Under the pieces are notes generated by a model, which did no database searches, was not told where the DNA came from, and saw only the letters and a list, made by a program, of their open reading frames with translations. A DNA stretch of 61,342 bases, the filler included, from Archaeoglobus sp. JdFR-37 (GTDB taxonomy: Archaea; Halobacteriota; Archaeoglobi; Archaeoglobales; Archaeoglobaceae): assembly GCA_002010215.1 (NCBI GenBank). It is 5 parts of 5 records of this genome, joined end to end, with 100 filler letters (N's around TTAATTAATTAA, not from the genome) between each part and the next. Parts side by side here need not be neighbours in the genome. Positions count along the whole stretch, not along the records: positions 40,109 to 52,393 come from MTMY01000023.1; 4 more parts are not named here. One strand, given 5' to 3'. This document shows positions 1 to 61,342 of the stretch, one piece after another. The translations under genes were made by a program, and so were the position numbers. Each line of letters opens with the position of its first letter. The first letter of the stretch is position 1.

Positions 1-110
1 TACGCTGCATAAACATCAATTCCCGCCTCAATAGCTCCTCTTGCAATAGCCTCGTTTCCAAGCAGGAAAACCCTCTCACCTGGAGAATCCTTGATGACGT
101 CATTAAGCAT
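1..110 (-). CDS. iorA: Indolepyruvate:ferredoxin oxidoreductase alpha subunit, N-terminal fragment (runs off window)
   Basis: Manual translation MLNDVIKDSPGERVFLLGNEAIARGAIEAGIDVYAAY matches the IorA N-terminal LLGNEAIARG motif; in-frame alternative start at 122. Confidence 0.85.
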   Translation of the reverse strand, partial: MLNDVIKDSPGERVFLLGNEAIARGAIEAGIDVYAA

Positions 111-274
111 GGGGTTAGCCATGAAAGCAGACTGAAATATTTTGCTATTTTGGGATTTTTTGGTAATGGTTTCCTCTGACTGAGAGTGTAACGACAATTT
201 AATATCTATGTACAGACACAATTTTCCTGTCGGATGGAGATATCCCATAAACTTAACAATATAAGGGTGTTATT

Positions 275-1174
275 ATGCCCGACTCTTATGTAAAAGAAAA
301 AGTTTGGTTCCCCTGCTCGGGGTCGAAGTGCAGTGGAATCCTCTACAGGCCTGAAGGCGTAAAGGGTAGAGTTCCAAGCATCGTAATGGCCCACGGGCTG
401 GGTGCTGTGAAGGAAATGCACACCGATGAGTATGCCTCGCTTTGGGCCAGTGAGGGCCTCGCTGTTCTGGCTTTTGACTACAGGAGGTTTGGGGAGAGTG
501 GGGGAGAGCCCCGGCAGGCTTTATACCCAGAGGAGCAGGTGGCAGATTACAGATGTGCAATCTCCTACATGAGGAGCTTGGACTTCGTGGACCCGGACAG
601 GATAGGCGTGTGGGGCACCAGTTTCAGCGGGGGTCACGTTCTGACGCTGCTAGCTTTCCCACCTCCAGGCGTGAGGTGTGGAATTGCCCAAGTGCCCAAC
701 CTCTACAGTTACAGGACGGTCCTCAAGTACTTCGGTACCCTTGACCCTTTGCTGCAACTGGCAGAATACGGAAGAGAACAGTGCTGCAGGGGCGAGCCAG
801 CCACCATACCTATAGTGTCTGAGGAAGGCGGGCCCAGCATAATCATTGCAAAGGAGGCGGTGGAGTTCTACACCAAATATGCATCTCAGTTCCCTACATT
901 CAAAAACTACCTAACCATGGACAGTCTCGACAGGATACTGGCCTACAACCCGGGCTTCTACGCCGAGCTGGTTTCGAGACCAATCCTTTTCGTGGTAGCC
1001 GAGAAGGATGAGACCACGCCGCCTGACGTGGTAGATGAAGTCGCCTCTAGGATCAGAACCGAGGCGAAAATAGTTAGGTACCCGGTGGGTCACTTCAAGG
1101 TCTACGAGTCTCCACTGGTCCACGAGATTGCCAGAGTGGAATTAGAGTGGTTCAAAAAGCACCTCGAGGTGTAA
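275..1174 (+). CDS. Alpha/beta-fold hydrolase (CocE/S15/AidA-like)
   Basis: MAHGLG, FDYRRFGESGGEPR, nucleophile GTSFSGG, Asp in AEKDETT, His in GHF. Confidence 0.85.
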   Translation: MPDSYVKEKVWFPCSGSKCSGILYRPEGVKGRVPSIVMAHGLGAVKEMHTDEYASLWASEGLAVLAFDYRRFGESGGEPRQALYPEEQVADYRCAISYMRSLDFVDPDRIGVWGTSFSGGHVLTLLAFPPPGVRCGIAQVPNLYSYRTVLKYFGTLDPLLQLAEYGREQCCRGEPATIPIVSEEGGPSIIIAKEAVEFYTKYASQFPTFKNYLTMDSLDRILAYNPGFYAELVSRPILFVVAEKDETTPPDVVDEVASRIRTEAKIVRYPVGHFKVYESPLVHEIARVELEWFKKHLEV

Positions 1175-1177
1175 CCT

Positions 1178-2125
1178 GTGGCTGGCTGGAAGAACTGGAG
1201 TAGCTGGGGTAGCTGGAGCGGCGGGCTAGTGGAGGTAGCAGAAATGATATATGCTTACATAGACTCTGAGGGCACCTGGTTCAAGAGCAACTCCGGAGCC
1301 ATTGCTGGAGATGAGTACACAATCCTGATTGATACCCAGTACAATGCCGACAGAATGCGTGGCCTGCTCTCAGCCATGGAGAATAAGGGGCTCCCTGACC
1401 CGAGAGTGGTTGTTCTGACACACCACCACGGCGACCATGCCTGGACAACTTACATGCTCAAAAACGCCGTGACGGTGTGCCATGAAAGGACAGCTCGCAT
1501 GGTTGAGTCGATGTTGGGCTTGGATCCATCCATGTACAAGGCGATATTCCCCGACCTTGACTTCATGGGCGCTAGGTACACAATTCCAGACGTGGCATTC
1601 AGCGGAGATAAGCTTACACTGAAGTCTCATGGAGCTCCTAAGGCTGAAGTAATCCCTGTGGGCCATACCCACACTCCCGGCGACGCGATAGTATATGTGC
1701 CTGATCACAAGGTGGTGTTCACGGGGGATCTGGTCTTCTACAATGTCACACCTCTGGCCATCGACGCCCACCTGGCTGGCTGGATTGATGCCTTAGACCA
1801 GCTCCTGGATATGGATGCCGATACTTACGTGCCCGGCCACGGTCCTGTGACGGGGGAAGAGGGAGTGAGGGAGGCCAAGGACTACCTTGAGATAGTGTTG
1901 AGGGAGGCTGAGAGGCTCATGGGTAGCAGTGAAGATCTTTTGGAGATGGCGAAAAAGGTAAATCTGGGTAGGTTTGCTGAGTGGAAAGACCCAGAGAGGA
2001 TAATACCGAACCTTGAGAGAGCCCTGATGGAGATCTCAGGCATTCCGCCGGAGCAACCCCTTCCCAACGTCATGGAGACAGCCATGAAGATGGGCCAGTA
2101 CAGGCAGTGGCTTCAGTCCAAATAA
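1178..2125 (+). CDS. Metallo-beta-lactamase-fold hydrolase (cyclase-like)
   Basis: THHHGDH, HTPGD, FTGDL and PGHG motifs. Confidence 0.85.
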   Translation: MAGWKNWSSWGSWSGGLVEVAEMIYAYIDSEGTWFKSNSGAIAGDEYTILIDTQYNADRMRGLLSAMENKGLPDPRVVVLTHHHGDHAWTTYMLKNAVTVCHERTARMVESMLGLDPSMYKAIFPDLDFMGARYTIPDVAFSGDKLTLKSHGAPKAEVIPVGHTHTPGDAIVYVPDHKVVFTGDLVFYNVTPLAIDAHLAGWIDALDQLLDMDADTYVPGHGPVTGEEGVREAKDYLEIVLREAERLMGSSEDLLEMAKKVNLGRFAEWKDPERIIPNLERALMEISGIPPEQPLPNVMETAMKMGQYRQWLQSK

Positions 2126-2219
2126 ATTGTTAGAAATGAAAGTTTTCAACTGACTGAGAAACCAGGCTTAAATGCTGAAATTACAGCTTTGATTGAGATA
2201 ACACTACCTCATCATCCTG

Positions 2220-3491
2220 CTATTCCCTGAACTTCTCCACAATCCTTTCAGCCTTCTCAATCACTTTCACCTCATCCATGGTGAGAACTTCTCCATCCTC
2301 CACTATCAACTTCCCATCCACAACTACATGCCTGACCTCACATCCAAAACTTCCGTACACTATCGCGTTGATAGCATTGTACATCGGTGTGAAGTTGTGC
2401 CTTCTGCCATCCACAACCACCACATCTGCCAGCATGCCTTCTCTAATCTCTCCACCATTCAGCCTGTAGGCAGCGTATCCATTCCGAGTAGCCATTTGAA
2501 GGACTTCCCCGGCTTTGATTATGTCAGCTCTGCCAGTTCTAACCTTCTGAAGCAGGGATGTGAGCTTTATTTCTTCAAAGAGGTTGTAGGTGTTGTTTGA
2601 AGCTGCCCCATCGGTTCCGAGGGCAACATTAACACCAGCCTCCACCATATCCGAAACCCTAGCAATTCCTGAGGCAAGTTTGAGGTTGCTGACGGGACAG
2701 TGCACAACACTCACTTTTCTCTCAGCCAGAATAGCTATCTCTTCATCATCCAGCCAGACGCCGTGGGCAATAACAACATTCCAATCTAGGAATCCCACAT
2801 CATTCAGCATTCTGATGGGAGACTGGTCATACTGCTTCTTTATCTCCTCTACCTCCCATTGCGTCTCTGAGACGTGGATGTGAACACTACATCCAATCTT
2901 ATCTGCTTTTTCCTTCACAAGCTTCAAAAACTCAGGTGTACAGGTGTAGGGGGCGTGTGGGCCGAAAATTGCCTTTATCCTACCTTCAAAGGCATCATCC
3001 CACTCTCTTATAAATTTTTCACCTATCCTCAGCTCTTCCTCAGCCCTTTCCACATCTCCTCTATCTGCCATTCCATAGCAGAGTACTGCCCTTATCCCTG
3101 TCCTACCCACAGCTTTAGCAACTTCGTCCATATGTATGTAGAGGTCTGAAAAGCCTGTTGTTCCGGTTTTCAGCATCTCAAGAATGCCTAACATCGAACC
3201 CCAGTAAACATCTTTCGGCGTAAGTTTTCGCTCAGCTCTCCATATTTTCTTCCTGAGCCAGTCCATCAGGGGCATGTCCTCCGCAAATCCTCTGAAGAGA
3301 GTCATGGCAAGGTGCGTATGGGCATTGAATAGACCGGGCAGTACAAAGCTTGAAGAAGTGTCGATTTCTATATCTCCCCTGATCTCATCTCTCCCAACGT
3401 AAACAATTCTATTCCCCCTTATTCCAACATTAGCTTGAACGAACTCTCCATTTATGAAGCAGAGACCGTTTTTGATGGCCACATCGAACAT
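2220..3491 (-). CDS. mtaD: 5'-methylthioadenosine/SAH/5'-deoxyadenosine deaminase (amidohydrolase)
   Basis: NAHTH, PHAPYTC, HIHVSET, HCPVSN, GTDGAASNN motifs; start moved to MFDVAIKNG (3491) rather than the ORF-track 3578. Confidence 0.85.
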   Translation of the reverse strand: MFDVAIKNGLCFINGEFVQANVGIRGNRIVYVGRDEIRGDIEIDTSSSFVLPGLFNAHTHLAMTLFRGFAEDMPLMDWLRKKIWRAERKLTPKDVYWGSMLGILEMLKTGTTGFSDLYIHMDEVAKAVGRTGIRAVLCYGMADRGDVERAEEELRIGEKFIREWDDAFEGRIKAIFGPHAPYTCTPEFLKLVKEKADKIGCSVHIHVSETQWEVEEIKKQYDQSPIRMLNDVGFLDWNVVIAHGVWLDDEEIAILAERKVSVVHCPVSNLKLASGIARVSDMVEAGVNVALGTDGAASNNTYNLFEEIKLTSLLQKVRTGRADIIKAGEVLQMATRNGYAAYRLNGGEIREGMLADVVVVDGRRHNFTPMYNAINAIVYGSFGCEVRHVVVDGKLIVEDGEVLTMDEVKVIEKAERIVEKFRE

Positions 3492-3583
3492 GGAAGAGAG
3501 TAATGCCAGATGCTTAAATGTATTCCGTAATACATATGTATGACAAAAGGGAGAGTTAAGTAGTTTGTTTTTCACCAATTTTT

Positions 3584-3667
3584 ATGGCATTCAGAAGGTA
3601 CGCATGCGATGCAGAGAAAGGTGGCCTGACCCATTACGTTATGAGGGGGAGCAAGTCCCCCTTCTGA
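3584..3667 (+). CDS. cbpA: 27-aa RiPP precursor peptide, CbpA-like (MAFRRYACDAEKGGLTHYVMRGSKSPF)
   Basis: Not in ORF track (too short). ATG at 3584, in-frame stop upstream at 3557, ends 33 nt before the rSAM gene; R..C....GL(T/S)HY(V/I)M pattern recalls CbpA peptides. Confidence 0.75.
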   Translation: MAFRRYACDAEKGGLTHYVMRGSKSPF

Positions 3668-3674
3668 TTTTTTT
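3644..3674 (+). terminator. Hairpin plus T7 tract between precursor and maturase
   Basis: AGGGGGA (3644-3650), loop GCAAG, TCCCCCT (3656-3662), then T7 at 3668-3674. Confidence 0.5.
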
Positions 3675-3700
3675 ATTTCAAACTTTTTGGAGGTGCTAGT

Positions 3701-4903
3701 ATGTGGATTGAAGAAGCAAAAGTATTCTACGATGCTGAAAGCGGGTTTTACTGGTTTGATAAAGATATACCGGATTTTTCTGACATTAGGGATGATCTGG
3801 TAGAGGAGATCAGGAAGTACAGGTTCGAGAAAGATCTGAAATTTGCCTACCTAAATGTTACAGAATTATGTAACGCCAAATGCCCTTACTGCTATGTTCC
3901 AGATGAGGTGAAAAAGAGAGGTAGAAGTTTTAGTAGAGATGAACTTTTTGAAATTCTAGGGAGGCTGGAAGGGGCAGGGATTGAATGGGTACTATTTCAC
4001 GGAGTGGAGCCACTGCTGGAGAAAGAGTTGATATTTGAGGCCATGGACACCTTTGACTTCAATTACGGCATTCAAACCAACGGACTGCTGCTGGAAGAGG
4101 AGGATATGGACTTCATAATGGAGAAAGAAGCAAACATAGGCTTGTCTCTGGACGCTCCTAAAAGAGATGTAAATGATTTTCTGCGTGGCAGCGGAAGCTT
4201 TGATGCAGTATGCTCTGCAATGGAATATATGGATGATTATGAGGGTTTGAGCATCATAACGACCATAAACAGGTTCAATGAAGCATTACTCCCAGAAATG
4301 GTGGACTTTCTTGCTGGAAAGGTTGGAACGGTTTTGATGAATCCAGTGAGAGGGACTTCGAAGGGTGGCAGGAACCTTAGAGCTGTTAACCTAGCCGAGA
4401 ACTTTTTGGAGGCAGTTGAGAGAGCAATGGAGCTTACAGCTATGGGAGAGAGAATAGTGATAGCAGATTATGCAAATATTCTCCTTGGTATCCTAGCCCC
4501 TTCAGCCAGAGTTCTGCAGTGTGACGTTTCACCATGTGGAGCAGGCAGGAGGTTCATATCCATAACCCCCGACGGCGTGTATCCCTGTGGTGAGTTCATA
4601 GGAATGGCGGAGTTCAGGAGCAGACTTGATGAGGCATTGAGTTCGAAGGCATTTGAAAGGGTTGTCGGAAGGAAAGTGGAAGATATAGGTGAGTGCAGGG
4701 ACTGCTCCTTCCGCCACCTATGTGGAGCACCATGTCCCGCTGAAATCTATGCAGAAACAGGAAAATTGAATGAAAAGAGCCCCTACTGTGAGTTCTACAA
4801 AGAGGTAATCATACATGCCTTCAGAACCATCAGGGAAGGGAAAGAAGGGTTGGTTTTGAGGCTTGAAAACCTTGCTGAAAAGCACACCATAGAGTTAAGA
4901 TAG
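3701..4903 (+). CDS. cbpB: Radical SAM/SPASM peptide maturase, CbpB-like
   Basis: CNAKCPYC rSAM motif; CDVSPCGAG...YPC...CRDCSFRHLCGAPCPA...C SPASM domain; GGAGGTG RBS; upstream short peptide. Confidence 0.8.
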   Translation: MWIEEAKVFYDAESGFYWFDKDIPDFSDIRDDLVEEIRKYRFEKDLKFAYLNVTELCNAKCPYCYVPDEVKKRGRSFSRDELFEILGRLEGAGIEWVLFHGVEPLLEKELIFEAMDTFDFNYGIQTNGLLLEEEDMDFIMEKEANIGLSLDAPKRDVNDFLRGSGSFDAVCSAMEYMDDYEGLSIITTINRFNEALLPEMVDFLAGKVGTVLMNPVRGTSKGGRNLRAVNLAENFLEAVERAMELTAMGERIVIADYANILLGILAPSARVLQCDVSPCGAGRRFISITPDGVYPCGEFIGMAEFRSRLDEALSSKAFERVVGRKVEDIGECRDCSFRHLCGAPCPAEIYAETGKLNEKSPYCEFYKEVIIHAFRTIREGKEGLVLRLENLAEKHTIELR

Positions 4904-4929
4904 CCAGATTTTTTACCTTTTCTCTACTT

Positions 4930-6693
4930 TTACCTTGCACGCAACGCCACTTCAGCAGCATGAGCCCTCACGATGTCCGAACGGGTAATTATGCCAATTA
5001 ACTTCCCGTCTTCCCTTGCGACGACTGGAAGCCTTCCAATATTATGCTTTGCGAGCCTTCTGAGGACTTCTTCCAGCGTCTCATCTGGATGCGCAATTAT
5101 TACTTCCCTAGTCATAGCCTTTTCCACGGATGTTTCATCCCTTTCATCAACCGGAACCTTCATCACATCGTTGAGTGTAATGATCCCCACTAACCTCCCA
5201 TCCTGAACCACTGGGAAGCCTAAATGTCCGGTTTTATAAATTGCCTGAAGTACTTCCGAAACAGTACTATGAGGTGAAACAGTGAAAACCTTTTCAGCAG
5301 GCGTCATTGCCTCGCTCACATGGATGTTCTCCAGCACATCAACCGTCATCTCCATCCTGTGGGCAGGGCTGTTAATCCTGCTCTCAACTTGTTCGCTGTA
5401 TATGGAGATGTCCCCGCTTGCTCGGTAAGCCACTATGGCAGCCAGCGTGAGAGCTGGAAGTAGCGAATAGCCCCCAGTCATCTCCAAAACCATCATAATT
5501 GCAGCAATAGGTGTTTTTGCAACAGCAGCCACAAATGCAGCCATACCCACAAGCACATAGCTCTCTGGCTGTGTTACAAGGAATGGCATTAGGTCACTAA
5601 AGAGGTACCCGATCGTGGCCCCAACCATGCTCCCTATGACAACTGAGGGTGCAAAAACACCTCCACTCCCACCGCTGCCGATGGTGAAAGAAGTTGCAAG
5701 AATCTTTGCAACAAGAATTATCAGTATAGTCTGAAGTGCTATATTGCCATCAATGGCCATCTGAACGTAACCGTAGCTCATTCCCAGGGCCTGAGGAGCA
5801 AATATTGCTATTATGCCCGTAAGAATGCCTCCAATAACTGGCTTCATATACGGGGTGATCTTTAGCCTCTTGAAGAGGTTGTGGATGAAATAGAATACTT
5901 TAATGTATCCTATGGCTATGCCTGCTGCTACTAAACCGAGAAGGAGGTAAATGAACATCTCCCAAGCAGAACTTATACTCATCTGGGGTGTGGAAAATAT
6001 TGTATGGCTTCCAAAAGGTGTTCCTGTTAACCTTCCGAATATGACCTCAAATACGGTATACGCCACAATTGACGACGTGAAGGCGGGGATCATTGCTTCA
6101 ACTTCATAATCTCTCTTGTAAAGTACTTCAATTGCGAAAATAGCCCCGCCAAATGGTGATCGAAATATGCTCCCTATGCCTCCAGCCATCCCACATACTA
6201 CCAGCACTCTCTTATCTCTGTCTGAAAGATCGAACAGTGAGGCAAGAAATGAGCCAAAGCCTGCACCGATCTGGGCTATTGGCCCTTCTCTTCCAGCACT
6301 TCCTCCGCTGCCTATTGTAACTGCTGTTGCAAGAGCCTTTACAATAGGAACCCTACCCCTTATTTCCCCCCTCATCCTATGGAATGCCCTGATGACAGCA
6401 TCAGTACCATGGCCCTCAGCCTCAGGAGCGAGACTGTAAACCAGAAGACCGCTTAGAACCCCTCCTATGGCTGGAAGGAGATAGAGGGGGATAGAGGCGT
6501 AATCAAAGTGTACCTCAAAGAGAGCCAATTCTCCGCCAGGCTTCGGTGGAGTGTAAGTATCGAGGCCCTCTAGAAAGAACTGGGAGGAAATGTCAATAAG
6601 GATATAGAGTGCAATAGCCCCTAACCCTGAAATCACTCCCACAAGAGTTGCCAGCAGCATCAGGTGCCTTGCTCGTAGGGGCGGTTTTTTCAT
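4930..6693 (-). CDS. ClC-family chloride channel/H+ antiporter with C-terminal CBS pair
   Basis: GSGGSAGREGP, GSGGVFAPS, many TM segments, two CBS domains. Confidence 0.92.
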   Translation of the reverse strand: MKKPPLRARHLMLLATLVGVISGLGAIALYILIDISSQFFLEGLDTYTPPKPGGELALFEVHFDYASIPLYLLPAIGGVLSGLLVYSLAPEAEGHGTDAVIRAFHRMRGEIRGRVPIVKALATAVTIGSGGSAGREGPIAQIGAGFGSFLASLFDLSDRDKRVLVVCGMAGGIGSIFRSPFGGAIFAIEVLYKRDYEVEAMIPAFTSSIVAYTVFEVIFGRLTGTPFGSHTIFSTPQMSISSAWEMFIYLLLGLVAAGIAIGYIKVFYFIHNLFKRLKITPYMKPVIGGILTGIIAIFAPQALGMSYGYVQMAIDGNIALQTILIILVAKILATSFTIGSGGSGGVFAPSVVIGSMVGATIGYLFSDLMPFLVTQPESYVLVGMAAFVAAVAKTPIAAIMMVLEMTGGYSLLPALTLAAIVAYRASGDISIYSEQVESRINSPAHRMEMTVDVLENIHVSEAMTPAEKVFTVSPHSTVSEVLQAIYKTGHLGFPVVQDGRLVGIITLNDVMKVPVDERDETSVEKAMTREVIIAHPDETLEEVLRRLAKHNIGRLPVVAREDGKLIGIITRSDIVRAHAAEVALRAR

Positions 6694-6816
6694 TCGTAGC
6701 CAATTGGAATTTTAAGACTCAAAAACTTTTGCTTTTTATTTTATCTTGGAGGAACTGAACCCAAGTTGTGATTAAAGTAAATTATGTTTTTAATATAAAT
6801 TTAGCAAGCTGATAAT

Positions 6817-6830
6817 TTGACCATAGTCAA
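6817..6830. promoter_or_regulatory. Inverted repeat TTGAC-N4-GTCAA just upstream of a TATA-like TTTTTAAATA before cstA
   Basis: TTGACCATAGTCAA read directly; TATA-like element at about 6836-6845. Confidence 0.45.
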
Positions 6831-6913
6831 GGGTATTTTTAAATATTTTTTCAAATGATTAATTGTGGCGTTGTTAGTTTAGGCCAGTTTAAAAAATCTG
6901 GAGGTTAGAGAAG

Positions 6914-8653
6914 ATGGCTCTGACAACCACTATGGTGATAGGTCTGGGACTTTTGATTTACGTAGTCCTTTACCTGACCTACGGAAGAAAACTGGAAAGA
7001 GAAATAGTAAAGGCAGATCCGAACAAAGAAACACCGGCGAAGAGATTGTATGACGGAGTTGATTACGTCCCGGCAGACAGACCAGTCCTCTTTGGCCACC
7101 ACTTCGCATCCATTGCTGGAGCAGCACCAATAGTCGGGCCTGTTATGGCAATGGCCTGGGGCTGGCTTCTCGGCTTGGCTTGGATCTGGCTGGGAAACGT
7201 CCTGCTTGGAGCAGTCCACGACTACCTTTCTCTCATGGCATCTGTCAGATATGATGGGCGAAGCATCCAGTGGATCTCGGGTAAGGTGATGAGCAGAAGA
7301 ACATCACTGACGTTCCAAGTGTTCATATATTTCGTCCTGATTCTGGTTGTTGCAGCCTTTGCAGCAGTTATAACATCCATCTTTGTGAAGACTCCCCAGG
7401 TGGCGACGGCGTCCATACTATTCATAGTGTCCGCACTGGTGGTAGGCTTTCTTATGTACAGAATCAGGATAGGAATGGTTCCATCAACGGCTGTGGGTTT
7501 AGTGATGCTGGTGATAAGCATTTGGCTTGGATTCCAGTATCCCCTTTCCCTGACGGCAAACCAGTGGTACGGAGTCCTTTTTGTCTACATAATCATAGCT
7601 GCATCTTTGCCTGTCTGGATACTGCTGCAGCCCAGAGACTATTTGAACGCCTGGATACTCTGGTTCGGTTTGCTGGCAGGTGGTCTTGCCTTCCTTCTTG
7701 TGAACAAAGAGATAACATGGCCAGCTTACACCATGTTCTCAGCAACTGTCGTTGGCGGAAAACCATCACCTTTCTGGCCAGTGATTCCTCTCGTGATTGC
7801 GTGCGGCTCTCTTTCAGGCTTCCACTCCATCGTGGCATCAGGCACAACATCTAAACAGCTTGCCAACGAGCTTCACGGCTTGACAATTGGATATGGCGGT
7901 ATGCTTACAGAGGGCTTCCTTTCAACCCTCGTCGTGACATCCATAGCAGCATATGGAATGTCCCTACTGTCTCAGGCTGCATCCAAACTGGCAGAGGCAG
8001 GAATAGAGGTTGCAAAGCTAAGCGATCCCACATACATGGGTACAACGTATGTGGCTGCCATGCTGAAAAGCTTTGGAAAAGTAGGCATCTTCGCTCAGAG
8101 CTACGGCATGGGATGGCAGGATGCCTTTGGCGTAGATGTCACAGTTGGAACGGTTTTTGCAGGGCTCTGGGTTTCTGCTTTCGCTCTTACAACCCTCGAC
8201 ACCACCAACAGACTTGCAAGGTTTACCTGGAGTGAAATAGTGGCAGAAGTTGTTAAGGATGAATCCACGAGGAACATGCTGAGCAACAGGTGGGTGGCAT
8301 CAATCGTTGCAGCGTTGATAGGTATCGGTCTTGCTGCCACCGGAAATTGGACGATTATATGGCCTGCCTTTGGAGGAGCAAACCAGATGCTGGCAGCAAT
8401 TGCTTTGATGACTGCTGGTCTATGGGTTAGAAATGTCCTAGCAGTGAAGGGGGTGATGAGGTACCTAGTGCTTGCACCAGCCCTATTCCTGTGGGTGACA
8501 GTCACACTTGCCTACATATGGTTCATTGTCGTTGTGGTTCCTTCGCCTCCAGTGTTTACAATCGTTGCCATAGAGCTTTTGCTGGCTTTGATGCTACTCT
8601 ATGAGTTCAGCAAAGCTGTGAGAACTGAAGTGCCGGAAGTTGCTCCAGCATAA
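6914..8653 (+). CDS. cstA: Carbon starvation protein A family transporter
   Basis: DGVDYVP, FGHHFASIAGAAPIVGP, LLQPRDY, IACGSLSGFH, WPAFGGANQ motifs. Confidence 0.93.
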   Translation: MALTTTMVIGLGLLIYVVLYLTYGRKLEREIVKADPNKETPAKRLYDGVDYVPADRPVLFGHHFASIAGAAPIVGPVMAMAWGWLLGLAWIWLGNVLLGAVHDYLSLMASVRYDGRSIQWISGKVMSRRTSLTFQVFIYFVLILVVAAFAAVITSIFVKTPQVATASILFIVSALVVGFLMYRIRIGMVPSTAVGLVMLVISIWLGFQYPLSLTANQWYGVLFVYIIIAASLPVWILLQPRDYLNAWILWFGLLAGGLAFLLVNKEITWPAYTMFSATVVGGKPSPFWPVIPLVIACGSLSGFHSIVASGTTSKQLANELHGLTIGYGGMLTEGFLSTLVVTSIAAYGMSLLSQAASKLAEAGIEVAKLSDPTYMGTTYVAAMLKSFGKVGIFAQSYGMGWQDAFGVDVTVGTVFAGLWVSAFALTTLDTTNRLARFTWSEIVAEVVKDESTRNMLSNRWVASIVAALIGIGLAATGNWTIIWPAFGGANQMLAAIALMTAGLWVRNVLAVKGVMRYLVLAPALFLWVTVTLAYIWFIVVVVPSPPVFTIVAIELLLALMLLYEFSKAVRTEVPEVAPA

Positions 8654-8666
8654 GGATGCGAGCATA

Positions 8667-8954
8667 ATGAACATGAGGCTACACCAAGTCATTAACAACA
8701 TCCTCAAATTTTTTGAAGGTTTCAGCCAAGGATTCAAGAGCAGGTCAGTGGAATTCATCAAAATAGAGGAGAGAGAGCTTGAGAATATTTTTTCCCTTCT
8801 TTTATTTGGAAGTTATATCGGAATACCTGCCCCTCCTGCTTTTCTGAGCCTTGAATTGATGCCTTACGTTGCGAAAGAGCTTTATGTGCTGGGGATTACT
8901 GCTGAGAGGGCAGACGACCCCCTTGGCCAGATTGCAGAATTTTTTGAGTTATAA
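8667..8954 (+). CDS. Small CstA-associated protein (cory-CC-star-like, lacking terminal CC)
   Basis: ELENIFSLLLFGSYIGIPAPPAFLSLELMPY resembles the small proteins found between cstA and arsA; start uncertain (8640/8667/8673). Confidence 0.6.
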   Translation: MNMRLHQVINNILKFFEGFSQGFKSRSVEFIKIEERELENIFSLLLFGSYIGIPAPPAFLSLELMPYVAKELYVLGITAERADDPLGQIAEFFEL

Positions 8955-8974
8955 TTTCAGAGGGCAGTGGAAGT

Positions 8975-9880
8975 ATGAAAAAGGGATTTATCTTTATCGG
9001 GAAAGGAGGAGTGGGGAAGACCACTTGCAGTGCTGCTCTTGCCTTAAAACTGTCAGATAAGGGCAAAACACTAATTGCATCTCTTGATCCAGCCCACAAT
9101 CTTGGTGATGTCTATGGAGTGGAGCTATCAGGGAAGCCAAAGATTATCAAAGAGAACCTTTACGCCATGGAGGTGGATACCGACCTCCTGACCAAAAAAT
9201 ATCTGGAGAGAACGGTCAGCAAGATTAAGGACATGTACTCTTACTTAAAGGTGCTAAATCTCGATAGATACGTTGACTCACTTAAGTACTCTCCTGGAAT
9301 AGAAGAATACAGCATCCTTGAGGGTCTGATAAACCTCATTTCTGAAGAATATGATTACATCATCCTGGACATGCCTCCCACCGGCTTAACGATAAAGGTT
9401 CTAACTCTACCCTACACTGCCCTTATCTGGATAGAGAAACTCATGGAGCTGAGAAAGGACATATTGGGGAGAAGGAGAGCAATAGAGAGCATAACCGGTA
9501 GGAAATGTGTGGTGATCGAAGGCAAGGAAGTAAGCATTCCAGTTGATGAGGAAGAGGACCCAGTAATGAAGGAGCTGGAGGATAAGAAGGAGAAGATGGA
9601 GCTTGTAAAAGAATTTCTGTCCCAGAAATGCTCCATAGTCCTTGTGACAAATCCCGAGCCTCTCTCCTTGTTCGAAGGGCGGAGGGCAATTGAAGCGTTG
9701 AAAAGCTTTGGGCTGGACATGTCAAGGATAATCCTGAATAAATTCTCAGGAGAAAATGAGGTTACAAGAGAGATAGAGAGTATGGGTGAGGCGATCAGAA
9801 TTCCGCTCCTCGAAGAACCTCCAAGAGGTGTGGAACAGCTGAAGAAGATATCGGAAGTGGTTGGGAGTGTTTTGAATTAA
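8975..9880 (+). CDS. ArsA/Get3 (TRC40)-family ATPase, single domain
   Basis: GKGGVGKTT, SLDPAHNLGD, PGIEE, DMPPTG, LNK motifs; 301 aa. Confidence 0.9.
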   Translation: MKKGFIFIGKGGVGKTTCSAALALKLSDKGKTLIASLDPAHNLGDVYGVELSGKPKIIKENLYAMEVDTDLLTKKYLERTVSKIKDMYSYLKVLNLDRYVDSLKYSPGIEEYSILEGLINLISEEYDYIILDMPPTGLTIKVLTLPYTALIWIEKLMELRKDILGRRRAIESITGRKCVVIEGKEVSIPVDEEEDPVMKELEDKKEKMELVKEFLSQKCSIVLVTNPEPLSLFEGRRAIEALKSFGLDMSRIILNKFSGENEVTREIESMGEAIRIPLLEEPPRGVEQLKKISEVVGSVLN

Positions 9881-9945
9881 GAGTAAAAATGAAGGAAAGT
9901 TAAGAAAGCGTTAAAGAAAAAAGTGAAAATGGTGAAGGTGAAATC

Positions 9946-10242
9946 GTGAGAGCTGATGTGAAGGCTGAGGAAATCCTTGAGCTCCTGAAAAAAGTTGAGG
10001 ATCCTGAAACTGGATCCAGCATAGTTGATCTTGGGCTAGTCAGCGGGGTTGAAGTTCAAAGCAACGGCATTACGGTTTACGTCAACTTCAACAAGGCCAT
10101 GCCAAGCTGCAAGGCATGTGCACCAATAGCCTGGATGGTAGTGGGAGCGATTATCCGGAGGATGGAGAGGGTTCTCCGCGGAACAGGTATGAAGTACAGA
10201 ATTGTGGAAAGCTCCACCAATCTCATCCATGGGGAGGGCTAA
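9946..10242 (+). CDS. DUF59/MIP18 (FeS assembly-like) small protein
   Basis: LKKVEDPETGSSIVDLGLV signature, PSCKAC motif. Confidence 0.8.
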   Translation: MRADVKAEEILELLKKVEDPETGSSIVDLGLVSGVEVQSNGITVYVNFNKAMPSCKACAPIAWMVVGAIIRRMERVLRGTGMKYRIVESSTNLIHGEG

Positions 10243-10244
10243 GC

Positions 10245-10910
10245 GTGGCTGATTTGTTTGGCCTGTCATTTTCCTTTGACTTGTCCAACCTGTTTGCCAT
10301 CCTAGTGATTTTTGCGGGAGTTGCAACCCTTCAGTTCTTCTACGGCAGAAAGCTGAACTTAGTGCTGATGAGAAACGTTGCAGAGACACTTGAGGAGGTT
10401 GTAAAGCCAAAAGATCAACTTTATACGTGGCTTGGAGGATATATTGGGTTTAAAGTTGAGTATGAAGTTGATGACCCCATTGTTGAGAAGATTGAGGCAA
10501 CGCTCACTCTTTTACCTAGACACAGCATAATGTACCTTCCTGTATCTAAAGTTACGCTTGGAGGAGACAGGCTTTTTCTTGTAGTCAGGAGCCGCCATGC
10601 TGTGAAGGGGGATGTTCATGCAATCAAAAAAGGGACGTACAGACTTAGCAAGGGCATAGATAATGAGATAGAGTATCTCAGCGAAGTTGTGGCTATAAAT
10701 GGAGCTGAGTTTCAGGTTTTCTACAAGAAAAGGAGGGATAAGGATAAATTGCTAAAACACCTCAGCGGCCTTCCGGTGGATAAGGTAAAGCACATATCCG
10801 TTACTCCGTCCACCAGAGTGATTTATGCCTTTGTGGTTCCTGATAAAAGGGTAATTGAGGAAGTGATCCCGAGATTGCTTCAGATAGCCAGGGAGTTTAC
10901 TGAATTCTGA
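10245..10910 (+). CDS. Single-TM membrane-anchored hypothetical protein (possible DUF1682/CCDC47-like)
   Basis: GTG start 2 nt after the upstream stop; N-terminal TM then soluble domain. Confidence 0.7.
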   Translation: MADLFGLSFSFDLSNLFAILVIFAGVATLQFFYGRKLNLVLMRNVAETLEEVVKPKDQLYTWLGGYIGFKVEYEVDDPIVEKIEATLTLLPRHSIMYLPVSKVTLGGDRLFLVVRSRHAVKGDVHAIKKGTYRLSKGIDNEIEYLSEVVAINGAEFQVFYKKRRDKDKLLKHLSGLPVDKVKHISVTPSTRVIYAFVVPDKRVIEEVIPRLLQIAREFTEF

Positions 10911-10955
10911 ATCATAGGTTTTAGCTCCTATCTCAATTTAATAAAATTAAAAAAA

Positions 10956-11933
10956 TCAATATCCTTTCTCCTTATCAACCACATTTATAAGTTCCTCACC
11001 CCTCAGAAACCTCCTCAGGTTCTCAGCGAAAATTGCCGTAGCTCTCTCCCAGTAGTAGGGCGTTGAACCCGCAACGTGGGGAGTTATGATGACGTTGTCG
11101 AGCTCCCAAAGCTCAGATGTTTTCGGCAGCGGTTCAGTTTTTGCAACGTCTAAAGCTGCGCCAGCAATCCACCGCTCTTTCAGGGCCGTGATTAACGCAT
11201 CTTCATCCACAACCTCTCCTCTGGCAATGTTTATCAGGTAAGCAGTCCTTTTCATTTTCCTAAGCTCTTCTCTGCCTATCAGGTTGGTCGTTTCTGGTGT
11301 CAGGGGGACGCAGAGAACAAGGTAGTCAGACTCTCTCAGCACTTTCTCCATGCCATTTTCACCGCCATTCACACTGTCCATACCATACACTTCATCCACA
11401 TGCTCCACTTCTGAGGGGTTTCTTTTTACGCCTATAACTCTCATACCGAAGCACTTTCCCTTTCTGGCTATCTCTCTGCCTATTGCGCCTAAGCCAATAA
11501 TGCCGAGAGTTTTCCCTTTAAGCTCGTCAAGAGGGTCAAAGGGAATGGGGTGCCTTACTTTCCACACCTTCCTCTTCTGGTCTTCCAAGAGCTCTGGAAG
11601 CTTCCGGGCGAAGGCGAGTATGAGAGCAAAGACGTGGTCTGAAGCTTGAGATGCGTGTATTCCTCTGGAACAAGTTACGATGACCTCACTTTTCTTCACT
11701 TCTTCTATTAACAGCGAATCGACACCAACATAGGGGGACTGAATCCACCTGAGCTTCTTAGCCTTACTAAACAGCTCTGGAGTTATTTTGTTGCTGAAGA
11801 GAACTTCGGCATCTTCTATCTCCTTCAGAATTTCATCGGGTTCTGTGGCCTTTACCACATCGACGCCACTTATTCCCTTTATCTGCGCCATGTATTTCTC
11901 ATCAAGGGGGAAAGCAACCAGAACCTTAACCAT
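10956..11933 (-). CDS. D-2-hydroxyacid dehydrogenase
   Basis: GIIGLGAIG, INIARG, LDV, ITPHVAG; start probably MVKVLVAFP. Confidence 0.9.
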   Translation of the reverse strand: MVKVLVAFPLDEKYMAQIKGISGVDVVKATEPDEILKEIEDAEVLFSNKITPELFSKAKKLRWIQSPYVGVDSLLIEEVKKSEVIVTCSRGIHASQASDHVFALILAFARKLPELLEDQKRKVWKVRHPIPFDPLDELKGKTLGIIGLGAIGREIARKGKCFGMRVIGVKRNPSEVEHVDEVYGMDSVNGGENGMEKVLRESDYLVLCVPLTPETTNLIGREELRKMKRTAYLINIARGEVVDEDALITALKERWIAGAALDVAKTEPLPKTSELWELDNVIITPHVAGSTPYYWERATAIFAENLRRFLRGEELINVVDKEKGY

Positions 11934-12016
11934 GGTCTTTTTCAGGCAAACCAACCTTAAATCTTACGGAAATATTGACCTATTGTGATAAAAAAGAAAT
12001 ACTGAACAATAGGCAT

Positions 12017-12376
12017 TCAGCTAACCTTTGACATCTGAACCCCATCTCTCGCCCAGTTATTTCTGTCTGATTCAATTAAATTCAGGAGTATATCTCTCCC
12101 GCCAACTTTTGTGTGCCTGGCGATGATTTCTGTAAGTCTGCTGAACAGCTTTTCCTTCATCTCATCGCTCCTTCCGGAAAACATGAAAATTTCCACAAAT
12201 ACGAAATTTGCGTCACAGCTTTCGTGAACCCACCGAGTGGATGCTGAATTGCACACCATCACATAGACGTGTTCCTGACTTATACCAAGAACGTCTGCAA
12301 CAGCCTCATGAACATCCTTTGCTAACTGATCAGAGGGTTTGGTTTCAGGAGAAAGGTGGATTATTACAACCGGCAT
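12017..12376 (-). CDS. Tautomerase superfamily protein (Pro-1; 4-OT/MSAD-like)
   Basis: N-terminal MP, two beta-alpha-beta repeats, GRSDEMKEKL and NW motifs. Confidence 0.8.
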   Translation of the reverse strand: MPVVIIHLSPETKPSDQLAKDVHEAVADVLGISQEHVYVMVCNSASTRWVHESCDANFVFVEIFMFSGRSDEMKEKLFSRLTEIIARHTKVGGRDILLNLIESDRNNWARDGVQMSKVS

Positions 12377-12490
12377 TTTTCGACCTCTACTTATAGATGA
12401 TTTCCCTCTATTAAATCCTTTTCTTACTGTTTGTTATCTCGACAGCGGCTCAAACAAAAGGTTTAATGGTTTCCTTGTATATTTACACCT

Positions 12491-13432
12491 ATGAAAGTTG
12501 CCATTATAGAACCGCTTCAACTGCCCCGGGAGCTCGTTTTGGAGAGATTCAGCTCCTTGAACTGTGAAGTTGAGCTGTACGACACCAAGCCCGAAAGCCA
12601 GCAGGAGGTTCTTGAGCGGTGCAAAGGGGCGGACATCGCGGTGCTGGTGAACACACCCATTACTGCTGAGGTTCTGGATAAGCTCGACAATCTAAAGATG
12701 ATCGCAGTGTCGTTCACCGGCTACGACCACGTGGATATTGAGAAGTGCCGGGAGCTTGGGGTAACCGTCTGCAACGTCCCCGAGTATTCGACGCATTCGG
12801 TTGCGGAGCTTGTGTTTGGACTGGTTATAGCAGCCATGAGGAAGATTCTGGAGTGTGACAGAGCTGTCAGAGAGGGCAGGGGGAATCAGGGGTTGATGGG
12901 AAGGGAGCTTTTCGGCAAAACCATGGGCGTGATTGGAACGGGTAAGATAGGGCAGAGAGTCTGCGAAATTGCCCTAGCTTTTGGAATGAACGTCCTGGCA
13001 TATTCCAGGACTGAGAAAGAGGAGCTGGTGAAGAATGGAGTAAAGTACGTGCCTTTAGAAGAGCTTCTCAGAGAAAGCGATATCGTCAGTATTCATGTGC
13101 CTCTAAATAAGGAGACCGAGAAGATGATTGGATCAAAAGAACTGGCTTTACTGAAAGATGGAGCAGTAATCGTGAATGCTGCAAGAGGGAAAGTTATCGA
13201 CACTGAAGCACTGGTTGAAGAGCTTGAAAAGGGAAGGATAATTGCCTGTCTTGACGTTTTTGACATGGAGCCACCTTTACCACCAGATTACGCAATCCTC
13301 GACGCTAAAAACACGATTCTAACTCCACACGTTGGTTACTACACTCAAGAAGCTCTAGAAAGAAGACTTGAGGTAACGATTGAGAATATCAAAGCTTTCC
13401 TGTCAGGAAGTCCGAAAAACGTTGTAACGTGA
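12491..13432 (+). CDS. D-2-hydroxyacid (glycerate-type) dehydrogenase
   Basis: FTGYDHVD, GVIGTGKIG, NAARG, LDVF, TPHVG. Confidence 0.9.
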   Translation: MKVAIIEPLQLPRELVLERFSSLNCEVELYDTKPESQQEVLERCKGADIAVLVNTPITAEVLDKLDNLKMIAVSFTGYDHVDIEKCRELGVTVCNVPEYSTHSVAELVFGLVIAAMRKILECDRAVREGRGNQGLMGRELFGKTMGVIGTGKIGQRVCEIALAFGMNVLAYSRTEKEELVKNGVKYVPLEELLRESDIVSIHVPLNKETEKMIGSKELALLKDGAVIVNAARGKVIDTEALVEELEKGRIIACLDVFDMEPPLPPDYAILDAKNTILTPHVGYYTQEALERRLEVTIENIKAFLSGSPKNVVT

Positions 13433-13495
13433 TCATCTATTTTTTATCCAGAAAAATAAAAAAGAGTGAGGATATTTAATAAACACCCCTTGTAC

Positions 13496-13597
13496 TCAAA
13501 GCCCTCTCTCCCTCATCGCCACCCTCAAGAAATACGCTAGCCCTCCATAGAGCACTGCGAAGCCGAAGATGGCCATTGCAACGCTTTCGGCAGACAT
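13496..13597 (-). CDS. MetS-family small subunit of NSS transporter (MSAESVAMAIFGFAVLYGGLAYFLRVAMRERGL)
   Basis: Manually found 33-aa single-TM ORF with LYGGL; its start overlaps the transporter stop (TGATG). Confidence 0.75.
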   Translation of the reverse strand: MSAESVAMAIFGFAVLYGGLAYFLRVAMRERGL

Positions 13598-13769
13598 CAG
13601 ACCACCTCTTCCTTAACTTCCTTCTCTTCTGCCTCTGCCTCTGCTGCTTCCTCATCTCTCCCCTTCAAAGAAAGCGCAGCAGAAACAAGCATTCCAGCAA
13701 CTATCACCGCCAAACCAATTGCTAGGGCTCCAACTGGATAACCGCCGTAAGCTGTTTCGAGATTGGCCT
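13597..13769 (-). CDS. Sodium-dependent (NSS/SNF) transporter C-terminal fragment, apparently frameshifted
   Basis: NLETAYGGYPV in one frame, last TM ETLAIGLAVIVAGMLVSAALS in the adjacent frame; truncated by the gap. Confidence 0.6.
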
Positions 13770-13869
13770 NNNNNNNNNNNNNNNNNNNNNNNNNNNNNNN
13801 NNNNNNNNNNNNNTTAATTAATTAANNNNNNNNNNNNNNNNNNNNNNNNNNNNNNNNNNNNNNNNNNNN
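13770..13869. other. Artificial contig spacer
   Basis: N run with central TTAATTAATTAA (stops in all frames). Confidence 0.98.
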
Positions 13870-13870
13870 A

Positions 13871-13972
13871 GTTGAGCACATAGTGATCTGGAACCTGACC
13901 TATTTCGGCGATGCCAGCAAGGTCAGAAGCTCCTATGCGCTGATAGATGAGGTGATTGGGCATTTCAGGTAG
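13871..13972 (+). CDS. C-terminal fragment of a CDS (possibly LLM-class oxidoreductase)
   Basis: Open frame VEHIVIWNLTYFGDASKVRSSYALIDEVIGHFR* from the contig start. Confidence 0.4.
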   Translation, partial: VEHIVIWNLTYFGDASKVRSSYALIDEVIGHFR

Positions 13973-14045
13973 ATGATTTAAATTTGCAGGCCAGGAATTG
14001 TAATTAAAAATAAAAAAGAATTTTTAATGTCAAAAACTCAAAAGG

Positions 14046-15152
14046 TTGGTGAGTATGGAGCTTAATAAACCGGTTAAGATAGCAATAGCTCAAATATCCC
14101 CAGAGTATATGGATAAAGAGGGTACAATCGATAAAGCATGCGATGCAATAGAGAAAGCCGGAAAAGAAGGATCTAAACTGGTTGTATTCCCCGAGACATT
14201 TGTGCCTGGCTATCCATACTGGAGAAGTGTCACGCCGGGATCTAAGTGGGCTAAATATATGGTAGAGTACCAAAGAAATTCGGTAAAGATACCTGATGAT
14301 ACGGAGAACTTGTGTGAAGCTGCCAGAGATGCAGGTGTAGTAGCGATTATTGGTGTCAGTGAGATGGACACTTTACCTGGGAGTACTACACTTTACAATA
14401 CCCTCTTATTTATAGATTCAAATGGTGAATTGCTTGGTAAACATAGGAAATTGATGCCCACACATGGAGAAAGGATGGTTTGGGGGATGGGAGATGGATC
14501 GGATCTTAATACCTACTCAACTGATATAGGCGTTGTGGGAGGTTTGATCTGCTACGAAAACCATATGACACCTATAAAATCACTTCTTGCTCTAATGGGT
14601 GAAGAGATACATGCTGCAGTATGGCCGGGTTATTGGGTTGCAGAAAAACATACAGCAAACAAAAGACGTTTCGATCCTGAAAAAGACAAGCTTGTAGCTT
14701 GTGATATAGATTCTGCGATTCGTGAATTTGCTTTTGAGACCCAAACCTTTGTGCTCAGTGCCAATCTGTACCTTCCGTCTGACGTTTTACCCGAGGGTTC
14801 GTTCGACATCGCAGCCGGAGGGAGTGCAGTGGTAAATCCCTCAGGACTGTATATAGTCGACCCAATATTTGATGAAGAAACCATCGTTTACGCTGAACTT
14901 GATCCAGAAGAGAGACTGGCTACAAAAGCCTATTTTGATTGTATTGGACATTATAGCAGATGGGACTTGGTTCAACTTAACTTTAAAGCTAAACATATTA
15001 CTCCATTGAAAATCTCTGAAGAATTGACCGATGTGATTTTGTCGTCTAAAAGATTTGAAGATCTTATCAAAAATTATGATATAAGGATTAAAAAAATTGA
15101 ACAGCTACTTGAAAAATTACATAGTGATACATCTAGACTGGATGGGCTCTAA
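14046..15152 (+). CDS. Nitrilase (carbon-nitrogen hydrolase)
   Basis: E-K-C triad in FPETF, HRKLMPT, LICYENH; DCIGHYSRWD. Start may be ATG 14055. Confidence 0.9.
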   Translation: MVSMELNKPVKIAIAQISPEYMDKEGTIDKACDAIEKAGKEGSKLVVFPETFVPGYPYWRSVTPGSKWAKYMVEYQRNSVKIPDDTENLCEAARDAGVVAIIGVSEMDTLPGSTTLYNTLLFIDSNGELLGKHRKLMPTHGERMVWGMGDGSDLNTYSTDIGVVGGLICYENHMTPIKSLLALMGEEIHAAVWPGYWVAEKHTANKRRFDPEKDKLVACDIDSAIREFAFETQTFVLSANLYLPSDVLPEGSFDIAAGGSAVVNPSGLYIVDPIFDEETIVYAELDPEERLATKAYFDCIGHYSRWDLVQLNFKAKHITPLKISEELTDVILSSKRFEDLIKNYDIRIKKIEQLLEKLHSDTSRLDGL

Positions 15153-15300
15153 AACAAAACGTCATAAAGAGTTTCACCAAATGGCGCCTATCCAATCCCA
15201 TTTAGATACCTCTATGTGACGTGAAAGTTTTAGCGAACTCACGCTCCCCTTACTTGCAAACTTCCCCGCTGCCAGACTATCGACAATTTGGACTATAGTT

Positions 15301-16632
15301 CTACCACGTTGCTATCCAGTCTGGACCCTTCTTGAATGCTGGTGGTTCGACCTTATCAGGCTCAAGAACAAGTTCAGGGTCTTGAATATACGGCAGCCCC
15401 CATCCTTTGGTGTCCTTCGCCACTATTCCCGGTCTCGCTTCCCATAGCACCCTGTGATCCTCTTTTCTCATTGTTCCATCACCGTAAGGCGTTGAGATTT
15501 TCCCAAGATTCTCCATTGCATCTCTTATCTCATCGTTTGTTGGAAACTCTCCCTTTTCTTCGTAGGCTTTTTCTATTGCTTGCTTCCATGCGTAGAATGT
15601 GGCTATTGCATCCGCCACAGCTCCAATCATATACACCTGATAATTGTTCATTAGATCCAAAACAATCTGACGAAATTCAGGAAAAGTGACAGATCCCTGA
15701 TTTGCTGGCTGTGGATGTCCGAAAACCGGGATCTCTCTACCAATAGCTGGGTAGAAGTCCCAGTAGCCACAAAGAACGGTCTCCCCTCCAGTCCCCTTAA
15801 GAAGTCCGTAGGGAAGTAGCTGATCGATAAATCGCGTAAAATCTGTTCCCCAGAGGCTCGTAAAGATGAAATCCGGCTTCATATTTAGTAGTTCAGTTAC
15901 GTAGGGCGTGTAGTCTGGAGTGAAGAGCTTTGGATATAATGGGTCGAGAATTTCTACGTCGGGTTTCAGTTTTTTTATCGCAGCAGTGAAAATCTCATAA
16001 TTGTCGTAACCGTATGCATAGTCCTGATGTATCTGGGCTATCACTTTCACCTCCGGGAACAGCTCCTTGCAGAGATACGCCGCCTGCACGGCATGGGATG
16101 TGGTCGTGTTAGTAACTTTGAAAACCCAGTCCATTCTGCCCTTCGTTGGGTCTTCAGGGTCTTTCCATGCCCCATATGACGGTCTTGCTTGATTAATGAA
16201 GAACATGGTGCTGTTCTCCTCAGCAACCTGTGCTACGGCGAGTGCGTACGGGGTCCCGGGGATCCCAGATATCAGATCTACTTTGTCCTGCAGGCAAAGT
16301 TTCTTTGCCTTCTCAACTGTGTCAGAAATCGTGCCCTGATCTTCGTGTATAACCTTAATTTTCGCTCCAGCGATTCCTCCTGCAGCGTTTACCTGTTCAA
16401 CGAGGTAATCAATGGTTTTGTGTGCAGGTTCGCCAAATGCAGCAGCTGGTCCGGTTCTGAAAGCTATATATCCGAGCTTAAGTTCCCTCGGTGCCGGTTT
16501 CGGAGTCGTTTGAACTGGCACAGGAGTGGGCTTAGGCTTTGGCTGCTGAACACAGCCACTAAACATTATCCAAGCAGCCCCTGCTCCTACGAATTTAAGA
16601 AACTCTCTTCTGGTGGGGTTGTCAACAAACAT
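15301..16632 (-). CDS. ABC transporter substrate-binding protein (branched-chain/HAAT type), Tat lipoprotein
   Basis: TRREFLK Tat motif, FSGC lipobox, Pro/Thr linker, VNAAGGI, DYAYGYD; start MFVDNPTRR. Confidence 0.85.
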   Translation of the reverse strand: MFVDNPTRREFLKFVGAGAAWIMFSGCVQQPKPKPTPVPVQTTPKPAPRELKLGYIAFRTGPAAAFGEPAHKTIDYLVEQVNAAGGIAGAKIKVIHEDQGTISDTVEKAKKLCLQDKVDLISGIPGTPYALAVAQVAEENSTMFFINQARPSYGAWKDPEDPTKGRMDWVFKVTNTTTSHAVQAAYLCKELFPEVKVIAQIHQDYAYGYDNYEIFTAAIKKLKPDVEILDPLYPKLFTPDYTPYVTELLNMKPDFIFTSLWGTDFTRFIDQLLPYGLLKGTGGETVLCGYWDFYPAIGREIPVFGHPQPANQGSVTFPEFRQIVLDLMNNYQVYMIGAVADAIATFYAWKQAIEKAYEEKGEFPTNDEIRDAMENLGKISTPYGDGTMRKEDHRVLWEARPGIVAKDTKGWGLPYIQDPELVLEPDKVEPPAFKKGPDWIATW

Positions 16633-16928
16633 CTTAGCCACCCAATTTGTAATGAGTAATAATGATATTATATAACTCTTTCGTAGAATATGCATAACGC
16701 TCTTATTATTTTTCTCATTGTAATAAGGTAACAAGTCGCCACTGCTAAATTTCAGAAGAACATTATGATTTCAGGCACACTCAACATAATTTGGAAGGCT
16801 GTAGCGAGGATTGCTGGATGTTACCATGAGGCAATTTTTCGTATATTTTACATCGATTCCTTTGTGATTTCATAATATCCGAAATCTTTTAATATTGTTT
16901 TAATTAATGATTAAAAAGGTGGTAGAAA

Positions 16929-18122
16929 ATGATTGTGGATTCTCTTCTGACAGACGAGCAAAGAGCCATTAGAGATGCTGCAAGGGATTTTGCAGAAAAA
17001 GAATTTCCAAACTATGCTGAAGAGTGTGACAGAGAAGAGAAGTTTCCTTTTGAATTATGGAAGAAGGCTGCAAAGCTTGGATTTATCGGGATAAATATAC
17101 CCGAGGAGTATGGTGGTCAGGGATTAGGGATCCTAGATTCATGCTTGGTCGTCGAAGAATTCTGGCGAGTAGACGGAGGGCTCGCACAGATAACTTCAAC
17201 GACATTTGGCTCAGAGCAAATAATAATGTTCGGAACAGAAGAACAGAAGAAGAGATATCTCCCACCTCTCGCAAAAGGAGAAGCTATCTGCTGTGCTTGC
17301 TACACTGAGCCGCATGCTGGCAGCGATGTTGCCGGCATAAAGACGAGAGCGGATAAGGATGGCGATGAGTACGTGATAAACGGCACAAAGATGTTCATAA
17401 CCAATGGAGGTATCGCTGACTACTACATCGTCCTCGCCAGAACCGACCCCAATCCTCCTAAGAGGCACCACGGAATGAGCGTATTTATTGTCGAAAAAGA
17501 CACACCCGGTCTAGAAGCAAGGAAACTGACCAATAAGCTTGGAATTCGAGCGAGCGATACTGCTGAAGTTGTGTTCAAGAATGTCAGAGTGCCTAAGGAT
17601 AATCTGGTTGGTGAGGAGGGCAAGGGATTCTATCAGACTATGACATTCTTTAACGTCACTCGCATTCCTGTAGCTTTTCAGGCTGTTGGGATTGCTAGGG
17701 GCGCTTTCGAACTCGCGTTTGAATATGCGAAGAATAGGGAAGTATTTGAGAGCAAACTCATAGAGTTTCAGGTTACGCTGGAAAAGCTCGCAAAAATGCG
17801 AACAAAACTTGAAGCAGCAAGGTTATTAGCCTATCAAGCGGCTTATTTCCAAGACAGGCAGGGAATACCCGATCCCGGTCTTACTGCAATGGCCAAATAT
17901 TATACAGCCAGGGTAGCCCAAGAAATAGTCAACGAAGCACTGCAAATCCATGGTGGATATGGGTTCATGGGCGAGCAGGCAATTTCCAGAATGTACAGGG
18001 ACGTGAGAATTCTCGAAATATATGAGGGGACAAGAGAAATAGAACTAGAGATTATCGGAAGGTCTTTGACGGGAAGAATACCATCGGTTCTTGGCACTGT
18101 GAGGAGGCACCCACTAATGTAA
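16929..18122 (+). CDS. Acyl-CoA dehydrogenase
   Basis: TEPHAGSD, INGTKMFITNG, QIHGGYG, EIYEGT. Confidence 0.95.
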   Translation: MIVDSLLTDEQRAIRDAARDFAEKEFPNYAEECDREEKFPFELWKKAAKLGFIGINIPEEYGGQGLGILDSCLVVEEFWRVDGGLAQITSTTFGSEQIIMFGTEEQKKRYLPPLAKGEAICCACYTEPHAGSDVAGIKTRADKDGDEYVINGTKMFITNGGIADYYIVLARTDPNPPKRHHGMSVFIVEKDTPGLEARKLTNKLGIRASDTAEVVFKNVRVPKDNLVGEEGKGFYQTMTFFNVTRIPVAFQAVGIARGAFELAFEYAKNREVFESKLIEFQVTLEKLAKMRTKLEAARLLAYQAAYFQDRQGIPDPGLTAMAKYYTARVAQEIVNEALQIHGGYGFMGEQAISRMYRDVRILEIYEGTREIELEIIGRSLTGRIPSVLGTVRRHPLM

Positions 18123-18197
18123 CCGTAAATATTAGTTTTTTAAATTTATTTGTTCAACCTAGGTATTTCTTAGAACAAAGTCTAAAATGTAAAATTT

Positions 18198-19064
18198 TTA
18201 GCTCAACCATTGAAGAACCGATACAAGCAAATCATTTTCTGAAACAATTCCTTTAAACCTCCCGTTTTCCACAACAATCAGGACTCTAGAATTCTTATCC
18301 AATAACTGGATAGCTTCGCCAATCGGTCTCCTACTATCGACAATCACCAAATCTGCACAAACCTCGCTAACCTTGCACTCCGTTCTCCCATCCGCAACAG
18401 CTCTTGCAATATGTTCAAGGGTGAGAATGCCAGTAGCATTATATTCCTCTACAACAACACCGCTGTAAACTCCCTGCTTTAAAAGAATGCTTGCAGCATC
18501 TTTGATGGTAAGTTTTGAGTCGATTAACACGAAAGGTGATGCTACAGAGCCTACAGCTTCTTTAGGATATGCAATCACCTGTTCAATGTCGATAATTATC
18601 TCATCCTCGCTAAGCCCAGAAACTGTCCCATCGATTACAAGTTGCTCTGCATAAACGATACGTATTCTATCGCCTTTCGACAAATTTGCTTTCTGTCGTA
18701 ACTTGATTACTGCTTCACGTTTTTTTGGATCGCTTAAAGCAGTCAGGATTACCCTCTCAATTTTAACATTGCCTTTCCTACCTCTGATAAACACTTTTAA
18801 TGCCTTTTTAAGAGTTCCTGAAAAGAGGACTTCATAAGCCTTGTATGTTGGCCTATACCCTCCTTTCGGCCCGGGAACGCCTTCTACAAGACCGAGAGAC
18901 GTAAGGACTTGCATTTGAGATCTAACAGTGGAAGGAGTGCTGTTGATTAACCTAGCAATCTCCTCGCTTTTAACAGCTTCTGATTTTTCGGAGTATATGC
19001 CCACAACGGCCTGCAGTATTTTCGTCTGTGCTGGTGTGAGTATCGAGTTCATAGTAAATACCAC
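18198..19064 (-). CDS. HrcA-like wHTH regulator with C-terminal CBS domains
   Basis: TPSTVRSQMQVL...EGVPGPKGGY HTH motif followed by a degenerate CBS pair. Confidence 0.85.
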   Translation of the reverse strand: MVFTMNSILTPAQTKILQAVVGIYSEKSEAVKSEEIARLINSTPSTVRSQMQVLTSLGLVEGVPGPKGGYRPTYKAYEVLFSGTLKKALKVFIRGRKGNVKIERVILTALSDPKKREAVIKLRQKANLSKGDRIRIVYAEQLVIDGTVSGLSEDEIIIDIEQVIAYPKEAVGSVASPFVLIDSKLTIKDAASILLKQGVYSGVVVEEYNATGILTLEHIARAVADGRTECKVSEVCADLVIVDSRRPIGEAIQLLDKNSRVLIVVENGRFKGIVSENDLLVSVLQWLS

Positions 19065-19444
19065 TATATTTTATAATTATATGAAATGGTTAATAGACCA
19101 ATTGAAGAGCACTCCAGCCGTTCCAGTATTCCTTACTCCGGTATTTACAGCCATTCTTTACTGTTTGTTGAATTTTTATTTTATTCCACCATTTTAGAAC
19201 TGTAAATCATGAAAACCTGACCGGAAACAATTCTTCACCCAATCCCAGACATCTCCTTGCCTCACTTCACTACCTTTTTCCTCCTGAACATCTCCGTCAT
19301 TTTTGCACTTTTGTAAAAAATTGTAGTTAAAGACTCATCTATACCTTCCATAAAAGGTGGGATTTATCGTAACACCACACTGACACACTGACAATCCCAA
19401 CCCCTTATGCTAGCCGCTTGTTTTACGATTGCACTTCGATGAGG

Positions 19445-20635
19445 TTAAACCCTCTCGATTACCGTAGCTATTCCCTGTCCGCCCCCAATGCATGCTGTCG
19501 CCAAACCGTAATCCGCCTCGTTTTCATTCAGTATTCTTGCGAGGGTACCTACAAGCCTTGCTCCGGTCGCTCCCAGCGGATGACCTATTGCAATAGCTCC
19601 TCCTTTTACATTTACCCTTTCTGGCTCAATGCCTAATTCGTGAATGGCATAAAGCGTTACGACGGCAAATGCCTCGTTTATCTCCCAGTAGTCGATATCA
19701 TTTACTCTTAACCCGGCCTTTTCTAACGCCTTTCTGCTTGCTGGAACTGGCCCCTTCCCCATTACTGCCGGATGGACTCCCGCCCAAGCCATTGACTTTA
19801 CTTTTGCGATTGCTTCGAGCCCGTATTCTTTCGCTTTTCTTTTAGACATCAACACCAAAGCCGTAGCTCCCGCATTTAGTGGAGAGGAGTTCCCAGCAGT
19901 AATAACGCCGTCTGGCTTGAAAGCTGGGGGGAGTGATGCTAACTTCTCAAGGCTCGTGTCAGGTCTTATACTCTGATCCTGTTTTATAACGGCCCTGCTC
20001 CCGTCTGCCAATGTTACCTCTACAGGCAAAATTTCACCCTTAAAGTAACCCTCGTTGAGAGCTTTAGTAGCTAGCTGGTGACTCCTCAATGCCCATTTAT
20101 CCAAATCCTCTCTTGTGAGGTATCCTGCTTCCTCAAAAAGCTTCTCAGCTGTCAAGCCCATGACCATGCCTATCTCCATCTCCCAATGTTTCAGTTCCGA
20201 ATCCTGGAGAAACCTTAAATTGTATTCTATATGTGGATTATCGTGCATAGGAACGTGAGTCATGTGTTCAATTCCGCCAGCAATAACAATTTCTGAATTC
20301 CCCGTCATGATTTCCATAGTGCCAGTGTGAATCGCAGACATGGAAGACCCACACTGCCTGTCTACTGCCAGACAAGGTACATTTTCAGGGAGATTTGCGA
20401 GAAGACCAATTCCTCTTCCCCCATACATCCACTGTTCTCCAACCTGAAGTGCACATCCAAAGATGACCTCATCAATCTCCTCAGCTTTTATTCCTGTCCT
20501 CTTTATCAGTTCTTTGATTAGCAACGCAGCGGCATCGTCCATTCTCAGATTGTTAAATACATCTCTCTCCGGCTGTTTTGGTCTTGACCTTGAGAAGGCA
20601 GTCCTTAAATAATCGACTATAACCACGTCTTCCAA
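19445..20635 (-). CDS. Acetyl-CoA C-acyltransferase (thiolase)
   Basis: DRQCGSS, NEAFA, GHPLGATG, CIGGGQG. Confidence 0.95.
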   Translation of the reverse strand: MEDVVIVDYLRTAFSRSRPKQPERDVFNNLRMDDAAALLIKELIKRTGIKAEEIDEVIFGCALQVGEQWMYGGRGIGLLANLPENVPCLAVDRQCGSSMSAIHTGTMEIMTGNSEIVIAGGIEHMTHVPMHDNPHIEYNLRFLQDSELKHWEMEIGMVMGLTAEKLFEEAGYLTREDLDKWALRSHQLATKALNEGYFKGEILPVEVTLADGSRAVIKQDQSIRPDTSLEKLASLPPAFKPDGVITAGNSSPLNAGATALVLMSKRKAKEYGLEAIAKVKSMAWAGVHPAVMGKGPVPASRKALEKAGLRVNDIDYWEINEAFAVVTLYAIHELGIEPERVNVKGGAIAIGHPLGATGARLVGTLARILNENEADYGLATACIGGGQGIATVIERV

Positions 20636-20639
20636 GATA

Positions 20640-22598
20640 TCACCTCCCTTTAAATTTAGGCTTCTCCTTTCTCAGGAATGCGGAAATGCCCTCCCTGAGG
20701 TCTTCAGTCGAAAATACAATGCCAGCTCCAAAGCTCTCCATTTCCAGGCCTACATCCATTGGAACCTCGCCACCTTTGTTAATAAGCCTCTTTATAATCG
20801 CCGCAGCTATCGGAGCACACCTCTCGGCAATATCTCTAGCGTATTTCATAACCTCCTCTTCGAAACTATCATCGTCAAAGACTTTGTTTATCAATCCATA
20901 ACGCTCAGCCTCCTCAGCCGTAATCCTTTCCCCTGTTAAAGCGAGTTGCATCGCCCTACTTATTCCTATAAGCTTAACCAGCCTCTGTGATCCGGTCCAC
21001 CCCGGAATTAGGCCAAGCGTCACTTCGGGCAATCCGATAACTGCAGATTTTTTAGCTAGCCTGATATCGCATGACATGGCAATTTCAAGTCCACCACCCA
21101 AGGCATAACCATTTATAGCAGCAATTACTGGCTTTGGGATTTCACTGAGCCTCCTGAAAATCCTTTCACCCTTTCTTGTACGTTCTAGGAATTCGAAAAC
21201 GTGGGCTGTCATGGCCGTCAAATCTGCTCCCGCCGAGAAAGCCCTGTCTCCGGCTCCAGTGACCACTATAACTCTAGTCTCTTCATCATTCCAGAGCAGT
21301 GTTATGGCCTCGTCGAGTTCTTCCAGCATTTCAGGAGAAATAGCGTTCAACCTTTCCGGTCTGTTCAGTACGAGCTTTGTAACCTTCGTTTCGGGATCCT
21401 TTATTATCTTTAAAGTCTTAAACCCCCCCTTATCAGACTTATTCTTACCAAGCATCTCCTTGAGTTTCCCAGCTTTTAGTGTTTCAGCGGGTTCAAAAAT
21501 CCTCTTTCCAAATTGTTTAGCAAGTTCTTCGAGTCTCTTTACCATTTGCTCCTCACTTAAGTTCTTGGCGATTTCAAATGGTCCGGCGGGTCTGTTTAGG
21601 CCAAGTTTTACAGCCGTATCTATGTCCTCAGGAGTTGCCACACCCATTTCAACAAGCTTGACCGCCTCATTAATTTCAACAATTTGGAAGTCGAGTGGGT
21701 CTACCTTATCAGTTGCCTTGCTCAGATCAATTTGCGGCCTTCCAGTACTCCAGTCGTACCATCCCCTGCCGGTTTTTTGTCCAAGTTTATTCTCTTTAAT
21801 CATCTTCTCTAAAGCCTCTGGCGGTTCGTAGTCGGGGCTGATCGTTTTGGCATAGTATTTCATTGCATTATAGAATACATCCACCCCAGTATAATCCATA
21901 AGCTCAAAAGGCCCCATCGGCAACCCAATTTTCTTCAGTTTGGCGTCAACTTCTTCTGGAGCGGCAATCCCCTTCTCAATTATAGACATCAGCAAAACTC
22001 CACCAGGAGCGGTCACCCTGTTTACAATGAAACCGGGGACGTCTTTCTCAACTCTCACAGGAGTCTTTCCAATTCTTCTGACAAATTCAACTAGTACCTG
22101 CATTGTCTCATCACTTGTCTTTTCACCCCTTATCACTTCCACCAGCTGCATAAGCACCGGCGGATTGAAGAAGTGTAAGCCGGCAAACTTCTCTGGTCTG
22201 TTTGTTGCTTTTGCAAGGTCTGTAATTTTCATAGTCGAGGTGTTGCTGGCAAAAATGCACTCTGGCTTTGCAATCCTGTCACACTCCTTGAATACTTCTT
22301 CCTTTATCTCAAAAATCTCAGGAACTGCCTCGATAATCAGGTCTGCACCCCGTATGGCCTCATCAAGTTCGGTAGTTGGTTTTATCCTTGAGAGGACATC
22401 TTCTGCACTCTTTATTCTACCCTTCTTTTCCAGTTTCTCAAGGCTCTCTTTAATCATTCTCATTCCTCTGTCGATGTATTCCTGCTTGATGTCCCTCATT
22501 GTAACATTATAACCTGCTATCGCACAGACCTCAGCAATTCCATGACCCATAACCCCTGCTCCGAGAACTGCAACATTTTTTATTTCATCAATATTCAT
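20640..22598 (-). CDS. 3-hydroxyacyl-CoA dehydrogenase/enoyl-CoA hydratase fusion
   Basis: GAGVMGHG, SNTST, HFFNP; C-terminal crotonase FSAGAD, GGGLE. Confidence 0.95.
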   Translation of the reverse strand: MNIDEIKNVAVLGAGVMGHGIAEVCAIAGYNVTMRDIKQEYIDRGMRMIKESLEKLEKKGRIKSAEDVLSRIKPTTELDEAIRGADLIIEAVPEIFEIKEEVFKECDRIAKPECIFASNTSTMKITDLAKATNRPEKFAGLHFFNPPVLMQLVEVIRGEKTSDETMQVLVEFVRRIGKTPVRVEKDVPGFIVNRVTAPGGVLLMSIIEKGIAAPEEVDAKLKKIGLPMGPFELMDYTGVDVFYNAMKYYAKTISPDYEPPEALEKMIKENKLGQKTGRGWYDWSTGRPQIDLSKATDKVDPLDFQIVEINEAVKLVEMGVATPEDIDTAVKLGLNRPAGPFEIAKNLSEEQMVKRLEELAKQFGKRIFEPAETLKAGKLKEMLGKNKSDKGGFKTLKIIKDPETKVTKLVLNRPERLNAISPEMLEELDEAITLLWNDEETRVIVVTGAGDRAFSAGADLTAMTAHVFEFLERTRKGERIFRRLSEIPKPVIAAINGYALGGGLEIAMSCDIRLAKKSAVIGLPEVTLGLIPGWTGSQRLVKLIGISRAMQLALTGERITAEEAERYGLINKVFDDDSFEEEVMKYARDIAERCAPIAAAIIKRLINKGGEVPMDVGLEMESFGAGIVFSTEDLREGISAFLRKEKPKFKGR

Positions 22599-22604
22599 AA
22601 TAAT

Positions 22605-23654
22605 TCACCCTCCATTTGGTATGTGTTCAGGCGGCCTAACGGCTTTCAACTCAATCGCTTCCTGAGTGCAGCCAACCACACAAACGCCACAGCCGAAGCA
22701 TTTCTCAGGAATTACTTTAGCCTTAAACTTCTTGCTGCCCTCGGGCCTGTACATTTCTATTGCATCGAAGTGGCATCTCTCAACGCAGGTCTGACAACCC
22801 GTGCAAGCTTCTTCATTGACGTGAGCCTCATACCTGCTCTTTTCGAGCTGCACTCCCAGAGGTACATTCGCAGCCTTTGATGACAGGAAAAATTCACAGC
22901 AATCACCGCAGCAGTTGCAATTAACCGTTACAATAGGGTCTACAATTTTTGAGGTGTTTGCCCATGTGTGAACAAGCCCGTCCTTCTCGGCCTCGTCAAT
23001 GATCCGAAGAGCCTCCTCAACCGATATTTCTCTGCCAGAACCTCTTGTGATAACGTACTCTGCCCCTCTGCCAAACTGAAGGCAATGCCAGGTTTTAGAC
23101 TCATCTGTGAACTCACAGCCGTTGGATGCAAGTCTCGTAACGTTCCTACAAGAGCACGGGACTACTGCAATCTTTTCCTGAACTTTTACCATCTCTTTGA
23201 TATTCTCGTACGGTAATACTCCTGGCAGGTCTTTTATCGCAGCATAAGCTGGCACAACTCTCCAGAATTTCACACCTCTCTCTGCTAATATCCTGCCAAC
23301 TTGTGGGTTCATCTCCTTGTGTCCGAACTCTTTCCAGAGCTTTGCAAATTCTGGATCGTTCATGTGCTGTGAGGCAAGTGACGCGTCGTGAAGCTGAATA
23401 ATATCCCTTACAAATCTATAATAGTCTCTTTTCTGAAAATCTTTTGGAATAACGACTCCTTTGTAGAAAAGATTCTCAAGAACCTCTTTAACCCTCTGAA
23501 CATCCATCCCCAGCTTTTCAGCTATTTCTGAAACGCTTCCAGGTAGTGCAGCAACCACTTTTGACTCCTCCTCGCTCATGAGGTATTCGAGAATACTTCT
23601 AAGCAGCTGGGAATTCGGAAAACCAAGTTTTTCCATTAAAATTTCATAACTCAC
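22605..23654 (-). CDS. wHTH plus Cys-rich core plus 2x[4Fe-4S] ferredoxin protein
   Basis: N-terminal HTH-like region, PCSCR, CNCCGDCC, CTGCQTCVERC and CFGCGVCVVGC. Confidence 0.8.
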   Translation of the reverse strand: MSYEILMEKLGFPNSQLLRSILEYLMSEEESKVVAALPGSVSEIAEKLGMDVQRVKEVLENLFYKGVVIPKDFQKRDYYRFVRDIIQLHDASLASQHMNDPEFAKLWKEFGHKEMNPQVGRILAERGVKFWRVVPAYAAIKDLPGVLPYENIKEMVKVQEKIAVVPCSCRNVTRLASNGCEFTDESKTWHCLQFGRGAEYVITRGSGREISVEEALRIIDEAEKDGLVHTWANTSKIVDPIVTVNCNCCGDCCEFFLSSKAANVPLGVQLEKSRYEAHVNEEACTGCQTCVERCHFDAIEMYRPEGSKKFKAKVIPEKCFGCGVCVVGCTQEAIELKAVRPPEHIPNGG

Positions 23655-23663
23655 GATATCACC

Positions 23664-25091
23664 TCACTCCTTTATCCCAACGAGGTATTTCGCTATGTTC
23701 TTCCTCTTCTCGAAATCATAGCTCCTCCAGATGGCAATATCCTCCATCACTGGAGAGCCTCCTCCGTGGACGCCAGCTACAGCCTGAACTCCTCCAAGGG
23801 AGGAGCAGAGAATGTTTGATATCCCAAACAGACATCTGTAGACATTTTCAGCCGGAATGTCGGACCTTCTCTTTATGTACTTCTCAATGAACGGTCTTGT
23901 TTCAGGATTCAGGAAGTCCTCCGCAAAAGGCAGCGCTGCAGGCAGACCACCTGCCAATTCAGCAAGGATTTCCAGCTCGTGGTAGTAGTTAAGTCCAGCA
24001 TGCCTTCTGCCGACGTTTGCGTAAATTTCGTTTGGAAGAAATGTCCCTGCCGGAGTCTTTGTTCCATGAACGGCTGATGCTACTCCTGCAGCGTAGACAA
24101 GTTCTGCGGTGGCAGCAAGCTCTACAAGCTTCTCCCTGATATTGTGTCTGTCGTAGACATTGTTGTATTCTGCAATCAAGGCCCCAAGGCCCATAATTAT
24201 GTCAGTAGTGGCGGGCTTGCATCCTGTATAACTGTGTCTGTGGAATAGGGCGAAAAGGTGTGCTGAAAGCGTCGCATATTTATTTTCACCGCACAGGAAG
24301 ACCCGATCCCACGGGACAAAGACATCATCGAACACGATGAAACCTTCATCATCTCCTATTTCGGCTTGGGGCATCTCTAGCCCTGGGGGAGCTCGCAGCC
24401 TGGATGTCCTTGAAATAATCTTTACTCCCTCAGCGTCTGCTGGCACAGCAAAGGCAACGCTGTAGTCCTTATCTTCAGGCATCATGGCTCTCGTGGGAAC
24501 CACTATTATTTCGTCAGCAATCGCAGACATCGTTATACAATTCTTTGCTCCCCTCACAACAATTCCATCACTCCTTTTTTCAACAACCCTGACGTACATA
24601 TCGGGATCGTCTTGCTGGTGAGGTCTCTTGCTGCGATCCCCCTTAACATCTGTCTGAGCGCACGCGGCTGTCAAATCTCTGCTCTGAAATTCTTTAAGAT
24701 ATTCTGTGAATCTCTTGTAATAGTCTGTCCCATGTTCCATATCTACAGCATATGTGGCCACCGATAGGGCATTGATGGCGTCACACCCCATACAGCGCTG
24801 AATGCACCCACCGACTAGGTGACAGAGACTCCTTATCATTTCCTGTTTTGTAAGCAGGTCTTCAGCGGACTGATTAACGTGGGTGAACCTGTTTATTTTC
24901 CTGCCATTAAGGTGAGACCTTGTGGTGAGGAGATCTTTAAAGTCTGGATGTTCAGCAAGATCGAAAGTCTTAGACATGACATATATTCCACCCTGAAGCC
25001 TTGAATCATCCCTGCCGACCTTCTTTCCGCCAATGAAAATATTGGGTTTCATTTTATACAGGTCGTTCCGGTATTCTTCACTGGTTCTCAT
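23664..25091 (-). CDS. 4-hydroxybutyryl-CoA dehydratase-like (AbfD/HpaB family)
   Basis: CIQRCMGCD and HRHSYTGCK carry the Fe-S ligand pattern; TDVKGDRS, HGGGSP. Confidence 0.85.
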   Translation of the reverse strand: MRTSEEYRNDLYKMKPNIFIGGKKVGRDDSRLQGGIYVMSKTFDLAEHPDFKDLLTTRSHLNGRKINRFTHVNQSAEDLLTKQEMIRSLCHLVGGCIQRCMGCDAINALSVATYAVDMEHGTDYYKRFTEYLKEFQSRDLTAACAQTDVKGDRSKRPHQQDDPDMYVRVVEKRSDGIVVRGAKNCITMSAIADEIIVVPTRAMMPEDKDYSVAFAVPADAEGVKIISRTSRLRAPPGLEMPQAEIGDDEGFIVFDDVFVPWDRVFLCGENKYATLSAHLFALFHRHSYTGCKPATTDIIMGLGALIAEYNNVYDRHNIREKLVELAATAELVYAAGVASAVHGTKTPAGTFLPNEIYANVGRRHAGLNYYHELEILAELAGGLPAALPFAEDFLNPETRPFIEKYIKRRSDIPAENVYRCLFGISNILCSSLGGVQAVAGVHGGGSPVMEDIAIWRSYDFEKRKNIAKYLVGIKE

Positions 25092-25230
25092 AATCTCGAA
25101 TTGTTAATGATTTTATTTAATTTTTTCGCATCCTATTCAAAAAAATAGGTATCGAAATCGTTAAATATGAAACAAACATGAATTTAGTAATGGTCAATAA
25201 TTATGGATTGGAAAATCTTGAGGTGATATT

Positions 25231-26913
25231 ATGCGAGATATACCCGAATTTATCAAAAACAGGTTTTGGATTGAGAAGTCATGGATAGATGGACTCCCCA
25301 TCGACATTGAAATTCCCGAAATTCCAGTCTTTGAGCTTGTGGATAAAGCCTGTGAGAAATTCTCAGATAGAACTGCTATGATATTTTATGGAAGGGAAAT
25401 CAAATATGGGGAGCTTAAAGATGCCATTGACAGATTTGCCACAGCACTTGCTGATCTGGGGGTGAAAAAGGGGGATAAAGTTGCATTATACATGCCAAAC
25501 TGTCCACAGTTTGCAATTGCATATTATGGTGCGATGAAGTCTGGAGCAATAGTTACAGCGTTAAGTCCTCTATTCGTGGCAAGAGAGGTTGAGTATCAAT
25601 TGAACGACAGTGAGAGTGAAACTATTGTAACGATTGATGCTCTCTACCCGAATGTTGCCGAGGCAAAGGATAAAACACGGTTGAAAAACGTAATTGTTGC
25701 AAATCTTCAGGGTAGGAAACCTGAGGTTGAGAAAAATGACGGAGTTTACTATTTCGATGAGTTGCTCGATACTGAACCCAATCCTCCAGATATAAGTATT
25801 GATCCGAAAGAAGAGCTTGCTGTTCTGCAATATACGGGTGGAACGACAGGATTGCCGAAAGCGGCCATGCTGACTCACTACAATGTCGTCGCAAATGTTT
25901 ACCAGACTAAGGCTTTTTTGGACATAATGAAAGAAAGAGAGGGAATAGATGTCGTAAAAGGGATAGCCGTACTCCCATGGTACCACATATACGGTCAGAC
26001 CGTCGACCTCACAAGCGGCTTGGCCAATGGAAATGTGGGTATTGTTTTCGCCCGCTTTGACCCTGTAGAAATCATGGAGGCGATTCAGAAATATAAAGCC
26101 CATGTTCTCATGGGTGCTCCTGCACTATTTGTAGCTCTTGTGAATCATCCGGATATAAAGAAATACGATTTAAGCTCTTTGAAATATGTAAACAATGGAG
26201 CTGGACCAATAGCTCCTGAGGTTGTCAGAAAATGGGAGAAACTGACAGGAACAAAGCTCGTTGAAGGATACGGGCTAAGTGAGACATCGCCGGTAACAAA
26301 TACAACATCCCCTTATCGGGAGAGGAAAATCGGTTCTGTAGGACCACCGATTCCCAATACCTATGTCGCTGTGATAGACCCGGAAACGCTCGAATTCTTG
26401 CCCATTGGGGAGATAGGTGAAATCGTTATCAGCGGACCACAAGTAATGAAAGGCTACTGGAAGAGGCCAAAAGAGACTGAAGAGGTATTTTTCGAAGCTG
26501 GAGGAATGAAGTGGCTTAGAACCGGAGATATTGGGTACATGGATGAGGATGGATACCTCTGGATAGTTGACAGATTGAAGGACTTGATAAAATACAAAGG
26601 ACACAGTGTTTACCCCAGAGAGATTGAGGACATCATGTACGAGCATCCAGCCATAAAAGAAGTTGTCGTGGTTGGAGTACCTGACCCTAAGGCAGGTGAA
26701 ACAATAAAAGCGTACGTCGTTCTCGAAGATGGATATGTCGGAAAGGTATCAGAGCAAGACATCATCGACTGGTGCAGGGAGAGAATGGCGGCCTATAAAT
26801 ATCCAAGAATTGTTGAATTCAGAGACTCACTGCCAAAAAGTGCTGCAGGAAAGTATCTGAGGAGAGTTCTAAGAGATGAAGAGATAAAAAAGATGAAAAA
26901 TGAGCAAGTTTGA
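25231..26913 (+). CDS. Long-chain acyl-CoA synthetase
   Basis: YTGGTTGLPK, GYGLSE, RTGD, LPKSAAGK. Confidence 0.93.
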   Translation: MRDIPEFIKNRFWIEKSWIDGLPIDIEIPEIPVFELVDKACEKFSDRTAMIFYGREIKYGELKDAIDRFATALADLGVKKGDKVALYMPNCPQFAIAYYGAMKSGAIVTALSPLFVAREVEYQLNDSESETIVTIDALYPNVAEAKDKTRLKNVIVANLQGRKPEVEKNDGVYYFDELLDTEPNPPDISIDPKEELAVLQYTGGTTGLPKAAMLTHYNVVANVYQTKAFLDIMKEREGIDVVKGIAVLPWYHIYGQTVDLTSGLANGNVGIVFARFDPVEIMEAIQKYKAHVLMGAPALFVALVNHPDIKKYDLSSLKYVNNGAGPIAPEVVRKWEKLTGTKLVEGYGLSETSPVTNTTSPYRERKIGSVGPPIPNTYVAVIDPETLEFLPIGEIGEIVISGPQVMKGYWKRPKETEEVFFEAGGMKWLRTGDIGYMDEDGYLWIVDRLKDLIKYKGHSVYPREIEDIMYEHPAIKEVVVVGVPDPKAGETIKAYVVLEDGYVGKVSEQDIIDWCRERMAAYKYPRIVEFRDSLPKSAAGKYLRRVLRDEEIKKMKNEQV

Positions 26914-26923
26914 ATGGATATCA

Positions 26924-27023
26924 ATGAAACCAAAAATCCTCTCCTTCGCCCCAATACCAGCATCGCTTCTCAGGCAGATGATCCTATCGGTGCCTGGCGT
27001 TTCGCAAATTCCCGAGTTTGATG
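26924..27023 (+). CDS. N-terminal fragment, probably a 2-hydroxyacid dehydrogenase
   Basis: MKPKILSFAPIPASLLRQMILSV, open to the gap. Confidence 0.4.
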
Positions 27024-27123
27024 NNNNNNNNNNNNNNNNNNNNNNNNNNNNNNNNNNNNNNNNNNNNTTAATTAATTAANNNNNNNNNNNNNNNNNNNNN
27101 NNNNNNNNNNNNNNNNNNNNNNN
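27024..27123. other. Artificial contig spacer
   Basis: N run with TTAATTAATTAA. Confidence 0.98.
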
Positions 27124-27243
27124 TGCAAGCTCTTCAAGATTCTCGGGGGTGCACATCATCCTCGACACGCTGCCGTTGAAGATGAAGACTATCTGCTCCT
27201 CCCTTGCGAGTTTTAGGGAGTGGGTGAGGGGTATGATTTTCAC
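27124..27243 (-). CDS. fdhD: Formate dehydrogenase accessory sulfurtransferase, N-terminal fragment
   Basis: Manual translation MKIIPLTHSLKLAREEQIVFIFNGSVSRMMCTPENLEELA shows the E..NG..MCTP..LEELA motif. Confidence 0.75.
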
Positions 27244-27396
27244 AGTAAGAAATTCTTGTGGGAATTTTTAAACCTTGTGAGGTTCTCGTCATGAAGTTTT
27301 GCCCAGTCAATCTTTTGGTAGATGAATCACAATGATGAATCCCACAATAATCTACAATTTTCCACAATTTTTTTAATAAACTCTCGAATCATTGTT

Positions 27397-27917
27397 ATGG
27401 AACTGTCTAAAGACAATGAGGATGATGGAACTAATAGACTCTTTCAAAAGTTAGAACTCATAGAAAAAATTTATTCTGAAATAGGAGAGCTCAATAAACA
27501 CAAGAAACCAGAAGCATCCTCTGAAATCGTGGATAGCGGGTATAAAACTACCTTCACCAAAAGAATAGGTTATGCCGACGTCTATCTATTCTCACTGGTT
27601 TCTGGAGACTGGAATCCTGTCCATCATGATCCTGAGTTCGCAGAGAAGACGAGGTTTGGAAAGAGGATTGCTCACGGAATGCTTACATCAAGCCTTGTGT
27701 TTACGGCGTTAAATCTGATTCCAGGTACTACTATTCTTTTGAAGAGTTCTCAGGAGTATCTATGACCAGTTTACCTTGGAGACACAATTACTGTCGAAGC
27801 AGAGGTTGTAAAAAGTTACCGAAGAACAGATATTTGGTCGGAACAACATGTAAGAACCAGAATGGTGAAGTTGTTGTCAGGGGTGAGTGCATGATACTGA
27901 TTCTGAAAGAGGGCTGA
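27397..27917 (+). pseudogene. MaoC-family (R)-enoyl-CoA hydratase, disrupted
   Basis: SGDWNPVHHD...IAHGML; TGA at 27763-27765 followed in frame by PVYLGDTITVEAEV; then a frameshift in the A-run near 27810 to ...CKNQNGEVVVRGE...EG*. Confidence 0.8.
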
Positions 27918-27934
27918 CAATTTGGGGGGATGGT

Positions 27935-28837
27935 ATGAAGAACTCCAGAATTATTAACCTACGGCTGGATGAGGAGATGGTAAAGAAACTGGATACTCTC
28001 TCATCCAAGCTTTTAATCTCTAGATCGGAACTTATCAGACAATCTCTCACCCTTTATCTCTCCTTGCTGGATAACATCGGCTTCTACTTCAAACCCTCAA
28101 TTGCAAGGCTACCCCTCGACATCTATGAAGACCGGAATGCCATACACATAGATCTAGGGAGTTTTAATTCCATCTCTGTCTTCACAATTTCCTACGGTGG
28201 GGTAGGTGAGCTTGAACAGGATGAAATAAAGACTGACACGGATGTGGTGGTGAAAACTCTCGCCAGACAGATTGAAATCGAAAGCATATGTAACTTTACT
28301 GACATAAGAGCTGTTCTACTCTCTACAGCCAACTCTCTGCACTACTCCATGAGAATCATCAGAGAACTCAGGAAGGTGCTGAAGAAGCGGGTTCTTCTCT
28401 CCAGCTATGAAGGCATTGCAAGAACTAGGCAGACGGCAATAAATGTAACAGTTGTGGGGGTTAGAGATCTTAGCGTGAGGAACTCTCCGAAGAGGGGAGA
28501 TAAAATTTACCTTTTCGGCAGACCTTTGAGCGGAACAGATGTAATTGAGAGGTTTGATGAGGCGGTGAGCATTGATAAGGTGAGGGAGTTGGCTGAAAGA
28601 GTAAAGGCGGGAGAGTTAAGCTCGATATTTCCGGTAAAGAGTGAGGGTATAGGTGCTGTTGCGGCTCATGCTGCTAGCCTTGCAGGTGGGAAAGCGTTGA
28701 TGTTCTTGGACGATGAACTGGACGCAGGCTGTCCAGCCACTGCAGTCATCGTTACTGGAGATGAACTGGAGGAAAGGTTGGGTGAAGAAATGGGTCAGGG
28801 GCTAGATGAAGGGCTACTCATCGGAGAGATAATCTGA
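27935..28837 (+). CDS. RHH (CopG) domain fused to a PurM/AIR-synthase-like (CblS-like) domain
   Basis: INLRLDEEMVKKLD...SRSELIRQSL RHH; SYGGVGELEQD, QTAINVTVVG, PVKSEG, AGCPAT recall alpha-ribazole kinase CblS. Confidence 0.65.
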   Translation: MKNSRIINLRLDEEMVKKLDTLSSKLLISRSELIRQSLTLYLSLLDNIGFYFKPSIARLPLDIYEDRNAIHIDLGSFNSISVFTISYGGVGELEQDEIKTDTDVVVKTLARQIEIESICNFTDIRAVLLSTANSLHYSMRIIRELRKVLKKRVLLSSYEGIARTRQTAINVTVVGVRDLSVRNSPKRGDKIYLFGRPLSGTDVIERFDEAVSIDKVRELAERVKAGELSSIFPVKSEGIGAVAAHAASLAGGKALMFLDDELDAGCPATAVIVTGDELEERLGEEMGQGLDEGLLIGEII

Positions 28838-29497
28838 TTTTGCTTTCGCGGCAAGGTTGTGGGCGAGTCTTATGGGCTCAGGCAGCTTTCCCCTCTTTAT
28901 ACATGCTTTTACAATTCTGAGAGAAGTTTCAGGGGAGATGTAGCTTCCGGGAGATATGAAGATGTGTTTGCAGCGTTTGCAGGGTCTCAATACATAGCCT
29001 ATAATGTCTCTTAAATCTTCTCTGTCCAGCAGAGGCGAAACGTCTGCGTTCTGTTTGGCAACATCTCCATATAACTTTCTCTTAGTTATACCAACAGTGG
29101 GGATACCGGTTTTCACGGCTATGTATGTTGCTAGACCGCATCTTCTCGGATGGGCTATGCCACTCCCGTCCACTAAAACAACTGCATTCTCTACACCTTC
29201 AAGGGCTGTTTTAACGGCTTTTACCGCCGGATCACCCTCTCTGAACATCAGAAATGTTGGAATGTAAGGGAAGGTAACCTTATCCACGGTGTAATATTCC
29301 TTTACGGACTCTAAAGCTGGGAAACGCATGACTACACAGGCTGAAACAACGTAATCTTCACCACCTTTCTTAAAAAATGCCTGATCAACACCTGCTACAT
29401 ATTGTATAGATTCAAAAGGCAAGGAGTCTTTTAAAACAACTCTTTCTGAGATTTTTTTCTGAAACTCAATCAATTTCTCAATCTTCATCCACTTCAA
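28814..29497 (-). CDS. nfi: Endonuclease V
   Basis: AGVD, FPYIPTFLMFRE, VDGSGIAHPRRCGLA, PEPIRLAH. Confidence 0.92.
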   Translation of the reverse strand: MKWMKIEKLIEFQKKISERVVLKDSLPFESIQYVAGVDQAFFKKGGEDYVVSACVVMRFPALESVKEYYTVDKVTFPYIPTFLMFREGDPAVKAVKTALEGVENAVVLVDGSGIAHPRRCGLATYIAVKTGIPTVGITKRKLYGDVAKQNADVSPLLDREDLRDIIGYVLRPCKRCKHIFISPGSYISPETSLRIVKACIKRGKLPEPIRLAHNLAAKAKSDYLSDE

Positions 29498-31103
29498 ACC
29501 TCACTGTGACAAACATTGGCCCTCTGACATCTATCTTTCCTCCATTGGAGGAGATAAAGCGCCTCACATTCTCCTGAAGTGTGAGGTTTATGTCAGAAAG
29601 TCCTTCCACTACTCTCACTCTAACCTCTGTATCCTCTCCTCTCAAGGCAGCAAGCTCTCCCTGTCTGGCAGCGAAGAAAGCAAAGGATTCGATATAGGTT
29701 ATGCCGGTAGAAATACCCTCTTTGAAGTATTTCTCGTATTTCTCGTTTCTCGGGATGCCGTAAACACTGCTTTTATGTACGACTATCTCATTTAGGAAAG
29801 CTGGGCCACAGAGCTTGGTATTTGGCTCTCTCTCCACCACATAAGCTCTTATGGTTCTGCCATGTAGCTGTCCTTCAAAGGCCAGAAACTCACATGGGCT
29901 TTTAGCATTGCAGTATTCTTTTGCCGTATTCACTATCGCCAATGCCATTTTCATGCCAGTAGGGGTTTCTGGCACATCATTAAGCCTTATATGTCTTGCA
30001 ATCTCCGCATCATCCAGCTGGACGCCGTTATAGAGATATGGATACACCATCTGCCTGACATCTGAGTAGCCATGCAGAATCATGGCCAGCCTTTCAACTC
30101 CAAGGCCGAGATTCATCACCGGGTATTCTATTCCGTATTCTGCAAGGGCAGAGGGAGAATATATGCCGAAGGTAGCGATTTCAATCCAGCCATCAGAGTA
30201 CTTGGTTTTTGAACCAACAAGCTGAGGATGGAAGGCGAAGACCTCAGTCTGAGTGCCGGGAACGTAGTATTTACTGTTTTTGTCATCAGGCCTGAATCTG
30301 AACTTTGTGAAGCCGAACCTCCTCAGCAAAGCCTCGGCAACTGCTTTACCTTCTTCGATGCTTACGTCTTCATCCACATAAACACAGCTTGCCGAGAAGT
30401 AAGAGTAGAGGCGTGTTGCATCTTCACCCTGCTCTCTTCTGAAGCAGCGGTCAATGCTAAACAGCTTGATGGGCAGAGGCAACTCGTCGGCTATCTTGCT
30501 CAGAGTAATAAACCAGCCGGTGGTCATGTGGCTTCTGAGGGTAAAGGTGAGGGGGGAAGGCTTGAGGGCTTTGAATTCAGGGAACACTTCATCGAGAATT
30601 CTAATGGCCGTCAGAGCATTGGTGTTGAGGGCTCTGGCCACCTCATAGCTGAGATCATCGCCATCGATCTTTCCTTTCTTGTAGAGGTGGAACACGTTCC
30701 TGAGTTCCTCCAGCTCATTTTCTTTGACCATTCTCCCGATAATCTTTCCTATTAGCTCCACTCTGTCTTGAGAAATGCCGATGTTGGGTTTGGGAAGTGT
30801 TGCCAAATAAAAGCACCTATCGAGGACGGCCAAAGCTTCCTTCCCAAATTGCCTTCGGATGTGAATGTCTTCAACGATAATGGGATTAACAACCTCGTCA
30901 AAACCCAGTGAGAGGTAAGTTTCTCTGAGCATCTGAATCGTTTTGAAAAGAGGATGCTCTGTACCACTTTTGAAATGGAGCCTCGGAAATGTTCTGTTTG
31001 GGTCTCGCGGCTCTAACAGCTCCTTACCCATTATCCATGCCTTTTCAAAATCCTTCTGAGCCAGCTCTTTGAACAGCTTTACATCAAATTTCATGGGAAT
31101 CAC
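29478..31103 (-). CDS. sepS: O-phosphoseryl-tRNA(Cys) synthetase
   Basis: QFGKEALAVLDRCFYL, LRSHMTTGWF, FRREQ, MNLGLGVERLAM. Confidence 0.95.
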   Translation of the reverse strand: MIPMKFDVKLFKELAQKDFEKAWIMGKELLEPRDPNRTFPRLHFKSGTEHPLFKTIQMLRETYLSLGFDEVVNPIIVEDIHIRRQFGKEALAVLDRCFYLATLPKPNIGISQDRVELIGKIIGRMVKENELEELRNVFHLYKKGKIDGDDLSYEVARALNTNALTAIRILDEVFPEFKALKPSPLTFTLRSHMTTGWFITLSKIADELPLPIKLFSIDRCFRREQGEDATRLYSYFSASCVYVDEDVSIEEGKAVAEALLRRFGFTKFRFRPDDKNSKYYVPGTQTEVFAFHPQLVGSKTKYSDGWIEIATFGIYSPSALAEYGIEYPVMNLGLGVERLAMILHGYSDVRQMVYPYLYNGVQLDDAEIARHIRLNDVPETPTGMKMALAIVNTAKEYCNAKSPCEFLAFEGQLHGRTIRAYVVEREPNTKLCGPAFLNEIVVHKSSVYGIPRNEKYEKYFKEGISTGITYIESFAFFAARQGELAALRGEDTEVRVRVVEGLSDINLTLQENVRRFISSNGGKIDVRGPMFVTVRFEVDED

Positions 31104-31124
31104 AGATAGGTGGGCGAGGGGTAT

Positions 31125-31304
31125 TTACTTTTTATCCTCGCCTCTGGTTCGCCTGAAAATTTTCCCAATTTCTACATCCCAGCTGATTCTCGCATGCTCC
31201 TTTCCCAGGCTTTTCCGATAATCTGCTCTGATATTTTTCTTGAAGACCTCTTCAAGCAGCTCATCAGCTTCGTCAGGCACCTCTTTCCCTTCAGTTTTGC
31301 CCAT
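31125..31304 (-). CDS. Small (59 aa) charged hypothetical protein upstream of sepS
   Basis: MGKTEGKEVPDEADELL...GEDKK; TTTTAAA TATA-like element about 25 nt upstream. Confidence 0.5.
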   Translation of the reverse strand: MGKTEGKEVPDEADELLEEVFKKNIRADYRKSLGKEHARISWDVEIGKIFRRTRGEDKK

Positions 31305-31429
31305 GGCCTTAGTTGGGTTGAAGGGTTTAAAAGGGGTTTGCAGGTGTTGTTTGTTGCAAGTGTGCAATCCTTCAAGTCGTTAATATTGTCAACATACAAT
31401 GACGACTTCTAGAAAATTATAGGATATAA

Positions 31430-32785
31430 TCAGCCAAGAATCCTTTTTACAGTTTTTATTCCAAATTCCAGCAGATCTTCAGCTTTTTCTCTGCTCTTGG
31501 CCTCTGCAAAAATCCTTGCAATGGGTTCTGTGCCTGAGGGCCTAATCAGTAGCCACCCATCTTCAAAGTCGATTCTCGCACCATCAATGAAGTTAGCTTC
31601 GGTAAACTCTTCCCTCAGCCCACTCAGCAGCTTTTTCTTTTCTCTGCATTCCACCTTCGTTTTGAGCATGTGGTATCGCGGGATCTCCTTGGCTATTTCA
31701 GACAACGGTCTGTTCTCCAGTGCTATAAGCTCAAGAACCTTTGCGGCACTCATCACTCCGTCCCTCGCTAAAAGATGCTCTGGGAAAATCAGACCACCGT
31801 TTCCCTCTCCACCAAAAACGGCATTGACCTCTTTCATCACCTTCACAACTACTGGTGAGCCCACGGCAGTGTAAACAACCTCCCCTCCAGCTTCCTTCAC
31901 AGAATCCTCCACACATTTTGAAGAACTGACAGGAGTTACAACGACACCTCCTCTATTGTTTTCCACGTACTTCTTGGCCATAAGGGCAAGCATGACATCT
32001 TCAGACACAAAATTCCCCTTCTCGTCAACGAATGTGGCTCTATCAGCATCTCCGTCGTGGGCGATGCCGAGATGAGCATCTGCAATTTTCACAACTTCCT
32101 TCAGTATGCCGACATTCTCCTCCACTGGCTCCGAATTTCTGGCAGGAAATCTGCCATCGTGGTGACAGTTAAGGCTCACAACATCGCATCCAAGCTCCTT
32201 CAAAAGCTGAGGAGTAACGAGACTTGCAGCTCCATTCCCACAGTCTATTACAACCTTAAATTGCTTAGCTGCTATGGCCTCGACATCAACCTTGTCAATC
32301 ATTCCATCAAGGTACATGCGGAGGTAATCAGCTTCCTCAACTCTCCCAACTTCGTTCCAGCCCGCTCTCACGAATTTTTTGCTCTTGTAGACTCTCTCGC
32401 TCTCCTCATCCATTTCTCTTGTGAATTCAGTTCCATCGCTGTGAACGAATTTAATTCCATTGTACTCTCTCGGATTGTGGCTTGCAGTGACGATGACTCC
32501 TCCTGTGATCTCTTCAGTTTCCTTAACAAAATATTGCAAGGCAGGAGTTGGAGCAATCCCAATATCAACTACATCACTCCCAACAGACGCTATACCAGCG
32601 ATAACAGCACATTTGAGCATAGCTGATGAAATGCGAGCATCCATACCTATCGCAATTCTTCCTTTTCTTAGGGTTCCGATGGTTCTGCCAAGATTGAGGG
32701 CCATATCTGCTGTGAGCTCTTCATTGGCTATACCTCTAACACCATTTGTCCCGAAAAGCTCGCCAGCACCACCTGCACGAGTCAT
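31430..32785 (-). CDS. Phosphoglucosamine/phosphomannomutase
   Basis: FGTNGVRG, TASHNP, DGDADR, GGEGNGG, RPSGTEP. Confidence 0.93.
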   Translation of the reverse strand: MTRAGGAGELFGTNGVRGIANEELTADMALNLGRTIGTLRKGRIAIGMDARISSAMLKCAVIAGIASVGSDVVDIGIAPTPALQYFVKETEEITGGVIVTASHNPREYNGIKFVHSDGTEFTREMDEESERVYKSKKFVRAGWNEVGRVEEADYLRMYLDGMIDKVDVEAIAAKQFKVVIDCGNGAASLVTPQLLKELGCDVVSLNCHHDGRFPARNSEPVEENVGILKEVVKIADAHLGIAHDGDADRATFVDEKGNFVSEDVMLALMAKKYVENNRGGVVVTPVSSSKCVEDSVKEAGGEVVYTAVGSPVVVKVMKEVNAVFGGEGNGGLIFPEHLLARDGVMSAAKVLELIALENRPLSEIAKEIPRYHMLKTKVECREKKKLLSGLREEFTEANFIDGARIDFEDGWLLIRPSGTEPIARIFAEAKSREKAEDLLEFGIKTVKRILG

Positions 32786-33044
32786 ATCAATGGTTTGTCC
32801 TTTACTTTATTTCTATTTTTTTGATTAGTTGTGGGGTGTTGCGGAATTTAAGATTGATATAGTCTTGAGGTACAGCTCCAAGGTCAATCCATCACAGTTC
32901 TAGTAAAATTTCTATCCTCTAAGGCATACTGCGAAATGCTGCACTGCTTACCCTATATCTACATCACATGCCAAAACATTTAAAATCTCACAGCGTGATT
33001 TTTTGGGATTGCATTGAAGAATTGAAGGGTTAGGCGGTGATGCG

Positions 33045-34286
33045 ATGAAGGAAGCAAAACTTGTGGAACTGTTGTTGACTGCTGAAATATATAATAGGTA
33101 TGATGAGCTTGGGGAGGATGACTTACCGAAGGAAATCAGAAAACTCTTTTATCAGCGCGGCAAGCTGGCCAGACCTCTTGTGGTCAGAAATGATCTTGCC
33201 TCACAATATGTGGGGGAGAAAGTTGAATCTATGATCAAATCTCTGCCTTTTATCGATTTCAACACCTTCAACAAGCAGCTGAAGATCACCTCCTTTGATC
33301 TTGCTACAAAATGGATGGCTGCGAAAGGAGTGGAACTGATAGGAAGAAATCCTGTTTTGGCATACTTCTATCAGAATTATGATTCTCTGCCCGTCTCTTA
33401 CGAGGAGGCGAAAAAGAAAAACAAGCCCAAGCACAGTGATAGAGAATGGCTCAGGTCAGTTATCGATGAGCTGATGAAAAGCGAAGATACTGCAGAAATG
33501 CTTCAGCTCGTCAGAGTCTATTCGCCTGAGGATATTGAGGTCGGATTCGAAGACGTTGCTCTCGAAGACACCCAGATGGAAGAGATCAGGAAGATAGAGG
33601 TGGCAATAGAAGAGAGGGATTGGCTTAAGAGGGTTGGACTGATGGATATAGGCAAACTCCTTTTCATTGGCCCGCCGGGAACAGGAAAGACAACAACAGC
33701 TAAAGCATTGAGTAGGAAGCTGTTCCTACCGCTGGTTGAGGTAAAGCTCTCCATGATTACCAGCCAGTTTCTGGGAGAAACATCCAAGAACATAGAGAAG
33801 GTGTTCGAGATTGCAAGACGCCTAAGCCCGTGTATCCTCTTCATAGATGAGTTTGATTACGTGGCAAAGACGAGGACTAGTGATGAGCATGCAGCGGTTA
33901 AGAGAGCCGTTAACACCCTTCTGAAGTCTGTAGATGAAATAAGCCTCGTCAGAGATGGTGTCATTCTGATTGCGGCCACAAACCACCCCCACCTCCTGGA
34001 TCCAGCAGTCTGGAGGAGATTTGACAAGATAATCGAATTTCCGGAGCCCTCCGAAAAAATCAGAAAGAGAATATTCCAGATGACTCTTCACAGAATAGAG
34101 GGAGATTACAACATTGATGAACTTGTAAAGCTCACAGACGGTTTTACTGGAGCAGAGATAAAGCTAGTTGTCAGGGAAGCAGTTCTGATGGCCTTGCTGA
34201 ACAATGAGAAGTTCCTGAAGCACCATTATTTACTGGAAGCCATAAAGGAGGTTAAGGACAGGATAAAGCTAAAGGGAAGCTATTGA
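33045..34286 (+). CDS. AAA+ ATPase
   Basis: GPPGTGKT, FIDEFD, AATNHP, LDPAVWRRFD. Confidence 0.9.
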   Translation: MKEAKLVELLLTAEIYNRYDELGEDDLPKEIRKLFYQRGKLARPLVVRNDLASQYVGEKVESMIKSLPFIDFNTFNKQLKITSFDLATKWMAAKGVELIGRNPVLAYFYQNYDSLPVSYEEAKKKNKPKHSDREWLRSVIDELMKSEDTAEMLQLVRVYSPEDIEVGFEDVALEDTQMEEIRKIEVAIEERDWLKRVGLMDIGKLLFIGPPGTGKTTTAKALSRKLFLPLVEVKLSMITSQFLGETSKNIEKVFEIARRLSPCILFIDEFDYVAKTRTSDEHAAVKRAVNTLLKSVDEISLVRDGVILIAATNHPHLLDPAVWRRFDKIIEFPEPSEKIRKRIFQMTLHRIEGDYNIDELVKLTDGFTGAEIKLVVREAVLMALLNNEKFLKHHYLLEAIKEVKDRIKLKGSY

Positions 34287-34335
34287 ATGTAGTGAGGGTA
34301 AAGTGAAGGATAAAGTAAAGGAACAAAGGTAGGGA

Positions 34336-35115
34336 ATGACGGTAATGAAGGTCACATTGCTGGGCACAGGCGATTCGCCAGGAACACCGGTTATAGGCTG
34401 TCGTTGCAGAACATGTCAAGATGCAAGAAAGCACGGATGGCAAAGAAGGCGATTCTCTGTTTTAATTCAAACGGATGGAAAGAACATCCTTGTGGACACC
34501 TCTCCCGACATGCGATCTCAGCTTTTGAGGCTGGATATAGACAGGATAGATGCGGTAATCTGGACACACTGCCATTACGATCATTTTGCTGGCTTTGGTG
34601 AGTTCTACAGGGTTCAGAGCAATGTAACAGTCTACAGCTCTCCTGAAGTCCATGAAGATATAGCCAGATTCATGCACTTTATGAGTTATCGCAGACTTGA
34701 AGTTGAGCCTTTTGAGCCTTTTGAGCTTTTTGGAGTCACCATAACCCTTTTCGATGTAACACACCCACCGCTCAGAAGGGCTCATGGCCTCGTGGTGGAG
34801 AGGGACGGATACAGAGTTGTTATATCTGGGGACACAAACAGGGGCATCCCGGCTGAGAGCATCAGACTAATGATGGATGCAGACCTTCTTCTGGTGGATG
34901 CCATAGCTCCCGAAGGATACAGACTGAAAAAGCACATGAATGCAGGTGAGGCGATAGAGCTATCAAAAAAGCTTAGGGCGAAAGATGTTTATTTTGTCCA
35001 TCTTGGCCATTTCTATCCGCCACATAGAATTGCTGTGAAAAAATATCCGCTTGCCCACGACTTCCAGTCTTTCACATTTGGAGAGGGTTCTGATGACCTC
35101 AGCGCGTTCTTCTAG
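34336..35115 (+). CDS. PhnP-like MBL-fold phosphodiesterase
   Basis: LGTGDSPGTPVIGCRCRTC, THCHYDH, SGDT. Confidence 0.88.
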   Translation: MTVMKVTLLGTGDSPGTPVIGCRCRTCQDARKHGWQRRRFSVLIQTDGKNILVDTSPDMRSQLLRLDIDRIDAVIWTHCHYDHFAGFGEFYRVQSNVTVYSSPEVHEDIARFMHFMSYRRLEVEPFEPFELFGVTITLFDVTHPPLRRAHGLVVERDGYRVVISGDTNRGIPAESIRLMMDADLLLVDAIAPEGYRLKKHMNAGEAIELSKKLRAKDVYFVHLGHFYPPHRIAVKKYPLAHDFQSFTFGEGSDDLSAFF

Positions 35116-36088
35116 TATCGGTCTCGATATTGGCGGTGCAAATCTAAAGGTCTATTCCGAGCATGGATGGGAAATTCTGTACTTCCCTTTCTGGAAGGAA
35201 TGGGAGAGGCTGAGTGAGGTTCTGGCAGAGATCAAGGATAAATACGGAGTAAATCGGGCTGGAGCCGTAATAACTGCCGAGCTGAGCGATGCCTTCCCTT
35301 CAAAAGCTGAAGCGCTGCTCTACATAGAAAAGACGCTTAAGAACATCTTCGATGAAGTATTCTTTCTGGATTTGAACGGAGAGCTTAAACGAAACATGGA
35401 TAATCCCTTGAGCTACGCAGCCAGCAACTGGGTCGCTAGCGTAAAATTTCTCAGCGCAGATTTTGACGAATTCATTTTTGCCGACATGGGCTCAACCACC
35501 ACAGACATCATCCCCTTCAAAGGCAGAATACTGGCCGGGAGAACAGATTATGAAAGGTTAAAGCGTAAAGAACTTCTGTACTTCGGAATGCTCCGGACTC
35601 CTGTATTTTACATATTGTCCGAATTCGATGGAGTTTCCTTGAGCAGCGAGTACTTCAGCATAACAGCTGACGTTATGCAAATCCTTGGATTAATTGACAG
35701 TTCTGCTTACACATGTGAGACTCCTGATGGAAGAGGGAATAGCATTGATGAATGCATGCAGAGGCTGGCGAGATCTCTTTGTTGCGATGTGGAAGAACTT
35801 GGCAGGGAGAACACTGTAAGGCTTGCAGAAGCTGTGAAAGAGAGGATGGTGGATAAAGTTGCTTCAACCTTTCGTGAAAAAAGTGAGGAACATGGTATCA
35901 GCCTTGTTCTGGGATGCGGGATTGGGGAAGCGTTGCTGAAAGAAGCAGCCGAAATGGCAAGGCTTGAATACATGGCAATTAGCGGCATTTATGGTGAAGC
36001 ATCGCACCTTTTCCCTGCATTTGCCATGTGGAAGCTGGTAGATGGGCTAGTGGATGAAGTAATGAATGAACCGGTGGATGAGCAATGA
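35093..36088 (+). CDS. mfnF: Methanofuran biosynthesis protein MfnF (hydantoinase A-like)
   Basis: GLDIGGANLK, TAELSD, DMGSTTTDIIP, TPDGRG; adjacent to an mfnE-like kinase. Confidence 0.8.
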   Translation: MTSARSSSIGLDIGGANLKVYSEHGWEILYFPFWKEWERLSEVLAEIKDKYGVNRAGAVITAELSDAFPSKAEALLYIEKTLKNIFDEVFFLDLNGELKRNMDNPLSYAASNWVASVKFLSADFDEFIFADMGSTTTDIIPFKGRILAGRTDYERLKRKELLYFGMLRTPVFYILSEFDGVSLSSEYFSITADVMQILGLIDSSAYTCETPDGRGNSIDECMQRLARSLCCDVEELGRENTVRLAEAVKERMVDKVASTFREKSEEHGISLVLGCGIGEALLKEAAEMARLEYMAISGIYGEASHLFPAFAMWKLVDGLVDEVMNEPVDEQ

Positions 36089-36723
36089 TCATCGTAAAGG
36101 TGGGTGGAAGCATTGCTGAATTTGCATGGAAGCTCTTTGAGGATCTGAAGGGTTTGGAAGAGTTGAAGAAAGCTGGGAAGAGGATTCTGGTAGTTCCTGG
36201 TGGCTGGATTTTTGCAGAAAAGGTTAGGGAGTTGTGGAAGAAAGGAGTCATAGATGATGAATCTGCCCACTGGATGGCCGTAGAGTGCATGGATGTCTAT
36301 GGATACTACCTCTCCAGATTTGCTGACCCCGTAATTCCTGAAAATTTTCATGAGCTTTCGGAAGAGCTTCAGTATGGGGGTGTAAGGATTTTAATTCCCG
36401 GGAAGCTCGTCAGGAACTATGATGAACTACCTCACTCTTGGGATGTAACCTCTGATTCAATTGCCATATGGGTTGCCCGCAATATTGGCGCTAAGAATAT
36501 CGTAAAGGCTACAGATGTTGAGGGGCTGATTGTAAACGGGAAAGTTGTTAGCAAAATATCTGCCTCACAACTTCGCAATGAAACATGCATCGATTCATAT
36601 GCTCCCAAGCTTCTTTCAGAGTACAGGCTTGACATTTTTGTATGCAGGTGGGATAGGGTAAAAGATTATATATTGAGACGCGGTGCCATTGGCACGCTGA
36701 TCGCTGGATCGGAGGTGTTGTAA
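36085..36723 (+). CDS. mfnE: Amino-acid-kinase-family protein, MfnE-like
   Basis: KVGGS, VPGGWIFA, AHWMA, PHSWDVTSDSIA, TDVEG. Confidence 0.8.
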   Translation: MIIVKVGGSIAEFAWKLFEDLKGLEELKKAGKRILVVPGGWIFAEKVRELWKKGVIDDESAHWMAVECMDVYGYYLSRFADPVIPENFHELSEELQYGGVRILIPGKLVRNYDELPHSWDVTSDSIAIWVARNIGAKNIVKATDVEGLIVNGKVVSKISASQLRNETCIDSYAPKLLSEYRLDIFVCRWDRVKDYILRRGAIGTLIAGSEVL

Positions 36724-36884
36724 TGGAAATACACAGATGCATAAGCTGCGGTGCAAACTTGGTAGGCACGAACTACGTGAACTTTCCATGCCCGGCTTGC
36801 GGTGAAATGGTTTATCGTTGCAAAAGATGCAGGAAGATGGGTATTCATTATGTATGTGAAAACTGCGGCTTTGAAGGGCCATGA
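36723..36884 (+). CDS. Small zinc-finger protein (HVO_2753/DUF1610-like, 53 aa)
   Basis: Manually found MEIHRCISCG...FPCPACG...CKRCR...CENCGFEGP with four CxxC, directly upstream of EF-1beta. Confidence 0.9.
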   Translation: MEIHRCISCGANLVGTNYVNFPCPACGEMVYRCKRCRKMGIHYVCENCGFEGP

Positions 36885-36893
36885 GGTGGTTAT

Positions 36894-37160
36894 ATGGGGA
36901 ACGTGATTATGAAGCTTAGAGTAATGCCGGAAGATGTAGAGGTGGATCTTGAGGCACTGAAAGAGAAGATCGAGGCGGCAAAACCAGAGGAGGTTGATAT
37001 AAGGGATACTGGAATTAAGCCGATAGCTTTTGGGCTCAAAGCACTGCTGATTGCTGCAGTGATGCCGGACAAGGAGGGGCTGACAGATAAGTTCGTTGAG
37101 TCTATAAAAGGGATTGAGGGCGTTGCGAATGTTGAAATAGAGTCGGAGGAGCTCCTCTGA
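36894..37160 (+). CDS. ef1b: Elongation factor 1-beta
   Basis: RVMPEDVEVDLE, PIAFGLKAL motifs. Confidence 0.95.
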   Translation: MGNVIMKLRVMPEDVEVDLEALKEKIEAAKPEEVDIRDTGIKPIAFGLKALLIAAVMPDKEGLTDKFVESIKGIEGVANVEIESEELL

Positions 37161-37801
37161 TGTCTGTGAAAGAGCCAATAAAAATCGTAACCCCGCCTCT
37201 GGCGGCAAATGTATATCTTATTTTGGACGAGAAAAAGGCAATCGTGGATACAGGCGGAGATGCAGCTTTTCTGATAAAAGCTCTGGGGAAATATATCAAT
37301 CCAACAGAAATTGACTACATAATCCTTACCCACTCCCATTTCGACCACGCATCTGCTGCGGGCGAGCTTAAGGAATATTTGAAGGCTAAAATCATAATGC
37401 ATCCAGTAGAGTACGAATTTGTGAAGAGTTTCAACTTCTCAAGCCCCCTTTTTGGCATAAACTTTAAGCCATTCACCGTCGATATTTCTGTTGAGGAGGA
37501 GAACGTAATAGAACTTGGAGAACTTGAGCTGAAGGTGTTCCACACTCCTGGTCACACTCCTGGAAGCATCTGTCTTTATGAGGAGGATAAAAAGTGGCTC
37601 TTCAGCGGAGATGTTGTATTTCCCCATGGAAGCTTTGGCAGAGTAGACTTCCCTGGTGGGAATGGAGCGGAACTTCTGAAATCCATTGAAAGGCTGGCGA
37701 AGCTGGAAGTAGAGAAGCTATATCCTGGCCATGACGAACCTGTGGGCAAAGCATCAGAACACATCAAACGGTCACTGATGTTTGCCAGAATGATGCTATA
37801 A
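37160..37801 (+). CDS. MBL-fold hydrolase (glyoxalase II-like)
   Basis: THSHFDH, HTPGHTPGS, SGD, PGH. Confidence 0.88.
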   Translation: MSVKEPIKIVTPPLAANVYLILDEKKAIVDTGGDAAFLIKALGKYINPTEIDYIILTHSHFDHASAAGELKEYLKAKIIMHPVEYEFVKSFNFSSPLFGINFKPFTVDISVEEENVIELGELELKVFHTPGHTPGSICLYEEDKKWLFSGDVVFPHGSFGRVDFPGGNGAELLKSIERLAKLEVEKLYPGHDEPVGKASEHIKRSLMFARMML

Positions 37802-37829
37802 GATGTTGTAGCGTTGTAATTCATAGGCG

Positions 37830-38537
37830 ATGCTGGAAGTTATACTCGTTGAGCTTAAAATACCGGAGAATGTAGGTTTCATTGCCAGAGTTATGAAAAA
37901 CTTTGGCTTCAAAAACCTCAGCCTTTACAGATGCAAGATTGATGAGAACAGCTATTTTACCGCTGCCCACGCTAAAGACGTTCTTGAGAATGCTAGAGTG
38001 ATTTATGATCTCGAAGAATATCTAAAACAATTCGATTTTGCTGTTGCTACAACTGGGGTGACCGCTGAGAGTCAGGAAAGATACTTGAGGCGTCCTATTT
38101 TTACTCCGGAGCAGCTAAGAGAATATGTGAGGGGGAGGACAGCCATCCTTTTTGGCAGGGAAGATTTTGGATTGCTGAATGAAGAACTGGAACTCTGCGA
38201 CGCTATAATAACCGTCCCCTCCAATCCCGAATATCCTGTAATGAACGTGAGTCATGCGGCAGCCATAATACTTTACGAGCTCAACAAGGGGAAATATGAA
38301 CCAGAACCCCTGGACATAGCTTCTAAAAGAGATGTTGAGATTCTCCTTCAGTCTTTGGAGACGCTTATGAGGAAAACGTGGTTCCCGGAACATAGAATAC
38401 GGAAAGGAATCGTCATGCTCAGGAGGGGTTTTGGCAGGAGCTCATTTACAAAGCATGAAATAAACATGCTTGTCGGCATCGTCAGGAAAACGTTATTATA
38501 CATGGAGCATATAAAAGAAAAGTATGGAAAGAGCTAA
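37830..38537 (+). CDS. trmJ: TrmJ-family SPOUT tRNA methyltransferase
   Basis: PENVGFIARVMKNFG, FGREDFGL, YPVMNVSHA. Confidence 0.85.
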   Translation: MLEVILVELKIPENVGFIARVMKNFGFKNLSLYRCKIDENSYFTAAHAKDVLENARVIYDLEEYLKQFDFAVATTGVTAESQERYLRRPIFTPEQLREYVRGRTAILFGREDFGLLNEELELCDAIITVPSNPEYPVMNVSHAAAIILYELNKGKYEPEPLDIASKRDVEILLQSLETLMRKTWFPEHRIRKGIVMLRRGFGRSSFTKHEINMLVGIVRKTLLYMEHIKEKYGKS

Positions 38538-39552
38538 CAGATGGGATAGATGGTTGCTCGTTCTCGTAATCTCTGTTCTTGCTATAGTTATTCTGACTCT
38601 CTACTTCTTCTCCCCCCTTATTGATGGCATCGTAATGGGCGTTGTTTTTGCTTATGTGGGCAAGCCCATTAAATCCAGAATGGAAAAATATGTAGGCAGT
38701 TTCATGTCTTCAGTCCTCTCCACTCTTCTAATAACGATTCCCCTATTCGTTTTCTTCTTCTATGGGTTATTTCAGGGCCTCAATCAGCTTGTGTTCATTC
38801 TGACCAATCAGGAGGCACTGCTCCAAGGAATTACTACGATCTTGAGAGATGCAGGGCTAGAGGAAAGATATATTATAGAGGTTGAGAGATTTATTCCCAC
38901 CTTTTACAGCATCGTTCAGGAGAACGTTAAGATCTCTGCCTTTGATGTCACCAAAAAGTTTGTGATGTTTGTTATGAATTTCATAATTTCTGCTATCGTC
39001 TGTTTTTACACACTTCAGGATGTAGACAGATTTATTTCGAAATTGCTCACTATAGTGCCTGATTCGAGGAGAGATGAGCTCAAGAAGTTCGTGGATGAGG
39101 TTGACAGAACTTTTGTAGGGCTTTGGTTCGGTAACTTCGTGGTTGCGATGCTTATTGGTATGGCCAGCATTCCATTCTTTCTGGCTTTCAGCATACCTTA
39201 CACACCTTTGCTGAGTGGTTTGATGTTTCTCGCCGCTTTGATTCCTGTTTTCGCTGAATGGATGGTTCTGGCTCCTGTAGCGATTTATCTTCTTTTCAGA
39301 AATCTAGTTCAGGCAATCTGGTTTACGATTCTGGGCGTCACTTTTTTGTATTTCATACCGGAGGTTATCCTGAGACCGCAGTTTGTAGGATATACTGCGA
39401 GAATCCATCCCTTGGTTTTGCTCCTAGCATTTCTTGGCGGGGCTCTAGTTGGAGGGGTTAGCGGGTTTTTCTTAGCACCAATGGTTGCAGGAGTGCTCAC
39501 GGCCACGTACAACTACTATACCTCAGAAACATCTGAGGTGAGTGAGGATTAA
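38524..39552 (+). CDS. AI-2E (UPF0118) family permease
   Basis: Multi-TM, LRPQFVG...IHPLVLLLAFLGG...GFFLAP. Confidence 0.85.
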   Translation: MERANRWDRWLLVLVISVLAIVILTLYFFSPLIDGIVMGVVFAYVGKPIKSRMEKYVGSFMSSVLSTLLITIPLFVFFFYGLFQGLNQLVFILTNQEALLQGITTILRDAGLEERYIIEVERFIPTFYSIVQENVKISAFDVTKKFVMFVMNFIISAIVCFYTLQDVDRFISKLLTIVPDSRRDELKKFVDEVDRTFVGLWFGNFVVAMLIGMASIPFFLAFSIPYTPLLSGLMFLAALIPVFAEWMVLAPVAIYLLFRNLVQAIWFTILGVTFLYFIPEVILRPQFVGYTARIHPLVLLLAFLGGALVGGVSGFFLAPMVAGVLTATYNYYTSETSEVSED

Positions 39553-39559
39553 CATCACA

Positions 39560-40008
39560 TCAAAGTTCATCCAGTTCCAGAAGCTTCATAGCTCTCTCTG
39601 GGTCATCTTGATACGTGTGTATAACCTTCGCAACATCTGTGAATTTCAGAATTCCTCTTTCTGACATTGTTTCAAGTATTATCCTCCTCCTATCCAGTTC
39701 TTCCATAAGTTCTCTCTGGGTCCACCCCCTCGACATTCTTATGCTCTCCAATGCCTTTGAACTTCCCACCATGGTGTGCTTGTCGTTTACTCCATCCCAA
39801 GTGAAGACGGTAGTAGTTTTCAGCATCTTTGTATGGGGATCGAGGCCGACGATTTCAGCAATCTCTATGTTTCTCCTTACTCTTTTATCGCCTACATAGG
39901 TCTGGGACTGAATACTAATTATATCCAGAGCCTCCAGCATAGCTCGAGGCACATTAATCGGCGGGTTCTCAAGCCTGTGTATCGCACCATTCACACTATC
40001 AGCATGCA
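39560..40008 (-). CDS. Type II/IV secretion (VirB11/FlaI-like) ATPase, C-terminal fragment
   Basis: HADSVNGAIHRLENPPINVP, RRNIEIAEI; truncated by the gap. Confidence 0.85.
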
Positions 40009-40108
40009 NNNNNNNNNNNNNNNNNNNNNNNNNNNNNNNNNNNNNNNNNNNNTTAATTAATTAANNNNNNNNNNNNNNNNNNNNNNNNNNNNNNNNNNNN
40101 NNNNNNNN
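40009..40108. other. Artificial contig spacer
   Basis: N run with TTAATTAATTAA. Confidence 0.98.
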
Positions 40109-40350
40109 TTAGATAATACTTAAATATTTTGTTCAAGTTAACAGTATTGTTCGATTTAGGAGATTTCTGCTATGAATGTCCCTTTGGTAGGTGTGGTTGT
40201 TGCTTTGAGATTTAAAGAAAAGAAGGTGTTGCAGAGGTTGGCTGAGAATTACGTTGGTAAGAACCCTAGTTAGTTAAAAATTGACATTGATAAAAAATGA
40301 TCTGGTACTTCATCCTTATTCTCTCTTTGTTCCCATTCAGCATCATTTGA

Positions 40351-41637
40351 TTATTCCGAAAACACTGTGTACCGCCCATAGGGCACGACCGCTACTTTTG
40401 CATTTGAACCATACTCATTCATGGCGTCATTGAAAGCGTCTTGCAGTGATGTATAGGCCGCAATCCCTACAGCTTTAGCATCATCTATATTCTTTTCCAG
40501 AGTTATAACCTTAACATTTCTAGTAAGCATGGTTCTATATAACGGGTACCAAATGCAGCCTGCCCACAGCTCTCTCTCGCGGTTAAAGAAAGCTCTTAAC
40601 ACTTTTTCGTGATTTTCGCTGGACGGGGGCATGAATTCTGTCATCAGATCCATTAATGCAAAACCCGGCCAAGAGCCGTACCCGGGACATGGACTTGCAT
40701 GAATTATTGTTCCTCCCTCTTTTACAATTGGAGCGCAATTGACTATCGCCCAGCACGTATGGAAGAACAGGTGATCTGTCGGTGCTGAAGTTCCTGTAAT
40801 CACAACATCTGCTTTTTCCAAGTTGCTGATGTCAAACTTATAGATGTTGTTGTAGAATTCCACTGCCTTTTTATGTGAAGCTACGGGGTCACCTGCATTT
40901 ACATATATTACCTCAGATCTGTTGCTTACGATAACATTAATACCCATGTCTATTTCTGCAAGCTCCAAAGCCTCATATTTGTCCTGCTGCATTTTACAAT
41001 CGTTGTTGCCCGGTTTGCAGTCGGGAGCCAATGCCATGATATGGTTTATTTCAATTGTTTCGTTTCCTGATACACCCGGAATCACCATTCCGGAGCCTCC
41101 ATAGCCCCAGAGGGTCGCCTGAGTTGTACTTATAGTTATTACCGAATCGGCGGTTGCAACCTCTTTTAAAATCCATACCGGAGTTCCGTGAGAGGTGGTG
41201 CCTATGTAAACGTAATTCTCAGGTTTGGTTACGTCGTTGCAGTAAACTGGAATTCCTTTTTCAACCACCTCCGCCCCAACACGCTTTTTAATTTCCTCTG
41301 GAGATGGTGGTGGTACCTTACCGTTTGCTATCACCACTGAAACTTCTGAACCCGCAGCCTGAGCCCGTTCAACAAGGATGGGCAGTATTTTCTCTGCTGG
41401 AGCTGCTCTAAACTGGTTTTCAACCACAAAAACTACTTTTTTACCCTTTCCTATTAACTCTGAAAAACTATTGCCACGGATAGGATTCTCTATGGCTTTC
41501 TCCACTTCTTTGCCCAAGTCTACTGGATCAGGCTCTTTTGGAACAAAATTACCCAATAGATTCTCTTCGCGTATCTCCAATTCAAGATACACTCCCCTCT
41601 CTTCTGGCGTTTCATAGGGGATTTTCACCTTAGGCAT
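40351..41637 (-). CDS. LarA (lactate racemase/nickel-pincer)-family protein with atypical active site
   Basis: AIENPI, YIGTTSHGTPVWI, ADSVI, GYGG..VIPGVSG.ETIEINH, GGTII.ASPC, VVPYG. Confidence 0.85.
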   Translation of the reverse strand: MPKVKIPYETPEERGVYLELEIREENLLGNFVPKEPDPVDLGKEVEKAIENPIRGNSFSELIGKGKKVVFVVENQFRAAPAEKILPILVERAQAAGSEVSVVIANGKVPPPSPEEIKKRVGAEVVEKGIPVYCNDVTKPENYVYIGTTSHGTPVWILKEVATADSVITISTTQATLWGYGGSGMVIPGVSGNETIEINHIMALAPDCKPGNNDCKMQQDKYEALELAEIDMGINVIVSNRSEVIYVNAGDPVASHKKAVEFYNNIYKFDISNLEKADVVITGTSAPTDHLFFHTCWAIVNCAPIVKEGGTIIHASPCPGYGSWPGFALMDLMTEFMPPSSENHEKVLRAFFNRERELWAGCIWYPLYRTMLTRNVKVITLEKNIDDAKAVGIAAYTSLQDAFNDAMNEYGSNAKVAVVPYGRYTVFSE

Positions 41638-41692
41638 ACCACATCACCTGGTTTCCTCAAAGTAAATATTATTTCTTATTATTTAACTATTA

Positions 41693-42583
41693 TTACTGGT
41701 GTTGCTCGGTAAAAAGAGTGGGAAGAACAGTTTCGACGAGGCCAGTTATTACCTCTTTTCCCGAAATAACTCCGGCAAGTTTCCCATTTTCTGCTACAAT
41801 AAGAACTTCAGAGTCTTCCCCAGAAAATATTTGAATGAGATCCCATATCGTCATACTGCTGTCCACCACTGACAGACTGGGATCAAATATCTCTTTTACC
41901 GAGCACGTTAACTCATCCTCAGCAATGGCTTTGGCGATGTGTTTCAGGGTTAAGATTCCCGCGGGTCTTCCTCTCTCGGTAACTATTGCACAGTAAATTC
42001 TTTGGCTTGAAAGAATATTGGCAGCATCTTTAATGGTCATATCCGATTCGATTAAAACGAAGGGATGCGTTAGAATTGCGACTTCTATATTTGGAATTGC
42101 AAGCAGCCTCTCAACGTCAATAACAACCTCTCTCCCGACAGTCTTTAGAATTTTTCCTTTGATCAATAACTGCTTCCAGTAAATAATTTCTATTATATCT
42201 CCTTCAGAAAGCGCTGTTTCCTGATAAACTGTGAGAATCGTCTTTTCACCGCTTGAATTACTGAGAGCTGTCAATTTTATTCTTTCTACACCTAAATTGC
42301 GAGGCTCACCATTTACAAAAATCTTAACAGCCTTTTCAGAAAGTGCATGATTTAAAAGAAATTCGTACGCTTTGAAGGTCGGTTTATAGCCTCCCTTTGG
42401 TCCTGGTACCCCTTCAATCAAACCAAGGGTTTTAAGGAGCTGCAGATGGGATCTTACAGTGCTAGGCGTTTTTTTAGCAACTTGTCCAATATCTTCACTT
42501 CGGACATAGTTGGATGTTTTGAGGTATATGTCAACAAGCGCCTGAAGAATTTTTAACTGTGTATGCGTGATTCTTAGATTCAT
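41693..42583 (-). CDS. HrcA-like wHTH plus CBS regulator (paralog of 18198-19064)
   Basis: TPSTVRSHLQLL...EGVPGPKGGY; start MNLRITHTQ. Confidence 0.85.
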   Translation of the reverse strand: MNLRITHTQLKILQALVDIYLKTSNYVRSEDIGQVAKKTPSTVRSHLQLLKTLGLIEGVPGPKGGYKPTFKAYEFLLNHALSEKAVKIFVNGEPRNLGVERIKLTALSNSSGEKTILTVYQETALSEGDIIEIIYWKQLLIKGKILKTVGREVVIDVERLLAIPNIEVAILTHPFVLIESDMTIKDAANILSSQRIYCAIVTERGRPAGILTLKHIAKAIAEDELTCSVKEIFDPSLSVVDSSMTIWDLIQIFSGEDSEVLIVAENGKLAGVISGKEVITGLVETVLPTLFTEQHQ

Positions 42584-42672
42584 ATATTCACACTCCCTAA
42601 CACCAGATAGGCTTCTGACCCTTTCCGACACTTTTAGATAAACGGAAGAAATGGTGGCTTGTCTGAAGGATT

Positions 42673-43458
42673 TCAACCGAAGTACGCAGACACTGTCCCC
42701 AGCCTGTCAAACTCAGCTTCTATAAAATCACCGGATTTAACATCCACCGCTGAGATTAACGATCCTGAAAGAACTATCTCTCCTGCCTTGAGTTTTACAC
42801 CATACTCCGCAAGTTTATTGGTAAGCCACGCAACGGCCTGAGCTGGATTTCCAAGAACTGCAGCTCCCGCACTTGTTGAAATAATTCTGCCATTCTTCTT
42901 AAACACCATTCCAATCAATCTCAAGTCTAAGTTTTCGACTGGCGTAATTCGACCTCCAAGAATGACCCGGCCTATTGATGCATTATCTGCAACTGTATCC
43001 TGTATTTTAATCTTCCAATCTCTCACTCTACTGTCAATCACCTCTATAGCTGGCATTACACCTTCTGTAGCCTTCAGCACTTCTCCCACAGTAACTCCTG
43101 GGCCTTCAAGACTTTCTTTCAAAATGAATGCGATTTCCGCTTCAACTCTTGGCTGTATCAGATTTGATGTGTCAATAAAATCGCCTTCAAAACGCATCAT
43201 CACATCCATTATATGCCCATAGTCTGGCTCATACACTCCCAGCAATTCCTGCATTTGCTTGCTTGTAAGGCCTATTTTCTTACCGACTATTTTTTCGCCC
43301 CGCTCTTCCTTAATTTTTACAACTTTAAGCTGAATTTTGTATGCATCGTCAGTAGTTATTTCCGGATATCTTTCGGTTATCGGTTCGACCGGTTTCCTTT
43401 CCTCCTCAGCTTTAATCAATTCTCCGGCCAGCTCTTCAATTATTCTTTCATCCAACAT
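42673..43458 (-). CDS. mhpD: 2-oxopent-4-enoate hydratase (MhpD/4-oxalocrotonate decarboxylase family)
   Basis: AYKIQ, GKKIGLTS, EPDYG, PRVEAEIAF, EVIDSR, DTVADNAS, GNPAQAVAWL. Confidence 0.85.
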   Translation of the reverse strand: MLDERIIEELAGELIKAEEERKPVEPITERYPEITTDDAYKIQLKVVKIKEERGEKIVGKKIGLTSKQMQELLGVYEPDYGHIMDVMMRFEGDFIDTSNLIQPRVEAEIAFILKESLEGPGVTVGEVLKATEGVMPAIEVIDSRVRDWKIKIQDTVADNASIGRVILGGRITPVENLDLRLIGMVFKKNGRIISTSAGAAVLGNPAQAVAWLTNKLAEYGVKLKAGEIVLSGSLISAVDVKSGDFIEAEFDRLGTVSAYFG

Positions 43459-44347
43459 GATTCATACCTCCATGCTCAGAAATGTACTTATTTTTGAGGG
43501 TTCTCACAATCTCCTCAGCCAACTCATACTTATCCAATCCTTTACTTAATCCTTCAATGAGAGTCTCCATACACAACCTTACCTCATCGTTCGGTCCGGG
43601 AAGGGATACTATTAAGGATAACCCAACGCTCCCCACCCCTATTTTTACCCCATCTTTTTCATGCCTGCCGGTGCCCCTGTGAAACTTCATGATATACGGC
43701 GTTGCAGCATCAGGATCAATCTTTTTCAGGGCCTCGATTGTTCGGTCTTTAGCCTCAGCTCCCACACCACCGGTTGTTATAATCAATCCGTATCCATTGT
43801 CTACGGCATTCATGATGGCTGACGCAATGAGATCTGTATCGTCTGGGAGAACAGAACCTATATCCACACTGAATCCCTCTTTGTTCAGCCTATCTCTTAT
43901 GTATGGGGAATTTGTGTCCTTAACTACCCCTCTCCGTACTTCCTCGCCCGTAGGGAATACAATACACCTCTTAGATATTTTTTCTAACAAATTCTCTACA
44001 ATCTCCTTTGTTTTGGTTAACACCTCTTGAGCAACAGCATAATCCAGCTCTATAAAACCCAGAACACCTTCGGAATGGATTGTTGTTTCTTCGGTAACTT
44101 TAACTCCATGAATGTTCTTTAATTTATCCAGTAACTCTTTTTTCTTTCCGTATATATTCTCAGCTTCCAATGTATTTCTCAGAATATCAACCACTACGTA
44201 ATCCTCGCCTGCATCTGTAACTAGCACCTCCTCTCTTCCAAGCTTCAGGGTTTCAGAAACGGCTCTTGCAATCTCGCTCAAATCTACATCATTAAGGAAG
44301 ATATTTTTGATCCACAGCTCTGTTTTGCCAAGCAGATTTACCTCCAT
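43448..44347 (-). CDS. Molybdopterin-binding (MoaB/Mog/MoeA-like) domain protein with extra N-terminal domain
   Basis: PTGEEV, DTNSPY, ITTGGVG...DRT, SLPGP. Confidence 0.75.
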   Translation of the reverse strand: MEVNLLGKTELWIKNIFLNDVDLSEIARAVSETLKLGREEVLVTDAGEDYVVVDILRNTLEAENIYGKKKELLDKLKNIHGVKVTEETTIHSEGVLGFIELDYAVAQEVLTKTKEIVENLLEKISKRCIVFPTGEEVRRGVVKDTNSPYIRDRLNKEGFSVDIGSVLPDDTDLIASAIMNAVDNGYGLIITTGGVGAEAKDRTIEALKKIDPDAATPYIMKFHRGTGRHEKDGVKIGVGSVGLSLIVSLPGPNDEVRLCMETLIEGLSKGLDKYELAEEIVRTLKNKYISEHGGMNHVG

Positions 44348-44363
44348 ATTTCCACCTACACCC

Positions 44364-45203
44364 TTACGCTACATCCAAACTAATGTCCAACATTGGAGCA
44401 TCAATTATGGCTCTACCAATATCCAGAATATCCACATCCAGAGTCAGAAACTTAGGTATATCTTCCAAGCTAACAGATCCTCCGAACGCCAGCTCTACTG
44501 AGTTTCTAATTCCTTCTTCCACCAATTTTTCTGCCACAAGTTTGAGATCCTCTATTTTTCCTGTATCCACCATAATTATGCCTGCTCCTCTATACGCTGC
44601 CTCTAAAGCCTCTCTCCAGATCAGATCGGTTTCTCCTTTGAGCTGGATGACCTTAATCCTGTCTTCAAATATTTTTGCAGCTTCCAGCGCTTTTTTTATG
44701 CTTCCAAACATCCTGATGTAGTTTTTATCCAAATAAATGAAAGGATGATCTGAGATCCGTATGCTTGCACCCCCTATTTCGATGGCTTCTCTGATCTCTT
44801 TTTTTATTTCGTAAGGCATCTTTTTCCAAGCTCCAGATACAATGCGAATCTTCCCTTCAGACAGTTTAACCGCTTTTCTGGCAGCGGTAGCGATTCCGGA
44901 TGTTTTGGATATGAGGCCAATAAGAATGTCTTCAGCAATTGAAATTTGCTTGGGTGTTCCGGTTATTGTTGCTATCGTGTCACCGCAGTTCACCTCATCG
45001 CCATCTTTGACTTTCACATCTATCGATAACCCCAGCTCTGTGGCTTTTGAAGCCATACGGCCTATTCCAGCAACAACTCCCTTCTGGGTGCTCCAGATCT
45101 TGGCCTCAACCTTTTTATTTGAGATGTCTCTGAAAATCAGATCTCTCAGATCGGTTGTGTTGATTGGGTGTTTAATGGGCTTCAGCACCAGCGTACCCCT
45201 CAA
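44364..45203 (-). CDS. Divergent quinolinate phosphoribosyltransferase (NadC/ModD-like)
   Basis: GVVAG, KDGDEV, SGIATAA, IMVDT, FGGSV type II PRTase architecture. Confidence 0.75.
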   Translation of the reverse strand: MRGTLVLKPIKHPINTTDLRDLIFRDISNKKVEAKIWSTQKGVVAGIGRMASKATELGLSIDVKVKDGDEVNCGDTIATITGTPKQISIAEDILIGLISKTSGIATAARKAVKLSEGKIRIVSGAWKKMPYEIKKEIREAIEIGGASIRISDHPFIYLDKNYIRMFGSIKKALEAAKIFEDRIKVIQLKGETDLIWREALEAAYRGAGIIMVDTGKIEDLKLVAEKLVEEGIRNSVELAFGGSVSLEDIPKFLTLDVDILDIGRAIIDAPMLDISLDVA

Positions 45204-46650
45204 GTTTTATCCCCCTCTGTCTGCACCACTTCGGAAGAAGCTTTTGCTCAACTTCTCTATCAACATCGGGAGCCTTCTCAACTAGCTCCTCTGCAAGGGA
45301 TTCGCTTACATTTATTGCCCCGGGAGCTCCATCGAAAATGATTATCTTATCTGTATCAGCTATTTTCATTGCAAACTCGATTGCTGTTGGCAAGTCGTCT
45401 GCCACCACTGCATGCTTCATGAACTCAACGTTTTGCGGGTCTCTCCTGAACACTTCTGCCTGCCATTCTCCCACAACAATCGTCGGGATCATTTTAGCCC
45501 AGAAGACGCTCGGATATCCTCCCCAGGCATAATTAATTACCATTGCTTTGATGGCCGGGTTTACTGGTGGAATGTCTGGAATCAGTGGTCTATCACCTTC
45601 ACCATAGAAAGCCTCGGTATACCATGTGTAACCGGGTAGTGGATAATCAAGGTCGAATACATCTATACTCGCAGCAGAGAAGTTGGCGAATATCATTCCA
45701 GCCGAGAAAACATATGGAATTGGCGCCTGGAAGTCCAAGACTGCAATACACTCATCGATGTGGCTGAGTAAGGTCAGAATTTTTCCATAATACCTGAAAT
45801 TATCAATGGACAACCGTTCATCTAAAGCGAAAAGGTCGTTATCAGCATCAACACTTGCAATTCCGGCGGGTGTTGGCTTGAGGAATGTCGCAAAAGTCCA
45901 CTTCTTCTGAACGAACTCAGAGTTAAAGATGGCTCTAGCTACGAAATTAGCGCCTCTAGGCCCTAAATTTTGATGATAAGTTGACCTCGTTTCGATTCTG
46001 GCATAAGACATGCCAAACGGTTTAACGGCCCTGTCAACATGTCTGTGGAAATGAATCTCCCTCACATCACTGTTATGTGCGTGCACTATCCAGTCAGCAT
46101 CGTAACATCTCTTTATGCCATATAGCGTTCCAATCTCCGTCTCTATTGGAATTCCCTCATCAATTGGTGCCACACCTATTGCCCTTTTATTGAAATATTC
46201 GTCCAAACCAAATCTCTTTATGTACTCGTCAGACTCCCTGAATCTCAGTCCGACACCTACCCTGAGGCGGATGTTTTCTGTGCCGGTCTTTTCCATGATG
46301 ACGTCCTTGATCGTCTTTAGCATTTCTGCATACGGTTCTCCTCCGAGTATTGTGAATCCGTGATGGGAGCCAAGTACATTTACGGAATCTCCGGGCTTGA
46401 TCATGCTCATATCTACTTTTTCAAGTGCTGCTACAGTTGCATCCCGTACGGCTTTGATGCCCTTTTCGCTCGGATAGATGTTCTCCGGTATATCTGGAAA
46501 CAACTCCCTCACATTTACCGAAACGATATTTTCTAGGTCACAACCCCTAGTTTTGATATACTCTGGATCAGGCCCATATCTTGATGGCTTGGGTGGGAGG
46601 GGCTTCACAGGCTGATTAAACTTGATATTTCTTGTAATCATTTCATTCAC
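45172..46650 (-). CDS. Distant LarA/DUF362-like protein
   Basis: IKPGDSVNVLGSHHG, ADWIVHAH, H200-x9-K210-x15-H226 spacing. Confidence 0.6.
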   Translation of the reverse strand: MNEMITRNIKFNQPVKPLPPKPSRYGPDPEYIKTRGCDLENIVSVNVRELFPDIPENIYPSEKGIKAVRDATVAALEKVDMSMIKPGDSVNVLGSHHGFTILGGEPYAEMLKTIKDVIMEKTGTENIRLRVGVGLRFRESDEYIKRFGLDEYFNKRAIGVAPIDEGIPIETEIGTLYGIKRCYDADWIVHAHNSDVREIHFHRHVDRAVKPFGMSYARIETRSTYHQNLGPRGANFVARAIFNSEFVQKKWTFATFLKPTPAGIASVDADNDLFALDERLSIDNFRYYGKILTLLSHIDECIAVLDFQAPIPYVFSAGMIFANFSAASIDVFDLDYPLPGYTWYTEAFYGEGDRPLIPDIPPVNPAIKAMVINYAWGGYPSVFWAKMIPTIVVGEWQAEVFRRDPQNVEFMKHAVVADDLPTAIEFAMKIADTDKIIIFDGAPGAINVSESLAEELVEKAPDVDREVEQKLLPKWCRQRGIKLEGYAGAEAH

Positions 46651-47269
46651 CTCCAGCTTTTACAGTATCCAAAAGCTTCTTGAACAAGGCTCTATCCTCC
46701 TCAAAATAAAATCCTCTGGCTGAGTACTTTTTTATCACGTCTTCTGGAATGTCCCATATAGTAGGTGTGATACCATACCACTGCCACCCACCCTCTATTG
46801 GCTTGGGTTCTATCCCGGCAGCCTTCAAGAGTCTGAGAATGGGCTGTATACATTCTACTTTGCAGCCTGTTCTAACACCGGTCATTCTTGAAATTTCTTC
46901 AGGAGATGATGCTCCCATCAGAATTGCCGCTGCCACCTCCTCAGCTCTTGTTCCTGTGCAGTAGCATATTATCTGTTCTGGATGCAACCTTGCTTTAATG
47001 CAGAGTTCAGAAACTTTCTCTTCATCCACTGAATGTGGATTGACGCTTATAATTCTGGATTCATCCAGAGTTTTCAGCACAACTGCTTCGAACTGACATC
47101 TTTCTACACAGGCACCACAGCCAACACATGTATTCAAATCAACAACTGCAAGCTTCTCCTTCTTCTCACCCACTACTTTTATTGATATGGTGGGGCACAC
47201 TTTCTCACAAACTCTACACCCCGTACACTTCTCGGGGTCAACTTCTGCGTACATATTCACAACTCTCAT
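46643..47269 (-). CDS. Ferredoxin: 2x[4Fe-4S] plus BFD-like [2Fe-2S] domain
   Basis: CTGCRVCEKVCP, CVGCGACVERC, ICYC...TGCKVEC. Confidence 0.85.
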   Translation of the reverse strand: MRVVNMYAEVDPEKCTGCRVCEKVCPTISIKVVGEKKEKLAVVDLNTCVGCGACVERCQFEAVVLKTLDESRIISVNPHSVDEEKVSELCIKARLHPEQIICYCTGTRAEEVAAAILMGASSPEEISRMTGVRTGCKVECIQPILRLLKAAGIEPKPIEGGWQWYGITPTIWDIPEDVIKKYSARGFYFEEDRALFKKLLDTVKAGGE

Positions 47270-48309
47270 GCAACATTCCCCCTAGGGGATTTTTTTGCTG
47301 CCATTTCGGCAGCAACCTCAATTATCCAGTCCTCTTGGCCACCAACCGCCTTTCTCCTGCCTAATTCGATTATTATGTCTCTCGGATCCAGCTTGAATTT
47401 CTCGGCAGCCCTATAAGTGTGTAGAAGGAAGCTGGAGTAAACTCCTGCATAACCGAGTAAGAGGGACGTATTGTCGATTTTGGGCAGTTGCGGAACTATT
47501 GAGTCCAGAAGCTCAGCAGCGTCCATTATTCTGTACAAATCCACCCCCGTTTCGTAGCCAGCCTTATCTAAAACAGCAACCAGCACTTCTTCCTGCGCAT
47601 TTCCAGCTCCAGCACCCAGACCCCTCAAAGTACCATCTAATGACACAGCACCAACATCTGCTGCTCTGAGTGAATTCCCGATTGCCAATCCGAGATTATT
47701 GTGGGCGTGAAATCCAATAGGTATAGACAGTTCATTTTTCAGTACGACTATTCTTTCTTCAACGTCTCTGGGAATCATTGCACCGGCAGAATCCATCAAA
47801 TAGACCATATCTGCCCCATAACTTTCCATAAGCTTAGCCTGCTCAACGATTTTATCTGGGCCAACAGTGTGAGTCATCATTAGCACGCCTATAGTTTCAA
47901 GGCCCATCTCTTTACAGTAGACTATGTGCTCCTCAGAAATGTCAGCCTCTGTTACATGAGTGGCAATTCTGGCGACCTTTGTACCGGCATTCACAGCGAT
48001 CTTCAGGTCTTCAACTGTGCCTATACCAGGTAAAAGAAGCACTGCTAATTTGGATTTCGAGAGAACTGATGCAACACCCTCCAAGTATTCTTTATCGGAT
48101 GCTGCAGCAAATCCGTAATTGATTGACGAACCACCCAGACCATCGCCATGTGATACCTCTATTGTCTCGACTTTAGCATCTTCTAACGCCCCCGCTATTT
48201 TCACCATCTGTTCAACGGTAAATTTGTGTTTAACAGCATGCATACCGTCCCTGAGCGTTGTATCAATTATCCTAATTCTCTTTTTTCCGAGTTTTCCTCC
48301 ACCACACAT
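47266..48309 (-). CDS. mhpE: 4-hydroxy-2-oxovalerate aldolase
   Basis: DTTLRDGMHA, HGDGLGGSS, HAHNNLGL, GYAGVYSSFL, VGGQED; start ATG 48309 or GTG 48318. Confidence 0.95.
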   Translation of the reverse strand: MCGGGKLGKKRIRIIDTTLRDGMHAVKHKFTVEQMVKIAGALEDAKVETIEVSHGDGLGGSSINYGFAAASDKEYLEGVASVLSKSKLAVLLLPGIGTVEDLKIAVNAGTKVARIATHVTEADISEEHIVYCKEMGLETIGVLMMTHTVGPDKIVEQAKLMESYGADMVYLMDSAGAMIPRDVEERIVVLKNELSIPIGFHAHNNLGLAIGNSLRAADVGAVSLDGTLRGLGAGAGNAQEEVLVAVLDKAGYETGVDLYRIMDAAELLDSIVPQLPKIDNTSLLLGYAGVYSSFLLHTYRAAEKFKLDPRDIIIELGRRKAVGGQEDWIIEVAAEMAAKKSPRGNVA

Positions 48310-48314
48310 TTGAA

Positions 48315-49235
48315 TCACCCTGATTTAGGTAAAACTTCACGTTCTGGCTTTTCCTTCAGAATTTTTTCAGCGAATTTTTCACCTGTTGCCGCTGCGGCAG
48401 CAGTCATGATGTCTAAGTTTCCTGCGTAGGTAGGCAGATAGTCTCCTTCTCCAATAACCCGTATAATGACCGTTACTCGATTTTCATCCTCAAAAACTAC
48501 AGGAGGAATCTTAAGAGCATATCCGGGAACATATTGCTGTATTGTTTTGACCATATCATGTATTGATTGCAGTATCTCTTCTTTTTTGCTGATATCTTCC
48601 ACTATACAATGTATGGTATTTTGCATGATTATTGGCGGTTCAGCAGGATTGAGAATTATGATGGCTTTTCCTCTTTTAGCCCCCCCAACTTTCTCCAATG
48701 CCTTTGCAGTGGTTTGGGTGAACTCGTCGATGTTTTTTCTGGTCCCAGGACCGGCGCTCTTACTGGCGATGCTTGATACAATTTCCGCATATTCAACTCT
48801 GGATACCTTGTTAACTGCATAAACTATCGGTACCGTGGCCTGCCCCCCGCAGGTAACCATGTTCACATTGTCCTTGTCTAAATGTTCCTCAATATTTACG
48901 GCGGGAATAACGTAAGGTCCAACTGCTGCGGGTGTGAGGTCTATTGCAATTAGCCCTAATTTTTTGTAGACTGGGGCATTCTGCAAATGAGCCTTGGCTG
49001 TTGTGGCCTCAAAAACGATATCCACTTCATCTGCAATTTCCTCTAAGCCCTCTACGCCGTTCCAAGCTATGTCGATACCCTTTTGTTGAGCTATTCGAAG
49101 ACCCTCCGATTGAGATGGTGGAAATATTCCAATTACTCTTCGAATATACATGTATTTGCTCCTTTTTAGAATCTTGAACATCAGGTCTGTGCCAATATTT
49201 CCCGGGCCCACTATAGCTACACCAATTTTTCCCAC
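48315..49235 (-). CDS. mhpF: Acetaldehyde dehydrogenase (acylating)
   Basis: [47 protein letters not shown]. Confidence 0.95.
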
Positions 49236-49246
49236 AATACCACCTT

Positions 49247-49265
49247 CTTTACTATTGGGAAACCA
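49247..49265. promoter_or_regulatory. Putative operator (copy 1) upstream of mhpF
   Basis: Reverse complement TGGTTTCCCAATAGTAAAG is 16/19 identical to 51258-51276. Confidence 0.4.
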
Positions 49266-49369
49266 GGTTTCTTATTCATAATATCCTTGTTTGATGTATT
49301 TAAGGATTTCGACTAAGTTAATATCTATATTTAAATCAAAATATTTTTTAAAAAATTAGAAATATAGTA

Positions 49370-50902
49370 TTACTTTTCTCTCTCTTCAAATATGGTTATG
49401 GGTATCTCAGTTGTTCGTTTCCACTCTATTGCCTTTAGTTCATCAACAGCGGTCTTAGTGAACGCGCTGACTACAATGAATGCTGCGATATTGGCGGCAA
49501 GTCCCCATATCCCGGGATACAGGCCAATTGACTTGCTAAGTGTAGGAGACAGGAATAGCACCAATGTGATAATTAGACCGGCAAAACTTCCTCCAATGGC
49601 TCCTTCTTTAGTAAGCTTCACCGGTCCAATTCTGGAAACGCCGTACATTGCCGTTGCTATCTGAGGCAGTATCGATGCTGTTGCCAAGGATGCCGCTGCA
49701 GCGCCACTCGTCAATAGAAGGCTGTATCCAAACACAGCAGTTAGATATGCGATGAAACCGACTACAGCAATGGCTATTCTGGTTATCAACACCTCTGTTC
49801 TGTCAGATACATTTGCTTCAGCAGTGTGAATAATGTCTCGTGTAACAACCATTCCAACTGCATGATTTTGTGCTGCTGCACTGGACATCATCGCTGCTAG
49901 GCCTGCTGCAGCAATCAGCCCGAAAAGGACGGTAGGGAAGTACATTCTGTAAGTCATGAGAAGGTACTGATCTGGAGATACGTTGGGCAGAATCAGCACA
50001 CCTGCAAGTACGACTATCCAACCGCCTGTTTGAAGCAAGTATTCTATAAATCCGGCTACAAATGGATAGTATTTAACTACATGCCCCCTCTCGAAGTAAT
50101 ACAGCCTGGCCCACATGTGTGGATGAAGTATCCATCCGAGTCCAACCGGTATTGCCCAGGCTAAAAGGTAGTCCCATTTCCAGACTCCGGTTCTGTCTGG
50201 AATTGTAAAGAACTCCGGACCTATTTTTTCCAGTATGTGGTTATACGCAGCACCGATTCCACCCTGAATTAAGAAGACCAATGTGAACCCACCGAAAAGC
50301 ATTGCACCGAGCATTATAATTCCCTGAATAGTGTCAGTCCAGACTACTGATCTCATTCCTCCGGCCCAAGTGTATGCAAGCATGATGATGTAAAGGATCA
50401 ATCCACCAAGCCAGAATGGTACTAACCCTCCTGTAGCAATATCCAAAAGAATACCCACTCCTGCATACTGAACCTGAAGATACGGGACTAAAGCCAGAAT
50501 CAATGCAATGCCGACAAGATACCTGTAATATTTGCTTGAAAAGTATTCTCCAAGGACATCAGCTGGAGTGATGTGACCGAATCTCTTCCCCAGTTTCCAA
50601 GCCTTGTCAGCTATGAAATAGTACATGCTGCATGTTAAGAAGAGGTACATCCCCAAAATGGCGACATATCCTGCAACACCGAATTTGTAGTAAAAGGCTA
50701 TGAATCCCATGAAAGATAAGGCGCTGAATTGTGCTGCCGCTGCAGACCAGAATCCAGTGAACCAGTGTATTTTTCTTTTTGCAAGCACAAAATCTTCAAA
50801 GGATACGGGTGGATACCTTCTCCATGCCAATAGCCCAACTCCAAGTGTTATCAATAAGTAAATCGCTATGACCGCAATTGAAACAGTGGGGTCGAACGCC
50901 AT
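49370..50902 (-). CDS. Sodium:solute symporter (SSS family)
   Basis: EDFVLAKR, FSALSFMG, GGMRSVVWTD, AAMMSS; many TM segments. Confidence 0.92.
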   Translation of the reverse strand: MAFDPTVSIAVIAIYLLITLGVGLLAWRRYPPVSFEDFVLAKRKIHWFTGFWSAAAAQFSALSFMGFIAFYYKFGVAGYVAILGMYLFLTCSMYYFIADKAWKLGKRFGHITPADVLGEYFSSKYYRYLVGIALILALVPYLQVQYAGVGILLDIATGGLVPFWLGGLILYIIMLAYTWAGGMRSVVWTDTIQGIIMLGAMLFGGFTLVFLIQGGIGAAYNHILEKIGPEFFTIPDRTGVWKWDYLLAWAIPVGLGWILHPHMWARLYYFERGHVVKYYPFVAGFIEYLLQTGGWIVVLAGVLILPNVSPDQYLLMTYRMYFPTVLFGLIAAAGLAAMMSSAAAQNHAVGMVVTRDIIHTAEANVSDRTEVLITRIAIAVVGFIAYLTAVFGYSLLLTSGAAAASLATASILPQIATAMYGVSRIGPVKLTKEGAIGGSFAGLIITLVLFLSPTLSKSIGLYPGIWGLAANIAAFIVVSAFTKTAVDELKAIEWKRTTEIPITIFEEREK

Positions 50903-50903
50903 T

Positions 50904-51197
50904 TTATCTCACCCCACCCTTCATTTTCTCTGCTATCTCTCTGTCCAATTTTACTTCGTAGTATCCCAAGAAAAGGAAGTATGCTAGAGTGATCAATGGT
51001 ACCAATATTATACTGTAAAAGGCGTAAAATGGCCACCCGAATATCATTGGCTCTATTTTTGTCGAAACAAACGAAGCTAGGGGCAGGTACAGTAAGATCA
51101 GTGCAATCACACCAGCACTCATTAGGCGTCTTTTTCTTTTGTACTCTTCTATAATGTCTCTATATTTTTCAAAATCCAATTCCACCAAGTCCACCAT
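50904..51197 (-). CDS. Small 2-TM SSS accessory protein
   Basis: Two TMs with IFGWPF, directly upstream of the SSS gene; start MVDLVELD. Confidence 0.7.
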   Translation of the reverse strand: MVDLVELDFEKYRDIIEEYKRKRRLMSAGVIALILLYLPLASFVSTKIEPMIFGWPFYAFYSIILVPLITLAYFLFLGYYEVKLDREIAEKMKGGVR

Positions 51198-51257
51198 AGA
51201 GACACCTCGATTCTTAATGTTAAAACACACATATTTAAAATTTACCATAAGTAATTG

Positions 51258-51276
51258 TGGTTTCCTAATAGTGAAC
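51258..51276. promoter_or_regulatory. Putative operator (copy 2) upstream of the transporter genes
   Basis: TGGTTTCCTAATAGTGAAC, quasi-palindromic, near a TATA-like element at about 51232-51240. Confidence 0.4.
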
Positions 51277-51361
51277 AATAAGAAGACGTCTAAATGTTAA
51301 AAGACAGATGACTAAAATTATAAATTATATTCAATTAAAAAGCTAGTTATAAATCCCAACT

Positions 51362-52174
51362 TTAGCAATATGGACCTACTGTTTTAGGTATTCTCTCTAA
51401 CCTTTCATCACGGGGTTTGTATCCAAGCGCTTTGGAGATCTTCATAGCGTATTCTCTCACCAAGTCTGTATATTCTTGGATTTTTTCATCAGTAAATCTG
51501 GTGGATGGCCCAGAAATGCTGATTGATGCAATAACTTTTCCAGTATGGTCTCTGATAGGTGCACCCACACATTTGAGACCAATCTCCACCTCTTCATTAT
51601 CTAATGCATAACCCCTTTCACGTATCCTTCTCAGTTCTTCCTTCAATTTCTTGGGATCAGTAATTGTGTTTTCCGTGAATCTGGTTAGCGGCTTACTTAT
51701 TATCTCATTGACTTTTTCCTCCGGCAAATGGGCGAGGAGCGCTTTACCAACTGCCCCTGTATGCAGAGGCAGTCTCTTTCCGATCTGAGAATACATCCGA
51801 ATAGCCCTTGGACTGTCAATCTTCTCGATGTATACTCCCTCTCCATCCCTTTCGACCATCAAGTGGACCGTCTCATTACAAATTCTGGCAAGCTCTTCTA
51901 AATACGGTCTGGCAACCTTTCTCAACTCCAGATTCTCCAAGATCACTCCACTCAATTCCAGAATTTTAATTCCAAGTCTGTACTTCTTTGTGGTTGGGTC
52001 TCTCTCAACCAGTCTGAGGTGTTCAAGAGTATTCAGATATTTATAGGCAGAACTTTTTCCGATTTTTAGCCTTTCCGTGATTTCTGTAAGACTCATTTCG
52101 TGTTTCTCGGTGAAAAGGAATAAAATTTCCATGGCTTTTTTTACACTGCCAATTTGGGTCTCGTTTTTTCCCAT
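51362..52174 (-). CDS. IclR-family transcriptional regulator
   Basis: SVKKAMEIL HTH, ETVHL, GKRLPLHTGAVGKALLA, RGYALDNEE, SISGP. Confidence 0.95.
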   Translation of the reverse strand: MGKNETQIGSVKKAMEILFLFTEKHEMSLTEITERLKIGKSSAYKYLNTLEHLRLVERDPTTKKYRLGIKILELSGVILENLELRKVARPYLEELARICNETVHLMVERDGEGVYIEKIDSPRAIRMYSQIGKRLPLHTGAVGKALLAHLPEEKVNEIISKPLTRFTENTITDPKKLKEELRRIRERGYALDNEEVEIGLKCVGAPIRDHTGKVIASISISGPSTRFTDEKIQEYTDLVREYAMKISKALGYKPRDERLERIPKTVGPYC

Positions 52175-52393
52175 ACTTAGAACTTAATTTCTTGAATTTA
52201 AAAATTTGATGTTGTTAATTTAGATTATGGGTAACAAATCTGGTTGAAATCTGATCTAACAAAATAAATTAGGGAGTAATCGGGGAACGTAAGAAGAACA
52301 CCCATAAGAGGAAGATTTTTCTCTACATCCGCATCATAAAAGGGACGGACTTCGCAGATATTGCAAGGTACGTCCGCATTTCACATACAAATC

Positions 52394-52493
52394 NNNNNNN
52401 NNNNNNNNNNNNNNNNNNNNNNNNNNNNNNNNNNNNNTTAATTAATTAANNNNNNNNNNNNNNNNNNNNNNNNNNNNNNNNNNNNNNNNNNNN
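52394..52493. other. Artificial contig spacer
   Basis: N run with TTAATTAATTAA. Confidence 0.98.
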
Positions 52494-52924
52494 TCCTCCC
52501 AGCCAACCGCATATACCCCGTCATCCCTCTCCTCAATCTTTATTACAGGAAGGGGCTTCGGAGGAGGCCCGGCAACAACCTCTCCAGTCTCGGGATCATA
52601 CAACCCGATATGGCACGGACATATCAGGAGGTCGTCCTCAGTGAGTTCCGCAGATACTATGCATCCCAGATGAGTGCATATGGCCCCATACGCATGGTAG
52701 CCCGAAGGAGTCCGGACAATCAACGCCGCTTTACCCATGAAATTGAAATGTTTAGCCTCCCATACATTGAGCTTTTCTCCTTTTTCGAGGACCTTGACTT
52801 CACCTGAAGCAACACCTCCTGAACCGCTTGGCCATAGGTACCTGACAAGTATGCCTGCAAGATCAATAGCAAGTACAGCACCGAAAATTCCACCAATAAC
52901 TCTTAAGAAAGCCCTCCTTTTCAT
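52494..52924 (-). CDS. Rieske [2Fe-2S] protein with Tat/TM anchor (3' end cut by the gap)
   Basis: MKRRAFLR, CTHLGC, CPCH, GPPPKPL. Confidence 0.9.
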
Positions 52925-52925
52925 C

Positions 52926-53213
52926 TCACTCCTCCTCCAGAACGGTCACAAATTCGTCATCGAGCAGCCCTTTAACGTAGGTGTAAACAGCGGCCGCTCC
53001 GGTGAAGAAAATTCCTGAAAGAGTCATACCCACCTTTATACTCATCTCATACGGTTCGAGGGGCTGGGTGAGCAGATAAAGAAGGTAAAGGCTAAGGATA
53101 ATTGCTACAGCCACTTCAACTATGAGAGCAAGACTTCCAATTCTTATGGCCTTGTCACTTCTCTCCACCCTCTCAATTTTTTCGATAATCATGCTCTCAC
53201 ACCCCCATTTCAA
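52926..53213 (-). CDS. 2-TM membrane protein
   Basis: Two hydrophobic helices, tightly packed between neighbouring genes. Confidence 0.65.
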   Translation of the reverse strand: MKWGCESMIIEKIERVERSDKAIRIGSLALIVEVAVAIILSLYLLYLLTQPLEPYEMSIKVGMTLSGIFFTGAAAVYTYVKGLLDDEFVTVLEEE

Positions 53214-53782
53214 AGCCTCCAGTATCTCACAATCAGGAGCATGGCCAGGATTATGACAACAACAGCCCCTCCCACATTCCAGGTAGGCATATGAATTCCG
53301 AGTTCTTTGTACTCTTTCTCCGCTCCAGGTGCTCCAGGTGTTGCTACGGATTGTGTAGGCTGACCACTTAACGAATCTATATATGCTGCAAGTTCATTCA
53401 ACTCCTTTTCACTCAAACTCAATGGGCTGCCGGGGGGCATTCTTCCACTTTTGACAGCATCTTTGGCCGCGGCCCCATTTCCTCCTACATTAAAATTCTC
53501 TCCTTTTTTCCCGTGGCAACCCTCACAGTATTGCACGTAGAGCTCCTCTCCTCTGCTTTTCACTTCTCTCGGTTTCTCCACATAACCCTCAAAGGAGTGG
53601 TTGTGCTGGAGGTAGTACTTACCCCGCTCGTTCAGTCTGGTATAGTCTCCTGACACATGACAGAAAGGACAGTTTCTACTCTCTTTAGCTCCGTACTCGG
53701 GAGTTCCAGAGGAGGTGGGAAGGAAAATCAGAAGGAGGGCGAGCAAGAAAGCCAGTATTCCAATTTTTCCAATTTTTCTCAT
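53210..53782 (-). CDS. Diheme cytochrome c with C-terminal TM anchor
   Basis: Signal peptide, CPFCH, CEGCH...RMPP, C-terminal TM. Confidence 0.85.
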   Translation of the reverse strand: MRKIGKIGILAFLLALLLIFLPTSSGTPEYGAKESRNCPFCHVSGDYTRLNERGKYYLQHNHSFEGYVEKPREVKSRGEELYVQYCEGCHGKKGENFNVGGNGAAAKDAVKSGRMPPGSPLSLSEKELNELAAYIDSLSGQPTQSVATPGAPGAEKEYKELGIHMPTWNVGGAVVVIILAMLLIVRYWRL

Positions 53783-54636
53783 TTTACAGCCCTCCTGATG
53801 AGTAGTGCTGCAAGCAGAGCAATGGACAGGATAATCGCCTCAAACCCAGGAGTGGGTTTGGTCTCTTTTTCAATCCCAATCAGACTTTTGACGGCATCAA
53901 TTTCTGCTTCGAGCCTCTCTAGGTTGAATTCATGCCATGTAACTGGGAAAGCATTAAGTATTTGTTCTGCCTTTTTTACGTTCTCTCCATCCTTTCCTTC
54001 AGCCTTCATTTTATTCACTACAGCCTTGAGCTCGAGACTTTGTTTAAGCAACTCCTGAGCTTTGTTGGGAACTTCTGGATTTGCTCCAATGTTCTCGTTG
54101 TGACAGTTCTGACAGATTCTTGCTATCTCTGTTGCCTCAGGGATATCGAAAGTGTGGGGGCGATGGCAGGTGGAACATGTTGGAGCAAGCTCAACCCGTT
54201 CAAGCTTTCTGTAATGTTCTGAAAGGGAAAATTCAGAGAGCTGTTTTTCATGGCACTTACCACATGTGGATGGTAGGTTAAGGTAATAGATGGGACTATC
54301 TGGGTCAGATGATCTCAGAACTCCAACGTGTGCCCCATCTTTGTCTTTAGCTTCTGGGTTGCCGCCATGACACTTGTCACATGTAACACCACTGACGGCA
54401 TGCTTGGATGACTTCCACTGAGCGTAGTTGCTCATAGCAAGGCGGGACAGCAAGTCTTCGTGACACTCTAGTGAACATGAAACTCCTCTTTCAAGATGTT
54501 CTTTTCTTATCTCGTTAAATCTCATTTCTTCAGGTGTAAAAGCAGAAACGGACTTATGACATTCAACACAGCTGTTCTCAGCAGAAACAACGGCAATGAG
54601 GGTTAGGAGGATCATCGAAATAATTGCCAGCCTCAT
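53779..54636 (-). CDS. Multiheme cytochrome c (5 CxxCH + 1 CxxxCH), PGF-CTERM
   Basis: CVECH, CSLECH, CDKCH, CGKCH, CSTCH, CQNCH; TPGF-TM-RR tail. Confidence 0.9.
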   Translation of the reverse strand: MRLAIISMILLTLIAVVSAENSCVECHKSVSAFTPEEMRFNEIRKEHLERGVSCSLECHEDLLSRLAMSNYAQWKSSKHAVSGVTCDKCHGGNPEAKDKDGAHVGVLRSSDPDSPIYYLNLPSTCGKCHEKQLSEFSLSEHYRKLERVELAPTCSTCHRPHTFDIPEATEIARICQNCHNENIGANPEVPNKAQELLKQSLELKAVVNKMKAEGKDGENVKKAEQILNAFPVTWHEFNLERLEAEIDAVKSLIGIEKETKPTPGFEAIILSIALLAALLIRRAVK

Positions 54637-54755
54637 TCCATCACCTGATGGAATTGTTAATGATTATCTTAAATAATTTTTGGATAGAAAAAGGATGCAG
54701 GCAATAATTTTATAAGTTAAACTCTAAAAAATTTAATAATTAATGGATATTAAAA

Positions 54756-55694
54756 CTACCTCAACTTTCTGCTTAGAAGAATCGCTGCCAGTGCTACTAG
54801 GAAGGTAAAGCCAGTAAAGCCAGGAATTGCCTTCTCTTCTTTAGCTTCCACTTTTGGAGATAATATCTGCTGTAACTGGCTTTTAGCAGAGATATATTTG
54901 GCTTCTGCCCCATCTATGGATGTCTTCAGACCTGATATGTCGAAAGAATGCCATTTCTCTGGAATCTGTTCAAGCTCTTTTTCTGCCAGCTTTATAGTTG
55001 AAATCACGTCGGAGACTTCATATCCTTGTTTTTTAGCCTCCTTAGCTCTATTCTCTAGCAGTTCTAGGCTTTCTTTCAGTAATACTGTCTTCTCAAGAAC
55101 TCTTTCGGATTCATATGGGATATTCAGTGGTGCGACTCCTCCGTCTTCTGCGTGACACGCTCCACAGAATCTGACGAACTCTTCAGGTTTCCTGACATCG
55201 TATTTATGTGGTGGATGACAGGTTGTACAGCTTGGAGCTTGGTGAAGGGTCTCAAGTAGGGCGTAATGTTTACTCTCCTTAAACGCTTCTAATTCTTTTC
55301 GATGACACTGTCCACAGAGTTCAGGCACTTTTGTGTAATATAAGGGACTGGATGGGTCAGTTGGTGGTATTATTCCTTTATGGGCATCCTCCTTGTAATA
55401 TGCACCGGGATCACCACCATGACATTTGTCACAGGTTATTTTGTTCAAACCGTGCTTGGACTCACTCCACTGGATATAGGCAGAAGTGGCAATCCCCTTG
55501 AACTCATCAGCGTGACATTCAAGGCTGCATGAGATTCCTTGAGAGATGTGTCTCATCCGTATTTCATTGAACTTCATCTCCTCCGCTGTATAGTTGACGA
55601 TGTATCTGTGACATTTTACACATTCATTGGCTGATGTAAGGCCCATACTTACTAGAATTAACATTGCAGCCACTAACATCAGAATCTTTCTCAT
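54756..55694 (-). CDS. Multiheme cytochrome c (5 CxxCH + 1 CxxxCH), PGF-CTERM, paralog
   Basis: CVKCH, CSLECH, CDKCH, CGQCH, CTTCH, CGACH; IPGF-TM-RKLR tail. Confidence 0.9.
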   Translation of the reverse strand: MRKILMLVAAMLILVSMGLTSANECVKCHRYIVNYTAEEMKFNEIRMRHISQGISCSLECHADEFKGIATSAYIQWSESKHGLNKITCDKCHGGDPGAYYKEDAHKGIIPPTDPSSPLYYTKVPELCGQCHRKELEAFKESKHYALLETLHQAPSCTTCHPPHKYDVRKPEEFVRFCGACHAEDGGVAPLNIPYESERVLEKTVLLKESLELLENRAKEAKKQGYEVSDVISTIKLAEKELEQIPEKWHSFDISGLKTSIDGAEAKYISAKSQLQQILSPKVEAKEEKAIPGFTGFTFLVALAAILLSRKLR

Positions 55695-55768
55695 TTCACA
55701 CCCTCCAAAAGTCGCTGCCCACTGCTCATTATTTAAAGGTTAGGATTTTGAAAAATTTACATTTCGAA

Positions 55769-56647
55769 TCATCTATGACAGACGTTGCATTCAAGCTCGG
55801 GATTATGGTTGGCTTTATCGGCATGGCACCTCATACAGTCTTGTCTTATGCTCCCCGTAGTGTGTGGTATATGGCAATCTGTACATTTCAATCCGTTATG
55901 GTTCTGATGAATAATGGTTCCAGGCTTCTCGTGGCAGACATTACATGTTAGAGGGTCACTGTCAACGTGTGGTTGATGACAGTTGCTGCAGTCTGAATTT
56001 GCATGGGCATCCATGGGTAAGCGGAGTATTGTGGTTTTACCTGCGTGACATTTCATGCAATCTAGATTGGTTGGACGTATATTCACAACTCCTCCACCAG
56101 CAAAGGTGACATCGACAAGGAAATCGTGGCACTGTGTGCAGTGGAATTGCATCTGCGGAACCTTTACTATCTTATCTGAATGACACTCCAAACACTCTTC
56201 ATCTGATGGAACGAACTTGTGAATTCTCCCACCGTGGCAATCAAGGCATCTGATATTGTCTTTACTCAGGTGCAGCTCATGTCCGGCAGTTGCCGCAATA
56301 TAGGGCCATTTGGGTGACTTTGTAAAGTGACAATGCTCACACCGCTCATTAGGTACATTCACGTGTTCTGCAATCTCTTCTGGTACTTCCTCTGGACGTG
56401 AGGTAAAATAGGTCACTAGAAGTCTCATATTGGATGAAACATCGTTTCTGTGACATTCATGGCAGTTAATGCCTTTGTGCGGACTCTCGTTCCATTTTAT
56501 CCAAGCTTCTTCCATAAGGTGGCAGGTTTTGCAGAAGCGAGGGTCATCTTCAACATAATGGAAGGAGCTTACCGCTGAGTAGCCAAGTAATGCTCCTGAT
56601 AGAGCCACAAGTGCCAATAGCACAAAGGCATTTATCCGCATAATCAT
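55769..56647 (-). CDS. Dodecaheme cytochrome c with NapC/NrfH-like N-terminus
   Basis: 12 CxxCH counted; N-terminal TM, PRFCKTCHLM...W..SPH. Confidence 0.9.
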   Translation of the reverse strand: MIMRINAFVLLALVALSGALLGYSAVSSFHYVEDDPRFCKTCHLMEEAWIKWNESPHKGINCHECHRNDVSSNMRLLVTYFTSRPEEVPEEIAEHVNVPNERCEHCHFTKSPKWPYIAATAGHELHLSKDNIRCLDCHGGRIHKFVPSDEECLECHSDKIVKVPQMQFHCTQCHDFLVDVTFAGGGVVNIRPTNLDCMKCHAGKTTILRLPMDAHANSDCSNCHQPHVDSDPLTCNVCHEKPGTIIHQNHNGLKCTDCHIPHTTGSIRQDCMRCHADKANHNPELECNVCHR

Positions 56648-56690
56648 CGCAAATTCTGCTGAAAATAAATAACTTTCTAAATACTCGGCA

Positions 56691-57668
56691 TCACGTATTT
56701 GAATAAGTTAATGGTGGCAAATCGGTGTGGCAGATTCTGCATTTATCCTCATTTACAATTGGTTTGTGGGTGATTTCAGGATGACATCGCAGACAATCAA
56801 GTTTGAGACTGTCAACATGAATTTGATGCATTTGCAAGTCTGGCAGCGTCACGTTCTCAATAGCTTTCAGATGGCACTTTTGGCAATTCAGGCTCATATT
56901 CCCAACTTCGATATAGGTCTTATCATGACAGAGCTCACATTTTATGCCTCTGTCAACGTGCATGGTGTGGTTGAATATGTATCCATTAAGCCTGACATCC
57001 ACTTGCGGACTTCCGTGACATGAAGGACAGCCGCTGATAGGTACACCTTCAGGAGTCTTGTAGAAGTGGCAGACAAAGCAGGTGGAATCTCTTACAGCAA
57101 TATGACTGCCAATTACAAGCTCGCTGTGGCAGCTAACGCACTGAAGCCTGATAAAACCCCTCTTATAACCCTCAAGATGATTTCGGTGGCTGAATGACAT
57201 GTTCTTGTACTCAATTTTCTGAATTTCGATTACATCATGATGGCAGGCGAGACAGTTCTCGTTGGATATGTTGGCAGGGATATCAATATACGGTGGAACA
57301 TCTGGCTGGAGTGCGGAGAGGGAGTGGTAGGTACCCCTCAGGAAATTTACTGGCCCCTTTCCGAAATGACATTCGTAGCATTTTATTCCGCGATGCGTGG
57401 ACTCATTCCAGCTTTCGAAATATTTCTCCATTCCGTGGCATGCTGTACATATTCGGGGGTCGCTGGTGTATTCAATGCCAATAAAAGCCGTATTAAAGGC
57501 AAAAATCAGAAAAACAACAAGAAAAAGAAAGGTTAATTCTGGAGGCCTTCTTTTGACCTCTACTAACTTATCCCCCTTTCTACGCCACTCTTTCCCGCAC
57601 ACCTCGCATTTGAGTATTCTCCCCTCAGACTCGTTTTCAGAGGTACAAAATGGACACTTCCACTTCAT
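56691..57668 (-). CDS. Decaheme cytochrome c (NapC-like) with N-terminal zinc ribbon
   Basis: CPFC...CEVCG, TM, then 10 CxxCH; start MKWKCPFC. Confidence 0.88.
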   Translation of the reverse strand: MKWKCPFCTSENESEGRILKCEVCGKEWRRKGDKLVEVKRRPPELTFLFLVVFLIFAFNTAFIGIEYTSDPRICTACHGMEKYFESWNESTHRGIKCYECHFGKGPVNFLRGTYHSLSALQPDVPPYIDIPANISNENCLACHHDVIEIQKIEYKNMSFSHRNHLEGYKRGFIRLQCVSCHSELVIGSHIAVRDSTCFVCHFYKTPEGVPISGCPSCHGSPQVDVRLNGYIFNHTMHVDRGIKCELCHDKTYIEVGNMSLNCQKCHLKAIENVTLPDLQMHQIHVDSLKLDCLRCHPEITHKPIVNEDKCRICHTDLPPLTYSNT

Positions 57669-57669
57669 G

Positions 57670-58860
57670 CTATACTCTCTCTGCCAGATCAACGCTTATA
57701 TGCTTTTCCGGTTGAGTCACACTGGGTGCCATTTTTCTCTCAGGGAATGGTGGCAGGAAATATGCGACAATAGCCATTATTGCGAAGGGTGCCAGCAGAA
57801 CACCAATGGCTGCTAAAAGACCTTCTTTACCAAAGAGAGGTGGTGAGTAGCCTATGAAGCCCCTAAGGCTGTAATCCACAAGCTGGGCTCCGATAACCAT
57901 GTTCCATCTCATGGCGAATACTACGATGAGGACTGATATTGCCACTATGGTATATATAGCCTGTTTTGCTGTCCCTCTCAAGTTTCTACCGAATCTCAGG
58001 AAGAGCAAAGCCTCCATTGAGCCTATTACCACAATCATCTGGGGAATCACCAGTTCACTTGCTGTTATCTTTATAACGGCCCAGGCAACGTCTTCTTTGT
58101 AGGCGTAGAGGATTGTGTTAATCATCTCAAGTCCAAAGGCTGCCAGAAGGAAAAAGAACAGATAGTATGCGATTGTATCTACCACTTTCTCTCTTGCCTC
58201 TCTGCGATATATCTTGCATGCAATGATGTATACCAGTATGACCAGTGCTGAACCGGCAGCAAGTCCACCAAATACGAAGCTCACTGGCAGAATTGTGGTG
58301 TTCCACCATGGGTTGGATTTGACAACGCCAAACAGGAATGAGACGTAGCTGAGACACCAGGCAGCTATTAGCTCGATGAATGTGAGCACCTTTATTATTC
58401 TGTGGTCAAGTTTCAAGGATTTCTCGCTTATGTCGTAGACCCCCAGGGTCAGAAGCCTGTAAACAAGCCTTTTGATGGAATTTCCTTCATTCTTGGCATA
58501 AATCACAATATCTCTTCTGAAGCTGAACCACATCTCACCTAGAAGGGTGAAGAGTTCTGTTAAGTAGACAATGCCGAAGACTGCCATCACTGAGCTGAAA
58601 TTTGGGGTGACGTAGATTTCGAATGCTCTTTGAGGCTGGCCGAGGTCGAGAAGCAGCGGTAGAAGGGCTGAGAGAACGAAAGGCAAAGTGGCAACTAAAA
58701 TGAGTTTCTCTGCATCCTTCAAATCTTTTCTCCAGAACTCTGAAATGGCGTAAATAGTGACCATGCCTGTAATTATGCTGACAAGGTATGGATAGACGAC
58801 GATTAAGACGCCCCAGAACACTTCGTGATTCGGGTAAACGTATCCTTCAATGGCGTGCAT
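57670..58860 (-). CDS. NrfD/PsrC-family quinol-interacting membrane subunit
   Basis: WGVLIVVYPY, DLGQPQRA, SVMA, PWWNT, MRWNMVIGAQ. Confidence 0.9.
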   Translation of the reverse strand: MHAIEGYVYPNHEVFWGVLIVVYPYLVSIITGMVTIYAISEFWRKDLKDAEKLILVATLPFVLSALLPLLLDLGQPQRAFEIYVTPNFSSVMAVFGIVYLTELFTLLGEMWFSFRRDIVIYAKNEGNSIKRLVYRLLTLGVYDISEKSLKLDHRIIKVLTFIELIAAWCLSYVSFLFGVVKSNPWWNTTILPVSFVFGGLAAGSALVILVYIIACKIYRREAREKVVDTIAYYLFFFLLAAFGLEMINTILYAYKEDVAWAVIKITASELVIPQMIVVIGSMEALLFLRFGRNLRGTAKQAIYTIVAISVLIVVFAMRWNMVIGAQLVDYSLRGFIGYSPPLFGKEGLLAAIGVLLAPFAIMAIVAYFLPPFPERKMAPSVTQPEKHISVDLAERV

Positions 58861-59583
58861 TTACCACACCTCCCATCCTATCTGCTGATAGAATACCTTT
58901 GGCTTGGTGTTCAGTTCTGGCTTCAGGATCTTGATTGTAGGGTCTTTCAGCCGCTTGGCAATCACTTCATCATCAGGTTTTCCGAAGATTCTCGCTCCTG
59001 TAGGGCAGACAGTTACGCAAGCTGGTTTTAATCCCCTTTTTACTCTGTGATAGCACCAAGTGCACTTATCTACCACGTGCTTTTCCTCATCGAAATATCT
59101 GGCTCCATAGGGGCATGCCTGGATGCAGTACCTACATCCTATGCAGTGATCCTTATCGATGAGAACAAAGCCCTCTTCGTTGAGCCATGTTGCATTAACC
59201 GGGCACACTTTGACACATGGTGGTTTCTGGCAATGCATGCATAGCTTAGGAACGAAATAAGCCCTCAAAAGGTTTGGAGGTCTTGGAACCTCATCAAATC
59301 CATGCTCCCCACCCTCAGGTGACTCAACGTAAACCTTTTCAACACCGTTCTCCATCCAGACAACGTACCTCTCTACCCAGGTTCTGTATTTCTCTTCTGG
59401 AACTTCATTCTCTGCTCTACAAGCCCTTACACAAGCTCCACAGCCTATGCATCGTGATGAATCAATGACGAAAACGTACACGCTATCCATTCCAGAGGAG
59501 GTGCTGGGCAATGCAAGTATGTACGCAGCAGTAACCATCGACTTCAGAAACATTCTTCGCGTAATCATGCTGTGCGCCATCAT
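58861..59583 (-). CDS. NrfC/DmsB-like 4x[4Fe-4S] protein, Tat-exported
   Basis: TRRMFLK; CIGCGACVRAC, CMHCQKPPCVKVCP, CIGCRYCIQACPY, KCTWC...PACVTVCP. Confidence 0.92.
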   Translation of the reverse strand: MMAHSMITRRMFLKSMVTAAYILALPSTSSGMDSVYVFVIDSSRCIGCGACVRACRAENEVPEEKYRTWVERYVVWMENGVEKVYVESPEGGEHGFDEVPRPPNLLRAYFVPKLCMHCQKPPCVKVCPVNATWLNEEGFVLIDKDHCIGCRYCIQACPYGARYFDEEKHVVDKCTWCYHRVKRGLKPACVTVCPTGARIFGKPDDEVIAKRLKDPTIKILKPELNTKPKVFYQQIGWEVW

Positions 59584-59595
59584 GCTACCACCCTA

Positions 59596-60057
59596 TCACC
59601 CAAACCACGGATAATGCGGATCATGGCACACTGTGCACGGCCGATCGAGGTATCCATGGCTCTCCCAATCTTCTAGCAGTCTGTAGTCTGACCTTCCTAG
59701 AACTGGTTTATGGCAGTTTAAGCAGAATTCTCTAGTATTTTCAACGCCCATGTCTTTGGGCGGATGTCCCCCTCCATATCCATGACACGTCTCGCAATCG
59801 AATTTATGACCACCTTTCTCGGAAAGTTCATACTCTTTCTGGTGACACTCTCTGCAGTATTCTTTTCCAGTATATTTAGGTTCTTTGAGAAGCTCTTTCT
59901 GGTTTCTATCCATTCCGTAATGTCCAGAAACACCCATCAACCTGTCAGCATAACCCGGGTATATCTCTTCGCCCAAGGAATTCAAAACAAAAATGCCACC
60001 AATAAAAACTACAAGAATTAAAATAAAAAGAGCTAAAGCACGAACTACATGTTTCAT
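59596..60057 (-). CDS. Membrane-anchored tetraheme cytochrome c
   Basis: N-terminal TM; CRECH, CETCH, CLNCH, CTVCH. Confidence 0.88.
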   Translation of the reverse strand: MKHVVRALALFILILVVFIGGIFVLNSLGEEIYPGYADRLMGVSGHYGMDRNQKELLKEPKYTGKEYCRECHQKEYELSEKGGHKFDCETCHGYGGGHPPKDMGVENTREFCLNCHKPVLGRSDYRLLEDWESHGYLDRPCTVCHDPHYPWFG

Positions 60058-60100
60058 TCAGGTACCCCCGAAAATCTCCCTGAAAAATAAAACTGGGGAA

Positions 60101-60403
60101 TTACCCGGAGACCTCTTCTTTCTCCTCGACTCCTAGGAATGCCTGTACAGCCATCACAGTAAGAGTGCCAACTGTGAGCAGCAGGATGACGCTGATGCTG
60201 CTGAAGGCTATGATGGCTCCGAAGAAGCCCATGTTACCGTAGATAGCATCTAGCAGCACAACACCAATAACAGGGAAGACTGCTGCCAGAGTTAGAACAC
60301 TGAGAATCTCCCACTGTTTTAGATATCCAACCAGCAAATTCAGTATCGCACCGATTATACCCACGGCCACGAAAACCATAACGAGGTCGGCCATTTTAAT
60401 CAC
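60101..60403 (-). CDS. Small 3-TM membrane protein
   Basis: Hydrophobic ORF heading the cytochrome cluster. Confidence 0.6.
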   Translation of the reverse strand: MIKMADLVMVFVAVGIIGAILNLLVGYLKQWEILSVLTLAAVFPVIGVVLLDAIYGNMGFFGAIIAFSSISVILLLTVGTLTVMAVQAFLGVEEKEEVSG

Positions 60404-60693
60404 CCCCAGTGTTTACTACTACTTTATCATTTATAAAACCATATCGGTTATTCTATAATAATTTGTAACTTATTTTTTTGTAAACTATTATATTGACATT
60501 CAGTTGAGAATTAGGAATGCCGCCTAAACTTTTCCGGTAAGTTAAAAAATAATTTTCGATTATTTCTCCTTTAAAAGGCAAATTAGGGGTGAATTACCGA
60601 TAATTATTGATGTTAATTTGAGATCAGCACGAATTAAGCACAAATCTCGAAAAATTTAACTACTGAATGTTTCCCCCCTCAGATGTGGTTGCT

Positions 60694-60936
60694 ATGCCAG
60701 CAGTGGATGTCGAAAAACGGGTTGCTGATACTCCCGATAAATTGTGGAAATTTCTATTCATGTTGATTTTTGCAGTAATAGCTATTATGGGACTTCAGAT
60801 GCTCGGATTCTGGGTATGGGTGACAAGCTCAAAGGCCATACCATTTACTGAAGCTATGGGCTATGTGGTAGCATCCTTGTTGGCTTTGATAGTGGGGGCT
60901 GTAGGGCTTTTCATGGTTTATTTATGGAAGTCCTAA
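60694..60936 (+). CDS. Small 2-TM membrane protein
   Basis: Two TMs; start MPAVDVEK after GTGG. Confidence 0.6.
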   Translation: MPAVDVEKRVADTPDKLWKFLFMLIFAVIAIMGLQMLGFWVWVTSSKAIPFTEAMGYVVASLLALIVGAVGLFMVYLWKS

Positions 60937-61139
60937 GGGAAGCCTTAAGGTTTAGACTTTAGCTTTAAGCTTTTTTAAGGCTTAAATTTCATTTTGGATT
61001 ACTTACTCTTAGGTAATTTTAACCTAAACTAAAATTTACAATGATGCAAAATCCCGTATAAGCAATGCAGCAAAAAAGGCAGTAAAAAAGCTGCTCGACC
61101 ATGCAAAGGTCCGTTCCCAGTATATACCTGGAACCAGCG

Positions 61140-61342
61140 AAGCGCTCCGGCACGGGCTTTAGTGACCGCGGGCTGAACGGCTCGGTTGCCCTTGCCGCTT
61201 ACACCCCGGCCCTATCAAACGGGTCTTTTACCCGCGCCCTTATGGGCGGCTCTTTTCGGGGGCGGTTTCAGGCTTAGATGCTTTCAGCCTTTAACCGCGT
61301 GGCGCGTAGCTGCCCGGCAGTGCCCTGCCGGACAACCGGTAG
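61140..61342 (-). rRNA. rrl: 23S rRNA 3' end (continues beyond window; 3' boundary approximate)
   Basis: GC-rich sequence containing GCTTAGATGCTTTCAGC and CCTATCAA, reverse complements of conserved 23S 3'-domain sequences. Confidence 0.93.

What the first reader, a model, noticed from the sequence alone, without database searches (positions are those of the whole stretch)
43448..45203. Divergent QPRTase plus Mog/MoaB-like pair without NAD or Moco context
Seen: NadC motifs are altered (TRKT to AWKKM, KDNH to DKNY, LDN to VDT), and the neighbour has a Mog-type TGGxG/LPG domain. No nadA/nadB or molybdoenzyme is adjacent. Inference: phosphoribosylation of a non-quinolinate pyridine (e.g. pyridine-3,5-dicarboxylate, bypassing LarB) followed by adenylylation or metal insertion.
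Basis: partly seen in the sequence, partly recalled or inferred. Interest (0 to 1): 0.75.

Follow-up and report, generated by a model that had tools for sequence, protein, structure and literature searches.

The report
Nickel-cofactor tailoring pair, anaerobic furoate pathway
These two genes are not ordinary NAD or molybdenum-cofactor genes: they travel with a distant relative of the nickel enzyme lactate racemase, and they likely tailor a nickel cofactor for it so that anaerobes can, as predicted here, break open the furan ring of 2-furoate, a step whose genes we did not find described.

Summary
The changed NadC motifs are fixed across a family, and the genome has no nadA hit. But the pair is not context-free. 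It lies in a tight operon with a 492-aa LarA-fold protein (U492), its Fe-S partner and the 2-oxopent-4-enoate pathway (hydratase, DmpG, DmpF). In 401 genomes of one phylum, all 24 with U492 carry this PRTase (3 of 377 others) and larC (208 of 377 others). The substrate is likely 2-furoate: orthologues of the furan-dicarboxylate decarboxylase HmfF and an hmf-type BenE transporter recur in the cluster, and furoate plus 2[H] equals 2-hydroxypenta-2,4-dienoate. Best reading, untested: the pair tailors a nickel-pincer cofactor for U492, probably by removing or exchanging its ribose-phosphate. The scan noted U492 and the furan idea before on other DNA (e1-4255058, e1-9523245); the visible lines of those notes do not discuss this pair.

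The parts
44364..45203 (-). Divergent type II phosphoribosyltransferase (QPRTase fold), 279 aa; distinct subfamily tied to U492
   Evidence: PF02749 + PF01729; below nadC cut-off; motif changes fixed in the family
43448..44347 (-). 299-aa protein: N-terminal beta-alpha-beta-beta-alpha-beta domain (about 1-100, fold not identified) plus Mog/MoeA-III/COG1058-fold domain with invariant E136, D169, D201; predicted dinucleotide pyrophosphatase
   Evidence: fused to the PRTase in 3 of 41 loci
45172..46650 (-). U492: 492-aa LarA-fold protein with no Pfam/NCBIfam hit; invariant H200-x9-K210-x15-H226; predicted nickel-pincer-type reductase
   Evidence: model pLDDT 84.6; Foldseek top hits are all LarA, best E 1.3e-9; motif in 120 of 120 homologues
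46643..47269 (-). Fe-S protein, 2x[4Fe-4S] plus BFD-like [2Fe-2S] domain; predicted electron donor to U492
   Evidence: in 37 of 41 loci
42673..43458 (-). FAH-family enzyme, closest to 2-oxopent-4-enoate hydratase (DmpE), below the equivalog cut-off
   Evidence: TIGR03220 320 bits against cut-off 409; DmpH model 280
47266..48318 (-). 4-hydroxy-2-oxovalerate aldolase DmpG
   Evidence: TIGR03217 above cut-off
48315..49235 (-). Acetylating acetaldehyde dehydrogenase DmpF
   Evidence: TIGR03215 above cut-off
49370..50902 (-). Sodium:solute symporter; takes the place held by a BenE transporter in the closest relative L001
50904..51278 (-). Small membrane protein beside the symporter, no family hit
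51362..52174 (-). IclR-family regulator
   Evidence: IclR in 22 of 41 loci
40351..41637 (-). Second LarA-family protein (428 aa) lacking the equivalents of H108, H174 and K184 but keeping the Ni-ligand His
   Evidence: close relatives in 3 of 41 loci
41693..42676 (-). HTH-CBS regulator, not conserved in the related loci

Best explanation
The PRTase-like and Mog-like genes form a four-gene core with an Fe-S protein and a LarA-fold enzyme (U492), and they likely act as a dedicated tailoring module for a nickel-pincer-type cofactor that U492 is predicted to use for reductive ring opening of 2-furoate. SHOWN: the gene linkage, the folds, the conserved residues, and the presence of larBCE, HmfF and hmf-type BenE in the same clusters or genomes. 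INFERRED, step by step: (1) LarB, LarE and LarC make the pincer nucleotide as usual. (2) The Mog-like protein hydrolyses an adenine-dinucleotide form of the pincer or its precursor to the mononucleotide plus AMP. (3) The PRTase acts on the N-ribosyl bond of that 3,5-disubstituted pyridine nucleotide, most likely in reverse (pyrophosphorolysis), giving a pincer without or with an altered ribose-phosphate. (4) This is tethered at U492 K210 with H226 on nickel. (5) Electrons from the Fe-S partner make a Ni-hydride that adds to the furoate C4=C5 bond; beta-oxygen elimination gives 2-hydroxypenta-2,4-dienoate. (6) The hydratase, DmpG and DmpF convert this to pyruvate and acetyl-CoA. Rough odds: furoate as substrate 0.65; pair serves U492's pincer cofactor 0.6; stripping or exchange rather than plain salvage about half of that.
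For: Exclusive linkage: in one 401-genome sample, 24 of 24 U492 genomes carry the PRTase against 3 of 377 others. Of those three, two have a split partner gene and one copy has lost K127, R149 and K160. Archaeal loci L003-L008 keep the four core genes with no hydratase or dmpFG in the DNA held. PRTase and partner are one ORF in L015, L028 and L039. Pincer link: U492 folds like LarA and keeps H-x9-K-x15-H in 120 of 120 homologues, as do 17 of 26 Lar_N proteins; larC is in 24 of 24 U492 genomes against 208 of 377 others; larB, larC and larE lie inside 8, 11 and 4 of 41 loci. Specificity: the PRTase is in only 1 of 208 larC-positive genomes lacking U492, so it is not general pincer salvage. U492 has His96 at LarA's ribose-binding Asp, no conserved Arg at the phosphate-binding position, Arg136 at catalytic His108, and RxxD in place of the Gly-rich loop before the Lys (LarA roles from PMC12611868 section 2.5). 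Hydrolase motif: E136/D169/D201 match the triad shown essential in COG1058 (PMC3680494); the top Foldseek hit is COG1058 protein 3KBQ. Furoate: the UbiD in L021 matches PtHmfF (6H6V, E 4e-182; next family 2e-64); close HmfF orthologues are in 6 of 24 U492 genomes against 2 of 377; the Pelotomaculum U492 (BAF58660) is 17 accession numbers from PtHmfF (BAF58677); BenE is in 21 of 41 loci and two of its closest plasmid relatives directly follow hmfABCDE-like genes, the arrangement reported in PMC6678421.
Against: No activity was measured. The U492-LarA residue equivalences rest on motif spacing, predicted secondary structure and a weak profile alignment (probability 20%, E 0.0011, residues 62-188 only), not on a superposition; Foldseek TM-scores are only 0.36-0.46. 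By VIA-align the partner is as close or closer to Mog/MoaB (Z 15.0-13.8) as to 3KBQ (Z 13.7), and its second motif is GGVGAx3D, not GG(L/I)GPx3D. Two genomes (L010, a complete genome, and L012) hold the whole cluster but no larB, larC or larE. This window has neither HmfF nor BenE, and HmfF is missing from 18 of 24 U492 genomes. An M24 hydrolase in 15 of 41 loci is unexplained and could suit a nitrogen-containing substrate. Two other BenE hits examined sit near molybdo-hydroxylase genes that I did not show to be hmf genes. Related genomes are not independent, so the Fisher values overstate.
Confidence: 0.35

Rival explanations
1. Salvage or repair of the ordinary pincer nucleotide (closest to the first reader). 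The PRTase runs forward, joining PRPP to free pyridine-3,5-dicarboxylate or a released pincer base, and the partner recycles dinucleotide forms. U492 uses standard NPMN.
For: The HR Arg (R149), D213, G242 and G263 are kept while the C2-side basic residues are lost. Two genomes have the cluster and 4-5 Lar_N proteins but no larB, larC or larE, so they would need an outside supply.
Against: The PRTase is found in only 1 of 208 larC-positive genomes without U492, and that copy is degenerate. larB is in 35 of 41 cluster genomes and often in the same operon.
Confidence: 0.25
2. The catabolic substrate itself is a pyridine carboxylate (picolinate or dipicolinate). The PRTase N-phosphoribosylates it, U492 opens or reduces the activated ring in its pyridinium-nucleotide pocket, and the product enters the 2-oxopent-4-enoate route.
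For: It would give the PRTase a direct catabolic role, explain clusters without larBCE and use the M24 hydrolase related to ectoine hydrolase found in 15 of 41 loci.
Against: The accessory genes point to furans (HmfF, hmf-type BenE). larC is in 24 of 24 U492 genomes. U492 keeps the tether Lys and Ni-His spacing. One hydratase-type FAH gene is present, with no separate step to remove the sixth carbon.
Confidence: 0.15
3. Damage control. The reactive dienolate product adds to NAD(+) or to the pincer ring, and the pyrophosphatase plus PRTase dismantle the adducts.
For: COG1058 enzymes cleave ADP-ribose, FAD, NADH and NaAD (PMC3680494). Enolate adducts of NAD are known chemistry (recalled).
Against: The pair is present wherever U492 is (24 of 24 for the PRTase), as expected of an essential maturation step more than of an accessory repair function. 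Invariant new active-site residues suggest one defined substrate.
Confidence: 0.12
4. Extra supply of NaAD for LarB: the PRTase makes NaMN from nicotinate and the Mog-like protein adenylylates it (or adenylylates NPMN to NPAD).
For: Loss of the C2-side Lys and Arg is recalled to raise activity on nicotinate (Bello and Grubmeyer 2010; recalled, not retrievable). The fold is as close to Mog adenylyltransferases as to hydrolases. An NPAD cofactor exists (cited in PMC13524815).
Against: The genome has a true nicotinate PRTase (522 bits against cut-off 243). The partner has the hydrolase Glu that Mog lacks. Other larBCE genomes manage without the pair.
Confidence: 0.1
5. Ordinary NadC plus Moco adenylyltransferase, misplaced.
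For: Database names call many homologues nicotinate-nucleotide pyrophosphorylase; folds match.
Against: All family members score below the nadC cut-off; 23 of 41 genomes have a separate canonical nadC; this genome has no nadA hit. In the complete genome G002 the partner is the only PF00994 protein, so there is no Moco pathway to serve.
Confidence: 0.02

Closest known systems
NadC quinolinate phosphoribosyltransferase (TIGR00078; e.g. human 2JBM) and ModD (TIGR01334)
   Same: Two-domain type II PRTase fold; kept E91, K127, R149, D213, G242, G263.
   Different: R of ERxxLN to D/E, TRKT to xWKK, H of HR lost, KDNH to DKNY, EVE to Qx(R/K); separate clade from NadC and ModD in a quick tree (support 94); no nadA; bound to U492.
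COG1058/CinA N-terminal pyrophosphatases and MoeA domain III (PMC3680494)
   Same: GxEx3G, DTN and the Glu/Asp/Asp triad; top Foldseek hit 3KBQ.
   Different: GGVGAExKD instead of GG(L/I)GPx3D; extra N-terminal domain and an invariant R-H-x-K loop; not fused to PncC; genomes keep their own CinA.
MogA/MoaB/Cnx1G molybdopterin adenylyltransferases
   Same: Fold (VIA Z up to 15.0), TGG.G and LPG motifs, two Asp.
   Different: Mog proteins have (S)D(R/K) where this family has GxE; present in a genome with no other PF00994 protein.
LarA superfamily with LarB/LarE/LarC nickel-pincer nucleotide; NPAD and NphT variants (PMC13524815, PMC12611868)
   Same: U492 has the LarA fold and H-x9-K-x15-H; larBCE co-occur.
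   Different: U492 is below detection by Lar_N; lacks equivalents of the ribose Asp, phosphate Arg and first catalytic His; has an Fe-S partner; needs, by linkage, two extra nucleotide-handling enzymes that I found in no described pincer pathway.
Aerobic furoate pathway hmfABCDE with HmfF/G and BenE (PMC3223595, PMC6678421)
   Same: Shares HmfF/UbiX and the same BenE subgroup.
   Different: No conserved CoA ligase or molybdo-hydroxylase; predicted reductive route to 2-oxopent-4-enoate instead of oxidative route to 2-oxoglutarate.

Membership tests
NadC (QPRTase) | Score above TIGR00078 cut-off | tested here: not met
   120 against 198 bits; all family members below
NadC (QPRTase) | ERxxLN, TRKT, HR, KDNH, EVE, LDN active-site motifs | tested here: not met
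   all six altered, family-wide
NadC (QPRTase) | Quinolinate supply (nadA) in the genome | tested here: not met
   no PF02445 hit in a 94.5% complete genome
Type II PRTase superfamily | QRPTase_N + QRPTase_C domains with phosphate-binding Gly loops and ribose Asp | tested here: met
Type II PRTase superfamily | PRPP-dependent activity | not testable with these tools
   needs assay
MogA/MoaB adenylyltransferase | Fold and TGG.G / LPG motifs | tested here: met
MogA/MoaB adenylyltransferase | Score above family cut-off; SD(R/K) first loop without the Glu | tested here: not met
   PRK09417 30 against 158 bits, TIGR02667 29 against 222; GxE loop instead
MogA/MoaB adenylyltransferase | Moco pathway in every host | tested here: not met
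   sole PF00994 protein in complete genome G002, 1 of 5 genomes checked
COG1058 pyrophosphatase | GXEX3G motif and Glu/Asp/Asp triad | tested here: met
   G134-x-E136-x3-G140 in the window protein; G134, E136, D169, D201 invariant in 38-39 homologues
COG1058 pyrophosphatase | GG(L/I)GPX3D motif | tested here: not met
   GGVGAExKD, MoeA-like, Pro replaced by Ala
COG1058 pyrophosphatase | Hydrolysis of ADP-ribose or other adenine dinucleotides | not testable with these tools
   needs assay
LarA superfamily (U492) | LarA fold | tested here: met
   Foldseek: 14 listed LarA chains rank first, E 1.3e-9 to 7.3e-5; TM 0.31-0.46
LarA superfamily (U492) | Tether Lys and Ni-binding His | tested here: inconclusive
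   spacing motif in 120 of 120; no residue-level superposition available
LarA superfamily (U492) | Ribose Asp, phosphate Arg and two catalytic His of racemases | tested here: inconclusive
   appear replaced, on a weak alignment
LarA superfamily (U492) | Sequence hit to Lar_N or NCBIfam LarA models | tested here: not met
   0 families; no PDB sequence hit
LarB bypass | Hosts with larE and larC but no larB | tested here: not met
   no such genome among 41: G025 has larC only, G007 and G008 larE only, G002 and G003 none

The most novel reading that the evidence does not exclude
The pair makes a new nickel cofactor: a pincer stripped of its ribose-phosphate (a neutral pyridine-nickel pincer tethered to a lysine). 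U492 uses it with ferredoxin electrons to cleave the aromatic C-O bond of 2-furoate without CoA activation. This would be the missing anaerobic furan-degradation pathway, spread among Bacillota, Archaeoglobus-like, Asgard and Methanomassiliicoccales genomes.
Probability: 0.2. Interest if true: 0.92.

Novelty: new variant of a known kind. Interest (0 to 1): 0.72.

Why it matters
Anaerobic furfural degradation to acetate has been known since 1983 from two Desulfovibrio strains, and a 2011 review expected anaerobes to use other routes than hmfABCDE (PMC3223595, passages). This cluster gives a concrete, oxygen- and Moco-independent candidate, relevant to detoxifying lignocellulose hydrolysates. 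Nickel-pincer chemistry is widening (NPAD, NphT; PMC13524815). A PRTase plus pyrophosphatase dedicated to one pincer client would add a new maturation branch and possibly a new cofactor form. It would also correct a large family (1066 hits at E<=0.001 among 8000 candidates, a count that may include true NadC) often named nicotinate-nucleotide pyrophosphorylase.

Tried and rejected
Complex prediction for PRTase with its partner was not available, so physical association is untested. VIA-align runs on the U492 model never started. The PRTase was not folded (both jobs went to U492 and the partner). The partner's N-terminal domain has no identified fold: Atlas best score 0.79 and the VIA rows cover only residues 122-298. 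U492 has no match among plasmids. Literature searches that found no description of this cluster: 0 papers; 1 unrelated review; only PMC13524815. In PMC13524815 the main text has no 'quinolin', 'phosphoribosyl', 'molybdopterin' or 'furo'; 12 supplement files gave no relevant hit and 5 were not searched. The NPAD paper (PMID 40976284) is not held, so how NPAD is made or cleaved is unknown to me. Most subscription journals are outside the library. The larB-adjacent PRTase copy without U492 (G287) first looked like an independent LarB link, but it has lost key residues and is probably a relic. The careful tree did not finish; only the quick tree is cited, and it contains one mis-extracted row. Of 80 metagenome HmfF loci, only the 7 at 65% identity or more were informative: 4 carry core cluster genes (one duplicates L021), 1 carries only M24, 2 short contigs carry none; none of the other 73 carries core genes.
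Full report
SETTING. The window joins five contigs; the finding lies on a 12,285-bp contig, window 40109-52393. All its genes face one way. From dmpF to the HTH-CBS gene every junction overlaps or is at most 16 bp. Order: IclR, small membrane protein, Na/solute symporter, dmpF, dmpG, Fe-S protein, U492 (492 aa, no family), PRTase-like, 'Mog-like', FAH-family hydratase, HTH-CBS, LarA-like. The closest locus is from an Archaeoglobus MAG (81% identity for the PRTase). Only 2 of 94 genomes of the host's order carry the PRTase, so the module is patchy.

OBSERVATION. The three motif changes are real and there are more. Beside 7 canonical NadC proteins (8 fetched, 1 mis-extracted and dropped), the family has E(D/E)xxxG for ERxxLN, xWKK for TRKT, xR for HR, DKNY for KDNH, Qx(R/K) for EVE and DTG for (L)DN. 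In the 120 best-scoring homologues the new residues are fixed. From recalled QPRTase structure-function work, two basic residues near the C2 carboxylate become acids, the Arg that binds the C3 carboxylate stays, and new polar residues (Y157, Q187, R/K189) line the barrel. That fits a pyridine without a C2 carboxylate, perhaps 3,5-disubstituted, but it does not fix the substrate or the direction. It is not the house-keeping enzyme: 23 of 41 cluster genomes have a separate nadC above cut-off; this genome has no NadA hit and has a true nicotinate PRTase.

THE PARTNER. The model (pLDDT 88) has an N-terminal beta-alpha-beta-beta-alpha-beta domain and a C-terminal Mog/MoeA-III/CinA-type domain. Fold searches disagree on the nearest kin: Foldseek ranks COG1058 protein 3KBQ first (E 1.7e-8, next 5e-7), VIA-align ranks Mog first (Z 15.0 against 13.7). 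The residues lean to the hydrolases. PMC3680494 (passages) defines COG1058 by GXEX3G and GG(L/I)GPX3D and shows that the Glu/Asp/Asp triad shared with MoeA is essential. Here E136, D169 and D201 are invariant with nearly the same spacing. In the loci where my pattern caught the gene, CinA proteins have GxE, Mog proteins have SD(K/S), and this family has GxE plus DTN; solved Mog/MoaB structures have no Glu there. The second motif differs (Ala for Pro), so it works like, but is not filed as, COG1058. In complete genome G002 it is the only PF00994 protein, which excludes a Moco role there. It is fused to the PRTase in 3 of 41 loci.

WHAT THE PAIR TRAVELS WITH. In 41 loci found with the PRTase: partner 38, U492 38, Fe-S 37, hydratase 26, dmpF 24, dmpG 23, IclR 22; BenE 21, M24 hydrolase 15, larC 11, larB 8, larE 4, HmfF-type UbiD 2 (heuristic ORF calls may miss some). 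To avoid sampling on the PRTase, I searched 401 genomes of one phylum: U492 in 24, PRTase in 27 including all 24, larC in 232 including all 24, close HmfF in 8, of which 6 have U492. Around U492 in 22 of those 24 genomes, PRTase and partner lie within the fetched DNA in 19; the 3 misses end at contig ends. Fisher values are 1e-35, 1e-6 and 6e-7, overstated because relatives are not independent.

U492. Its model (pLDDT 84.6) matches only LarA structures at E<1e-4. H-x9-K-x15-H, the spacing of LarA's catalytic His, tether Lys and Ni His, is in 120 of 120 homologues and in 17 of 26 Lar_N proteins from five genomes. PMC12611868 section 2.5 (read) names the ribose Asp and phosphate Arg. On a weak profile alignment U492 has His96 and a Gly/Phe insertion there, Arg136 for the first catalytic His, and no Gly-rich loop before the Lys. 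If that mapping holds, U492 keeps the anchors for pyridine ring and nickel but not those for ribose-phosphate. This is the main reason to read the PRTase as removing or swapping that group. It is the weakest link in the argument.

LARB BYPASS. larB, larC and larE are in this genome and above cut-off in 35, 33 and 37 of 41 cluster genomes (controls 6, 6 and 5 of 14). No genome has larC and larE without larB. Two genomes lack all three yet keep the cluster and 4-5 Lar_N proteins. They either import a finished pincer, which would favour the salvage rival, or carry an idle cluster.

SUBSTRATE. The lower pathway takes 2-oxopent-4-enoate (C5H6O3), which is 2-furoate plus two hydrogens. The UbiD inside L021 is the orthologue of PtHmfF, the furan-2,5-dicarboxylate decarboxylase that yields furoate (passages of PMC8988006 and PMC6644310). 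In Pelotomaculum thermopropionicum the U492 gene (BAF58660) lies 17 accession numbers from PtHmfF (BAF58677). More distant HmfF homologues sit beside hmfABCDE-like genes in the loci I read (L065, L071, L076, L088, judged from ORF sizes and starts). The BenE of these clusters is 42-47% identical to nine plasmid BenE proteins and about 30-37% to the rest listed; of four neighbourhoods opened, two have the hmfABCDE-benE order and two have other molybdo-hydroxylase contexts. PMC6678421 (passages) only speculates that BenE carries furoate. PMC3223595 (passages) reports anaerobic conversion of furfural to acetate with no pathway. The Ni-hydride addition and beta-oxygen elimination step is my inference from recalled organometallic chemistry; PMC12611868 notes that nickel may transiently bind hydride in LarA.

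KNOWN OR NEW. Searches found no description of this cluster or pair. PMC13524815 (abstract, section on discovery, passages, 12 of 17 supplement files) shows pincer enzymes beyond LarA and cites an adenine-dinucleotide form, NPAD; that paper could not be read. PMC11851776 (passages) and PMC11770544 (term search, no hits) added nothing. Two earlier notes of this scan describe U492 as a LarA-like reductase, one proposing furan-carboxylate ring opening. I had reached the furoate reading before opening them (note). New here are the reciprocal genome counts, the rejection of a LarB bypass, the hydrolase reading of the partner and the proposal that the pair tailors the cofactor.

VERDICT. Real, conserved and mis-annotated. 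A dedicated accessory pair of an uncharacterised LarA-fold, Fe-S-coupled enzyme, likely for anaerobic furoate breakdown. The exact chemistry of the pair is inferred: tailoring 0.35, salvage 0.25, pyridine-substrate activation 0.15, damage control 0.12, NaAD or NPAD supply 0.10. Interest 0.72.

Noticed in passing
window 40351-41637 (-); relatives in L014, L025, L041, L196, L201, L212: A LarA-family subgroup that lacks the equivalents of His108, His174 and the tether Lys184 but keeps the Ni His; found at the end of some of these clusters. Could use a non-covalent pincer for a different reaction.
   Followed up: partly
L010 (G002) and L012 (G003): Genomes with 4-5 Lar_N proteins and the whole cluster but no larB, larC or larE hit; suggests uptake of a finished pincer cofactor from other microbes.
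   Followed up: partly
L010:17995-19101 and 14 other loci of 41; 15 of 22 U492-centred genomes: A conserved M24-family hydrolase (Xaa-Pro dipeptidase/ectoine hydrolase-like, below cut-offs) rides with the cluster but is absent here; role unexplained.
   Followed up: partly
L003-L008 (Asgard and Methanomassiliicoccales MAGs): The four core genes occur without the hydratase or dmpFG in the DNA held; the fate of the product there is unknown.
   Followed up: no
L186:9960-10754 and L187:2012-2812: Second copies of the PRTase in or near the same cluster in two genomes, with motifs intact.
   Followed up: partly
L038:6407-8482: The Fe-S partner is fused to a GltD-like NAD(P)H flavoprotein domain beside a divergent U492 (36%), which supports a redox role.
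   Followed up: partly
L214:9596-11425 (G287): Degenerate PRTase copy directly after larB and before xdhC/yqeB genes, with no U492 in the genome.
   Followed up: yes
window 52442-55694 (another contig): Rieske protein and several multiheme c-type cytochrome-like ORFs (CxxCH repeats) with C-terminal PGF-type tails, read from the sequence only.
   Followed up: no
window 35051-36723 (+), another contig: A hydantoinase-like ORF followed by an amino-acid-kinase-like ORF, resembling methanofuran genes mfnF/mfnE (recalled, not tested).
   Followed up: no
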